Shown one piece after another: positions 1 through 64,000 of a stretch of 64,000 nt of DNA. Position numbers and translations under genes: made by a program. The notes below the pieces were generated by a model that did not search any database, was not told the origin of the DNA, and worked only from the letters and a program-made list of their open reading frames with translations. How positions within the stretch are numbered: the first letter of the stretch is position 1; every line of letters begins with the position of its first letter. Source of the DNA: Vairimorpha necatrix (Eukaryota); the NCBI GenBank assembly GCA_036630325.1, contig CP142736.1, forward strand, positions 186,001-250,000, in the 5' to 3' direction.

Positions 1-367
1 GTTACTTATTTCTATCCTTTTTTTGTAAATTTCGCTAACAAATGTGTACAGAATCGTTTTGGATCTTTAGAACATTCGTAAATGTTAAAACTTAAAACCA
101 ATATTGTTAAATGCGGGAAATACATATATACATTTAAAATACAATTTTATAAATAATTTTGAGCAAATTTCAATTTGTTATCTAATAATTTTAGTATTCG
201 CATTTTTATAAAACAGTGTTCTTATTTCAAGTAAAGGATGTTTTTTTTTGAATTTAAATTTCATTTCATAATAAGAATATCAGGAAATATTAAAATATTG
301 TATTTAGATTTAGTTTTTAAAACGTAAAGCAATGCTGCACTTGCATACAAGCTCTGTAGATTTTACA

Positions 368-424
368 TTTTTGACATCAATAAAAAAAACCATAATTAGA
401 TCGAAAATGTCATTTTTCTGTCAA
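368..424 (+). promoter_or_regulatory. Conserved upstream element TTTTTGACATCAAT, about 160-175 bp before the ATG of family genes
   Basis: The same 14-mer occurs at 368, 30508 and 43272 ahead of three paralogues whose upstream DNA is otherwise diverged. A degenerate version (TTTTTTGACG) is at 23821. A second TGTCAA/TTGACA site follows about 30-50 bp downstream in copies 1, 3 and 4. Confidence 0.6.
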
Positions 425-540
425 GTTGATAAACAAGTTATAAAAATGTTTATTATAGATATAATAACAAAAAGAAATAAAGTCTATAAAGTTTAATAAA
501 ATTTATTCAATGAATAATTTTTTTATTTTTATAAGCCCAT

Positions 541-2838
541 ATGGATATCTTCAAAATTTTTACAAGTATATTATTTGTGTTAGGACATCTGCATCGACAT
601 GCTTATGATAATTTGTATACTGTGATAAATAGTAAAATAAAAAACAAAGATTATTTTGAGATAGATGTTAAAAAAACATATTTTAGAGTAAATTTAATTT
701 TTGATTGCGATAGAAATGAATTAAATGCTATAACAGTCTGCAACTCCCCTTTTATTAACAAAACCGAAGCAGTAAACAGATTCAAAATTAATTGTGCCGA
801 GAAACCTTCACAAGATATTGTTAGAGAGATTGAAGAAAATTTATTGGGCTATTGTAAATATATGAATCCCGACTATATCGTGGTAACTTACAATCCAGCA
901 TATTGTGAGAATCCTGTGTTCTTACAAATAATCAATTTTTTAATTCAAAAAAATTTAACATTAAAAAATAGAATTAATCGTCCTAGTGTATTGTATGAAT
1001 ACATAATCGAAAACACGTCTTCATGGATTCTTATGTTTTTAAATATATATAAACAACAACATAACAAAGATAATAGTCGTCCCGAAAGTTTTTTAACTTA
1101 TAGTATAAAAGAAAATATAAGTTTTATAACTTTTTGTATTGAAAATAAGAATATTAAGTATCTATTTGAAATAAACGCAGAAGAAATTTATAAAGAAGGG
1201 GTTTCTACTCGGGTAGATAGAAAAACACAAAAGAGTAATGAGATAGATGTAAAAATTAGTGAATATTTTTTTAAATTATACAAAAATGTTTATATTGACA
1301 TTGATTATAGATATTCTAAGCCTTTTTTTGAATTTCATACATTTGACAAAATTGATTTTATAAGTGGCAGTTTATGTATCGAGATATTATATGATAAAAT
1401 TTGCTTTACTCAAAGACATTTTACTTATTTTTTTAATCCAAACGAAATAACAAGCTTATTTGAAAATAGAGACTATGATGAAAATGAATGGATTAGAGAG
1501 TTTAAAGAAGTTTTTGGAAAGATTCGTGCAATAGATGAAATTGATAAACGTCGTATAGGCATTGAAATGTTTTTTAGATTGATAAAATATCACAATAAAG
1601 TGACTTTTTTATTAGAAAAAATATTTAGTGCGCATGGTTCACCATTGAACGTTTTATTGGCGCATCTTTTGATATCTGAAAGATTAATCAACGAAAATTC
1701 ATTAAAAATTTTAATAATAAAGGGAGAAGACTTTAACAAAGAAAAAAAAATTCAGCTTTGTAAAGAAATCGAAAAAAATCTACTAAAGTTTATTTGCAGG
1801 TCAAGTAGTTTTATGATTAAAATCTGTTTATTTATAGAAGCTGAAAAATATATAAATGGGGTTAGTACAAAAAAAGATCCTGAATTTGAATTATTAAATA
1901 TTATTGGAGACCTAATAAGATTAAAAGAAAAGAAACACAATATTATAGAAAATATTCAATCAAATTTATCTCTTTGCAAAAATAAGATTGATATCATTAC
2001 AATATACGAAGAACTCGTAAAAAATCATCTACAAGATTATAAAAATAACAAAAGAGACTTATGGAAGACGGTTTTTGAAATAGCATCATTGTTCACAGGA
2101 TTTGAAACAACTAGATGTGATATTAAAGACTATAAATTTCAAGCTTCAAAAGAATATATTATTTCAAAGTGTGTACTTGAAAAATACGAAGTAGAAAAAA
2201 ACAATGAAATAATAAGAAAAAAATTATTTGAAAATAATCGAGACAGAAAGGCAGTGGAAGAAATAAAAAATATTTTACAAAGACTCAACTTAAAATATTT
2301 AGCCAACGAGTTAAATAAATTAAAAGACGAGGCTCTTAACAAACAACTAGTAGATTTATGTAATGAGATGGGGAGTAAAAAGTTTGAAGATGATTTAATT
2401 CAAAAAGGAACAACGTGTATCGAAGAAAAATTTAATTATAAAAATTTAAAAAAAGAACTAAACGAAGAATTTGATGCTTTTTGGGACAGAGAATATGCTA
2501 ATGGGGAAAAAACAAATTTTAATTATGATATAAAATCTAATAAATTTTGGATTGAGGAATATAAATCTGACGAAAAAGAAAAATTACATTATGAAATCCA
2601 GATAAATATTCTAAAAAATATAAAAAATAACAGTAAACACTATTTATTAGAAACCTTGGAGACAATTTTTTATAATGAAATAAAAAATGATTTAGTAATG
2701 ATAGAAAATGGAGAAAAAAATTTAAGAACCTTAAAAAAATTATTAAGTAAAAACGATCTACACAAGGCTTTAACTGGTCTGGGGGGATGTAAACTACACG
2801 ATTGTTTAGTTGCAACTCTGAAAAACAATGATAATTAA
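541..2838 (+). CDS. Uncharacterised ~760-aa multigene-family protein, copy 1 (765 aa), hydrophobic N-terminus, probably secreted
   Basis: Long intact ORF with CCCAT directly before the ATG. Shares motifs (G[IV][ED]MFF.LI, ICLF..AE.YIN, N.IIRKKLFEN, WIEEYK) with the ORFs at 24003, 30668 and 43447. No domain recognised. Confidence 0.9.
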   Translation: MDIFKIFTSILFVLGHLHRHAYDNLYTVINSKIKNKDYFEIDVKKTYFRVNLIFDCDRNELNAITVCNSPFINKTEAVNRFKINCAEKPSQDIVREIEENLLGYCKYMNPDYIVVTYNPAYCENPVFLQIINFLIQKNLTLKNRINRPSVLYEYIIENTSSWILMFLNIYKQQHNKDNSRPESFLTYSIKENISFITFCIENKNIKYLFEINAEEIYKEGVSTRVDRKTQKSNEIDVKISEYFFKLYKNVYIDIDYRYSKPFFEFHTFDKIDFISGSLCIEILYDKICFTQRHFTYFFNPNEITSLFENRDYDENEWIREFKEVFGKIRAIDEIDKRRIGIEMFFRLIKYHNKVTFLLEKIFSAHGSPLNVLLAHLLISERLINENSLKILIIKGEDFNKEKKIQLCKEIEKNLLKFICRSSSFMIKICLFIEAEKYINGVSTKKDPEFELLNIIGDLIRLKEKKHNIIENIQSNLSLCKNKIDIITIYEELVKNHLQDYKNNKRDLWKTVFEIASLFTGFETTRCDIKDYKFQASKEYIISKCVLEKYEVEKNNEIIRKKLFENNRDRKAVEEIKNILQRLNLKYLANELNKLKDEALNKQLVDLCNEMGSKKFEDDLIQKGTTCIEEKFNYKNLKKELNEEFDAFWDREYANGEKTNFNYDIKSNKFWIEEYKSDEKEKLHYEIQINILKNIKNNSKHYLLETLETIFYNEIKNDLVMIENGEKNLRTLKKLLSKNDLHKALTGLGGCKLHDCLVATLKNNDN

Positions 2839-4955
2839 ATTTTACTTTTATATTGATTTGAAGAAAAATGTAATCGCATTGTTTTTTAGTTAATATTTTC
2901 AGTTATTTTTATATTTAAAAATTTGTATGCAGCTAATATTGAATGTATGCTGATAACCACGAAGCCTGCAAACGGGGTTTGTCTTTGAATTTTTATTCTA
3001 ATAGTTAAACTAATGTATAGTACAAAATGAACAGTATATCGTGTTGGGTTTATCTGCAGCATTTTGATCAATTCTGTATAACAAAAAATTAAATCCTTAA
3101 AACTATTTAATATTAAAGTATTGTAATTAAATACGATGAAGAATAAGTCCGGTAAAAATAGACAAGATTTTTTTAATATCAAGTTCGAAAAGATTGTAAA
3201 AATCTTGTTTTAGAAAATATACTGCGAAATAACAAATGAGGCATAAAATTTCTTGAAATGTAAGTTGAAGAATGGAATTTTTTTGTTAATTAACAGATGC
3301 AAAAATTTACAAATTCGTTGGTAAGACATACATAGAACATCAGCTAAAAAGATGCCGTTTAAGAAATATAGGAAAACAAGAATAATTTGTAACAACGTAA
3401 AGATGTTGCTTTTAAAAATTTCGTTGATCTCCAGGATGCATATAGGTCCTACTAAAAACATTTCGAAAATACACTAAATAAAAATAAGATCATCATTTTT
3501 ACTTTGAAAAAATATACTTGATAGTTTCTTATTGTTTTATTTTTTGGCAACGATATTAATTTCTGTTGCATAGTAAAATGAAAATTCATACATGTTTGTC
3601 TATATAAAAATATTTATTTTTTTCAATTTAAATGAATATAATTACAAGAGGTACTATATTCTTGCAACAAAAAAAATATTACACAATGCTAAATAAATTT
3701 TGATACCACATTTTAAAACCTATACATTTAATTGTATGTTATTTACATCTTTCATCAAAAATTTTATAGATTTTTTTTACACAATAAAATTGATACACAT
3801 CTGGGACGCCTTAAAAAATGTTTTTTTAAGCAAAATTTGAAATGGCTATGATTTATGTTATTGTGAGCATGCAGTCTATATTAATTGGGACACAAGAGTT
3901 ATTATCCTGTTTCGTAAACAAAATTTCTTTAACGTATTTTCTCTTAATAACTTTTTTGAATTTCAGATATTATTATAAACATTGAGAGGTTTAACGAAAG
4001 TTAAGATACGTGGTAGTTACTCATATGATTAACTCTCTTCCATAATTATTTTGCTCTTACTTACAAACAAGATGCGTTCCAATTTTTTTAAAAAAGCCAA
4101 ATTTTTTATTTGTATTTGATGCATTTAAGAGTTTATATTTTTTCTCTGTGTATAAACGTAGTACAATATAGCCATTCTTAAGTCATTGAATATAGAACAA
4201 TATTTATTTAATTTTATTTTTCAGGAAATTGATAATTCGAAGAAGTAATATGTCCTTTTATTTAATTTTGAATTTAAAAAATTTGAATATTGAAAACCTA
4301 ACGAAAATTATCAGAGATAACTTTAAATTGCTAAGACTTAAAGTTTTTTATCGAAATTTTTACCTGATAATCAAGATGCCTTTTCCCAAATTTCATAAGT
4401 TATTTCGCATTAAGCAGCTACTCTCATAAATACTTACAAAAAAATTAAAAAAAGAAATGATTGTGATAGTAAAGACCTTGTATTTGATTCTAAAAAACAC
4501 CCACGGAGACAATAGCTTGAACATCTCCCGGATCTAGAAAGACTACTACTTTATCTGAATATATGTTTTGAAGCTATAAAATATAAAATGAAAAACGAAA
4601 TAAAAGATTAAATCAATACAAAATATGAGGAGTTATACAAAGTATTTATGAAAAAATATTTATAGTGATCGTATTGTAAGTCTTATAACATTAACTAAAG
4701 TTGTAAATTGTCATTTTGTAAGCAGTCATGGCAATTATGTAAACACGATAAATTACGGTATTGTGTAAGCATAGTTGATTCTTTTCGATCACATTCATCA
4801 AAAAAAATCTCAAGAACAAAATAGGAAGTATTTACAATACATTAGCTTAACATTTTTTGTAAGTCAGAATACAACAAGGTCAATAAATCAACATCTAATA
4901 TCTTGACCCCAATTCTGCGGATTATGACTAGATTATTTGGTTCTATTATTGTTTT

Positions 4956-7087
4956 TGTCATGTATCCGGGGTACATGGCCATCCTTATAGTATTTTTCTA
5001 AATAGTTTTTTATATTAATAGTTTTATTTTGTTTATTATAATCGATGTTCTGATTATTTAATGAATCTTCTTTCATCATATCCGCGTACCCTTCTCAGCC
5101 ATATTTCTTTTATAGTTTATTTTTAATTTAAAGATTGTTGTCACCACTAAACTACAAACATTGGCGTACTTACGAATGTAGTAACGACCATGCAACTTTC
5201 GTTTGTTTGTTTGTTTGTGTGACTCATCTTGACATGTAACTTGAAATGCTTGACATGTCTTTGGACATCAGTGACAGATGACATATTTGACATCTGTTCA
5301 TGTGATGTAGCAATGTACATCACATTCTGCCCTCTCCTAAAGCTTTAAATTTTTTAAAGTTCTCCATTCATTGTTGCAAGTTGCTGACCACCCTTCATGT
5401 TTAGATATTATATTCGGCGGTTCTACTATTGCTTTATCTATAACACTACTTAACATTTTTTGCTTATTCTTCGTGTTTATACTTTCTAATATTTCATTTT
5501 TTTTCTTTCTTATTTTATTTGTCTTCTTTTGTTTATATTTATCACGGTATTTTATTTTTATTAATTTATTACTTCGATTTCTTTTATTATCATCTTTTTT
5601 ATTTTCTTTTTCTATATTTTTCATCGGATTGTTAAGCTTCTTGTCAATATCTGTATTTCTTTTGACAATTAAATCCTTCTCTTTTAATATATTTATTCCA
5701 ACTACATTCTGTAGTTTCTCATGGCTAAGCGTTTTCGCTATTATTTCATCATTTTTCGATGTTTCATGTTTTGTTTTCACTTCTTTTGAATTTTCTTTAT
5801 TAGTTACTTCTTGAATTTTTATTTTAATGTTCTCGACTTTATTTTCTCTATTAAATACTACCTCTTCTGGTATGTTATTTTTCTTTATTTCTCTAATTGT
5901 AAATAATTTTTCTGGAACAATATTCGGCATTTTTATGTTTTCTAAATTTTTCTTAAGCTGCTCTGAGGTATTGTTTAGTCTAAAGCAATCCTCTGTATTG
6001 TGCGTACTGTTTTTATGGAGGCGGCACCATTTATTGTTCTTGTAACCGTCCTTTTCGGTCTCAAACTTGAATCTATCATTATGAACTGATTCATATGTTA
6101 TTTCACGCCTTTTTCCTTCAAAAATCAAACACTCTTCCACTGTTTCTAAATACGTCATGGTTTCTTCGACGTTATTTTTTCCAAGCTCTAATATCTTAAG
6201 ACGAGTGGAAAAACCTAAGCCTAAAAAGAAATTCTCTTTTAATTTTCTTTCGTATTCTTTTCTCGTTAAGTTTTCTAGTCTAGCATACTGATCTACTAGA
6301 TTCTTTATTTCAAACAAATATTCTTTAATGTATCTGAAATTAATTTGTTTACATGCCTGTAGCTTTAAATGTAGCATCTCAGGACTTGATCTTTGACTTA
6401 CATTTTTTTCAATATATCTTCTTATTTTTTCTAAATCTGGTAATCCAAATATTTGTTGCAATGTGGGATCTCGCACTAATTCTCCTAAGGCGATTTTTTC
6501 TTTTTTAAAATCCCATTTTTTATTTCTGCTGATTTGGTTGAAATCCTCAAACCATGTATCTAGCTCCATTTCATTAAATTCTTTTATGTTTTTTATTATA
6601 CTTAAGTTTTTTTTTACTTCTAAATCGATCTCTTCGATCGTATACTTAAATTCTAACGCTTCTTTAATTACTGCGTTGTTGTCCCCTTTTGATACTTTGT
6701 GGGAATTGAATTCAATTATGTCATGTATCCGGGGTACATGGCCATCCTTATAGTATTTTTCTAAATAGTTTTTTATATTAATAGTTTTATTTTGTTTATT
6801 ATAATCGATGTTCTGATTATTTAATGAATCTTCTTTCATCATATCCGCGTACCCTTCTCAGCCATATTTCTTTTATAGTTTATTTTTAATTTAAAGATTG
6901 TTGTCACCACTAAACTACAAACATTGGCGTACTTACGAATGTAGTAACGACCATGCAACTTTCGTTTGTTTGTTTGTTTGTGTGACTCATCTTGACATGT
7001 AACTTGAAATGCTTGACATGTCTTTGGGCATCAGTGACAGATGACATATTTGACATCTGTTCATGTGATGTAGCAATGTACATCACA
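4956..7087 (-). mobile_element. Non-autonomous Ty3/Gypsy-type LTR retrotransposon (Gag-only, 2132 bp)
   Basis: 369-bp TG...CA LTRs at 4956-5324 and 6719-7087 with one mismatch seen. 5-bp TSD GTTTT (4951-4955, 7088-7092). Polypurine tract (PPT) on the minus strand at 5325-5337. No RT, RNase H or integrase core. Confidence 0.95.
5337..6842 (-). CDS. gag: Gag-like protein (501 aa) with CHHC zinc knuckle and Lys-rich tail
   Basis: WCRLHKNSTHNTEDC knuckle. Aligns by eye with the Gag at 34250 (WF....ISRNKKW vs WF...IFQRNKW; YERKLKENFFLGLG vs YERRSKESLYRGLG). Starts inside the 5' LTR and stops at the PPT. Confidence 0.85.
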   Translation of the reverse strand: MMKEDSLNNQNIDYNKQNKTINIKNYLEKYYKDGHVPRIHDIIEFNSHKVSKGDNNAVIKEALEFKYTIEEIDLEVKKNLSIIKNIKEFNEMELDTWFEDFNQISRNKKWDFKKEKIALGELVRDPTLQQIFGLPDLEKIRRYIEKNVSQRSSPEMLHLKLQACKQINFRYIKEYLFEIKNLVDQYARLENLTRKEYERKLKENFFLGLGFSTRLKILELGKNNVEETMTYLETVEECLIFEGKRREITYESVHNDRFKFETEKDGYKNNKWCRLHKNSTHNTEDCFRLNNTSEQLKKNLENIKMPNIVPEKLFTIREIKKNNIPEEVVFNRENKVENIKIKIQEVTNKENSKEVKTKHETSKNDEIIAKTLSHEKLQNVVGINILKEKDLIVKRNTDIDKKLNNPMKNIEKENKKDDNKRNRSNKLIKIKYRDKYKQKKTNKIRKKKNEILESINTKNKQKMLSSVIDKAIVEPPNIISKHEGWSATCNNEWRTLKNLKL

Positions 7088-8868
7088 GTTTTAAACATCT
7101 TCTTCCTATATAATCAATATAAATCCTTATTAATCAACTTTAGATGAAACTTAGCATTTAATATACGCAAAGGGTAATCTCTAGTGATTTCTTCCATTCA
7201 TAATAACCTTAAATAATATTAAACTTCGAAAAAATAGTATAATACAATGATATAGTGTGACTTTAAGTGTATAATATGAGTTATTTAAGAGATGTTAGAT
7301 TTTCAAAAAAATTAATAGGTATTCAATATTAACTATTAATTAAGCGTGAAGCTCTGAAGTTTTGGCAAAAAACGCCATTATTTTATAGCCATTTTATCAT
7401 ATCACTAATACAGATAACTAAACATAATAGAAAAATCATACGCCAGTTATTGTCAACTGATCATGTATTTTTACACAAACTTATTTTACAAGTAGACAAG
7501 TAATGGTATTGCCAATTATGCAGTTTCCGAAAAACAAACCAAATTCATCGCAGCAAACAAACGAACAGAATAATTTAAATTTCTGATTATTACAAATTTT
7601 TATTGCATATTGATTCAGGCACCCCAAATATATATCTAAATGTGAATTTTATCGTTTTTAAAACTACTTTGAACGTGTAAATCATAGTGTGCCGTATAGA
7701 TTTTGTTGTGTACCCATTTTTGGTGAATTCAGATACAAACATGATTGGTTTTCAGTTTAAATTTTCGGACCATCAAGGTTATTAGAAATACTAATAATGT
7801 ATAAGCTTGTATAAAATGTTCCTTTCAATACTTCATTTATAATCATCTCTTTTATTTTTATTTAGACTGTAAGATCTCCTCAAAGGTCTCCTACAGTATC
7901 ATCGATTAAATTAGACGCTTAGATATATTCAGAAACATTGATACCTTTCATTTTTGCGTGACAGTTAGTGAAAATGCAAACCAAACTATGAACAATGAAG
8001 TTATTTGCGTCTTAGATAATGTTCATGTCTTAATATATTTTCAAGTGGTACATTAACCTAGTTTCTTTTTGTATTCTTGCTGATGATTGTGAATATGTTA
8101 ACTAAATTCTTATATTAGAAATTCTCAATTTTTCTAATCTTGAATATTTTATCTGATTTGTAATATTCAAATTATAAATTATTTTTTTTTTTGCTGGTTA
8201 AACTTTTATCTCTTAAAATTTTTTATTTAAATCGGCTAAACTTGATATATCGTAAATTTCTTATCTACTTTTATGATAAATAAACCTTATAAAATAGCAT
8301 ATGAACATGATCTCCTAATCGGGGAGGCCTCTCGTGCAGTTATCACCCTACATTTTTTTCACGTCTTTGCGATATACATCAATAGTCGCTTTCTCATGGT
8401 CACAATGAGCATACTTTCTTTTTTAAAAATATGATATCTTGTAGCTAATATACATAAAGGATATTTGTTGTCAAATTGTTTTTTTCTTTCGGCCACAAAG
8501 TTATAATTTTTTTTGATATCAAATCATTAGATAGTCTCTTGATAAACTTTTCTTATATTGGTTAATTTTGTATCAGTTAAAAAAGATCTTGTTGTCTCTT
8601 CTTATAATGTTGAGAGTTTGCACTTTCTATATAGAAGCTCTTACTAAAGAAAATGAGACTTGGCTCCAAAATTAATTCATAAAATATCTTTACTCTGAAA
8701 AAATACCTATTTGTTGATTACAAAATTTTTTCTACTCTGAAAGGGATACTTATGATCTAAACTACGCTTATTCAATATCTTGTTCTTGTTTATCCTCTTG
8801 GAAAAAATTCCCTTCATTTTGTTTTCTTTGCTGTTGCACAATTTGTATTTAAATCTGTCTAATTTGTA

Positions 8869-10341
8869 CAGTCCGTTGCATAATCTTAAGATACCCCGAT
8901 TTTTCGATTATACTAGCGTGTTTAATGGCTTAAACATCACAATAAAATCATTTTTTCAAGTATTTGCACCTTTTAAACCTTTTTAATTAAATAATTAATG
9001 ATTAAAACTTGCATTGGACTGTACTCGTTTTTTATCGAAATTGGGTGTTGAATAATCTTAGGACAGTTTTCGTTTTGGAGGGGAAAGTTCCCTCCAAAAA
9101 GTTTAAGAAAAACCTATCTTATTTGCACTTTATGAGTAAAGGTTTGCAACTGACTGAATTAGAAAAATCCATGATAATATATATGAACAACGAAAAAAAT
9201 CAATTTCTTAAATAAGTAAAGATTTAAAGAGATCTAGAACAGTAATCGGTAATTTTTTAAAAGATCCTGCTATTTATGGAGTTAAAAGATCCACTGAAAG
9301 ACCAAAAAAGCTTTCACTAAGAACAAGAGCAAGAGTAATTAAACTTGCTCGAGGAAAAAACAAAACAGCAAATTCTATTAAAGGACAACTAGATCTTAAG
9401 GTGCATAAATGTACAATATTAAGAGTATTAAAAAACGAAGGAAAGGGGACAAGAAGAAAAATAAAACGAAAGCCGTCTTTAACAAAGACTCATAAAAAAA
9501 ACAGAATCAGGTTTTAAGGCAAATATGAAGATCTAGGAGAAGGATGGAAAATGTAATATTTTCAGATAAAAAAGGTTTTATCTGGGCGGTTTATATGGAT
9601 ATTCCTACTATGGGGCTGGTTTTCATACCAAGGAAGTAGTTTATTCGCGCAGAGCCATGGGCGGAACGTCGGTTATGATTTGGGGCTGTTTTAATTTCAG
9701 CGGGAAATCGAGATTGGCGATTATTGAAGAAAATATAGACAGTAATAAATATCAGAACATACTTGATGATTATCTTATTCCCTTTATTATTCAACAGAAT
9801 CTTATGGATCCTATTTTTCAGCAGGATAATGCAAGACCACATGTTTCGAAATCAACAAAAAACTGGTTTGTAAACAATAATATTGAGAGAATGTTCTGGC
9901 CTGCACTTTCTCCAGATTTAAATTCGATTGAAAATCTTCGGGGAGAACTTTCCAGCATGGTTTATGGTGATGGAAAGACGTATGATGATATTGATTCATT
10001 AAAAAAATCAATCAACGAAAACTGGCATATAATAAGTCAAAGATATTGTCAAAAGCTAGTAGATTCTATGGAAAAGAGACTTACAATAGTTTTAAATAAC
10101 GATGGAGGCTCAACAAAATATTAAACCTTTTATATTCTGCATTGTCTTAAGATTATGCAACACCTAATTTCGATAAAAAACTAGTACAGCACAATGCAAG
10201 TGGTTTAATCATTAATTATTTAATTAAAAAGATTTAAAAGGTGCAAATACTTGAAAAAATGATTTTATTGTGATGTTTAAGCCATTAAACACGCTAGTAT
10301 AATCGAAAAATCGGGGTATCTTAAGATTATGCAACGGACTG
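8869..10341 (+). mobile_element. Tc1-family DNA transposon (DD34E) with long IR/DR-type terminal inverted repeats (TIRs); transposase disrupted
   Basis: ~200-bp TIRs starting CAGTCCGTTGCATAATCTTAAGA and flanked by TA. An inner copy of the GTTGCATAATCTTAAGA motif lies at the inner TIR ends. ORF 9657-10124 has VMIWGCF, FQQDNARPH and WPALSPDLNSIEN, with 34 residues between D and E. The 5' part from ATG 9132 is frameshifted. Confidence 0.95.
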
Positions 10342-11945
10342 TAGTTTAATTAATAAATCTCTGTATTTTATTGTTTAAAATACGATGTAAGTTTGTTAGT
10401 GACAAAAAATATGCTAAAAGATTCAATTTTTTGTTTTTTTATGTTAATTTTGCTTAATATATCTGTTCTAATTAACTTTTTTTTATTATTAAAACATCAA
10501 TGAAATTATAGCCTAGTTTATATGTTTGATATGCTCATAAGTACTCATAACATTCAATTGCAAACAAAAATGCTTCGCTTGTATCAGCTCATACTTAGTC
10601 AGATTTATTTGGAGTTTGTTGCCAATGTATTGAAAATCATTGTGTTCGCGAAGTTGTTTCGAGTGATAGATTGGTTTTTTCCGGTGTCTTAGTTTTTTTT
10701 TACGATTGTGATTATGCAGCAAAATCTCTTCTAACTTAGTAAATGTATCTCCCTGTATCTTTTATGTGTTTTTAACCCACTTAATATACATCTAAAACGT
10801 ATTCTTGATATATGATACATGAAAAGCAGAATTTTAATTTATGAAGGGAGCGCTAAAGAAGATAAGTAGATTTTATATGTAAATGTTTTGTTTTAATAAT
10901 TGTCAAAATAACTCAATCTTGAGAAAAAACTCTTGTAAATATTGTTTAGTTATAAAGTCCTATTTTGCCTTTTATAAAAATGTAACAAATCATTATAAAG
11001 TAAAAAATCTTAATTTGGTCATGGACCGAGCTTATTTAGCATTTCAACATGATATTTTTCGATAAAAACATATAGATTTTTATAATTTATTAAGATAATA
11101 AAACTATTAGTGATATTTTTATAAATTTAGATGGTATAAAATAGTGATATAAATTTTAATTTTTACGATACGTTAAATAAAGTATCCAATGTAGAAATTG
11201 TTTTATCTACAAATAAGCCATTATCGAGTTAATAATAATTATGTTGACAAAAAAAATAATTGTGTAAGCTGTTTAAATTAAACTTAATTGTTATCGGATA
11301 ATTTTTTTTTAATTATGGAATGTGTATATTAACTTTTTTCAAATATATTGCAGAAAACGAATTATATAAAAGAAAGCTCATAGTTTAAGTCAGCCGCCTC
11401 ATTGGAATTTTGTTCACATGGAACGCGCATCAATATAAATTATTAGCTTAAACAATAAAAATAAATTTACGTATTACAAAACAAAATTTATATTAAATTT
11501 CTATGTCTAAGCTTATCTTAAAAAAATTGGCACATCATCAGTCATTATACTTTATTTTTTTTGTATTTTAACCACAAAAACACATTTTTTAATATTATAT
11601 CATTAAACGATTATAAGCTTCAAATTAGACTTTTAATAATTATTAAGTCATATTCTTAAATTAAATTAAGCCTCGATAATATATAATTTTTTTTATACTG
11701 TTCCAATTATAAATGAAATATCCATGATATGTAATTTTTACTAAGTGAATTAATATTTTGACTCAAAAAATTATTGCTACTCAAAGAAGAATTTTAAAGA
11801 CACATGAAACTTTTTTTTTCTTCTTAGATTTATTTTTAGCACAAGAATGTCAGCATATTAATGACAAACTTAATATAGCGATACAGAATAAAATTAATAA
11901 TAGAGATTACTATGAAGTTAATACTAGAAACATACTTGGTGGTTA

Positions 11946-11996
11946 AATTATCATTTGATGGTATCAATTATCATTTGATGGTATCAATTATCATTT
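11946..11996. repeat. 20-bp tandem duplication (AATTATCATTTGATGGTATC x2.5)
   Basis: Directly visible; it disrupts the frame of the pseudogene. Confidence 0.9.
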
Positions 11997-12420
11997 AAAT
12001 GGAATAATATCGGTAAAAATTCTTAATTTGATACTATAGAAGAAATTAAATACATAAAAGTTTATTGCTATGAGAAATCTGTCAGGGATATAATCAATAA
12101 TTTTCAAGATAAATTACTACTGGAATTAGAAAATATTCATTTAAACTATATTATGTTAATTTATAGTTCAGAATACAGCGAAAATGTTCTATTTGAGCAA
12201 ATAATTGATTTTTTAGTTCAAAAAAAATTTACCAAAAAAATAAAATTAATCGTCGTGGTATTTTATATGAAATGATTATCAAGGAAAGTTCATTATGGAA
12301 TCTAAAAATCGAAAGAAAACAAAAAAAAATAATTAAAATGAGTTTTAAAGACAAAATATACCACTTTTTTTCAGTAAAAAAACAAAATCACTCCATATAA
12401 ATTTTTTTATTTATTTAAAT

Positions 12421-12592
12421 TGTTGAAAAGAGTAAATGAGTCTGAACAAAATTGCATATTTATTTAAGAACTTTTTCTTTTATACTGTGTCTGAAACAAT
12501 GGTTTGTGATAACCATGTTTGATTGGACCAACTTGTGCTGAAACATCTTGGTATGTGATGAATAACAATGATTGGTAACTAGAGCTACAACA
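12421..12592 (-). mobile_element. Solo LTR (172 bp)
   Basis: TGTTG...CAACA termini and a 5-bp TSD TAAAT (12416-12420, 12593-12597). It interrupts family coding sequence and carries TATAAAAGAAA on the minus strand like the other LTRs. Confidence 0.8.
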
Positions 12593-13564
12593 TAAATAAT
12601 GTAATTCATTTTTTTGAAATAAACATAGATGAAATTAGAAAAGAAGCTCTTTATTTATATGTAAATGTAAGAAAAGAAAAAAATAATGAGGTAGAAGAAA
12701 GATCAGCAAATATATTCATAAATTATACAAATATTTTTATATTGATAATTTTGACTTTCATAATAAATCATATTTTAAAATTTTTACGCTGAAAAAATTT
12801 AACTTCATAGTATCGAATTTTTAATTGAGTTTAATAATGACACGATTATCTTCAGAGATGCTATTGACGAATATGAATATCGTCGAAGAAGTTTTATATA
12901 GTTATTTAAAAAGAAAGTTAACATTTTCAATAATGGTATTTGAAATTTAAAAAAAATTTGAAAAATTTTATAGAATAAATAAATTTAAGGAACGTTGTAA
13001 AGGGGTAGAAATGTTTTTTAGATTATCAGAGTACAACGATAAGGTTGATGTTTTTCTAGATAAAATTTTAAGTAAAAGTGAATCTCCGTTATTTGTTTTA
13101 TTAGCTCATTTGTTCCTATACAAGGAAATAATAAACGAAAATGAGTTTTTAAATGCTATAATAAATAAAGGATAAAAAAGTCGTGAAAATACTGCTTATT
13201 AGAAAATTAAAATTAATTTTAAGAAAAGACAGATATAACTCTACCACTTTTACTATAAAAATTTGTCTATTTATAGTAGCGAGAAAATATAAAAATAAAG
13301 AAAACATTTCAAATTCCCAACAATTTAAAATATTAAATAGAATTGAAAATCCAATAAAGAGAAGAGAAAATTCTCAAAGTTATTGCAAAAGGATAAAAGC
13401 TCCGTTACCAATAAAGAAAAATGAGATTGATTTAATTAAAATATATCAAGAAGTAGTAAGATACCATTTAAAAGACATTAAAATTGTAAAAAAAGTGTAT
13501 GGAAAAAGATTTTTAGCATAGCATCGTTATTTACAAGATTAGAAAATAATGAATACATAATAAA

Positions 13565-15856
13565 TGTCGCGAGCCCAACTGGTTACCCGAGCCAGACTGG
13601 TTGCCAGATTGTTTTCTTGTATTTTTTAATTTTTATTTATGATCTATATTTTCATAATTTATGCCAATATTCCGTTAGTTTTATCACGTGAAACATTTTT
13701 AATTTTTTTACTAAATTTTTTACCCATATGACATTCGAACCAAATATACCGAAGTCAAAGACGCAATAGTAACCACTGAGCACAAGAGCTTAAAAATAAT
13801 ATAAATTAGTATATTCAAACAAATTTAACTTTTTTGGAAAATACTTATTTTATCCCATCAATGAAAGGAATCAAAACCCAAGAGAATTGATCTTCTGGTA
13901 AAAATCCTCCAAGGAGATGATTTGACCAAAATCATCGACAAACAAGCAAGGTATAGGCTGAGGAAAAGAGCCGAAAAGTTTCTTCTTGCAGATGATATTC
14001 TCTTTCTAAGAGATATTTCTGGCTTACATAAAAGGGTAGTTGTAGAGAGTAAGGTACAGTCAATAAAATTGGAAGTACAAACTCTAAATAGTAAGTATCA
14101 TTATGGACACAATCGTTTATATGAGTTGTGTCAGGAATTTTACACTATCCCAAGAAGTCTTGTGCGTGAGGTTTGCAAAGAGTGCAATGTTTGTTCACAG
14201 GCACAACCTTTAAAAACAAAGGAAACCTACAAGCGTATATTAGCCAAAAGGCTTTTTGAGATGATTATTATCGACCTAGTAGACATGAGGGTTTATGCCG
14301 ACCAAAACGAAGGAAATAGTTGGTTACTAACAGCTATAGATGTGTATTCTAAGTATGCATTTACTTCTGTGATGAAACCTAAAACTGCTTCGGAAGTTTT
14401 ATTACATTTGAAATTTAATTTTAATCGGTAAGGGCTTCCTAGTGAACTTTAGTGTGATAATGCTAAAGAATTTAAAAATTCACTTTTATCTAAATTCTGC
14501 GATCAGAATAAAATTTTACTAGTTCATGGCAGACCCAGGCATCCTAAGAGTCAAGGTCAAGTTGGGAGATTAAATCAAACAATTACTCGATACTTACAAA
14601 AACACCTCCACCCAGAATTTGGTCCAAATAATAAAAACTGGGTCTTATCCATTGACACAGTTGTTTATCAATACAACATCGCAGTACATTCTGCAACAAA
14701 AAAAATCTCCATTTGAATTATTTTTTGGAAGGAAGGGATATAATACTTGTAAAAGCAGTATTAACGATGAGGAAATCAAAGATGAAGACTTGGATTCTGA
14801 CTTTGGGCGAGAAAATAGATCTATGATAGACGGAAAATATCTCTTAAGAATGGACAAAAAATGCGTTCATCGTTCTATCAATAATTTTGTTATAGGAGAT
14901 AAAGTAATATTAAAAAAAGATTTTGATGCTAATTCCAAAACAAAAAAGTTAAAATTAAGCTCGTTTTTTTCTGAACCTGGAGAAGTAATAGAAATTTTGT
15001 CTAATAATAGGTTAAAGGTTAAGCTTAGAGATTCTGAAGAAATTGTGTCTATGAATTTGGTAAAAAAATTAAAAAATAGCTAAGCTTTGTTAAATTGAGT
15101 TATTATTCTTTATAATTTATTTAAAATTTAAACTAGATCTTTTTTTTCAATACTTATCATATTTCTTTTCAGCGTTAATATAATTCATCATAAAAAATAT
15201 ATGTGTCATTAGTATATCAGATAATATATAAACAACTGACAATATTTATAGATTGTCCTATTTTCATTGTAAATTAATTTAATTACAGAAATCTAGATTT
15301 ATAATCTTCGTTTACGATGCTCAAGACCAATCATTGATATTCACTAACTCATTGTGTAAATTATATTTTTAACTTTTCCACAATTACAAACTATTCTAAA
15401 ATAAAAATTGAGAATATAATTCGACGTGTAAACCGTTTTAATTAATTTAAATATAGTTTTTTAGTAAAATATTAGTATTTAAATTTATAACAAACAACTT
15501 TTATAATTGAAAATATTTGTATAATTTTAAAATGCGTATTATAATAAAGATTACACTGATAAAAATATTAATTGAAATTTTGTAAGTTTTTTAAATTTAA
15601 AATACTAAATAGAAGATAAATTTTTATGAAAATTAGATACTAAAAGTAGTGAAAATTCTTAAGAAAAATGTCTTTATTTTTTTTCGAATATTTTTTATAA
15701 TTAAATTAAAATATTGAGTGTTATTGAAATAGGTTTTATGCTAAACCTGTCAAACAACTCCCCAGAGCATTTTAAATACCTTTTTGGGGGTTCTTTTAAA
15801 AAAATTCTTTTTTTTTGGTAACCAGTCCTCTCGGGTAACCAGCTGGGCTCGTGACA
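13565..15856 (+). mobile_element. Ginger-type DNA transposon (Gypsy-integrase-like transposase, disrupted)
   Basis: ~40-bp imperfect TIRs TGTC(G/A)CGAGCCCA(A/G)CTGGTTACCCGAG with TG...CA ends. The 5-bp TSD ATAAA is confirmed against the empty site in the paralogue near 25575. The encoded HHCC (HYGH...CNVC), IIIDLVDM, AIDVYSKY, CDNAKEF and GRPRHPKSQGQV motifs are broken by stops and frameshifts. Confidence 0.88.
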
Positions 15857-16346
15857 ATAAATAATACAAAACACAATACAGTTTTAAACGATGTATATGT
15901 TCTTTAAATCTTGATAAAAATATAGTAGAAATAAATAATGAAATTATAAGAAAAAAATTATTTGAAAATACTCGGAAAAGAAAAGTAATGGGAGAAACAA
16001 AAATTATTCTACAAAAACTCAATGAAAAATATTTAGATAGAAAGTTGAATAACTTAAAACATGAGGCTTTGAATAAAAAATCAAGAATTTATATGATAAG
16101 GAGGTAACTAAAAATTTTGAAAATGAGTTAATTCAGAGGGGAACACTTATTATTGAAGAAATATTTAATTATGAAATTTTAAAAAAAGAGATAGCCGAAA
16201 AATTTGATGCATTCTGGAACAAAGAATATAAAATTAACGAACAAGTGAAATTTTATAATGAGATAAAAACCAATAATTATTGGATTGAGGAATATAAAAC
16301 CATCGAAAAAGAAAAGTGTCGTCATGAAATAAAAAGCAATATTAAT

Positions 16347-16784
16347 TTAAATGAATTTAATTAGTATATGCTTATTGTAGTTTATATTTATAGTTTAACA
16401 AGGGTAGGTTTTGCGTTAGTTTCTCCTGCTTGTAGGTAGCTTTGTGGCTCCATAGTCCTTTCCACGTCGGCTTCGTCTCCTCTCCTTCGGTGGGCCAGAG
16501 AAATGCTTTCTAGCGTCTTCTTTAGCGTGATCATCTGGATGTACGCTTCTACCTTCTTAGGGATTCCAAGTCTTGTGGTATATGATTTGTGGAACTTAGT
16601 CAGTATACCGTCCCAATTGATTACGTAGGGAATTATTTCTGTTTTAAAACCATATATTAAGCCCAATTCGTTCGCAAGGACATCATACTTTTTTAACTTA
16701 TCGTTTTCTACTTGCTGTAGATTCTCTTGAGATGTGACACCTATTTCAATTATTCTGATCAATTGATTCCTTTTATCTACTACG
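16347..16784 (-). mobile_element. 5'-truncated non-LTR retrotransposon, C-terminal RLE fragment
   Basis: 15-bp TSD AAAAGCAATATTAAT (16332-16346, 16785-16799). Protein VVDK...IIEIGVT...KLKKYD...IIPYVINWDG is typical of the RLE domain after the PD motif. Confidence 0.88.
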
Positions 16785-16958
16785 AAAAGCAATATTAATA
16801 AAAATATATTAAATAATTATGAACACTATATAACCGAAGTATTAGAGGCATTGTTTGAATCTGAAATTTTGAATAAGTCACCTATGAGAGAAAGGTGTAA
16901 AAAATATAAAAAAAACATTAGCGCAGTGGCGAGTTAAACGAAATTAATCGAAACTGTA

Positions 16959-17407
16959 GCATATAATTTATTTGAGTATAATATTCGGCCTATTAATTAC
17001 TTTTCACAAGATACTCTTACAGTCTCATCTGGCAGTTCCAGGACTTCCTTCTGAGATTCAAAAATTGGGCTCTCGAAGACCCCTTCCTGATCTGTATCAA
17101 GCCCATGTCTGGCTGAAATAGTTAGGCTTTATAAAGTCATTTTAAGGACTCTTGACTGTATATATGCTTCCGTTCTGGGTTCTAATCTGAGCACTTTGAT
17201 ATGCGTACGGTGAAAATTAGTTACTATTCCATCCCACGTCATCACATAAGGAATAATTTTCGGCTTGTATTTGTAGAGAGAAGCCATATGATTTGCGAGC
17301 AAGTCGTATTTATGTTTCTTTTCTGTTTCTACTGCATGGAGGTTGTTAAAACTTGTGATTCCAACATCTACAACGATCACTTCTTTCCTCAACTTGTCTA
17401 CAATTAA
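16959..17407 (-). mobile_element. 5'-truncated non-LTR retrotransposon, RLE fragment (second subfamily)
   Basis: 14-bp TSD TAATCGAAACTGTA (16945-16958, 17408-17421). Protein IVDK...VVDVGIT...EKKHKYD...IIPYVMTWDG. Confidence 0.88.
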
Positions 17408-18060
17408 TAATCGAAACTGTATATGATAATTTTGGAATAATCATAAACGAGTATTTGAGGGAAGTATTAGAAAAGTTTGATTAACTAAAATATTAAACTT
17501 ATTTCATTTTTTTGTATTTCTTCGATTGTACAATCAGAGTTTGTGTTCATGGATTCTGCAAGGACGTTCTTTTGAACAATATGACTAAACCTTTTTGCTT
17601 TTTACAAAAGCAAGTATTAAACTGATTTTATAATTCAAAACCACACTAACTAAATTTATGCGACCTGGTTCAAGTAAAAATATAGGTATAAGTATTATCT
17701 GTTTTCGATTCTTGTTATATTGTCCACATTTGTTTTTCCTATAACAATCTTACAGCAAAATCTCCCAAAAAATGAAATATGGGGTAAGAAAAACAAAAGG
17801 TTTATAGATACGATCGGAATAATTCTTAACAAGGCAAAAATCATCAATGACAGCATTAAAAACAACATGCTTTAAAAATTATACATTTAAAGTCCGTTTA
17901 TTTTAAAACCAGGGCTAATGTAACCTTAAGCTAAATATTTTCTATATAGGGGTTTTTTGTATTTTTTGCCCCTTTTTAAAAAACGGAGGACAGATAACGT
18001 TAATGCAAAATCATTAAATAAATATGTATTAATACAACAAACGATAAAAAAAATATTTAT

Positions 18061-20129
18061 TGTCAAGGGACAGCTCTCCAGTGGTCCTCAGATGGCCCTG
18101 GAGACTAGAGAATACTATTAAGTAGATATTCTCCTCCTTTGTATTATTCATGTTTTTGGCGGGAAAATGTACCAGATTTTCCCGCCCATAAACATAAAAG
18201 AAAATCATCCTCAGAAGGGTATGAAGATGAGAAAGATAAATAAACAATTTATTAGTAAACCTTCTTCACAGACTGTTGGACAAACAACAGTCCACAATGG
18301 TGGTAACGGTGACGGGATGAGAACAACAGCTTTAATCAGTTGACCTCACTTATGAGAAAGTTATGTCGGGGTAATAAATGGCTTGAATTTAATGGAGAAG
18401 ATCCAAAACAAGCGGAAGAGTTTATTAACCAATTTAGAGAGATCGAAGACGTATATTCTCAAGACAAAACTTTAGACATTGCCAAGTCTCAACTGAAAGG
18501 CAAAGCACTAATCTGGTTTAAAGCATATGAGGGGGAAAAAATCACTGATTACAAGACGTTCATCCAATATTTTAAAAAAAAATATATGAAAGAGAAACTA
18601 GTAGAAGATAAAACCGACACGTTCATGCATCTCTATGTCGAAGGCCCTAAAGAAAACGATATACTTTGTTACGCTTATGCCCTTAAGACATGTGCAAAAA
18701 TAAATGATGAGTATTTCTTGAGATCAAAGATGGCAATCGAAAAGAACTCCCCGGAAACAGTAAAGGAGTCGATTGCCGATACAACGGACTGGATGGATTT
18801 GCTAGAACTCTTAGAAAAAAAACAGAATATTATTAATAAATACCTAAAAAAGAAAAGAAACTGGTCGAGAACTCCACGGAACGAAGCACCCTTGCAGGAT
18901 AGGAAAGAGTTTAAAACTTTCGCAAAGAAGGCAGAAAAAAATAAAACTGCATTATTCCTGAAGGTAGGTAGAGGGGAGAAACCAAAAACTAAAGATAATC
19001 GCCCCAGGATAAAACTCTTTTCTGGAAAAGAAACCATTTCAACGCTCATTGATACGGGAGCCCAGATTAACTTGATAAGTAAAGACAAAGTCCAACTTTT
19101 AGGTCTAGATGCAAAGAAAGGCAGATTAAATATAGACGGAGCTGGAGAAAGTGTTGAATCAAAAGAAATGGTGGAATCTGTGGTTAAGAACCACAGAAAC
19201 AAAAAAAACTTTAGAAAGAAGGCTATTTCTGTAGATAATTTGACAGAAGGCCTCAGTTTTGACACTGGGAATGAAATTGCCTCTAATTTATATAAAAACT
19301 CAGTGAGAACAAATTCTTTTTATATGACTGCTACAAAAGATACTGGGACCTTTATACCAGTTATTGGAGATGGAAAAATACTGGATCTCGAAAATAAAAA
19401 GATGACGAGTAATGAAACTAGATTTGTTTACACGGTAAACAATAGAGGAGACCTAGAAAGGAAATTTGAAAAGCGAAAAGAACTTATAAAGAGATGTACC
19501 GGAATAGAAGAACACAATAGTTCATTCTCAACAGATATTATAGTTCGTAATAATCCGCAATGGAAAGACATAAATCCATTTATAAAAGATGAAAAGAAAG
19601 AAGGGCAGATATGTCTTAACCCTAGCTCAAAAAGACTACCCAACGAGCACCATAAGATTCGAATTAATCGATATCTTCTCAAAAAAGGTGACGAAGTTCT
19701 AAGATACAAACCACCGAGTGTAGTGAAAAATAAACTAGAAAGTACATTCACTTGTACTAATATTACTATAAAAGGTTGCGTAAAAGGACATGAAAGGTAT
19801 AACACAAACAAAGACGTTTTCGCAGTGATTTGGAAGGACCTAAGAAAGATGGTTTCGGAAATGGAAACATGGGAGCCTTTAAAGAAAGGGGGAGTGTCAA
19901 GGGACAGCTCTCCAGTGGTCCTCAGATGGCCCTGGAGACTAGAGAATACTATTAAGTAGATATTTCCTCCTTTGTATTATTCATGTTTTTGGCGGGAAAA
20001 TGTACCAGATTTCCCCGCCCATAAACATAAAAGAAAATCATCCTCAGAAGGGTATGAAGATGAGAAAGATAAATAAACAATTTATTAGTAAACCTTCTTC
20101 ACAGGCTGTTGGACAAACAACAGTCCACA
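18061..20129 (+). mobile_element. Non-autonomous LTR retrotransposon (Gag-protease, 2069 bp)
   Basis: LTRs at 18061-18296 and 19895-20129 (TG...CA, about 3 differences), TSD TTTAT. PBS-like TGGTAACGGTGACGGGAT at 18301-18318 and PPT AAAGAAAGGGGGAG at 19881-19894. No RT or integrase core. Confidence 0.95.
18340..19959 (+). CDS. Gag-aspartic protease fusion with a degenerate integrase-like C-terminal tail
   Basis: Retrotransposon Gag signature LKGKALIWF, protease LIDTGAQINLI, and tail LKKGDEVLRY...NKLESTF. The true start is uncertain (possibly ATG 18221 in the LTR, one base out of frame). Confidence 0.8.
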   Translation: MTSLMRKLCRGNKWLEFNGEDPKQAEEFINQFREIEDVYSQDKTLDIAKSQLKGKALIWFKAYEGEKITDYKTFIQYFKKKYMKEKLVEDKTDTFMHLYVEGPKENDILCYAYALKTCAKINDEYFLRSKMAIEKNSPETVKESIADTTDWMDLLELLEKKQNIINKYLKKKRNWSRTPRNEAPLQDRKEFKTFAKKAEKNKTALFLKVGRGEKPKTKDNRPRIKLFSGKETISTLIDTGAQINLISKDKVQLLGLDAKKGRLNIDGAGESVESKEMVESVVKNHRNKKNFRKKAISVDNLTEGLSFDTGNEIASNLYKNSVRTNSFYMTATKDTGTFIPVIGDGKILDLENKKMTSNETRFVYTVNNRGDLERKFEKRKELIKRCTGIEEHNSSFSTDIIVRNNPQWKDINPFIKDEKKEGQICLNPSSKRLPNEHHKIRINRYLLKKGDEVLRYKPPSVVKNKLESTFTCTNITIKGCVKGHERYNTNKDVFAVIWKDLRKMVSEMETWEPLKKGGVSRDSSPVVLRWPWRLENTIK

Positions 20130-20633
20130 TTTATAAACCCCAAGTACTATATAAACATTCTGTTTTATATTTTCTATATGACAATAGTGATACTTAGTTC
20201 AACAATTTCTAACGTTTAGTAAAATATCTTATTCGATTAGAGAAGAAAATGAATATAAATCATTTGTAATATTAGAATTCTGTTTATTTCACAACTATAT
20301 TAAAAGTGATAAACCAGTCAAAATTTTATATGTTTGTTAATTCTTTATAAATGATCATAAATCTATAAAGAAAGTGTAATTATCAATTTAAAGCAAATAT
20401 TGTACACTTAAGTTACGTTTTAGCCTAAAGAATTATTTAATTGAGATTTCTAATTTTTTTCGGGTCCGAATTCTTTCCTCCGTTTTTGAAAAAAGGGGCA
20501 AACAATACAAAAACCCCCTATATCGATTTTTGTTACCTAAAGCTCACTTTAGCCATGTTTTTCAATATCAAATTTTCAGCTTCATTCCACTTTGCCGACA
20601 CCACCTCTTTAACAGTCGCCATAGGCAAAAGAT

Positions 20634-22313
20634 GGCAAGCTGATTTTTCGGCCTTAGGCCGAAAAATCGGTCTTTCGGCCTAAAAAAAATTATTTTAAAA
20701 TACCCCAATGGAAAATTTATCCCACGAAGAACTGTGTGAAGTTCGTTTTAAAAGAGGAGGAAGAAAGATATTATATGCAGGACATGCGTATAATTTCAGA
20801 TATAACGGAAAAGAAAAAACAAAATATGGAGATGTAGAGCAGAAAACTGCACTTCAAAACTTCATACAATTTTAGATTGTAGTTTTTTAAACGTTACCCC
20901 CACAACCACGAGCCAGACTTCGACAAAAATAAATTCGAATATTTCTACGGTCAAATCTTAAAACGGGCAGAGGAAACTGCCGAGGCGTCAAGAATTATAA
21001 TTTTTGACGCGTTGAAAGAATATTCTAATGAAGCTTTAGAAAAAAACACCTGATATCTTTAGTATTAGGAATGGAATTAAGAGAATGCGAAACGGGAGGC
21101 ATAGTTACTCAACCCCCGATAAAACTGATATCCCGAATTCAATTAAATATTTGCCTACAGGTGAATTATTTGTGCAATTTGATTCTGGGATAGAAGATAA
21201 GGAAAGAGTCGTGATTCTTTGCACGCTAGAAAATTTAATTCACCTTGAGAATACTAAACCTTTTTAATGGATGGTACTTTCAAGTTTGCTCCATCTAAGT
21301 TCAAGCAACTCTATACTCTAGTCGCGTATATCAATACTAAGTACATTCCTTTGGTATTTATACTAATGTTAAAAAAAATGAGGCATCATATAAGAAAATA
21401 TGTGATTTTATGGTGGAAAAAGCACCAAATTTTAACCCTAAATGTTTTAATTTAGATTTCGAATTAGCACCAAGAAAAGCTTTCAAAACAGCTTTTACTG
21501 CCGCAGTTTTCTATGGATGCAATTTTCATTTTTCCCAGATTATTTATAGGAAAGTGCAAGAGCCGAAAATGAGCACGTTGTATCAAAATGATATCGAATT
21601 TAGAATGAATATAAGAAGGATTTTAGCGTTAAGTTTTGTTAAACCTATTGAGGTTCTAAATTATTTTTGTCTGATTAAAGAAAAGCTTATGTCAAGGAGT
21701 GATAGAAAGAGATATGAAACAATTTTAGGATTTGTATTTAAAAATTATATTGACGCAGAATAGATTTTATTTTGGAATGTTTATGAACGAGTATTAAATA
21801 AGTTACCAAGAACTACGAATAGTTTAGAAGGATTTCATAGATCGCTTGATAATCTTTTTACTGTAGCAAATTAAGATTTGGGTGTTTTTGGAGAAAGGTT
21901 ACATGAGGAGCATTTGAAAAGCAGTCAAAAAATTCTACGCGCTTATTACAAGTCCTTTAAAGTAAATGAAAAGTGTAAAAAATATATAAGAGAAAAATAT
22001 ATATATGATATTGTATCCAATTTTGAAACCATAGACGCGCTTGATTATTTATTTCAAATTTCATCTACTCTTGAATACCTTTTTACATTATTAAATTAAT
22101 ATTAGTTATTTGGTTTAGTTTTATTGTTTTTTTATTATTTTTTATTTATTTTTTTTATCCTTATTATTTTTTTTATTTTTTTTATTTTTTTTATTTTTTT
22201 TATTTTTTTTTTATTTTTTTTATTTTTTTTATTGTTTTTTTATATTATTTATTTATTTATTTTTTTATTTTTTTATTTTTTTTATTTTTTTTAGGCCGAA
22301 AAATCGGTCAGCC
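20634..22313 (+). mobile_element. MULE/Mutator-like DNA transposon; transposase pseudogene ~20708-22099
   Basis: TIRs GGC....GATTTTTCGGCCT. ATG at 20708 follows CCCC. FLYWCH-like N-terminus (WRC...C...HNH) and MULE motifs MDGTFK, FKQLY, LDFELA, GCNFHFSQ and RTTNSLEGFH, spread over several frames. Confidence 0.88.
22120..22292. repeat. Low-complexity (T6-9 A)n tract in the MULE subterminal region
   Basis: Directly visible. Confidence 0.9.
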
Positions 22314-22387
22314 TGTTTTTCAATATCAAATTTTCAGCTTCATTCCACTTTGCCGACACCACCTCCTTAACAATCGGCATAGGCAAA

Positions 22388-23639
22388 AGATAACTATCAG
22401 CCCACGCATTTGAGGCGCTACGATTTTTTTTCGAACCCAGAAAATGAAGTGCAAAAAAAGGAGGAGAAAGTAGGGGACAAAAAATACTGACCACTTTCGA
22501 TAGTTAAAATTCTTAATAATAAAATAAAACGACTTAAATTTTATTTTTAAACAAAGTTTTATAGTGTAAACTTTTGTTTAATAAGATTAGTACGGGGTTA
22601 TATGAATTGTTTCTTTTGATATCAAAAATGTTTAAAAAGCAATTTATATCATTTTCTGTTCGATTTTTTTATCGGTATTACTCTTTTTACTGCAGACCAA
22701 GTTCCTTCGATCGTATTTGTATGGACTCCATTAATTGGATTTACAAAACCGATTGAATGATTTACCGTATAATGGTCATATATTCCTATTTTTTTTAGAT
22801 TTGAGTATCTTTTCCAACAATCTGCATAGATTATGGAGCCAGGCAGTACGTACTCTTTGATAAAACCTTCCGAAGTTTCAGCTTTCCTATTTTTTACCTT
22901 AAATAAGACTATACCCATTTCTTTTGTCCTTTCGACCATTCCAAGTATCCAGACACCTTCAACTTTGTGTCCTTTATTGTATTTCCCTTTCCCAAATTTA
23001 GATTCGTCAATCTCTACAATGATACCGGGTCCTCCAATCTTCTTATTACCGGTAACATTCTTGCTAACATCACTAATAATTGCGTTAATTGGTTTTCTAC
23101 TTATAGATTATATATTTTTTATATTTTTAAAAGGAATATTATCAATTAACAAAAAAATCACCTGACATATTTATAACCATGGTGATCGTGCGTTGAAAAA
23201 AGGCTTTTTGTTTGTAATAATAATATTTTTTCTACATGTTCTTGTTAAAAAAATGAGTTTATTTGAAGTTTTTTTGCATTTTTTTAAATTACTAATGCAA
23301 AGTGGACAAAAAATAGTCGTTAATTGAATTTCTATCAATGCATCCATGATTCCTTCGATGTCTTTGTGCTTCTCGATCATTTTTAAGAAGATTATTTATT
23401 AAAAATTTAGGAATTTTTAAATTGTTAAAATGTAAATCATATATTTAAACACAAAAAAAAAAAGATATATCTTGGTTTAAAAATTTAATTAAAGGTGTTT
23501 TATGTTATTATTGTGAATTTTAAATATCGAAAGTAGTCAGTATTTTTTGTCCTCTATTTTCTCCTCTTTTTTTACACTTCATTTTAGGGGTTCGAAAAAA
23601 AAAATCGTAGCGCCTCAAATGCGTGGGCTAATAGTATCC
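22388..23639 (-). mobile_element. Merlin (IS1595/ISXO2-like) DNA transposon, frameshifted
   Basis: ~160-bp imperfect TIRs (ACTAT.AGCCCACGCATTTGAGGCGCTACG). Minus-strand motifs CPLC, IGGPGIIVEIDESKFGK.KYNKG, IIYADCW..Y and HYTVNHS..FVNP.NGVHTNTIEGTW. The left boundary is approximate and no TSD was read. Confidence 0.88.
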
Positions 23640-24002
23640 TTTCTCTGTCGCCATATTCGCAAGTGCGCTTACAGCTCTAGCCACTTCTTACTCACCTGTA
23701 TCCACTTGTACATTATTGAACCATAAACTTTAATTATTATTAATTCTAATTTGCTCATACAAGGTTTATAACATTGGGATTTGTTAGAAATTTTTAGCCC
23801 TTAATAAATATTTTTTTGAATTTTTTGACGTTTTTAAATATTTAAAGTCAACTTCAAAATGATTTGTTTGACATGTTGAAGTCCAAAAAAATTATTTTTT
23901 AAAGATAATTCATGTAAATACATAAAAATTACATTCGAATTTAAATACCACATTTCTTTATTTTATTTTTTATATTATATATTTATTTTTTCATATACCC
24001 AT

Positions 24003-26293
24003 ATGAATATTTACAGAATTTTTCATGTTTTCTTATTTGCACAAGGATTTCAACATGTTTATGATAAACTTAATACACTGATTAACAATAAAATTAAAAA
24101 TAAAGAATATTGGGAAATTGACACTGAGAAGATATATTTAAAAGCAAAATTATCTTTTGACAGTACTAACAATCAATTAATCGGATTTTTTATCAAAAAA
24201 AGTTTCAATTCCACTATTGAAGAACAAGTAAATAGAATAAGAGTTGACTGTGATGGTAGATTAATCCAAAATATTATTGAAGAATTTGAATTGAAAGTTT
24301 TACATGAATATGAAAAATTTAATATAGATTACATTGTGATAATTTATGAGTCCAAATATTGTGCTTTTAATCTATTTGATCAAATAATCAATTTTTTAAG
24401 AACAACAAATATGGATAGGAAAAAAAATATATACTGTTCTAATATAATATATGAATACATAATCCATGATAATATATTCTGGAATCAAATATTTGTTAAT
24501 ATTTTTGTTCAGAACTCAAATTATGAAATGAATAAAAAAAAGATTTTGCTCACATATAGTAAGAGAAACAATATGCGTTATATAAATTTCTGTATAAATT
24601 TTTCTAATTTTTATTATTTTTTTGAAATAAACGTAGAAGAAATTGTTAAACAAGAGATTTACTCTCAGATTAATGTAAAAACAGCAATGAAAAATGAATT
24701 CGATGAAGAAATAAAAAGAAATCTGTATACCTTGTACGAGGATGTTGATCTTGATAATCTTGAAAGACATTATTCTCCGAGTTTTGTTGCTTGTACGGCA
24801 GATAAAATTAAATTTCGCCACAGCAAATTAGAAATTGTATTAGGTACTAATTCAATTCTTTTCGCACAAAAATATAATAACTATGTTCATAGTCAAAGAA
24901 ATATTGCAAACCAACTTGGAAATAGGTCAACCGACGAAGATAAATTCCTAAAAAAATTTAAAAAACTTTTTGAAAAGATTACTGAAATAAATACAGTCGT
25001 AGAACATTGTAAGGGCGTTGAAATGTTTTTTATGTCAATAGAGTGTGGTAATGTTCTTGATTTTCTTCTGTGTAAGATTTTGAATGACGCAGATTTACCA
25101 TTTTATGTTCTATTGGGACATATTTTGTTTTGTAATGAATTAATTACCGAAAACGAGTTGAAAAAAATTATAAGAAGTGAAGGCTTAAATGTATTTGAAA
25201 GAATACAAATTTGTAAAAAATTGAAACAAATTTTATCAACAGACAATTGTAGATCAAGTACCTTTATAATAAAAATTTGTTTATTCATCGAGGCAGAAAA
25301 ATACATAAATGATAACAATATTGAAAGCTTTTTGCAATTTAAAATATTAAATAGAATCGGAAATCTAATAAAGAGAAAAGAAAATTCTCAAAGTTATTTT
25401 AAAAGGATAAAAGCTATGTTAACAATAAAGAAAAATGAGATTGATTTAATTAAAATATATCAAGAAGTAGTAAGATACCATTTAAAAGACATTAAAAATT
25501 GTAAAAAAAGTGTATGGAAAGAGATTTTTAGCATAGCATCGTTATTTACAAGATTAGAAAATAATGAATACATAATAAATAATACAAAATACAATACAGT
25601 TTTAAACGATGTACTATGTTCTTTAAATCTTGATAAAAACATAGTAGAAATAAATAATGAAATTATAAGAAGAAAATTATTTGAAAATACTCGGAAAAGA
25701 AAAGTAATGGAAGAAACAAAAATTATTCTACAAAAACTCAATGAAAAATATTTAGATAGAAAATTGAATAACTTAAAACATGAGGCTTTGAATAAAAAAT
25801 CAAGAATTTATATGATGAGGAGGTAACTAAAAATTTTGAAAATGATTTAATTCAGAGGGGGACAATTATTATTGAAAAAATATTTAATTATGAAAAAATA
25901 AAAAAAGACTTAGCCGAAAAATTTGATGCATTCTGGAACAAAGAATTTAAAATTAACGAACAATTAAAATTTTATCATGAGATTAAAAACATTTATTATT
26001 GGATTGAGGAATATAAAACCATCGAAAAAGAAAAGTTTCGATTTGAAATAAAAAGCAATATTAATCAAAATATATTAAATAATAATGAACACTATATAAT
26101 TGAAGTATTAGAGGCATTGTTCGAATCTGAAATTTTGAATGAGTCACTTATGAGAGAAAAGTGTAAAAAATATTTAAAAGATATTCAGATGATTATAGAT
26201 AAAAAAAATGTTCTTGAGCCTTTGAATGATATTTCTAAAAAGAAATTACATGATCTACTAATTAATACATTAAAAGCTAGAATATTACAATAA
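24003..26293 (+). CDS. ~760-aa family copy 3, with a single 1-bp frameshift at ~25794-25799
   Basis: CCCAT precedes the ATG. The ORF ends at 25826, but adding one A to the A6 run restores KKIKNLYDEE and an open frame of ~165 codons to TAA at 26291-26293, collinear with the paralogues. Confidence 0.82.
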
Positions 26294-26799
26294 AAAATCA
26301 TTAATTTTATTCATGTTTAATAAATTAAAAATTATAGCGTTTTAATTATTTTTAAATAATTTCTAATAGAAAAAATAAAAAATATAACACAAAATTTCAT
26401 CTGTATTTATTTATTTGACTGTTTTTAAGGGATGTATCCTAATACGTCTATAAAAATATGATTATATTATAATTTTGGCGAACACTACTTCATTTATGAG
26501 GTTTTTATTAGATTTATCGATATATAAAAGATATCTATAAATTAAAAAAAAAGGTTATTTATCCATTTAAATATTGTTAAGATCATATCATACAGCAATA
26601 AGAACGGCAAAAATACAAAGAAATATTATATATTAAAATAGAGCAACTATAAGAAAAATTTTAGTCTACAATGAATTCGAAACTTTCGACAAGTACATCA
26701 AAATAATAATCTTTCGTTCTAATTTAGCATTATAAAAGATCTAAAAATTAGGTTATATATTTTTATGGTGACTTTATAAAATACATTATATTATTTTTA

Positions 26800-27092
26800 G
26801 GCCGAAAATTTACCAAATGTGATGACTTTGGATGGAATAGTAACTAATTTCCACGGCTCGCATATCAAAGAGCTCCAATTAGAACCCATAACGGAAGCAT
26901 ATATACAGACAAGAGTCCTTAACATGACTTTAGAAAGACCAACATGTCAATCAGACATAGGCTTGATCTGAACAAGAAGGGATAACAAAGGACCCAATAT
27001 GTGGATTTCTAGAGGAAATCCGGGAACTTTCAGAAGAAATTGTGAAAACTAATTAGTAAGTAAGAGATTATATTATACCCAAATAAAGTAAT
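26800..27092 (+). mobile_element. Short decayed 3' fragment of an RLE non-LTR element (related to 16959-17407)
   Basis: Translates as VMTLDGIVTNFHGSHIKELQLEPITEAYIQTRVLNMTL, versus VMTWDGIVTNFHRTHIKVLRLEPRTEAYIQSRVLKMTL in the 16959 copy. Boundaries are approximate. Confidence 0.8.
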
Positions 27093-27405
27093 TTTATTTT
27101 TAAGGAGTTTGTTGACCACAAAATAAAAGGTTATACTCTTAATAGATAATTTTAATAATTTATTTGTTTAAAATTAAAAATACAATCGTTTTATACCATT
27201 TTTTAATTTTCTTAATCATAATTAGAAAAGAAATTTCAGAATTAGCAACTCTTGGTTCTTTGATAATTATGCTTGAAGGAGTTATACTACGCAATTTTGA
27301 TAGCACTTTCAAATTATTTAAATATGCAATGTTAATAATATCTATAATTATAAAAATATGTTGCAAATATAACGTATAATTTGATTCAAAACCGTAATTA
27401 ATATA

Positions 27406-27742
27406 TGTGATGTACATTATTTATGAGATGGGTAGATGAAATAGACATCATCTGTCACACATGTCCAAAGGGATGTCAACAATCTCAAGTTGGCCGCCAA
27501 GATGTGTCACACAAACAAACGAACAAACAAAAGTTGCATGGACGCTACTACATTCGTAAGTACGCAAATGTTTGTGTTTAGTGTTAACAACAAATAATTA
27601 ATTAAAATAAAATATAAAAGAAAGTCTGTCTTTGAAGGGTATGGAATCTAGGAGAAAGGAATTTGCCATCAAAGAATAATTAATAATAAAAATTATTTAG
27701 AAAAATATTATGAAAATGAGCATATCCCACGGATACATGACA
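27406..27742 (+). mobile_element. Solo LTR (337 bp), diverged relative of the 4956-7087 LTR
   Basis: TGTGATGTACATT...GGATACATGACA ends match that LTR. 5-bp TSD ATATA (27401-27405, 27743-27747). Confidence 0.92.
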
Positions 27743-27824
27743 ATATAAAAAACAAATTTAATAATTAGAAGATTTATGCGCATCGCAACTAAAGAAGATC
27801 CACACCAAATGCATATTTATCATC

Positions 27825-28613
27825 AGGTGCCCCTAGCCCAGTGGTAGAAGGCAATGCTTCCATTGAGCAGTGTCTGGGTTCGATTCCCAGGGGCACCAAA
27901 ATTGTTTCTACTTTATATGATGCAGTTGGAACAACTCAGAAGATGAAAATGTCCACGATAATCATTAAGTTGATTTAATGAAACTTGTGTGTGTCCAGCC
28001 ACAAGGGGATTAGCATCTAGTGTAGAAACGCACCTCAAAGCCAAAAAGCAGTATCGCCCTTTGGTGACTTAATGATACATAAAAGTATCTAATGGGTACG
28101 GCCTAGTTGGAACCCATGACTGTTGCACTCAAGAGTGTGTTCTAGAGCCAACTAAGAGACTAGACGAAGTAGGGCTCTGGAAGGTCTCGTGGACCCTATG
28201 CTACAAGATTCTGTAACACGGTGGCCGAAACTAGTGCGAGACAGGTGGTCAACGCAGCCCAATAAAAACGCCGGGCTGGGGATGTGGTCGTGTAAAGAGC
28301 TCTGTGTGCAATACAGATTATCGATGGGATTTTTGAGTCAGTACGATGATGTCTATCCTCGGGTTATAGATAACCATGCCCGTTAAGTATATCCGCGGCG
28401 AGGTCACTCTGGATGCGATTTGAGGTATAAATGGAAAATGTCCTCTTGGAGCCAAAGTCCAATGGATACGGCGGAGCTTGCTGCACTAGCATATTGCATG
28501 GAGGGAGTTTTAGTGAGTAAGAATCCTACAGTACCAGTTGGATGAGGATCACACTCAAATTTCTCTGGTCCCTATGTAAGGTTTATACCTATCTCTACTT
28601 GCAAGAAAAAAAA
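27825..28613 (+). mobile_element. tRNA-derived SINE, copy 1 (~790 bp)
   Basis: tRNA-like head with A box TAGCCCAGTGG and B box GGTTCGATTCC, GC-rich body and A tail. Full-length match to 49518-50314. Decayed TSD (GCATATTTATCA / GCAAATTCAACA). Confidence 0.88.
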
Positions 28614-30667
28614 GCAAATTCAACACAGCTAGTTAAAAAGAATATTTTTAAGATTATTTAGGGAGATGCATATTATCGATTTTTTTTGTTTCTCGCCTAT
28701 CTCAACACTTTCTCTCACAACTTATGATTTCATCGGTTTCTAGCTACTTTTTTATGTTTTGAATTTCAAATACATTTGTGCAAATCTTCAATTATTGTTT
28801 ATTTTTAAATTGATGCTTTATACTTCTGATAGCATGTTTGTTTTAAGCCATATATAATCATGTTAGGATTACAAATATTAAAAAAATAAAAAAAAATGAC
28901 CATGTATCAAAAAAATCTCACTTTGTTAACCCCCAAAATGTTCTAAAATACATCATAAGTTTGATTTATATAGTAAAATGCATGCCTCTTTTTTTGTAAA
29001 ACACTTATATTCTTGTATAAAATTATTTTTTAAAACGCCGTATAATAATTTAAAAAATTAGAAATAATGTTTTCAGCTCATAAAAAGTTATAACATGTAT
29101 GGGGTAGTGACGTAGAGATATTATGACATTTTACATGAAAATGTAGCATGTATGTATATTAATGAGGTTCACCAATAATCCTTTAATAACGGCGAACAAT
29201 TATGTTTACGTCTTTTTTGTAATATTAAAAATTAATTTAAGCCCGTTATGTTAATATTAACTATGTAAAAATTGAATTTTCTATATTATGTGTTGTAGAG
29301 TTGGTCTCGAGACAATAATTAGTGGGCTTGTTGGAAGAAGGTGAATTATTAGTTAATCGTTTATTACTCATTGTTCCCTTCATAGGGCATTTTAATTAAT
29401 ACTTTTCCAAAACGTTTCCCTCCGAAATTAAGCATTTTATGAGAGAAATGAAAATGGAACAAAATGTTGAAAGTATAACATGTCAAATGTCATCCAATTA
29501 TTTATCAAATAACATTCGACACAAGATATTTGGTATGTGACATTTGGACTATAAATTTCGTAAATATATAAACCCATGTTTTCTAATAACAATTTTGCAT
29601 ACGACACAAAAGTTGTAGAAATATGTGTAGAACACATATTTGTAACATAATATTCGGAATTCTTAAAGATGTCAAATATCTCATTGTTTTAAACAAATAT
29701 AGATTTCATTATAAATGGGAATTCTGATGGTCAGCATAGGTATTTTTATGACAATATGTAAAAAATATTATTAAATTGATGCAAGCACAAAAATAGCAGC
29801 GAATTTAAATATTATGATTCTTACAAGTACAAGTAACATTACATAACTGTCACAATTAGAGACATTTGAACATCTGTCAAATAGCCTATGAAATCATATG
29901 TTGCCATGTTAAGCGGAAATGTTTAAATTTTTTATAATTGACTTTCAAGAATTCTAAATTTCATATTTTTTTTCAATAAATTTATTTTATTAATAGACTC
30001 AGAATAAAAAATATTTACTTTTATTAAACAGGCGATAAATTAAAAATTCTATGATTTATTTTCATTATGTTTTTTCTTAACATTGCTAATTATGATTTAT
30101 GTACTTAAGAAATTGAAATTCCAGTAAATTTGACAAAAAGCCACATCAACATTATCAATGCCATAATTTTTCTTTAAGCACTATAGACTTTGAAAGTATT
30201 CTAAAGCTTGGTGCAAAAAACACATATTTACAGTCATGAAAGAAACATCAATCAAAAAATACATGTTGGTTTGAAATGGGGCAACTTAGTGCATACCAAA
30301 AAGTGGAAGTGATGTTCAAGTAAATTATCAATATTAAATAAATGAATACCACCGCAAAATATACGAGTAAATAGAAAAAAATTACTTTTTTTTTGTAAAA
30401 AATATTGTAAAAACTTTAATCTTTTTATATTGCTTTATATAATTCTCAATGTCGAATTATAAAATTTCTTTAAACTTACATAACAATCAAAAATTAATCT
30501 TCAAATATTTTTGACATCAATCAAAACATCCAAATTGGTGTCAAATTTGTTTATTGACATGTCAAATTGAAATTTATAATTTGTATGTTTAAAATGTGTT
30601 TTTTTTACAAATCACAAATATGATGATTTTTAATAAAATATATTTAAAAAAATATTTTTTTTCCCAT

Positions 30668-32944
30668 ATGGTTTTTTTAAATTTTTTTACACTATTATCA
30701 TTATCACATGGATGTCAACGCTTCTACGATAAACTCAATAAAGCGATACTTAATAAAATAGAAAATAGAGACTACAACGAAATTAATACCGAAAAAACAT
30801 ACTTGATAGTGAATTTACTTTTTGATGCTAAAAATCATAGGTTAAATGGGGAAATATTGATAGAAAATCCTAATTCGCATATTAGCGAAGAAGATAGACA
30901 TATAAAAGTCGAATGCTATCAGAAATCTATTCAGGATATTGTCGATGAATTCGATGACAAATTAATACTAGAATTAAAAAAAATTAATACAGATTTTATT
31001 GTGTTAAAATATGGTTCGGAATACCATGAGAATTTTTTTTTTGAACAAATAATATGTTTTTTTAATCAAAAACATTTAGTGCGAAAAAATAAGAATATTC
31101 GTCCATGTATTACATATGAAATGATCTTAGAGGATAATTTATTGTGGATTGCAATGTTTGAAATTATGAAAAAACAAGATTTATTTAGAGAATTCATTAG
31201 CCAGAACATGCCAATCATTTATATCAAAAAGAAAAATGTACGTTATATAAATTTTTGTATTACTATAGAAAAGGTCTATTATATATTTGAAATAAATGTA
31301 GATTTGAATGATAAATATGAATTCTACTCTCAAATAAAGGTTAGATCAGAAAAAAGCGATGAAATTGAAGAAATAATTAGCAAATGTATACATAAATTGT
31401 ACAAAAATGTATATATTGATGACCTTAATAGATATTCGTTAAGTTATTTTGATGTTCGTAAAAATACTAAAATAGAATTTATTAGTGATACTATTTTTTT
31501 TGAAATAGAAAACGACACAATTTATTTTGCATACATGAACGATATTTATGTTAATTATCGATTAAACAAGACAAGGGTACAAGGAGACAAAGACAATAGC
31601 ACAGATCCGCGGATTTTACAATTTAAAGATTTTTTTGAAAAGATTTTTTCGATAGAAAACTCTGAGCAAAGATATAAAGGCGTTGAAATGTTTTTTAGAT
31701 TGATAGAGTGTACCGACATAGTAAATTTTTTTCTAAAAAGGATTTTAAGTAATAAAGGCTCTTTATTAAATGCGATATTGGGCCATATTATGTTATTTAT
31801 GAGATTAATCAAAGAAAACCAGCTAGAATATATTATAACAAAGGAAAAAATAAACGAATTACAACTTATCAAAGAATTAGAAAAAATATTATCAAAATCA
31901 AGCTGTAATGCAAACATTATTATAATAAAAATTTGTATATTTATGGAAGCTGAAAAATACATTAATGAACACGATTTTGAAAAATTCCCACAATTTAAAA
32001 TATTAAATAGAATTAACAATCTTATCGATATAAAGGAAAATGCTCAGATATTGACTGAAAATAACCAAAATTTATTGTCAATGAGAAAAACAAAGTTTGA
32101 TTTATTCAAAATATATGAAGAAGTAGTAAGAAATCATTTATTAGATTATGAAAATTTCAAAAAAAATTTATGGAAAAGGATTTTTTGCTTGGTATCATTA
32201 TTTACAGGATTGGAAAAGAATGAATGTAAAATCAATGATGATAAATTCTATATTTATAAAGATGAAATTTTATGCACATTGATCCATAATGTCAGTAAAG
32301 TAGAGAGAAATAATAAAATTATAAGAAAAAAATTATTTGAAAATGCTCGAAAAAGAAAAACAATGGAAGAAATAAATAAAATACTTCAAAAGCTCTTTGA
32401 AAAATATCTAGCCAAAAAGCTGAATAATTTAAAAGACGATGCTTTGAATAAAAAAAATTTGGATTTATATGACGAGGAGATAAATAAAAATTTTGGAAAT
32501 GAACTTATTCAAAGGGGAACGTTTTATTTTGAAAAATCACTTCATTATGAAAGTATAAAAATAGAGATGAATGAACAGTTCAATGCTTATTGGAACAAAG
32601 AATACGAGTTTGAGAACAATATAATTTTCTATAATGAGATAATACATAATAATTATTGGATTGAGGAATATAAATTTATTGAAAAAGAAAAGTTTTGTCA
32701 TGAAATAAAACTTAATATAAGTAAAAACTTAATGAATAACAGCCAGATATATTTAGAAAAGGCCTTAAGAGATATATTTTATAATGAAATAAATGGTTCT
32801 GCTATAAAAGAAAAGTGTGAAAATAATTTAAATAATATTCTAGCAGTTATGAGTCAAACAGATATAATCGAAGCTATAAATGTTATGCTTGGAATGAAAT
32901 TCCACAATTTGATGGCAGAAACGTTAAAAAATTACTCTTATTAA
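30668..32944 (+). CDS. ~760-aa family copy 4 (758 aa)
   Basis: Start revised from 30596 to ATG 30668, which follows CCCAT and aligns with the paralogue N-termini. Intact ORF. Confidence 0.9.
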   Translation: MVFLNFFTLLSLSHGCQRFYDKLNKAILNKIENRDYNEINTEKTYLIVNLLFDAKNHRLNGEILIENPNSHISEEDRHIKVECYQKSIQDIVDEFDDKLILELKKINTDFIVLKYGSEYHENFFFEQIICFFNQKHLVRKNKNIRPCITYEMILEDNLLWIAMFEIMKKQDLFREFISQNMPIIYIKKKNVRYINFCITIEKVYYIFEINVDLNDKYEFYSQIKVRSEKSDEIEEIISKCIHKLYKNVYIDDLNRYSLSYFDVRKNTKIEFISDTIFFEIENDTIYFAYMNDIYVNYRLNKTRVQGDKDNSTDPRILQFKDFFEKIFSIENSEQRYKGVEMFFRLIECTDIVNFFLKRILSNKGSLLNAILGHIMLFMRLIKENQLEYIITKEKINELQLIKELEKILSKSSCNANIIIIKICIFMEAEKYINEHDFEKFPQFKILNRINNLIDIKENAQILTENNQNLLSMRKTKFDLFKIYEEVVRNHLLDYENFKKNLWKRIFCLVSLFTGLEKNECKINDDKFYIYKDEILCTLIHNVSKVERNNKIIRKKLFENARKRKTMEEINKILQKLFEKYLAKKLNNLKDDALNKKNLDLYDEEINKNFGNELIQRGTFYFEKSLHYESIKIEMNEQFNAYWNKEYEFENNIIFYNEIIHNNYWIEEYKFIEKEKFCHEIKLNISKNLMNNSQIYLEKALRDIFYNEINGSAIKEKCENNLNNILAVMSQTDIIEAINVMLGMKFHNLMAETLKNYSY

Positions 32945-34249
32945 ATTTACTTTTATAATTTTTATACACAATACATGTGTGTTATCACAAATTTTTTTAT
33001 TTAGAACACATGAAACTAAAAAAATGCAAAATATAAATCCAAAGATTTTCTAAAATATTATCATTAATCATACCGTTGCTCTAGTTATAGTTGTTTTCCT
33101 AATTTACTCTGCTGAAATTTCTATCTCATACTTAGACATTTTGTGACATAAATGAATAACAATTATAAAGAAAATTCAAATTCAAACAGACTTGTAGCAT
33201 ATAAAATTAATCTTTTTAATTTTTGATTCGATAAATAAGCATTATTAAGCGTTTTTTAATTTATTATTATAAGAGTCGCAATAGAAGAGAATCACGATAA
33301 AATTTTTATTATGAAAACCGTCAAAAGTTTTGTTCACGTATTATACTTTGGAATTGGGTATTCAAAGTTCAAATTATAGAAGAATTATAAATGCCCTAAT
33401 ATTTTGATTGTTGGGAAGGGGGCCCTAGAAAGATTATTTGAGTATCTATTTTTATCAAACAGGAAAGGTTGAAGTATGTAGTGCAGGAGTAAGCTTTGTG
33501 CAATTGTATATATTCAAATGTACGGGTTCTTTAACTTCGCCTGTCACTAATTCTTTAAATGCTAACCGTGTTTTAATTTTTCGTTTTAAATCTCTATTGG
33601 CTTATGTTATAAAAAAAAATCTTAGTAGTTAATTCTAAATAAATGCTTAAGTTTCGATTGACAGAAATATGATCTTTTGCCTAATAAATAAAACATAAGA
33701 TAAATATCACAGTATTTTATAAAAGCGTAAAATTGAATTCTAGAATCAATCAAATAGTTGTTTTAACTTTTATCAAAATATTATTATTTCTAGTTTACCA
33801 TTGTTTCAAAATTTATGAACATATATATTTCATGTCAATTATATTTTACAATACAATAGGGTCAGATTTTCTAAGAGAACAATCGAAATAAATCATAAAT
33901 ATTGTCTATAAACATTTATTATAACCTGAGGGGTACAAATAATAAGGTATAAATATCACAGAAAAGTACATACATCAATAGAAATTTTGGTTTTATGTTT
34001 TAAGGCATATAGATCTAATAAAGTGATAAAAAGTTGGCTTTATTTTTTCATTAATTTCCCTCTTTTCTTTTAATTTCCTAAAAAATGATCACCTAACCCA
34101 GGAACCGGCAACGAAGCGCCCGTTTTCATTTTTTACATTGAGAAGTGTGGTATCCCACATGTCAAACATATCATTTTTGACATTTCTTGATTTGTTTACC
34201 CTGTAAACAAACAAAAAAAACTATAAAAGAAAATTCCATACTCAGGGGT

Positions 34250-35206
34250 ATGGAAGATAAGAGAAATAAACTATTTACTCAAAACTTATCTTTATTGGAG
34301 TTGTACTTCCGCAGGAGGTACGACATATTGAATTCAATAAGAGAGTACAAATATAATGAACTTCCACCCACGCGAGGAAGAGAAATCGCAGGGCACAACT
34401 CCAAAATTCAAGAAACAAAAGTAGTCACCATAAGAATTAAGACAGGTGAAGTGGATCTAGGAATCACTAAGAATGTAGAACTGATCAACGACATTTTCGA
34501 AATCGATCTACTAGGATGGTTCAAAAAGATCGAAGAAATTTTCCAAAGGAACAAATGGAATGAAGAAACTAAAAGGCTCTTTTTATACGATCTTATAGAA
34601 GATCAGATTATAGATAAAACCAAATTGAAAGATGATTATGAAGAGAACAAAAAATACATCATGTCCAAAGTATTTTCACAGAAAAGGGTCGAGAACTTAA
34701 TAGCAGAACTGAGTAATCTCAAACAGACTGACCACATCTTCTTCGACGACTATGTAAACGAAATCATGAATCGATTAACTATTTACAGTAAAGTATCCAA
34801 CTGTAGCATGAAAGAATACGAACGAAGATCAAAGGAATCTCTATACAGAGGACTAGGGTTAGAAACAGTAAGATATCTCGAGGAACAAAACCTCGAAACA
34901 CTACCTGAAATCATACCAGCTCTAAAAAGAATTGAAGAAAACATAATAACAAGATTTAACATACCGAGAAAGCTAAATAACACCTCAGGTATAAGATTCA
35001 TGAAAAAATGGTGTAAAGTCCACAAAACTTTGGGACATACAACGAGAGACTGCGGGCAAAGCAATGAAACAAATCGATCGAATATGAGCAAAGTAAAACA
35101 CGAAAAATTCAACAACTACAAAAAGACAGTAGTTCCCGATACCCATCAAAATTTAAAGAATACAACAGAAAGACTTCAGAGCCCAGGGAAAATAAAAACT
35201 CTTTAA
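34250..35206 (+). CDS. gag: Gag (start revised to ATG 34250 inside the 5' LTR)
   Basis: GGGGT-ATG context; WCKVHKTLGHTTRDC zinc knuckle. Confidence 0.85.
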   Translation: MEDKRNKLFTQNLSLLELYFRRRYDILNSIREYKYNELPPTRGREIAGHNSKIQETKVVTIRIKTGEVDLGITKNVELINDIFEIDLLGWFKKIEEIFQRNKWNEETKRLFLYDLIEDQIIDKTKLKDDYEENKKYIMSKVFSQKRVENLIAELSNLKQTDHIFFDDYVNEIMNRLTIYSKVSNCSMKEYERRSKESLYRGLGLETVRYLEEQNLETLPEIIPALKRIEENIITRFNIPRKLNNTSGIRFMKKWCKVHKTLGHTTRDCGQSNETNRSNMSKVKHEKFNNYKKTVVPDTHQNLKNTTERLQSPGKIKTL

Positions 35207-38121
35207 ACTACGTTATTTTAGAAAATCCTACCATTGTCGAACAACTCGATATCCCACTCATAATCAACACAAAACATGAGTCAACAGGAACTATAGACTG
35301 CGGAGCAGGATTAAACTTTATTAAAGCAGACCTCGTAGAACAATGGAACATCACCACTAGAGAAAACAAAGAGATCCAGGTAATGTTCGGTAATAAATCT
35401 AGTGAAAAAACTAACACTACAATAGAACTCGACTTAAAATTAAAGGATCAAAACGAGACATGCAAGATTGAATTTTACTTATTAAAAAACCTACCAGTCA
35501 ATATTATACTTGGTAGAGATTTCATATCGAGAAACGATATTATATTAGATTTTACAAGAAAGAAAATAATCTGGAACAACGCAACCGTAAATATGAAAAC
35601 AAATGCAGAAGAAACAGAATTCGAAAAACCTCCAGGAAAAATACTTATCACTAAGGAAGAAGAAAGACTTAGGGAAATTATAGATAATTATAAAAGAGAA
35701 ATCAAAGAAAATTGTCCTATAAACACAGATCACGTTAAATTACAAGTTTCAAACAACGACATAAAATGTAAGAAAATTAATATGCCGTACCATCAAACTT
35801 TAAAGAAGATGCAATAGCCGAAATACAACGACTTATAAGCGCTGACATAATAGAAGAATGTAATGAAAGATACACAAGCCCCGCATTTTTTAAGAAAAAG
35901 AAAAATGGGAAAATGAGATTAATAGTAGACTATAGAGAAATAAATAACTTTGTTGAAGATGAAGTGGAAATAATACCCAAAATGGACGATATTATTTATC
36001 AACTTGGTAAAAGCGAAGTAATAAGCAAATTAGACTTGACAAACGGGTTTAATCAATTACTCTTAGCAAAAGATAGCAGAAAATGGACAGCATTTTCGAT
36101 ATTTGGCAAAACATTCAGGTACAAAAGACTTCCTTTTGGATTAAAAAATGGACCAAAAGCTTTTCAGAAAATCATGAACAAAATACTTTTCGGGATAAAT
36201 AACATTTCAGTATATATAGACGACATAATAATTGCCACAAAGGACTACGAATCACACCTCAATACGCTTAAAGAACTGTTCACAAGATTGAAACATTACA
36301 ATGTAAATGTAAATTTCGCAAAATCAGAGTTTTGCACAAAGGACACCGAAATCCTAGGAACAAGAATTTTTAACGGAAAAATGTACCCTCTCACGAAAGA
36401 CTGTAAACTAACAGAAAACATGAAATGCCACACTAAAAAAGACCTGCAAAAAATAATTGGCATATTTAATTGGTACAGAAAATACATTCCAAACTTAAGT
36501 CTAGAAATTCTAAGCTTAACCGAAAAGCTAAAAGGAAACGAAAAAAAAGTCAAGCTAACAAAAGAAGACAATCTAATAATAAACAAATTAATAAGTACAC
36601 TAAAGAACAATAGCCACCTTAGTACTTCCAGACTACAGTAAAAAATTTACACTACATTGCGACGCCTCTGAACTAGGAATGGGTGCAGTACTATCACAAG
36701 AACACGGAATAATTTTAAATATAAGCATGAAATTTAATAAAACAGAAAGAAATTATACAATAGTGGAAAAAGAATACTTTGCAATAGTATACGCGATGGA
36801 TAAGTGCAGAAACATAGTACTCGGAAATTACGTTGAAATCTATACAGACAACAGGAATTGTCTATTTAAAAGCAAAATAAGCAGAAGAATAGAAAGATGG
36901 GATGCGATGATGATAGAGCACAATTACTGCATAAAACAAATCGCAGGAGAGAATAACTCAGTAGCTGACTATCTATCAAGATGTTTTAAAATAGAAAATG
37001 TCAGACATGAAAATAACCTTACGAATATAATAGAACAATATGTAGAAAAAATATCAGACGATAAATCCGGAAAGGAAAACTGGGAAAGAAATAAAGATGA
37101 CAAAATAATGATCAAAAACACCGAAGCAGAAAATTTTCTAACGAAAATACATGAACTAGCCGGCCACCCAGGAATCGTAGTATTAAACAAGAATCTCTCT
37201 CCTTTCTACAACATAATTGGATTAAAGAACAAAATAATAGCAATAACAAAAAATTGTAGAATGTGTAACTTAAATAAGAAAGAGAAAGTCAAAACTCAGA
37301 AATTACAGATCGAATCTGATAAAATTTACGGAACAATAGCCATGGACATATTTGGACCATTTGAACTTGAAAATTTTGAACATGATACAATCCATTATAA
37401 GGCTTATTACCTTTGCATAACAGACGTTTACTCAAGAATTTCAAGGGTATACCTTCTATATAACATAACGGAAGATACAATAATAAAATGTATAGATAAA
37501 TGGATACAAGAATTTCAACAGCCAGAAAAAATTATCATGGACAATGGCACACAATTTACCGGAGAAAAACTCAGAGAAAAATATGAGAAAAGTAGAGGAA
37601 TTAAACTCGTTAACACTCCAATATACCATCCACAAAGCAACGGAATGGCAGAAAGGCAAAACAGTATAATAGCTGAATGTCTAAGGATAAACAAGCTAAC
37701 TAACATCAACGACATAACAAATAAAATTAACATTAAACTTAACGTAAATTACAAAAGAACTATTGGATGTTCTCCATTCGAATTAGAGAAACAATACAGC
37801 TTTTTTGACCCATTCAGACGACAAAGCAACCTAAAGGAACCAAAATACAAATCAGTTCCAGCCACACTGAACCAGAATAACGATAAAAAATTAAAAATAA
37901 ATGATAAAGTATTTGTAAGAGATTTCAAAGCTGGGAAAATGGATGAACAATATAAAGGACCCTGTACGATCAAAGAGGTTGGGAAGAAAGGAAACTGGGT
38001 TAAAGTAGAAGAAGGAGGCAACTGGATCCACATAAAGGACATTAAAAGAAGAGGGAAGGATGTGGTATCCCACATGTCAAACATATCATTTTTGACATTT
38101 CTTGATTTGTTTACCCTGTAA
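35150..38121 (+). pseudogene. pol: pol: protease, RT, RNase H and integrase, in the -1 frame to gag, with further breaks at ~35775 and ~36615
   Basis: IDCGAG protease; RLIVDYR, KLDLTNGF, RLPFGLKNGP and YIDD (RT); LHCDAS and EKEYFAI (RNase H); H-x4-H...CRMC, AMDIFGP, MDNGTQF and PQSNGMAER (integrase). The 5' boundary is approximate. Confidence 0.9.
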
Positions 38122-38382
38122 ACAAACAAAAAAAACTATAAAAGAAAATTCCATACTTAGGGGTATGGAAGATAAGAGAAATAAACTATTTACTCAAAAC
38201 TTATCTTTATTGGAGTTGTACTTCCGCAGGAGGTACGACAAGAAGAAATTTTAAAAATTTAATATTTTATTTTTTTAAAATAAATTTGGTCAATTACATT
38301 TTTAATGCTAAATATTGGGAGTACATTATAAGAAGTTGATGTACTTTTCGTTAAGCAAAAAGACCTTTCAACAAAAATTTTC

Positions 38383-39404
38383 GGCTAAAGTAAGCATTAG
38401 CTACAAAAAATCGATATAGGGTTTTTTTGTTTTTTTTGCCTTTTTTTTTTAAAAATGGAGGAAAGAATTCGGACAAGAGAAGAATTGGAGATCATGTATA
38501 ATGATCTAATAATAAAGAAACAAAATAAAAAATGTAGCATCTGTAATCAAAAAATGAAGCAAAGAGGGGAGCAAAGAAGTCTCATAAGGTGTCCATGGAG
38601 CTCATGTAAAAACACAATTTCAATTTGGAATGGAATTTTCTTTCAGGAGTCTAGGCTAAATCACATTACAATATTACAAATACTAAATTTATGGATTTTA
38701 GGTTATTCACGTAAGTCCATTTCTCAAGTTTTAGGTTGTACTAAATCTTCTATATCTTTCATTCTAAAAAAGTTGAAACACATAAGTCTTTATGATAAGT
38801 ATTTATCTAGTATAGGGACTATTGGATGCGATAATACTATAGTGGAAATTGATGAGACTAAGATTGGGAAGAATAAATACAATAGGGGGAAGTTAGTAAA
38901 AGGATTTTGGTGTTTTGGAATGGTTGAACGTACCATCCAACGTAGAATCATAGTAGTATATATTAAGAAAAGAAACAAAAGGACACTTACTGAACTTCTT
39001 TTAAAATATGTAAGTAGAAGCAGTATTATATATAGCGATATGTGGAGAGCGTATCATTCTTTAAATACAATATTTAACCAACATCATATGGTTAATCATA
39101 CATTACATTTTAGAGATCCGAATACAGGAGTACATACCAATACCATAGAAGGTGATTGGAGATCTCTAAAACAATCTATACCAAATAGAAATAGATCATC
39201 AAATAGCGCTAAACTTTATTTATTTAGATATATGATCCAAAGAAACTCCACAACTTCAGTGTTTTAAGATTTATTAAAATATTTATTCTAGTTTTTATTT
39301 TTGTTCCTTCCTCATCATTTTCTTTCCTCCATTTTTAAAAAAAAGGGGCAAAAAAAACAAAAAAACCCTATATCGATTTTTTGTAGCTAATGCTTACTTC
39401 AGCC
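38383..39404 (+). mobile_element. Merlin DNA transposon, apparently intact (1022 bp)
   Basis: ~85-bp near-perfect TIRs GGCT(A/G)AAGTAAGCATTAGCTACAAAAAATCGATATAGGG. 8-bp TSD AAATTTTC / AAATTTTT. Confidence 0.95.
38455..39267 (+). CDS. Merlin/IS1595-like DDE transposase (270 aa)
   Basis: N-terminal CSIC...CPWSSC zinc finger; IVEIDETKIGK.KYNRG, IIYSDMWRAY and VNH..HFRDP.TGVHTNTIEG.W. The ATG lies within the left TIR. Confidence 0.92.
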   Translation: MEERIRTREELEIMYNDLIIKKQNKKCSICNQKMKQRGEQRSLIRCPWSSCKNTISIWNGIFFQESRLNHITILQILNLWILGYSRKSISQVLGCTKSSISFILKKLKHISLYDKYLSSIGTIGCDNTIVEIDETKIGKNKYNRGKLVKGFWCFGMVERTIQRRIIVVYIKKRNKRTLTELLLKYVSRSSIIYSDMWRAYHSLNTIFNQHHMVNHTLHFRDPNTGVHTNTIEGDWRSLKQSIPNRNRSSNSAKLYLFRYMIQRNSTTSVF

Positions 39405-39557
39405 AAATTTTTTTACATGATGATTATATCAATAAAATTATTTATTTCAATTATAAAGTTCTTTAAACTTTATTTTAACAATGATTATGCCATAAAACAT
39501 GCTAATGCAACGTTCAATAAATTTTCAAAATTTATTACAAATTTTTTTTGCCCCTTT

Positions 39558-41391
39558 ATGGAATCTTCAAAAAAAAGAGAAATTATCAATTCAATAATTC
39601 ATGGGAAGAAGATTTTTTCTTTATAGAATTTCAAGGTAGGTGTATTTGTTTATTGTGCAACAAAAGCATTGCAATATGCAAAAAAAGTAACTGAGAACGA
39701 CACTTTAATGGTTTGCATGAAAATATAAATATTAAATACCCACTGAATTCCGAACTGCGAAAAAGTAAGTTGAAATATTTAGAATCAGCAAAAGTAAAAC
39801 AGCAGAGATATTTTACAAAGCCAAAAGAGCTATGAAGGCGGCCGCTGTAGCTTCAATAAAAGTTGCACATCTGTTGGCTAAGAAAAAAAACCCTTTACTG
39901 GTGCAGAAATGATAAAAGAGGCCATGATAACAGCGGCGGATTCTCTTTTTGAAGATTTTGCAACAAGATAAAATTTTAAAAGCTATTAATATGTTGCAGT
40001 TATCAGCTAGAACTGCATCAAGAAGAATAGAATTAATTGCTATTAATTTAGAATTAGATTTAGATAAAGACTTAAGAAATTGTATGTATTTCTCTTTTCA
40101 GCTTGATGAATCTACCGATGTTGTTGACACAGCACAACTAATTGCTTCTATAAAAATGGTATTTAATGACTTTTCAACTAAAGAGGAATTTTTAAAAATT
40201 CTATCTTTAACTGCTCGTAAAACGGGAAAAGACATTTTTTTTTTATTATAAAAATTTATTGTCAATAAAAAAACCACTTCAAAAACTTTTTTTTATTAAT
40301 ACTGATGGTGCACGAGCAATTGTCGGAAAAGAAAACGGATTTATTGGCTTATGTAGAAAAGATTCTTTGTTTCCAAAGTTTATTTCATATCACTGTATAA
40401 TTCATCAACAAGTTCAATTTTCAAAAAGTGTTAATTTCAATCATATTTTATTAATTGTTACTAAAATTATAAATTCGATAAGAGCCAAAGCAACTCAACA
40501 TAGGCTGTTTAAGCTGCTTATGGAGGAAGAAAACGGAGATTTTAAAGATTTAGTTCTTCATACAGAAGTGAGATGGCTTAGCCGAGGCAAAGTTCTTGAA
40601 CACTTTTAAAAGCTTTTACCTCAAATAAAGAAATTTATTGCAATGAGAAATGAGACTTAAATAGAATTAGAAAACAAAAGTTGGTTATTAGATCTTGGGT
40701 TTTTAGCGGATATCACAATGAAATTTAACGAACTAAATTTAAAATTACAACAGTAGAATTCACATATTGCAGATATGATAAGCTTTTTTAATGCTTTTGC
40801 AAATAAGTTAGAACTTTTTAAAATACCTTTAATGAAGAAATCCTTAATTCATTTTCAAAATACTAAGGTAATAATTGAAAAAATAAATTTAAGTATCATG
40901 AATTCGATCCTACATCGTACATGGGCGCAATAGATTTATTACTGATTGAGTTTATAAAAAGATTTCATGATTTTCGATCATTAGAGGAAATAATTTCATT
41001 TTTTGTTAATCCTTAAATGTTTTTGATTCTGATTTACCAGTAAAAATTTCTAATTTTTTTCACATAGTTAACATGGACGACTTAGAAATTGAAATTATTA
41101 ATTTGAAGAATGATAAAGTTTTAAAATCGTATTATTTAGACAAGGACTTTTGGAAATTGGTTTCAGATGATAGTTTTCTCATTTTAAGAAAATGTGCACT
41201 CAAAATATTTCATATTGTGGAACCACAATAATTGTGAAGCTCTTTCTTCGAATATGACGAATTTAAAATCAAAATATCGAACACAACTTACGGACAAACA
41301 TTTAGATAACTGTTTAAGAGCTGCCAATTCATCTTATATCATTGATTATGACCAAATTGCAGATGACATGCAAAATCAAGTTTCTCATTAG
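39558..41391 (+). pseudogene. hAT transposase pseudogene
   Basis: ATG follows CCCCTTT. BED-like CLLC...H, FSFQLDESTD, NTDGA, HCIIHQQ, EVRWLSRG and C-terminal KSKYRTQLTDKHL, with multiple stops and frameshifts. Confidence 0.92.
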
Positions 41392-43446
41392 AAAGTATTG
41401 TTTCTAGTATCTCTCTACACGTAGTTAATTTTTGTTATTTCTTCGAGATTTAATCGAAAACAAAATTTAAACCTCTTTTCAAAGTAATTATACAGAAATT
41501 TGCTTCGCATTCTTGTCAAAACAATGTCTATTAAATCTATATAAAACCATTAAATTTATTTTTTTCGATTCTTTTAATCACTTAAGAAAACTCTTGTAAA
41601 AAAATTTAATTATAATTTTCGTTTAATATAAAAAATTAATACTTGTTAAAGGTTCCTTTCTTTAAAAAAATACTAAAAAAATCATAATCGTATTATTCGC
41701 TACGAAATGTTTTTTTTAAAAAGATTTCCAGAGCATTTATTTTAATTTTCTTAAATTTTTTTTGTGCTTAAGCCCGTTTTTCGTTTTAAGATTTTGAGAT
41801 GCCCAATTCGAACTTTATTTCAAAAAGGTTGCCGACCTCTGACCTAACCAATAAAACCATGTGACACATATGCTGACATGCTATAATGATCAATTCATTT
41901 TTGGTCTTTACTTGGATTTAATGTTTTGCATGATAAAAGTTTTTTCATCAAGCGTCCTATTCGAACTGGATCAACATATTTTTATCTTTTTATGCATACG
42001 AAATTAAGAAGATACTATTTTTTTTGATAACCAGATATTAATATATACAAAATTATTAATTGTTATAAAGTAATCAAAATGATAATATTCCTAAGGCAAG
42101 AATGTAAAAAAATGAGGGATAAAAAAATTTAGATTTTTATATATTGTTATAAAAATTTTAAAATGTTTACAAAATATTGATTAAATAATTTTAAAATGTC
42201 TATAAAATCTCAGACTAACATTTAGAACAATCATGAAAAGTCATTTACATCTTAACAAGAGTATATGTCTCATACATATTGAAAATATTTACTAGTAATG
42301 AACTTTAGATCTTTATGCTAATGTTATATCGGCAACTTATTTATATTAGTAATGTCTGACTGTGATTCACAGTTCTATGATTTTTATAAATATTTTTAAA
42401 TTAATATAAGCACTGTATGTATCAGAATGAATGCAATATGTAAAATGCATATAGTTAACAAGATAGAGAGCAGTGTATTTTTTATAAACATATGGGCTTC
42501 TCCTTGATTCGGTTCTTTTTCACGACAAAACACCGAATGCATTTAACTAGTCTTCCCTTATTGTATTTATCACTGCCGATCTTACTCTTGTCTATATCTA
42601 CAACTATAACTCTTAATTTTCTGCACCGTATAGTTAAATACCTACCATAAATTTAAAATTTAAATAATTTTCTTGTATGTAATATACGTTTGCATTTTAC
42701 ATTCTAATACTCTTTAAAATTGAATTACGCTAACTCCAAGAAAACACATTAAACTATGTTATAAATAAGTAAATGAAATTTTCATACGCAAATAATGAAT
42801 TACTTTAGATTAAAAATAATTTTTTCAATTTAAGAACTTTTACCTTAAGTGAGGAGATTCATTTGATACTATGCCCCCAAAAAAAACATTTTATGCGCTT
42901 AATTTTTCTATTATATAAATGTATATAAAAATCTTAAATTTATATATTTCTTGGCATTGCTTTTCCCATTTATAGAAAGGGCAATTTTTTAAAATTTTTA
43001 CTCCTGTCATTTTTCTAGACTGATGCTGCTTTAGGCAACAAATGTGCAAACATACCAATAATGTTTATGTTTCCTTAAAAATTTTTAGATCATTTACGTT
43101 TATGTTTTAAGTACCATTTTCAAAACATGCGATTTATTATATAAAGAAATGTATATGATTTATAATTTGTGGTCTTGAAATTCTTTTTTATAATTTATGT
43201 TTGCAATTAGAAAAATTTGGAAAGATAGGATCTTAGTTTGCGCCGAATTTGTTCATTAATTTCAAGTATTTTTTTTGACATCAATCAAAATAAAAAACAA
43301 TCTCAAAAAAGTTTTTGTCCTGCCAAAATCAAAATGGACGATTATTTATTGTTTTCTCTGTAAAGTAAAAATAAATTACATATAACTTTTTCATTTTTTC
43401 AATTATTAATTACTTTTTCATTAAGAAATAAAATTTTTACCCCCAG

Positions 43447-45726
43447 ATGGATTTTTTCAATGCAATTATAATGTTATTGTTTGTGCGAGGATATCAAATT
43501 GCTTATAATAATCTCAATACAAAGATTATTAATAAGATAGAAAATAAAGATTATCGCGAAATCGATAATGAGAAAATGTATTTGAGAGTAAAGTTATCCT
43601 TTGATAATATTAATAATCTATTAAAGGGAGATATATTAAGAGAGTTTTTTAATTTTGATATAAGCGAAGAAGACAAAAGAATAATAGTTTTTTGTGGTGA
43701 TAAGACAATCAAAAAAATTGTTGAAGAATTTGAAGAAAAATTAAATAGGGAATTTAAAAAAATTAGAGCCGATTATATAATATTAATTTACGGTTTACAA
43801 TACTATACGATTTTTTTATTTCAAGAAATAGTCAATTTTATGTACCAAATAAATATTTTAAGAAAAGGAATAATAAGTTCTTCTTGTGTTTTATATGAAT
43901 ATATAATTGAAGATAAGTCAGAATGGAATTTAATGTTGCAAAACGTATTTGACCCAATGTACAATGATGGGTCAAGAAGTCAAAATATACCACTTACATA
44001 TAGGAAAAAAGAAGGTACATTTTACATATATTTGTGTATTAATTTACATAATGTCTATTATTTATTTGAAATTGACGTGGAAGAAATATATCAAGAAGCG
44101 CTTAATTCTTGGGCACATATAATACCAAAAAAGAACAATGAAATGGATAAAATAAATGATTACACACATAAATTATACAAGAACGTAAACATTGACAATC
44201 TCGATGCATATCCTCATACATACTATGAAATTTGCACGATTGATGTGATTAAATTCAATAATGTCAATATAAAGATAGAGATAGCAGATGATAAAATTTA
44301 CTTTGTTCACAAAAATGATATCTATTGTAATATCTTAAACTGGAATTATTCTTTTTTTAGATATAATGACAACACTAAAAATAAATGGATTTTACAATTT
44401 GAGGAAATTTTTAAAAGAATTTCTAAAATATATGAAAAAAAGGAACGTTGTATTGGAATTGATATGTTTTTTAGATTAATAGAATACGAAGATAAAGTGA
44501 TTTTTTTTATAGAGAGGATTTTATACGATAAGGGTTCCCCATTATATGTTTTATTAATGCATCTTATGCTATTTAAGGGAATCATAAACAAAATCGAGTT
44601 AAATGACTTATTAAATGAAAATGAAATCCATGAAATAAAAAAAAACCAATTTTGTAGTACATTAAAAAAGGAATTATCAAAATATAGATGGGATTCAACT
44701 TCTTTTACGATAGTAATCTGTTTATTCATACAGGCAGAAAATTATATTAATAAAAATAATATAAAAGAGAATACAGCATTACAATTATTGTATAGACTTG
44801 GAGCACTTATAAATTTAAAGGCAAACGAAGACAGTATTTTTAAAAACTTCAAATCATTATTACCGATTAGAGAAAATAAGATTGATTTAATTAAAATACA
44901 TGAAGAAATAGTATTACATCATTTAGACGATATTATAGATTTTCAAAAAAATGTAAGGGAAAAAATTTTGAAAATAGCTACATTATTTACAGGACATGAA
45001 AACAATAAATATGAAATTTATGAATATAACTTATATACAAAAACAGATGATGTTATCCATGCTTTAAATCTCGATGCAAACAAAGTAGAAATAAATAATG
45101 AAATAATAAATAAAAAACTATTTAAAAATACTCGAGAAAGAAAAACTTTGGAGGAAATAAAAAATTTATTACAAAAAATCAATGAAAAATGTTTAAATGA
45201 GGAGTTAAATAAAATAAAGCATGAGATTTTAAATAAAAAAATTGAAAATATATATGATGATGAAGTATGGCAAAATTTTGAAGATGAATTAATTGGAAGA
45301 GGGGACACAATAATTGATAAAATATTTAATTATAAAAATTTAAAGCACGAGATTTCCGAAAAATATGATGCTTATACGAACAAAGAATATAAATTTAGTG
45401 AAAAGAAAAAATTTTATCATATCTTAAAAAAAAATAATTTTTGGATTGAGGAATATAAAACTGTTGAAAAGGAAAAATTGCATTATTATATAAGACAGAA
45501 TCTGAGCAAAAAAATAATTCATGATAGACAATGGTGTTTAATAGATGTCTTAGTGTTTTATTTTGATATTGAAATAATAAATGATTCAGTAATGAGAAAA
45601 GGATGTGAAGGAAAAATAAAAGATATTCTCAAAGTGATGAATCAAGAGGATGTATTTGAAGCTATAAAAGTTATGTCGGGAATTAATCTGCATGATTGTT
45701 TAGTTGATACAATGAAAAACAAATAA
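43447..45726 (+). CDS. ~760-aa family copy 5 (759 aa)
   Basis: Intact ORF with CCCCCAG before the ATG; family motifs conserved. Confidence 0.9.
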   Translation: MDFFNAIIMLLFVRGYQIAYNNLNTKIINKIENKDYREIDNEKMYLRVKLSFDNINNLLKGDILREFFNFDISEEDKRIIVFCGDKTIKKIVEEFEEKLNREFKKIRADYIILIYGLQYYTIFLFQEIVNFMYQINILRKGIISSSCVLYEYIIEDKSEWNLMLQNVFDPMYNDGSRSQNIPLTYRKKEGTFYIYLCINLHNVYYLFEIDVEEIYQEALNSWAHIIPKKNNEMDKINDYTHKLYKNVNIDNLDAYPHTYYEICTIDVIKFNNVNIKIEIADDKIYFVHKNDIYCNILNWNYSFFRYNDNTKNKWILQFEEIFKRISKIYEKKERCIGIDMFFRLIEYEDKVIFFIERILYDKGSPLYVLLMHLMLFKGIINKIELNDLLNENEIHEIKKNQFCSTLKKELSKYRWDSTSFTIVICLFIQAENYINKNNIKENTALQLLYRLGALINLKANEDSIFKNFKSLLPIRENKIDLIKIHEEIVLHHLDDIIDFQKNVREKILKIATLFTGHENNKYEIYEYNLYTKTDDVIHALNLDANKVEINNEIINKKLFKNTRERKTLEEIKNLLQKINEKCLNEELNKIKHEILNKKIENIYDDEVWQNFEDELIGRGDTIIDKIFNYKNLKHEISEKYDAYTNKEYKFSEKKKFYHILKKNNFWIEEYKTVEKEKLHYYIRQNLSKKIIHDRQWCLIDVLVFYFDIEIINDSVMRKGCEGKIKDILKVMNQEDVFEAIKVMSGINLHDCLVDTMKNK

Positions 45727-48700
45727 AAAACTAATTTTTAATTTATAATATTCAACAAATGTATTATGTAGTTTTTTAAATTTATCATAGTTACTATTTT
45801 AATAGTAAGAAATAAAAAAAACAGAAAATAACAATTAACATATATTAAATAATGATAAGCGAGATCTTTTGCTTTTATACATGATATCGAGAAAATAAAT
45901 CTTTAGTACAGCGTTTTGAGTTTTAGGAAAATTTTATACACGGGACAAATGCATTAAATATGAAGATACCTGTCTATGCAAATATAAGTTCTTATAATTA
46001 AAAAATTCATAATGTAATGATTCATTTCATCTTGTAGACATCGTACAATAACTCAGACAAGTACATTGAACTTTTAAATCTTCAAATATAGCACATAATA
46101 AATTCATTGGAATCATATTATTGACAATCAAAACCCCTTCTAAATTTTTGTTTTGGGATTTCATAAAGTTTGCCTGATAAACTAAATAAATAGTTATGTG
46201 TGATTTTTTTGTTAATAATGATCATTTACGCCCATATGGCAAGGTCCTTAAAATTCGTTTCTAAGGTTGAAAGATTAGGTGGTACTATTTATGCTTCTTC
46301 AATTTTTTTTTCAATGTAAACCGTTTTATACACACAATTTCTTCGCTATGGATTGAAAATTATTTTAGACATTTGATGCATTTTAACACCACAATAAGTT
46401 ATAAGCTTTTCGGGGCATAAGATGGTTTTATAGTTTCTTCGTTAGAAATTTCAGGTGAGATTACTTTCTAAAAAAGTCAATGCCCTCCTTGCACGTTCAT
46501 ATCATTTTCCAAAATTTTTTCTTAAAAAACCTATATTTTATTTTTATGGTGCAACGAACTATCATTTTGAGCACTTTGATAACACTTAAAAAAACCAGAC
46601 TAACACATTAAATAAAATTTAGAAAATGCTTTTTATTATAAATTAAGCTAAATTGTTTTAATGTAATTCAATTTCTCAAAAAATAGATAGTGTAAATTAG
46701 AAATTATAACAATACATGAAATAATAATAACACTGATTCATGTGACTAAATAATTCTTATGTTTTAGCATTTGTAAGGGGGTTGCTTCTATGAGGTAAAA
46801 GTATTCAATAGGCAAAGCACTCTGAACATAAAACTCGAATTGATGCAGCGTAAATGCATGTCTAAAAAAGTATCACGTTGGTCTTCAATAAATTATTAAT
46901 AGTGTTTAATCGCAATTTAGAATTAAATCGGAATATTGAAGGCCATAATGGATAGAAATGCTAATGTTATGTACAATCCCGTTTATTTATGGATTTAAGA
47001 TAATATATAGGAATGTAACAAGCTGCAGAACAATGAGATCCCAAATAAAAATCGAACTATTTTTCTCATCACAGGATATATATAACTTCGATCATAGACA
47101 AAAGGCCCTGGTAAAGCAACATTTGTTAAATATCTTACACAAAGCAATACCAAAATTATTAGAAGCTGAATCCTCTGTTCAAAGAATTATCATCAGTTAT
47201 CCATATTCTGTCTCCGCATCCTAGGCTTTTAAGATGGAATTTATAAAATGTTGAATCTAAAGACTAAATAAAATACGTATATACTAAAATTCTAAATATA
47301 CGATAAAATTAAAATTATCTGACCATAAAAGAATCCGCCAAATTATTCTTCAATGTGTTTTTTATCTTAAAAGTATATTGAGTAATAAAATATTATGTTT
47401 TGCCCTATTAATGTTTAATAAATTAAAAATTACTATCTTCAAGAGTACTCTTATTATATGCTAAAATCAGTAATCATAGATTTTTTTACCTTAACATTAT
47501 TGGCTCATATTTTTATATGGATAATAAAATTCACAATTTTAATATAGTTATTACACATGGTCGTTTTTGTTTTTTCAATATATACAAGAAGAAATAATTA
47601 CATATTTGGAAGGAACATAATTTAGTATATGTGAATTCTATACTTCTAAAATGAACGTTTTTTGCTAAATATTTAATATTTAATCTTTTTCTGCCTAATT
47701 TTAATAAATTACTGATTAACCATATTATCAATGATCCAAAATACTTTGTTTTTTTGTACATCCCGTTATATTTTTTTTGTTATGTAAAATATGTATTTCG
47801 ATTTACTACTAGACATTTGGAAATTCAATTAATATACGAGATGTTTATTTTTAATACCTTTTGACATGGCAGAGACTACAAAAGAATACGCGACCGAAAA
47901 AGCATTAGAAATTTTATTTTACTTATTATAAAAACTTCCATGGACGATCAAAGTGATTTTAACATGTTCATTGAATGGAAACACTAAAAGGTAATTTCGA
48001 CTGGAAACAATACAATATATCTTAGTTCTGTGTACCAATTTCTCATAATAATATTATTTTAATTTCTAATAACTTAGCGAATAAAGATAAACTATTCTTA
48101 ATAAAAAATTTTGACAATTCTAAATTTTATAAAAATGTAACTTTTCATTGAATTAATGGCTCAACCCCAAAATACATGATTTTTTTTATGTTTTGATCTT
48201 ATGTTATATGTGTTTATTTAGTCTAACCTTCATATTGTACTCTTTAATTGTATGATTTACGGATAAATTTTTTCCTCGACAAATATGTAAATGACGAAAA
48301 TTTTCGCTAATTGATACAACAAATATTTTGTACGAACATAAAACGGATTCAAATGCTATTATACAAATGTCATCGTTACTTTAGATTTAACTTTTTATAT
48401 AAAAATATAAATTACATTATTGAATTGAAAAATAATTATTTTTTTAACAAAGTAGGCATGCAAACTATATTATGTCTGCTTTGAATAAGTGGATAAAATC
48501 TAAGACACATTATAATTTATCAGAAAAATAATGTCGGGATTTTTTTTATTGTCATGATAATTCTATTTTGGTCTAAGAAAAAAAATATATAAAAACATAT
48601 TGTTTATATTTAGAATCTACAGTATATTTTTAGACTTGTACATATCAATTGATATTTTCAAATTCTTAAATTAAATTTCTTTGTGTTGTATAACACATTA

Positions 48701-49517
48701 CATATATTTAGCAAACACGATAAAAGTTCATATTTACATTTATGTTATTTCTGACATATGCATAAATATTTTAGTTATATTCTATATCTCTGATTTAACA
48801 ATCTAAAAATTTTTGTTATGTAATGATATTGAAAAAAATAATTATTCTATTATGTCATTGGTGATCAAGTATTAGTTTTTAAAATTATATATTTTAAAAG
48901 TTTTATTTTTTTTTTATATTTGATTTTTAGGAAAATTTACAATTTAAAAACATAAATAGCACAGTTCTAAACACATATGCTAAAAATATAAAACCATTTT
49001 TTTATACATTGTGAGCAGCATATTAGTGTTAAAACTTAGCTCACTCTACATCTACACTTAAATTTAAATATTTTAATGCAGATTTTTTTTTACTTTAAAT
49101 CAAACATCTCACATTTTCACTTTAAACATTCTGAATTCACGATTTTATAGAACAAGACTAGAAAGTATATCATTAAATGCGATAAAAACGGGCTATTTGC
49201 AGTGTTTTATGCCCAAACATGCTAGGAATAATTAAAATTGTGACAATTACCATAATATACGTTCATGTATAAAACTTTTTTAGGGAGTTCTAGGACACTG
49301 AAAGCTATTACTAATTTCGATACACGTTATTTCTAGATTTATTAAAAATCAAAATATTTCTGAGGATTTGTAATTAGAGACAATTGACTGTAAAATTCAA
49401 TGTTTATGCTTTTTTTTAAAAATATTTTAGCAAAAATGATTTTTTAAAAAATTAGGCACAATGCCGAGATTTTTATAATTACTATTCTCATTTATCGAGG
49501 TATACAATACGACCATC

Positions 49518-50314
49518 AGGGTGCCCTTAGCACAGTGGTAGAATGCTATGCTTCCATTGAGCAATGGCTGGGTTCGATTCCCAGGGGCACCAAAATTGTT
49601 TCTACTTTCTATGATGCAGTTGGAACAACTCAGATGATGAAAATGTCCACGATAATCATTAAGTTGATTCAATGAAACTTGTGTGTGTCCAGCCACAAGG
49701 GGATTAGCATCTAGTGTAGAAACGCACCTCAAGGCCAAAAAGCAGTATCGCCTTTTGGTGACTTAATGATACATAAAAGTTTCTAATGGGTACGGCCTAG
49801 TTGGAGCCCATGGCTGGTGCACTCTAGAGTGGGATTCTAGAGCTAACTAAGAGACTAGACGAAGTAGGGCAATAGAAGGTCTCGTGGACCCTATCCTACA
49901 AGATTCTGTAACACGGTGGCCGAAACTAGTGGGAGACTGGTGGTCAACGCAGTCCAATAAAAATGCCGGGCTGGGGATGTGGTCGTGTAAGGAGCCGTGT
50001 GTGCAATACAGATGATTGTAGTGACCTTTGAGTCAGTACGATGATGTCTCTCCTCGGGTTACAGATAACCATGCCCGTTAAGTATATCCGCTGTGAGGTC
50101 ACTCTGGACGCGATTTGAGGTATAAATGGAAAGTGTTCTCCTGGAGCCAAAGTCCAATGGATACGGCGGAGCTTGCTGCACCGGCAAGTTGTATGGAGGG
50201 AGTTTTAGTGAGTAAGAATCTCACAGTACCAGTTGGATGAGGATCACACCCAAATCCCTCTGGTCCCTATGTAAGGTTTCTCCCTACCTCTTACTTGCAA
50301 GAAAAAAAAAAAAA
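49518..50314 (+). mobile_element. tRNA-derived SINE, copy 2 (~797 bp)
   Basis: Perfect 12-bp TSD AATACGACCATC (49506-49517, 50315-50326) and a poly(A) tail. tRNA-Gly-like head (CAGTGGTAGAAT...CTTCCA...GGGTTCGATTCCC) with acceptor stem GGTGCCC/GGGCACC. Confidence 0.92.
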
Positions 50315-50958
50315 AATACGACCATCTAAACAATTAGAACCAATATTGCAAATTCATTATTAAAGACCATTTTAATAAAACCGCTTGTTTTTAAAAATGC
50401 AAATTCGTTTAATTATTCGGCATAAAAACGCATAAATAAAACACGAACAACAAAATATTGAGATTAATTGCCAATAATAGTCAATTTATTTTACTTTCTC
50501 AAAAATATTTATATTCGCCTTAGTTAAATAGGCCATATGAGGGTCATCTGTCAAAAATCAATAAAAAGCTTTACTTTTTTTACTTCACTTGCTTTCGATT
50601 TTAGTCTGCATCTTTTTGTTTCGTCATAAAAAACAAATTTATGCATAGTTTATATTATAATAAAATTAATCCTCCGTTATTGATCAATAATCATTTAGTA
50701 AAATAATCTAAATATATATGTTAACACATTTGTATTGTTTTCTATTAATTTAAAAATCATTATACTATTTACAGCGAATATTATTGTTATAACGTATTAA
50801 TTTATAGAATATTCTAATTTAATATAAATTTGAAATTGACATTTTATTAATATTGTATAAAAAGATATTAATTAACATTTGCATCCAACATTCGGTTGTC
50901 TGTATTAAATGTATTTTTTTATTATACAATTTAATTGTTTAGTCAGTTATTTGACCCT

Positions 50959-52269
50959 ATGAATGTTTCTTTCTATACGCAGTTAATAATGTTATGTGAT
51001 ATAGGAATTTTACAAATGTATAACGAAATAAGAAATACAAACAAAAGTTCATATTTTAAAAAATTTGGTAATAACACTGACTTAGAAAAAGGAATTAATG
51101 TACAGGATGATAGTATATGCATTATTAAGAGCTTCTACACCAAATTTGGGGTTGGTGAATGCAGCTCTATTGAAGATGAAATTTTTGATGCAGCAATAGC
51201 AGCAAAGGAAGACAATTTTAAGAGCGATGTTTTTTCGCCATACGGAATATGGTCAATGTTTTGTATGATTTTAAGCATAGCTGAAGGTGAAACGAAAAAA
51301 GCTTGCGTAAATATTCTTAAAAATTACGAAATTTTATTAGATGATTCATTTTACGTAGAAATGGAAAAATATTTCAAGTCTTTGATGGTTGAAGACTTAA
51401 AAGGGCCATTCAAAAATGTCTTGTTATACGATAAAAAGTTAGAAATTGAAGATTTTATAAAGAAATGTAAAAATCTATTTTCCGGCGTTTATAAAGAAAC
51501 TTTCGAAAATAATAACAATGAATTACTCAGTCGCATAAAAGATATTTTTAGAAATTTGTTTTCCGTATTAAAAGGCGAGAAACCTTTAGTTTTACGTAAT
51601 ACATCATATGTCAGGGCAGGATGGTTAAATAAGTTTAATCCTGAAGACACTACAATGAAAGATTTTGTTACTAAAAATAAAACCATTTTGGTGCCTATGA
51701 TGAAGCAAGTAGGTGTATTTAACTGTTTATATAAAGGTGGATTCCGTTTTATACGTATGGATTTTAGAGATTATACTGATTCTTTATGTTTTATAATAGC
51801 TTTACCAGACAAAGATGTTCACATTCCTAAACATTTTCAAATGGAATTTAAAGAAGAATTTAAGAAATTAATAAAAAATGAATGTTTAGCTTTTAAGGTG
51901 AACTTGGAAATGCCCAAATTCAAAATCGAGACAGTATGCAATCTTAACCCATTTTTTAACAATTTTCTAGAATCCAACCTCATGAACGAGGACTTGGATT
52001 TTGGTAAAGGGTTTTCTTCTTATGACAGCACTAAAATGAACTTACGACATAAAACTTTCATCGATGTTAATGAATCGGGCATATGCACAAGGGAGTCATA
52101 CTCTCGAAGTGAGTCAATGCTAAAAGGAACACATAGCATCAATTATCATTGTAATAGAGAATTTGTGTTTTATGTATTTGATACCAGAAAGCCAGAGATT
52201 GAAAACACTGAAAAAATAATGTCTGCAGTTTTCCTTCCTATATTAGTGGGAAGATACACTGGACTTTAA
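50959..52269 (+). CDS. Serpin-family protein (436 aa; start revised to the ATG after CCCT)
   Basis: Serpin motifs FSPYGI, GWLNKFNPEDT, VPMMKQ, FIIALP, LEMPKFKIE, HKTFIDVNESG, CNREFVFYVFD and VGRY. Confidence 0.93.
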   Translation: MNVSFYTQLIMLCDIGILQMYNEIRNTNKSSYFKKFGNNTDLEKGINVQDDSICIIKSFYTKFGVGECSSIEDEIFDAAIAAKEDNFKSDVFSPYGIWSMFCMILSIAEGETKKACVNILKNYEILLDDSFYVEMEKYFKSLMVEDLKGPFKNVLLYDKKLEIEDFIKKCKNLFSGVYKETFENNNNELLSRIKDIFRNLFSVLKGEKPLVLRNTSYVRAGWLNKFNPEDTTMKDFVTKNKTILVPMMKQVGVFNCLYKGGFRFIRMDFRDYTDSLCFIIALPDKDVHIPKHFQMEFKEEFKKLIKNECLAFKVNLEMPKFKIETVCNLNPFFNNFLESNLMNEDLDFGKGFSSYDSTKMNLRHKTFIDVNESGICTRESYSRSESMLKGTHSINYHCNREFVFYVFDTRKPEIENTEKIMSAVFLPILVGRYTGL

Positions 52270-53885
52270 TCTTATTAAAATGTATAACCTTTTGAGTTTT
52301 TTGACATTCGCATGTTTTACGTTGATTTTAATTCGTAAATTGTGTTAATTTTTATAAGAATAAAATGAGTTTTTCAATATTTTTATTTAAAAAGTTTTTT
52401 CTCGGCTCTTTTATTAATTGAAAGTATGGATTTGTAATATATGTTTAAGCTTTTTAATTTAATAATAGTTTTTTACAAAATAACATTAATTATGAATAAT
52501 ATTTCTCATTTACTATCCGGTATGTTGCTCAAAAGAAATTATATTTTCTAATAACTGTCAAATTATTGCTCCAATAAAGATAAAATTTCATCTTTGAGTT
52601 TACGATATATAATGTAATTAGACACGAGGTCTGATCTGAAATAGAAGACGGGGTATCAAAATAAGATTTATTAGAAATCGCGCTGAACTCATGATTAAGG
52701 GTAGGAGTTAAAAAAAAAAGAAATATTTGGATTAGACAATTTAGACGGTATTTTCCAAAAAGAGTAATTGTTAAAATAAAAGTAACTCTCTAAACGCTCA
52801 TGTTCAATATTTATTAATCTTCTGTCACTTAAATCATCCTTTACATTAATATTGATTAAGAATCACTCACATTTATAGATTCATATTGTCAGCTTTGGTC
52901 CGTCGCCCGACGTATATTATTGACAATATAATACTTTTTGGACTCATTTTTACAATTTTTTATTGTATGAAACATTAAATGGGATCTCATCATGAACATA
53001 ACAGCAATCTTCGATCGATATGATGTATTTCATGCCCTTTCACACTTAGTATATATTATCTACAACTGATATATCTTTTTTTAATAGCTTTATATGAGAC
53101 ATTATCAAAAGACCAACTATAAAAAAAAATATTTATTCCACAGAAAAAATTTACTTGTCATTAGATTTATCATTTTTTACACCAAAAATCCATACAAATG
53201 CCTGTATTTGACAACATCCACTTTTCAGCACTTAATGGCATATCTTTTTTGGTTTCTAAATTTTTTTTCGATCAGTTATTTTTATTCATTAGTATAAATC
53301 CTTTGAAATTTAGCAAAAATAAGTTTTCATACATAAGCCTAGTTGTATTGGAATATTACGCCAATAGCATGAAGTGCGAAATTAAAGACTTTGAATTGCT
53401 TATAATAACAATACTCGAAACCAGACTCAAAAATTTTTAAGAAATTTTTAATGAATAAACAAATGCCTATAAATTAGTGATGTAAATATTCTACAAATGA
53501 TTTAAATTATTAGCAAAGATAATTATTTATAAAAAAAACATGATAAAAGCCATTTTTTACAATTTTAAATATTTACAAATATCGGAAATCTAGATAACTA
53601 AATGCGAATTACTCAAAAAATTTAACATTTTGAACTACACTATTATATAGCAAAAAAGATAAATATACATATAAACGTTAATAATATATAATGATTGCAA
53701 TATTATTACATGACATTGATTTTTGACCAAACTTTAATTAAGACATTGCAGTAACAAATCTTAGACTGTATCAAAAATTTATTTAAAATGGCTAATAAGG
53801 TTAAAATACATACAATGTAGTCAAAAGCTAAATATTTACAATTATACTTAGGCTCAATAAATTTTCTATGTAATTTTTGTTTATA

Positions 53886-54617
53886 TTAACGGAGGCGTAA
53901 CCAATAGTTTTCAAAATCTTCACGATGAAGTAATTCAATCTGTTTTCGATTATTTACATTTATGACAGTAGATGGAGTCATTTCGGTCGTCGAATATTCT
54001 GAATGGCTATCTAATTTGCTAGACTTTGTTATTTCATAAAGTATTTCGTCTTTAAATAATCTCGTTATTTCGAAGGGACAAGTTTTTTCTATATTAACTT
54101 CGATATTATCATTTATTACTCTTTCATATCTATATTTATCATATTTATTGTCTAAACGTTCATATCTTATTATATAATATATTAGTTCATAACTTTTATA
54201 CGATAAAAACAGTATAAACATAAGCTCAGGATGTAAACCACTCTTGATATTCTTATTAATTATAAAATGTCTTACAAAAAATTTAAATTCTTTTTTGTAG
54301 TGTCTCAAAATTTTGTTTGTTAATTTAACATCATTGAATTTTTCTTCTATTAGAGTATTACGGATTAGTGTATTAAAAACGAGGTTAGAAACTTTGTTGA
54401 ACTTTTTAATATTAAAATCATCACCTTCGAACAAATTAGGAATAAATAAAAAATTGTTATCACAGTTACATACCCGTTGAAGTAAATTATTATTGTTTTC
54501 AAAATTATCTCTTGTAATTTCTTTGCTTTCATTACGTGAATGAAAAGATGGTCTTAAATCAGAATTCTTTATAGAATATGAACAAGAACGAATTTGTAAT
54601 ATTGCAAGTAAATACAT
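53886..54617 (-). CDS. Hypothetical protein (243 aa), possible short signal peptide
   Basis: Isolated 243-codon ORF in AT-rich DNA with CCC ~6 nt before the ATG and an N-terminus MYLLAILQIRSCS. No domain recognised. Confidence 0.72.
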   Translation of the reverse strand: MYLLAILQIRSCSYSIKNSDLRPSFHSRNESKEITRDNFENNNNLLQRVCNCDNNFLFIPNLFEGDDFNIKKFNKVSNLVFNTLIRNTLIEEKFNDVKLTNKILRHYKKEFKFFVRHFIINKNIKSGLHPELMFILFLSYKSYELIYYIIRYERLDNKYDKYRYERVINDNIEVNIEKTCPFEITRLFKDEILYEITKSSKLDSHSEYSTTEMTPSTVINVNNRKQIELLHREDFENYWLRLR

Positions 54618-57600
54618 TAATATGGGTTAGTAAAAAAACAAAAAAAAATGAAAACATGACATAAAGACGCAATTAACGTCAAAAAAACTCATCATTAACG
54701 TATTACTAATGATAATTAATTATGTTACTCTATTGTGTTAATCCTAAAAACTATAAAAATAATATAATAATATTAGTAATAAATCATATGATGTATACTA
54801 AAATGCATATACACAATCAGTTAAAATAGAAAAAAATAATCATATAGAACATAACAAAGATGATTTACTATTATGAAATACTTATTAGAAGAATACTTAG
54901 TTATATTTATTGCGTATATTCGGATCATGCGACCAACAAGCTATATTGCGCAGTATTTACCAAAAGTTTTTATTAAAAGCTCGGATCTAGCTTTTTTCGC
55001 TATCCTGAAAATTAGAAGACAACTTCAACGTTATTTCTATAAAACGTAGATATTTGAGAATTTTGAGTTTAACAATATACAAAAACATGTTATTCTCAAT
55101 AATTATTGTTTTTATAGAATTGTTCGTATGTTATGTCTAAATTATGCTTCATATGTGGCCATCTTACACTATTTTTTTGCTTTATCTTTCCGTACTTCGT
55201 CTCCTAAGTCTCTAGTTCTTTAGTATTTGATAGAGATTTTTTCAATCAGTTTCAGAACTATAGATTGAACAAATGCCTTGACAAAATTTGTTATCTACGT
55301 ATATATTTTTTAATTTTCAAAAAGTCTATGCATAACACCATTGTATATAATAATTTGGACATTATATGTTTTTCTATTTTTATATATAAATATTTTTAAT
55401 ACGATGTCATCGTCGAAACTATAGTTTGGAAATATAGGTCTGTTAAAAACATTCTCATGAAATAGAATCCAATTTGTTTAATCAAAGTTTATTGGAAAAA
55501 TGAGAACATTGAAGTTTTGTGTAAAAAAAATTTATCTGTGTTGTAACGTTGTTGATTCTTCAATATGAGTAAAACTATTGATGGTAAATACAATTACAAT
55601 AAAATACAGACCAAAAATACATTTTACTTGAGATTTAAAAAGTATGTCATAACCTCACGACTAATAGCCTTATCGTCTTGTTTCAACATCTCTCACAATT
55701 TTTTTTACAAAGCAGATTGTAATATCTCAAAAAATACAACAAGTTAACGATTTAAAAAAATGAAACTTTAAAAAATCAATTTTCTTAAGCCTTTTGGTAA
55801 AATCCAATAATTATAGATAATATAAACTAAATCTTATAAATTTTTACTTTTGGTTTCTTAGACAAGTATTTTAGCTTCTTATAATGACATTGTGGAATTT
55901 TGTTTACATCACATGAAAAAGACAGTCGGCTTAGGACATTAATATTCCTTCACGTCTTCACGCCCTTATGGATATGATTTTCTTGTAGGTTTATAGGCAA
56001 TAATGTTGTACATTTTCCTCCATAAAAATAGTTAAAAAATGAGGATAATACTTATAAAATAGTATTCTCTGGTCTATAAAGTGTTCCTAGGACTACTGGA
56101 ATCTGTCACTTGACAAACTTTATTTATGCTTTCTTTTTACTTTTGTCGATTTTTTTTCAAATTTATTTAATATAGTAACCTAAGTTGTATTTTGTCTTAT
56201 AAGGGCCATAAAATACGTTTTTTGGAAAATTAACAAGACGTAGGTAAATTTTATCAAAATTTTTGCAACGAACACAGCAGGATCATTTTATCTAAAAAGG
56301 GGTCTTTTAAGAGTAATGAAAAAAAAACTAAAATGATAAAAGTGTTTATTCTAAGAAAACTTTGCTAATCTTAAACTAAAAAAATTCAGAAACTTGCGAT
56401 ATTTTATGAATCTCACATGTTCAAATCCATATAAATTCTTCCATAAGGCATGGGATTGCAATTTATTTTATTCTTTTTAGGTATTAAAAACTTTTCAAAT
56501 TTGAACAGGCTCCTTCAATAAATTTATAATCTCTCCTGCCTTTTTCAACGTTTTCATCTTGTTTTCGCCACAGTGTCCGATCATAGATTCGACTACTTTA
56601 GAAAGCATTTATGTCCATCCCTTAGAGTCGTTGCATTTTTATTTATTTTTAAAAAATTAGATCGTCAAAGGTTTAGCTAGTTAAGTAATATTTTGATTTT
56701 AGGTTATAGTGTTCGCTCATCTTTTGTCCCTACCGATCATGTAAAATTTATAACTATGTCACATCTTTCCGATACCAAATTGGCAAATTTTCATTGCAAT
56801 AGCCAGTTTATCGGTGTCCCAGATCTTTAAAACTTCATTTTTTTTGTGTTTGATATTTTCCTTTCTTAGTGCTCTATAATTTTTCTCTAAGAACTAGTGA
56901 CACCAAACCTCACATATGAAAATACGGTCTAAGTTTATTGCAGATTGTTTTTCAGCAAATGAATACATAATCTATGAATAACTATGTATAGGTTTCAGGG
57001 TGTAAATTGTAGTTTTATCCTTTATTCGATCGAAGTTCAACATCCCGTCTTTCCCCTACACTAAAACTGAAGGCGTCGATTTACAAATCGTCTAAGTTAA
57101 TGTCTTTATTTCGAATGATCCGTACATCACATGGTTTTTATTATTAGTTTTTAATCCACTGCAAAATATATTGCCCTATGTATGCCTTGGAATATTTTTG
57201 ACCTACTGTCGAGCAACTCCAACATACCATAAGGGTATAATATTTTTTTAAAAATCGTCTAGAAAACGTACAGGATTAAGACTCAACAAATGGAAATTCT
57301 AATTGAATTTAAGCAAATTCTTGGGTTCTACTTCTGAGTATATACTTCGTAAAAAAAACATTTATCCACCTTACGGTCTGAGCCGGATTCAGTACGTAAA
57401 AAAAAAAAAGTCGAGGCTCAGACCATTGCGCCTGAAATGTATAGGTCGTACCATTTTAATATATAAACAAAGCGCTTAAGAGTGAAAAATATTTAACTGA
57501 AAATATCATCAATTAGCTTCCTTTTCTAGGAAAAAAATTTCTATTTTTAAAATAAAGAAAATATCTTTCACAGAACAAGAATGATCGTTAAATAATAAGT

Positions 57601-57618
57601 AAAACAAACTTTTTTATT

Positions 57619-58932
57619 TCATTCCCCTGTATATCTACCTACCATAAGGGGATAAATAATTGGTATTGAATCTTCAGCACATTTAATTGATGGTGGTTTA
57701 GTATCGAACAAATAAAATACAAAAGGACGGTTACAATGAAACTTATGGTGTACGTTTTTGTTATATCGATCATTATATGTATAGCGCCTGGAGCATGATG
57801 TTTCTTCTTTGCATATTCCCACTTCATTTAGTTCAATTACGGCTTTGTGCTTTAATACAACTTTTGTATTACGGTGGGAGCAAAATTCATGATCTAATTC
57901 CAAATATTCATCCATAAAATTAGATTGTAAAAATTTGTAAAACACTTTATTTAGGTTGCACTCTGTTTCAATCTTAAACTTTGGTATTTCTAAGTCCAAA
58001 ACAGAAGACGGACATTTTTTGTTAACTAGTAGCTCGAATTCTTTTTTAAATGATAAATGAAGTTGATCATTGAGGTAATCATCTTTATCCGGCAAAATTA
58101 TCACAAAACATAATGAATTAATCTTATCAAGAAGATTCATACTAATAAATTGTAATCCATTTGTATACAGATATGAAAATTCATCGATTGTGGCGATCAT
58201 TGGGACTTGTATAATTTTATTTTTTACATAAAAATCTTTGATTTTAGTATCTTCTGTATTAAATTTACATAGCCACCTTCCGCTAATCCGAACATTGTTT
58301 ATTAAAACTAAGCGTACAACAATGCGGTGTTTATAAAAATCACTAAACATTTGTTTGCTCCTATTAAATATTTCGCTCATAACTTCTTCAATTGTTTTCT
58401 CTTGATTTCTATAATCAAATAAAATATCCTCAAAATTGAATATTTCCTTCCATTTTTCATAAAACTCGTCAACTTGTAAACTATCTTTATCACTTAAAGA
58501 ATTGTAACACTCCAATTCTACTCCGTCACCACCCAATGAACGAATATAATCTTCCATATTTTTACAAAACGAATCATCAACATTAAATCCAAAATCTTCG
58601 ATTATTTTTAGTAATTTTAGTTTGGTTTCATCTTTGGTGATTTGCAAAAGCGCGCAATAGACATAACAGAGACCTAGCGGAGAAAATGCATCACTTTTAA
58701 AATGATCAAAAAAAATTGTTTCTGTTTGTTGAATATTCCTATCAAAATGAAAGCATATATTATTATTTTGATACAAATTTTTATCAATTGGTATAATTAC
58801 GTTTCCTAAACTAACACTATGATTGGTTTTATAGAAATTATAAAATCCGAAAGTGTTCCTAACGTCGTTATACATGTATAGTGTACCTACATCACACAAA
58901 GTCATCAGTTTTGATTCAAAATGATCTTTCAT
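57619..58932 (-). CDS. Serpin-family protein (437 aa)
   Basis: CCCCC directly before the ATG. Motifs FSPLGL, GRWLCKFNTEDT, VPMI, FVIILP, LEIPKFKIE, HKAVIELNEVG, FHCNRPFVFYLFD and MVGRY. Confidence 0.93.
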   Translation of the reverse strand: MKDHFESKLMTLCDVGTLYMYNDVRNTFGFYNFYKTNHSVSLGNVIIPIDKNLYQNNNICFHFDRNIQQTETIFFDHFKSDAFSPLGLCYVYCALLQITKDETKLKLLKIIEDFGFNVDDSFCKNMEDYIRSLGGDGVELECYNSLSDKDSLQVDEFYEKWKEIFNFEDILFDYRNQEKTIEEVMSEIFNRSKQMFSDFYKHRIVVRLVLINNVRISGRWLCKFNTEDTKIKDFYVKNKIIQVPMIATIDEFSYLYTNGLQFISMNLLDKINSLCFVIILPDKDDYLNDQLHLSFKKEFELLVNKKCPSSVLDLEIPKFKIETECNLNKVFYKFLQSNFMDEYLELDHEFCSHRNTKVVLKHKAVIELNEVGICKEETSCSRRYTYNDRYNKNVHHKFHCNRPFVFYLFDTKPPSIKCAEDSIPIIYPLMVGRYTGE

Positions 58933-60399
58933 GGGGGATCAGAAAGAAATTGTATTTAAATAAAATGTATTTTTTATAAATTAATTAAAAAATTAAAGAT
59001 AAATTGATAGATTTTAGTGCAATATTGTTTTTTTTAATTTGTAATATAAAAAGATTATATGATGTTTTCAAAACAAATAGAATTTCATAAATTGATCAAA
59101 TGATTTATTTTAGTGGTCTTTAACTATACAACAACGTAAAATATGATTAACGGTTGATTTATTTTATTAATAAATGCTTAAGGCGACTTTTTTAGTCTAC
59201 ATAATGAAATCGTCTTATACAATTAAGAAGTTTTTTGATAAATTATAAAAAAATTTGATCAGCACGTCTACAATAAATTACTAATATCACACAATAGCAC
59301 ACTCGAGGTTATTTTGTCATTGTATGTAACTTAAATTTTAAAGAGGTATGTATAGTTATTTATATATTACGTAAATGAAAATAACAATCATAGGCGAGGT
59401 TCCGCGCTTATTTAAATCAAAAGTTTACGTGTCAGAAAATAAAATATACATAGGCACTGTAGTCCACACAAAAAACTTCAAGCCTTACTAATATAGTTTA
59501 TTAAACGCTTTTTTAAAAATCGTGTTATCATAAATTTTATTTTCTTTAAATAAAAAAAAAATTGTGCAAAAGTTACAAAAAGATACAATTTTCTTTTAAT
59601 AGAAAATATATAAATTCCATATACTTATAATGTAAGCTTTTATTCTAGTGCTTTTTCCAAAATTAGTTGAATAATATTCCTGTTCTTCTTGAATAGAAGA
59701 TATTTTCTTCAAAGTGTAACTGAAAAAAAAATCATATTCATTTCAATAGCAATAAACGAAGTTAAACGTAATATTTGTCAAAAATGTTATTAAACGAAGA
59801 TGATTTTTTGTATAATTTTGCCGACCGAGTACATCAACTCACAAAAAACCAACACATGCTTCTTGGCCTGAAAAATTTGAGCTTTTTTTATAAAAAAAAA
59901 ATTTAAAGTAATTAGTTTACGAAAAATGCGTTTCTTATTGTTACAGGATTATACACTGGTTTATAGATTATTTTATGATCACTTAATTATAGATACTTAT
60001 CCAAAGTATCTATTGTAAAATTTTACTATAAATAATAAATAATCTAAACCCATCTAAAAATATTATAAAAAAAAGTAGCGCTTTATATAACACTTAGTAT
60101 TAAAGTAAGAGGCAGACAGTAACATTACAGAGGTCTATAAAAATGAAACAGTAATTCTCATCTTGTATAAACATACTAGTTATACTCCAGTTAATATCCT
60201 AAATGACTTGTCGATGCGTATTTCAATGCTTGTGTGGCTTACTCTGAAGATTAGATTGCCATCTGTGTCCATCTCGCTTCTATTAAGAAATACTTGCTAT
60301 TTAATGTCATTAAAGCGTAATACACCTAAGCTCTCATTCAGACACTTACATTAATGCTTTAAAAATTATTTTACCTCACACATATCTCTTGTACCTCGT

Positions 60400-61200
60400 G
60401 CAAAACAATATGTCTGCTTATACCTTGCAGTGGCCATTTTAAAATTCGAAATTTAAACCGCGAGAACTTCTATTACTCTACTTAGACTCGTTTCAACTAG
60501 CTCAAGGACCTTAATTTCGAGAGCACCAGATATGAGCTTTAACTAAGCCAACTACGGCGGATATTCTATGTTTTATTAAAGCAGTCAATGTAATAAAGAT
60601 TTAGAGATTTAGGTGTGTTTTCACACAGATGCTTATCTTAATACTGTACGCACATAAGTAACGTCAAAATTAATAATATCATTAAAATTTTTATCGCTGA
60701 TTTGTTCAACTCGAATTATTTTAAAAAATTTATCAATTGGTCCCTAAGATTTTAATACAATCTGCATATAGGAAAAACATAACCTTGACCTCAAGGCTAC
60801 GGACACCCCGTATGTATAATAATAAAAATCCTATTACTTATAACAAGATCCCTTTTACATGTGTCAAAAAGGCATAAATGTTGATGTAACATGTTTTTTC
60901 TATATTTAATTTTCTTATAACTAAGATAATCTCCATTTTTACACGAAATATCATTTCTCACAATATGCATCTTAACTGCCCTGTTAGTTATGAACTTTAA
61001 AATCATACATAAGGATCGAAAATGACGATAAGATTATATATATGCCGGAAAGAGAAGTAGATAGGGCTATAATGTTTTTAGATATACAGGCAACTTTTGC
61101 AGAAATTGTGTGTGTAGAAAAATAGGCTAGTATACCTTTGAGGGCACTGCAACAATGGTACCAAAGCATCTAAAACCTTAGAAGAACAAAGCAGAAAACC
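60400..61200 (-). pseudogene. Possible heavily decayed non-LTR reverse transcriptase relic
   Basis: The minus strand gives TGCP* followed shortly by FLYADCIKI, reminiscent of RT G.PQG and YADD motifs. Nothing else is recognisable and the boundaries are guesses. Confidence 0.22.
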
Positions 61201-62082
61201 GAGTCCATAACTATATGTTAAAAAATCAAAATTATTAAAATATTAACTCAACAGATGTAAGTTAATTTTTTTTATCTTTGATAAAATGGGATTTGAAAAA
61301 AAAAATATGATAAAATTATCTTCAAGTAGATGTTAAATAATCAAACTTTTTATAGTTGCGACAATATAAATCTTTTGTAAAAGTAAATTTTGTTATTATA
61401 TAGGGGTTTCATGGCGCGTAACTTCATAGTACGTTATTTTCTCATAACCCTAATATATTTCCATTTCTTGAAGAGTATATATTGATGTATAGGTGGTATA
61501 TAATTCTTAATCGACTGTTTTTACTATTTGTATTATAATCTCCTATAAAATATATATTTAGTTTTTCATGTTTATAAAATCTTTTAAATAATAACAAAAA
61601 AAAACATTGTTTTGCAAAAACATATATCTAGTTTTTTTTAGAAGCTAAATGTTTACAAATCACCTAAATTTACAAATAAATCCTAATTTAAACTCTTTTT
61701 ACTCAATTTTAGTAACTTTTTGTTTTAAACAATGTCGAGAAACGGTTTATAATATTCAAGGCTCTTGAAAATTTTTTTTTCAAATTTTTTTCATATACAT
61801 AAAAAATACAAAAAATAATAGATTGAAAAAGTAGTATAGAAATTTTGTAATTTTTTTAAAACAATTTTTGACACTGTATGAAATTTTGAAGATTTTACTC
61901 GAAGGATGCTTGAAATTTCCTTAGTGTAAAATATTACATCAATGTATTATATAAATAATTACTAAAAAGTATAAGGCTTATTTTGAATATAAATATTATT
62001 AAAAAGGCGTATAAAGACTGTAAAACAAATCATAACGTTTGTTGCGAAATAAAAACAACAATTACCAGCCGAATACAATTTA

Positions 62083-63324
62083 CAGGGGGTTAGATTGTTT
62101 TATAGTCCAGGTTTTGCATTTTAATAGTTCAACTTTGCATTTTTATTTTATATTTTTTTAATAAAATAAAACCTCTTTTATGACTAGAAAAGCCATAGCA
62201 ACAGTCGCACCGGATGTCTGCAAGCACAAGGAAAACGACTAAAAAATAAAACTTGAATATAAAAGATAATGCTAATAAATTAGATTTTAGTTTAAAACAA
62301 ATAAATATTTCGTTGGAAAATGCATGATGGAGAGCTTGATTTTTCTAATAAGGCTTAAATCGAATAAAAATTTCATTTCCACGAGTATATAAACCGATAG
62401 ATCTTGTGTAAAAAAATAATTACCTTGGCAAAGACATGACATTTAGTGCAATTAAAGAAGATCTCAATACAAAAGCAATTGTTTCAATGTTGTTGTCGAC
62501 TATTTCGAGAATTTTAAGATAATAAAATAAATATTACAGGAAAAAATTATCACAGATTTCTGCAGAGCGTAATTAACAGGACGAAATAAAAAATAGCTGA
62601 ATATGGCTTGAAAACATCGGTTTAGTTGACTAGAAAATTTTATGTTTGGATGAAACTGGATTTAATACTTTTATTACGAAGCATTATGGATTTTAATGAA
62701 AAAATAAAAAAGCATTTAAAACAGTTCCCGCAAATCGATTCTAAAATTTAGTTATCTTTGAGTGATCTCTAAATTGGGCCTTATTGCATACGAAATAAAA
62801 AGAACGCATGTAATTCTTACCATTCATCGAGTTTATTAAAAGTTATCTTGTGATTTTTCCGATCAAATACTCAAAGGATTTTAGTCGTAAATTATTGCAA
62901 AGCCATCATTTTCAAAAAAATTTGGAATAACTAAGAGATTGGGTATTTCCTATGTTTTTTTTGACCAAAATACACCACAGCTTAATCTTATTGAAAAAAT
63001 TTTAAGATAAAATCAAGGTTTTGTTAATAAGAAAACAAATAATACAGAAAAAACGGATTTAGAACAAGTTTTAAACAATAATTTTAGATTATCGTATAGT
63101 GGATTCTCACTAATATGGTAAGATGGCTAGTAGAAATGGCAAGGCAGCATAATGAATTTATCTAATTAAATATGATTGTATATTCTTTTACACATAAATC
63201 TATTGATTATTCTTTTTTACAAAATTAAACGGTTTTTATAATTTATTGCTTCGAAAAATGGATTATAAAAATCAAAAAATATACTATAAAAATCAAAAGT
63301 TGAAGTAAAAAATGCAAACCCCTG
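62083..63324 (+). mobile_element. Decayed IS630/Tc1-like DNA transposon
   Basis: TA-CAGGGG...CCCCTG-TA ends. Remnant motifs CLDETGFN (~62643) and PQLNLIE (~62975); no intact ORF. Confidence 0.75.
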
Positions 63325-64000
63325 TAAATAATTAGCACTTTTAAAACACTTGTAAGTTGATTTGCGATGAGTTTATAAGACATTAGCTTTATGTTTCTGT
63401 CGCGCTTTTGGTATTTTGGTTTTTACGGATTTAGGAGCATTTCCACTTACACCCCCCCCCTTACATATATAAATACCAATTTTTAAAAATATCCCTGATT
63501 TTCGAAATTCAAAGCGGACAGAACGGGAAGCAGAAAAATCTAAAAAAAATTATAAATAAAACAAGATAATAATTAAAATAAACAAATTATTTTTTCGTTT
63601 TTTTAATTTTTTTTGTTTCTTTATTTTACTATCTACTTGATTAAATCTGTACTTATTATACATTTTATGTATAATAATAAGAAATATTATTTTATTTATA
63701 TATAATGAACATTTAACACAACTAAATTATAATTTATAACTTAAAAATATGTAAAATCATATATTAAATCAATTCATATAAATTGTATAGCAGTTTTTTT
63801 CTCATAGTTTACATCTTTTATGTTATAAAAAACATTTGAATGATTTAAAAAACATAAACATGAGATTTTGAATCTTCGTTGTCTATAAAAACTAATAAAT
63901 TAACAAAAATACTAATTTTTTATACATAGTAAAAATAATTATAAACAAATCTAATATCTGTTTAAAACAGCATAAAAATAATGAAAACATTACTATAAGC

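What the first reader, a model, noticed from the sequence alone, without database searches (positions are those of the whole stretch)
34326..34339. LTR retrotransposons with a 14-bp palindrome in place of the tRNA primer-binding site
Seen: the Ty3/Gypsy 5' LTR ends ...GACA and is followed immediately by TATTGAATTCAATA, a perfect palindrome. The Gag-only element, whose LTR is otherwise unalignable, ends ...GACA followed by T-AATTGAATTCAATT (6704-6717). Neither has a TGG-type PBS, whereas the third LTR element here does (18301). The shared core ATTGAATTCAAT is translated in different Gag frames (ILNSI vs IEFN), so it is conserved as nucleic acid, not protein. Known: most LTR elements prime on a tRNA, and Tf1-type elements self-prime using their RNA 5' end; I see no complement of this site elsewhere in either LTR. 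Inference: a lineage with tRNA-independent priming (fold-back, or priming by the partner RNA through the self-complementary site), or a dimerisation signal at the PBS position. I cannot tell whether this has been described.
Basis: partly seen in the sequence, partly recalled or inferred. Interest (0 to 1): 0.88.

Follow-up and report, generated by a model that had tools for sequence, protein, structure and literature searches.

The report
Palindrome replaces primer site in retrotransposons
Two LTR retrotransposons in this probably microsporidian genome carry a perfect 14-base palindrome exactly where the tRNA primer site should be, and protein relatives from many microsporidia suggest the symmetry itself is conserved, pointing to tRNA-independent priming.

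Summary
A Ty3/gypsy element (34146-38240, +) and a Gag-only element (7087-4956, -) have LTR ends fixed by 5-bp target duplications. They are followed, after 0 and 1 nt, by the perfect palindromes TATTGAATTCAATA and AATTGAATTCAATT. Neither has a TGG-type site, and the LTRs hold no Tf1-type complement.

Fourteen-base palindromes as such are at chance level here. The exact shared 12-mer, however, occurs only at these two places.

The site lies in a translated Gag leader that is conserved across microsporidia. Of 37 aligned homologues, 31 carry a pentapeptide that can be encoded by a perfect palindrome of at least 12 nt, against a 3.3% background. These give 17 different inferred sequences, with partner positions changing together.

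This argues that self-complementarity is selected, which does not fit one shared host tRNA or one protein-binding sequence. It rests on back-translation; DNA of relatives could not be fetched.

The predicted RNA homodimer (-13 kcal/mol) is far more stable than the hairpin (-0.8). My best reading is a primer site that pairs with the partner genomic RNA.

A similar palindrome at this position is in print for fungal GalEa Copia elements (2017), mechanism unknown. I rate this a new variant of a known kind.

The parts
34326..34339 (+). 14-nt perfect palindrome TATTGAATTCAATA at the PBS position of the Ty3/gypsy element (El.2). Translated as ILNSI in the Gag leader.
34146..34325 (+). El.2 5' LTR (180 nt, TGTGG...GACA). 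TATAAAAG at 34222-34229, ATG at 34250, AATAAA at 34265-34270.
34300..34324 (+). U5 terminal hairpin (11-bp stem, GUUGUACUUCC/GGAGGUACGAC), 1 nt before the palindrome.
   Evidence: 71-nt fold, z -3.99; 0 of 200 shuffles fold as well
34141..34145 (+). Target-site duplication AGAAG, left copy. The right copy is at 38241-38245.
   Evidence: Contigs joining 34140 to 38241 in run X1, with 5 letters fitting either side, read as an empty site; whether other letters lie between the two sides is not known.
34250..35206 (+). El.2 Gag reading frame. It starts inside the LTR and runs through the palindrome. No Pfam family; CX2HX4HX4C knuckle.
35068..38121 (+). El.2 PR (35068-35817), RT (35781-36641) and RNase H plus integrase (36604-38121), in three overlapping frames in this copy.
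38044..38060 (+). Polypurine tract AAAAGAAGAGGGAAGGA abutting the 3' LTR.
38061..38240 (+). El.2 3' LTR.
6704..6717 (-). 14-nt perfect palindrome AATTGAATTCAATT of the Gag-only element (El.1), 1 nt (T, 6718) after the 5' LTR. Translated I-E-F-N, a different frame from El.2.
6719..7087 (-). El.1 5' LTR (369 nt, TGTGATG...ATGACA), with U5 hairpin CAUGUA/UACAUG at 6740-6722. TSD AAAAC at 7092-7088 and 4955-4951.
5337..6842 (-). El.1 Gag ORF (501 aa). It starts in the LTR and is homologous to El.2 Gag and to microsporidian Gag-Pol N-termini.
4956..5324 (-). El.1 3' LTR, preceded by the polypurine tract AGGAGAGGGCAGAA (5338-5325).
18061..20129 (+). Contrast element El.3 (Gag-PR only). LTRs at 18061-18296 and 19895-20129, followed by A+TGGTGGTAACGGTGACGGG (from 18298), a TGG-type site.

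Best explanation
The palindrome is the start site for minus-strand DNA synthesis, the equivalent of a PBS, in a Ty3/gypsy lineage found across microsporidia. What is selected is that the site is complementary to itself, not to a host tRNA.

Proposed mechanism (inferred, not shown):
1. Two copies of the genomic RNA pair through the site and form a 14-bp duplex directly after U5.
2. One strand is cut at the 3' edge of the duplex, by analogy with the RNase H cut of an RNA duplex in Tf1.
3. The new 3'-OH is extended through U5 and R of the partner RNA. The same pairing links the two genomes.

Shown: the site's position and symmetry, the lack of a tRNA-type or Tf1-type site, and that LTR ends, duplications and polypurine tracts are as in a standard element.
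Inferred from back-translation: that the symmetry is conserved across the lineage.
Inferred: pairing between two RNAs, the cut and the priming.
For: 1. Position. The palindrome starts 0 nt (El.2) or 1 nt (El.1) after LTR ends that are fixed by 5-bp duplications. A PBS must lie there, because the primer's 3' end defines the U5 end of the cDNA. A pure dimerisation signal need not.

2. No other primer site.
- There is no TGG after either LTR.
- No Watson-Crick run of 7 or more links the site to either LTR.
- The 12-mer has no second copy with up to 2 mismatches in either element.
- The only tRNA gene in the window (two copies) matches 5 nt at most.

3. The elements look recently mobile. LTR pairs are 99-99.7% identical. 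Contigs of runs X1 and X2 join across the El.2 insertion, which I read as empty sites.

4. Symmetry is kept while sequence changes.
- El.1 and El.2 differ at the outermost pair in a compensating way (A..T against T..A).
- They read the site in different frames.
- Of the 150 listed Gag homologues (254 have E <= 1e-3), 37 align at the site. Of these, 31 can encode a perfect palindrome of 12 nt or more in register, and 16 can encode 14 nt. The background is 3.3% and 2.3% of 21,016 other 5-mers from the same proteins.
- Sliding the register by -6 to +6 residues gives 0-7 of 37.
- Shuffling the fifth residue among sequences never reaches 31 of 31 (0 of 5000 shuffles; mean 15.9). For 14 nt, 3 of 5000 shuffles reach the observed 16.
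- Leu at position 2 always goes with a residue whose codon can start with A at position 5 (25 of 25). Met goes with T-initial residues (5 of 5).
- There are 17 distinct inferred 12-mers. Central hexamers are GAATTC 16, GAGCTC 5, GATATC 5, GCATGC 2, and GACGTC, AAATTT and AAGCTT 1 each.
- An anchor built only from the 18 residues upstream, with no information from the site, finds 12 more homologues at i-E <= 1. Nine are compatible at 12 nt or more and 6 at 14 nt.
- In all 31 compatible cases the two preceding codons allow ...C|A, the LTR-terminal CA. Background rates are 0.74 and 0.48.

5. Codon choice. Given this window's codon usage, LNS would be written TTG AAT TCA with probability 0.026, and IEFN would be written ATT GAA TTC AAT with probability 0.045.

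6. Energetics. The hairpin is -0.8 and -0.4 kcal/mol. The homodimer is -13.4 and -12.6 kcal/mol.

7. All three LTRs end in a hairpin next to the site, as U5 stems flank the PBS in Tf1 and retroviruses. That comparison is recalled; PMC5445492 mentions it in passages I read.
Against: - DNA-level evidence exists for two elements only. Everything about relatives is compatibility of peptides with a palindrome, which leaves third codon positions free. No DNA of a relative could be fetched.
- The core LNS lies in a leader that is conserved as protein. Part of the signal is therefore descent or protein selection.
- The 14-nt signal is only moderately above the shuffles (16 against a mean of 9.0).
- Six of the 37 aligned homologues are not compatible in register (P0123, P0170, P0181, P0183, P0228, P0247).
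- A looser scan, allowing any frame and +/-1 residue, is uninformative: 32% of control windows reach 12 nt.
- The homologues are related to one another, so counts are not independent events.
- El.1 has a 1-nt spacer where El.2 has none.
- There are no data on transcript ends, on cDNA or on the primer.
- A full tRNA or small-RNA set of the host was not available.
- The cut of an RNA duplex is assumed by analogy.
Confidence: 0.45

Rival explanations
1. The palindrome is only a dimer-linkage or packaging signal, like a retroviral dimer initiation site. Priming is done by some unidentified primer that binds at or beside it.
For: The predicted 14-bp homodimer is stable (-13 kcal/mol). Palindromes drive genome dimerisation in retroviruses and Ty1 (recalled; also mentioned in passages of PMC5445492 and in the listing for PMC3592414). 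Conserved symmetry fits this reading as well as the priming reading.
Against: No other primer site is visible next to U5. The site keeps a fixed place right after the LTR-terminal CA, in El.2 and in 31 of 31 compatible relatives by inference, which a dimerisation signal does not need. In the predicted fold the palindrome is not shown in a hairpin loop, as retroviral signals are.
Confidence: 0.2
2. The site folds back within one RNA, or within the plus-strand DNA, as a hairpin. That hairpin self-primes in cis or marks the U5 boundary for the element's RNase H or integrase.
For: A 5-bp stem with a 4-nt loop is predicted in both elements. The fungal GalEa site is proposed to act as a hairpin (PMC5445492, section 10).
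Against: The hairpin is marginal (-0.8 and -0.4 kcal/mol) against -13 for the duplex. There is no second complementary copy 12-41 nt downstream as in GalEa. The best 9-mer match is 8 of 9 at +66 nt in El.2 (reached in 22 of 500 shuffles) and 7 of 9 in El.1 (reached in 282 of 500).
Confidence: 0.12
3. The site is an ordinary PBS for a host RNA that is not a tRNA 3' end, for example a half-tRNA cut in the anticodon arm or another small RNA. The palindromy is incidental.
For: Half-tRNA priming is known for Copia lineages (passages of PMC6317226; FunCo1 in PMC5445492). An anticodon loop AUUGAAU (anticodon UGA) followed by a stem strand UCAAU would contain the 12-mer; this is my own reasoning and is untested. 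The host tRNA set could not be examined.
Against: The outer pair differs between El.1 and El.2 in a compensating way. Relatives are inferred to carry 17 different 12-mers that all stay symmetric, which one host RNA cannot match. The symmetry would have to be a coincidence in each. The tRNA gene in the window matches 5 nt at most.
Confidence: 0.1
4. Nothing acts at the nucleic-acid level. ILNS is a conserved Gag N-terminal protein motif, or the DNA is a binding site for a dimeric protein, and the symmetry follows from that.
For: The leader is conserved as protein with conservative replacements. The wobble freedom of back-translation makes compatibility easier to reach.
Against: El.1 keeps the palindrome in another frame (IEFN). 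A relative at 54% Gag identity has IDIN at the same place, which can be written ATTGATATCAAT (read by eye). Replacements at the site are not conservative (N/S/I/H/T, S/A/L) yet change in step. The codons used in the window are the rare palindromic ones. A protein site would keep its sequence, not only its symmetry.
Confidence: 0.08

Closest known systems
Conserved Hairpin Site of fungal GalEa (Ty1/copia) retrotransposons, Donnart et al. 2017, PMC5445492 (abstract, section 10 and discussion passages read; supplements not seen)
   Same: These LTR elements have no tRNA-type PBS. [quoted passage not shown] The authors propose that it replaces the PBS and leave the mechanism open.
   Different: GalEa is Copia in Pezizomycotina; this is Ty3/gypsy in microsporidia. 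The GalEa palindrome is 10 nt and includes the last A of the LTR; here it is 14 nt and starts after the A. GalEa has a second complementary box 12-41 bp downstream that forms a hairpin; none is found here. Here the site is inside the Gag reading frame.
Tf1/sushi-type self-priming (Tf1, Tf2, Maggy, Skippy, Cft-1; plant Tcn1 and TAR lineages), from passages of PMC6317226, PMC6934838 and PMC5445492 and from recall
   Same: Priming without tRNA by the element's own RNA. A U5 stem-loop lies beside the site. The RNase H cut of an RNA duplex is the model for the step proposed here.
   Different: In Tf1 the site pairs with the first ~11 nt of the same transcript. Here no complement exists in the LTR and the site pairs only with itself. 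No chromodomain is present in the integrase.
Retroviral and Ty1 dimerisation palindromes (HIV-1 SL1 loop, MLV and Ty1 PAL sequences), recalled; mentioned in PMC5445492 discussion passages
   Same: A self-complementary sequence in the 5' leader that can join two genomic RNAs.
   Different: Those lie in hairpin loops, downstream of a normal tRNA PBS and in addition to it. Here there is no other PBS and the palindrome abuts the LTR.
Microsporidia-specific Ty3/gypsy groups (Parisot et al. 2014, PMC4202319; passages read)
   Same: Same hosts and superfamily. That paper describes its elements as having a single polyprotein; no such statement is made here about the Gag relatives, of which only some are long proteins. 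The named Gag relatives come from Nosema, Vairimorpha, Dictyocoela, Edhazardia, Anncaliia, Pseudoloma and Pancytospora.
   Different: That paper's main text contains none of the terms PBS, primer binding, tRNA or palindrom. The priming site of these elements is not treated there.

Membership tests
Ty3/gypsy (Metaviridae) LTR retrotransposon | LTRs TG...CA flanked by a short target-site duplication, with a polypurine tract before the 3' LTR | tested here: met
   El.2: TGTGG...GACA, TSD AGAAG, PPT 38044-38060. El.1: TGTGATG...GACA, TSD AAAAC, PPT 5338-5325.
Ty3/gypsy (Metaviridae) LTR retrotransposon | Domain order Gag-PR-RT-RNase H-IN | tested here: met
   Pfam: aspartyl protease 35068-35817, RVT_1 35781-36641, RT_RNaseH plus Integrase_H2C2 plus rve 36604-38121. 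El.1 has Gag only.
Ty3/gypsy (Metaviridae) LTR retrotransposon | PBS complementary to the 3' end of a tRNA (TGG...) | tested here: not met
   There is no TGG after either LTR. The window's tRNA gene plus CCA shares 5 nt at most. The full tRNA set was not available.
Tf1/sushi-type self-priming elements | Site complementary to the 5' end of the transcript (within the LTR) | tested here: not met
   No Watson-Crick run of 7 or more between the 22 nt after the LTR and the LTR, in El.1 or El.2.
Tf1/sushi-type self-priming elements | Chromodomain at the integrase C-terminus (chromovirus) | tested here: not met
   No PF00385 hit in 36604-38121.
Tf1/sushi-type self-priming elements | RNase H-dependent cut of an RNA duplex makes the primer | not testable with these tools
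   Needs biochemistry.
GalEa-type Conserved Hairpin Site | Conserved palindrome at the 5' LTR end in place of a PBS | tested here: met
   Unlike GalEa, the palindrome starts after the terminal A of the LTR.
GalEa-type Conserved Hairpin Site | Second box, inverse complement of the first, 12-41 bp downstream | tested here: not met
   Best 9-mer match: 8 of 9 at +66 nt (El.2; reached in 22 of 500 shuffles) and 7 of 9 (El.1; reached in 282 of 500).
GalEa-type Conserved Hairpin Site | Ty1/copia element of the GalEa clade | tested here: not met
   IN lies after RT-RNase H. The closest Pol is a Nosema granulosis Ty3/gypsy-type polyprotein at 38% identity.
Retroviral-type dimer initiation site | Palindrome displayed in a hairpin loop, in addition to a PBS | tested here: not met
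   In the predicted folds the palindrome pairs with itself and is not in a loop. No other PBS is present.
Retroviral-type dimer initiation site | Joins two genomic RNAs | not testable with these tools
   Only a predicted homodimer, -13.4 and -12.6 kcal/mol.
Half-tRNA-primed elements (copia, Ty5, FunCo1 type) | Site complementary to an internal stretch of a host tRNA | tested here: inconclusive
   Only two copies of one tRNA gene lie in the window, with a 5-nt match at most. No genome is held.

The most novel reading that the evidence does not exclude
A whole Ty3/gypsy lineage spread across microsporidia starts reverse transcription from its own partner genomic RNA, through a palindromic primer site that also links the two genomes. 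This would be a third way of priming LTR elements, beside tRNA priming and Tf1-type priming from the 5' end. It might also explain the unexplained palindromic site of fungal GalEa Copia elements.
Probability: 0.4. Interest if true: 0.85.

Novelty: new variant of a known kind. Interest (0 to 1): 0.7.

Why it matters
How reverse transcription is primed is a defining step of LTR retroelements, and only two solutions are established: a host tRNA or tRNA half, and the Tf1 fold-back.

A palindrome in place of the PBS has been reported once, in fungal GalEa Copia elements, without a mechanism.

Finding the same design in an unrelated superfamily and phylum has three consequences:
- It makes a self-complementary primer site a recurring solution rather than an oddity.
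- The signs that the symmetry, not the sequence, is maintained give precise, checkable predictions. A specific palindrome is predicted for each named relative.
- It suggests simple in vitro tests.

It also matters for annotation. LTR finders that require a tRNA-type PBS will miss or mislabel these elements in microsporidian genomes.

Tried and rejected
- Whole genome: not held.
- RNA evidence: no RNA holder was listed for the stretch. Read laying gave contigs only, so no transcript ends. Among the 40 differences shown, out of 426, none lies in 34326-34339, which proves nothing. Parts without cover are not interpreted.
- DNA of relatives. I tried the following, all without a usable result:
  - Viral contigs with Pol: 5 pattern matches, none confirmed.
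  - Viral contigs with a degenerate leader-plus-core pattern: 17 loci, with 0 Gag hits by hmmsearch. By eye their flanking sequences fall into a few repeated groups; I ran no annotation on them.
  - Metagenome contigs with a two-sequence Gag alignment: 392 pattern matches, none confirmed.
  - Metagenome contigs and viral contigs with a codon-neutral pattern for the one JGI-sourced homologue P0142: 0 matches each.
  - Genome contigs with P0199, which is labelled as a bacterial MAG protein: 256 pattern matches, none confirmed.
  - Five requests did not complete by the machine.
- Word-index protein searches with El.2 Gag and El.1 Gag found nothing. The profile search did.
- A permissive back-translation scan (any frame, +/-1 residue) was dropped as uninformative. 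Control windows reach 12 nt in 32% of cases and 14 nt in 23%.
- Tf1-type complement in the LTRs: none.
- GalEa-type second box: none.
- Rfam on the window: one tRNA only.
- Literature searches for a description of the PBS of microsporidian LTR elements found none. The 2006 and 2010 Nosema bombycis retrotransposon papers are not in the library and were not seen.
Full report
**What is there**

The window is AT-rich, 24-33% GC in 4-kb steps. It carries serpin genes, an ISXO2-like transposase and LTR retroelements. No whole genome is held for it.

The closest Pol is a Nosema granulosis polyprotein at 38% identity. The closest Gag is from Vairimorpha necatrix at 54%. I infer that the host is a microsporidian, probably near Nosema/Vairimorpha.

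Three LTR elements are present:
- **El.2 (34146-38240, + strand).** It has 180-nt LTRs that are 99% identical, the target duplication AGAAG, and a polypurine tract at 38044-38060. The domain order is Gag-PR-RT-RNase H-IN, in four overlapping frames in this copy.
- **El.1 (7087-4956, minus strand).** It has 369-nt LTRs, the duplication AAAAC, a polypurine tract at 5338-5325, and only a 501-aa Gag.
- **El.3 (18061-20129).** It is a Gag-PR element with 236-nt LTRs.

El.2's 5' LTR ends ...GACA at 34325. TATTGAATTCAATA follows at 34326-34339.

El.1's 5' LTR ends ...GACA at 6719. T follows, then AATTGAATTCAATT at 6717-6704. Both are perfect 14-nt palindromes.

Palindromes of this length are not unusual here: 19 are seen against a mean of 16.2 in simulations. 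The exact 12-mer ATTGAATTCAAT, however, occurs only at these two places in 64 kb. With up to 2 mismatches it has no further copy inside either element.

The two LTRs do not align by blastn. Neither element has a TGG after the LTR. El.3 has A+TGGTGGTAACGG.

The site is read as ILNSI in El.2 and as IEFN in El.1.

**What it is not**

- *Not Tf1-type.* A Tf1-type site needs a complement in the LTR. There is no Watson-Crick run of 7 or more.
- *Not GalEa-type in full.* That site has a second complementary box 12-41 nt downstream, and none is found here.
- *No match to the local tRNA.* The only tRNA gene in the window (two copies) shares 5 nt at most with the site. It shares only the generic ACCACCA with El.3's site.
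- *A host RNA from elsewhere in the genome could not be excluded directly.*

**Context in the RNA**

All three LTRs end in a hairpin just before the terminal CA. In El.2 it is an 11-bp stem at 34300-34324. For the 71-nt fold, z is -3.99 and 0 of 200 shuffles fold as well. In El.1 it is a 6-bp stem, with z of only -1.6.

TATAAAAG, an ATG and AATAAA lie in the expected order in the LTRs of El.1 and El.2. The Gag frame opens inside the LTR and runs through the palindrome.

The palindrome alone makes a marginal hairpin (-0.8 and -0.4 kcal/mol). It makes a stable 14-bp homodimer (-13.4 and -12.6 kcal/mol).

**Relatives**

A profile of the two Gag proteins finds 254 homologues at E <= 1e-3. The best 150 were listed.

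I looked up 30 of them. The named ones come from:
- Nosema granulosis
- Vairimorpha necatrix and V. apis
- Dictyocoela muelleri and D. roeselum
- Pancytospora epiphaga
- Pseudoloma neurophilia
- Edhazardia aedis
- Anncaliia algerae

One is labelled as a bacterial MAG protein. The rest are unnamed ENA, Logan or JGI proteins.

Aligned to the profile, 37 of the 150 reach the site. They show a conserved leader, SLLExY[FL]+xGR[VI]PxxG[HY]D, followed by I-L-N-S or variants of it.

**Is the symmetry conserved?**

I asked, for the pentapeptide aligned to El.2's ILNSI and in the same register, whether any choice of codons gives a perfect palindrome.

- *Main result.* 31 of 37 allow 12 nt or more, and 16 of 37 allow 14 nt. 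Six do not: P0123, P0170, P0181, P0183, P0228 and P0247.
- *Background.* Among 21,016 other pentapeptides of the same proteins, 3.3% allow 12 nt or more and 2.3% allow 14 nt.
- *Shifted register.* Moving by -6 to +6 residues gives 0-7 of 37.
- *Shuffling the fifth residue.* The observed 31 of 31 is never reached in 5000 shuffles (mean 15.9, maximum 23). For 14 nt, the observed 16 is reached in 3 of 5000 (mean 9.0).
- *Coupled changes.* The replacements are not conservative, but they are coupled. Leu at position 2 goes with I, K, M, N, R, S or T at position 5 (25 of 25; all can start with A). Met goes with F, L, W or Y (5 of 5; all start with T). Pairs at positions 3 and 4 are NS, SS, IS, HA, TS, NL and SL.
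- *Diversity.* This gives 17 different inferred 12-mers. Central hexamers are GAATTC, GAGCTC, GATATC, GCATGC, GACGTC, AAATTT and AAGCTT.
- *The preceding CA.* In all 31, the two preceding codons allow ...C|A, the LTR-terminal CA.
- *Independent anchor.* An anchor built only from the 18 upstream residues picks 12 more homologues at i-E <= 1. Nine are compatible at 12 nt or more and 6 at 14 nt. At i-E <= 10 the figures are 11 and 8 of 19. By my reading of the printed rows, the three misses at i-E <= 1 show the motif a few residues off.
- *El.1's own lineage.* The V. necatrix relative has IDIN where El.1 has IEFN. This fits ATTGATATCAAT in El.1's frame (read by eye).
- *Codon choice in the window.* The codons used are the rare ones that make the palindrome. 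The probability is 0.026 for TTG AAT TCA and 0.045 for ATT GAA TTC AAT.

**Limits of that test**

- It shows compatibility, not sequence. Third codon positions are free.
- The homologues are related to each other.
- The core may persist partly because the peptide is selected.
- A looser scan has a high false rate and was dropped.
- I could not obtain DNA of any relative (five requests did not complete).
- At the DNA level there are two elements. They show one compensating difference at the outer pair and a one-base shift of frame.

**Recent activity**

LTR pairs are 99-99.7% identical.

Contigs of run X1 join 34140 to 38241, with five letters fitting either side. A contig of run X2 joins 34145 to 38250. 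I read both as sites without the insertion.

A solo LTR of the El.1 family with its own duplication lies at 27406-27742.

**Mechanism**

The site stands where the primer must bind, since the primer's 3' end sets the U5 end of the cDNA. No other primer site is present. If the inferred variants hold up in DNA, what is kept through evolution is pairing of the site with itself.

A single host RNA, or a protein that reads specific bases, would keep the sequence, not the symmetry.

The duplex between two RNAs is about 12 kcal/mol more stable than the fold-back.

My best reading (0.45) is therefore a self-complementary primer site. Two genomic RNAs pair through it, one is cut at the 3' edge of the duplex, and it primes on the other. 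The cut would resemble the one Tf1's RNase H makes in an RNA duplex (recalled).

The rivals are:
- a dimerisation signal with an unknown primer (0.2)
- a cis hairpin (0.12)
- a host half-tRNA or other small RNA (0.1)
- a purely protein or DNA-protein motif (0.08)

**Comparison with what is known**

Donnart et al. 2017 (PMC5445492; abstract, section 10 and discussion passages read) describe the nearest case. Fungal GalEa Copia elements lack a PBS. They have a conserved 9-bp box that is palindromic together with the last A of the LTR, plus a second box downstream. The mechanism is unknown. Only one other paper in the library uses their term.

Self-priming of the Tf1 type is widespread (passages of PMC6317226) but needs a complement in the LTR.

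I found no paper on the primer site of microsporidian LTR elements. The main text of the main survey of these elements contains none of the terms PBS, primer binding, tRNA or palindrom (PMC4202319). The two Nosema bombycis retrotransposon papers of 2006 and 2010 are not in the library.

**Verdict**

This is a real feature at a functionally telling place, and it is very probably conserved for its symmetry across a microsporidian Ty3/gypsy lineage.

It is a new variant of a design described once before in another superfamily. The mechanism is unproven, but it makes sharp, cheap predictions.

Noticed in passing
window 27406-27742: Solo LTR of the El.1 family (about 80% identical) with its own 5-bp duplication ATATA. 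It ends 84 nt upstream of a tRNA gene at 27826-27898, which could hint at insertion near pol III genes.
   Followed up: partly
window 27826-28439 and 49520-50134: A tRNA-like gene (ARAGORN: Met, CAT) sits at the start of a repeat of more than 600 nt present twice (92-95% identical). Rfam's tRNA model passes its threshold only for the first copy (31.3 bits against 29).
   Followed up: partly
window 541-2838, 13190-16919, 24003-26185, 30596-32944, 43447-45726: Five diverged copies (60-95% identical) of a gene family with ORFs of about 600-780 aa and no Pfam match. The copy at 13190-16919 seems to be interrupted by about 2.3 kb holding integrase fragments (13922-14431).
   Followed up: partly
window 18190-18251 and 34218-34277: The promoter and R part of the El.3 and El.2 LTRs is 80% identical over 66 nt. 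Yet the two elements have different Gag families and different primer sites (TGG-type against palindrome). El.1 shares the CTATAAAAGAAA...GGGTA motif.
   Followed up: partly
window 34146-38240: The window copy of El.2 reads PR, RT and RNase H-IN in three different overlapping frames. At 36619, contigs of two runs lack one base that the window has.
   Followed up: partly
window 38455-39267: An ISXO2/IS1595-like DDE transposase ORF lies about 200 nt after the 3' LTR of El.2.
   Followed up: no
window 50935-52269 (+) and 57619-58932 (-): Two serpin genes (Pfam PF00079, E 5e-35 and 4e-32).
   Followed up: no
window 55946-56115 (-): A diverged LTR remnant of the El.3 family (76% identical), ending ...CCACA. 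The sequence that follows is not a TGG-type site.
   Followed up: no
protein P0199: A Gag homologue with the microsporidian leader is filed in NCBI as a protein of a Lactobacillaceae MAG, on a 1.5-kb contig. It is probably a microsporidian contig binned by mistake.
   Followed up: no
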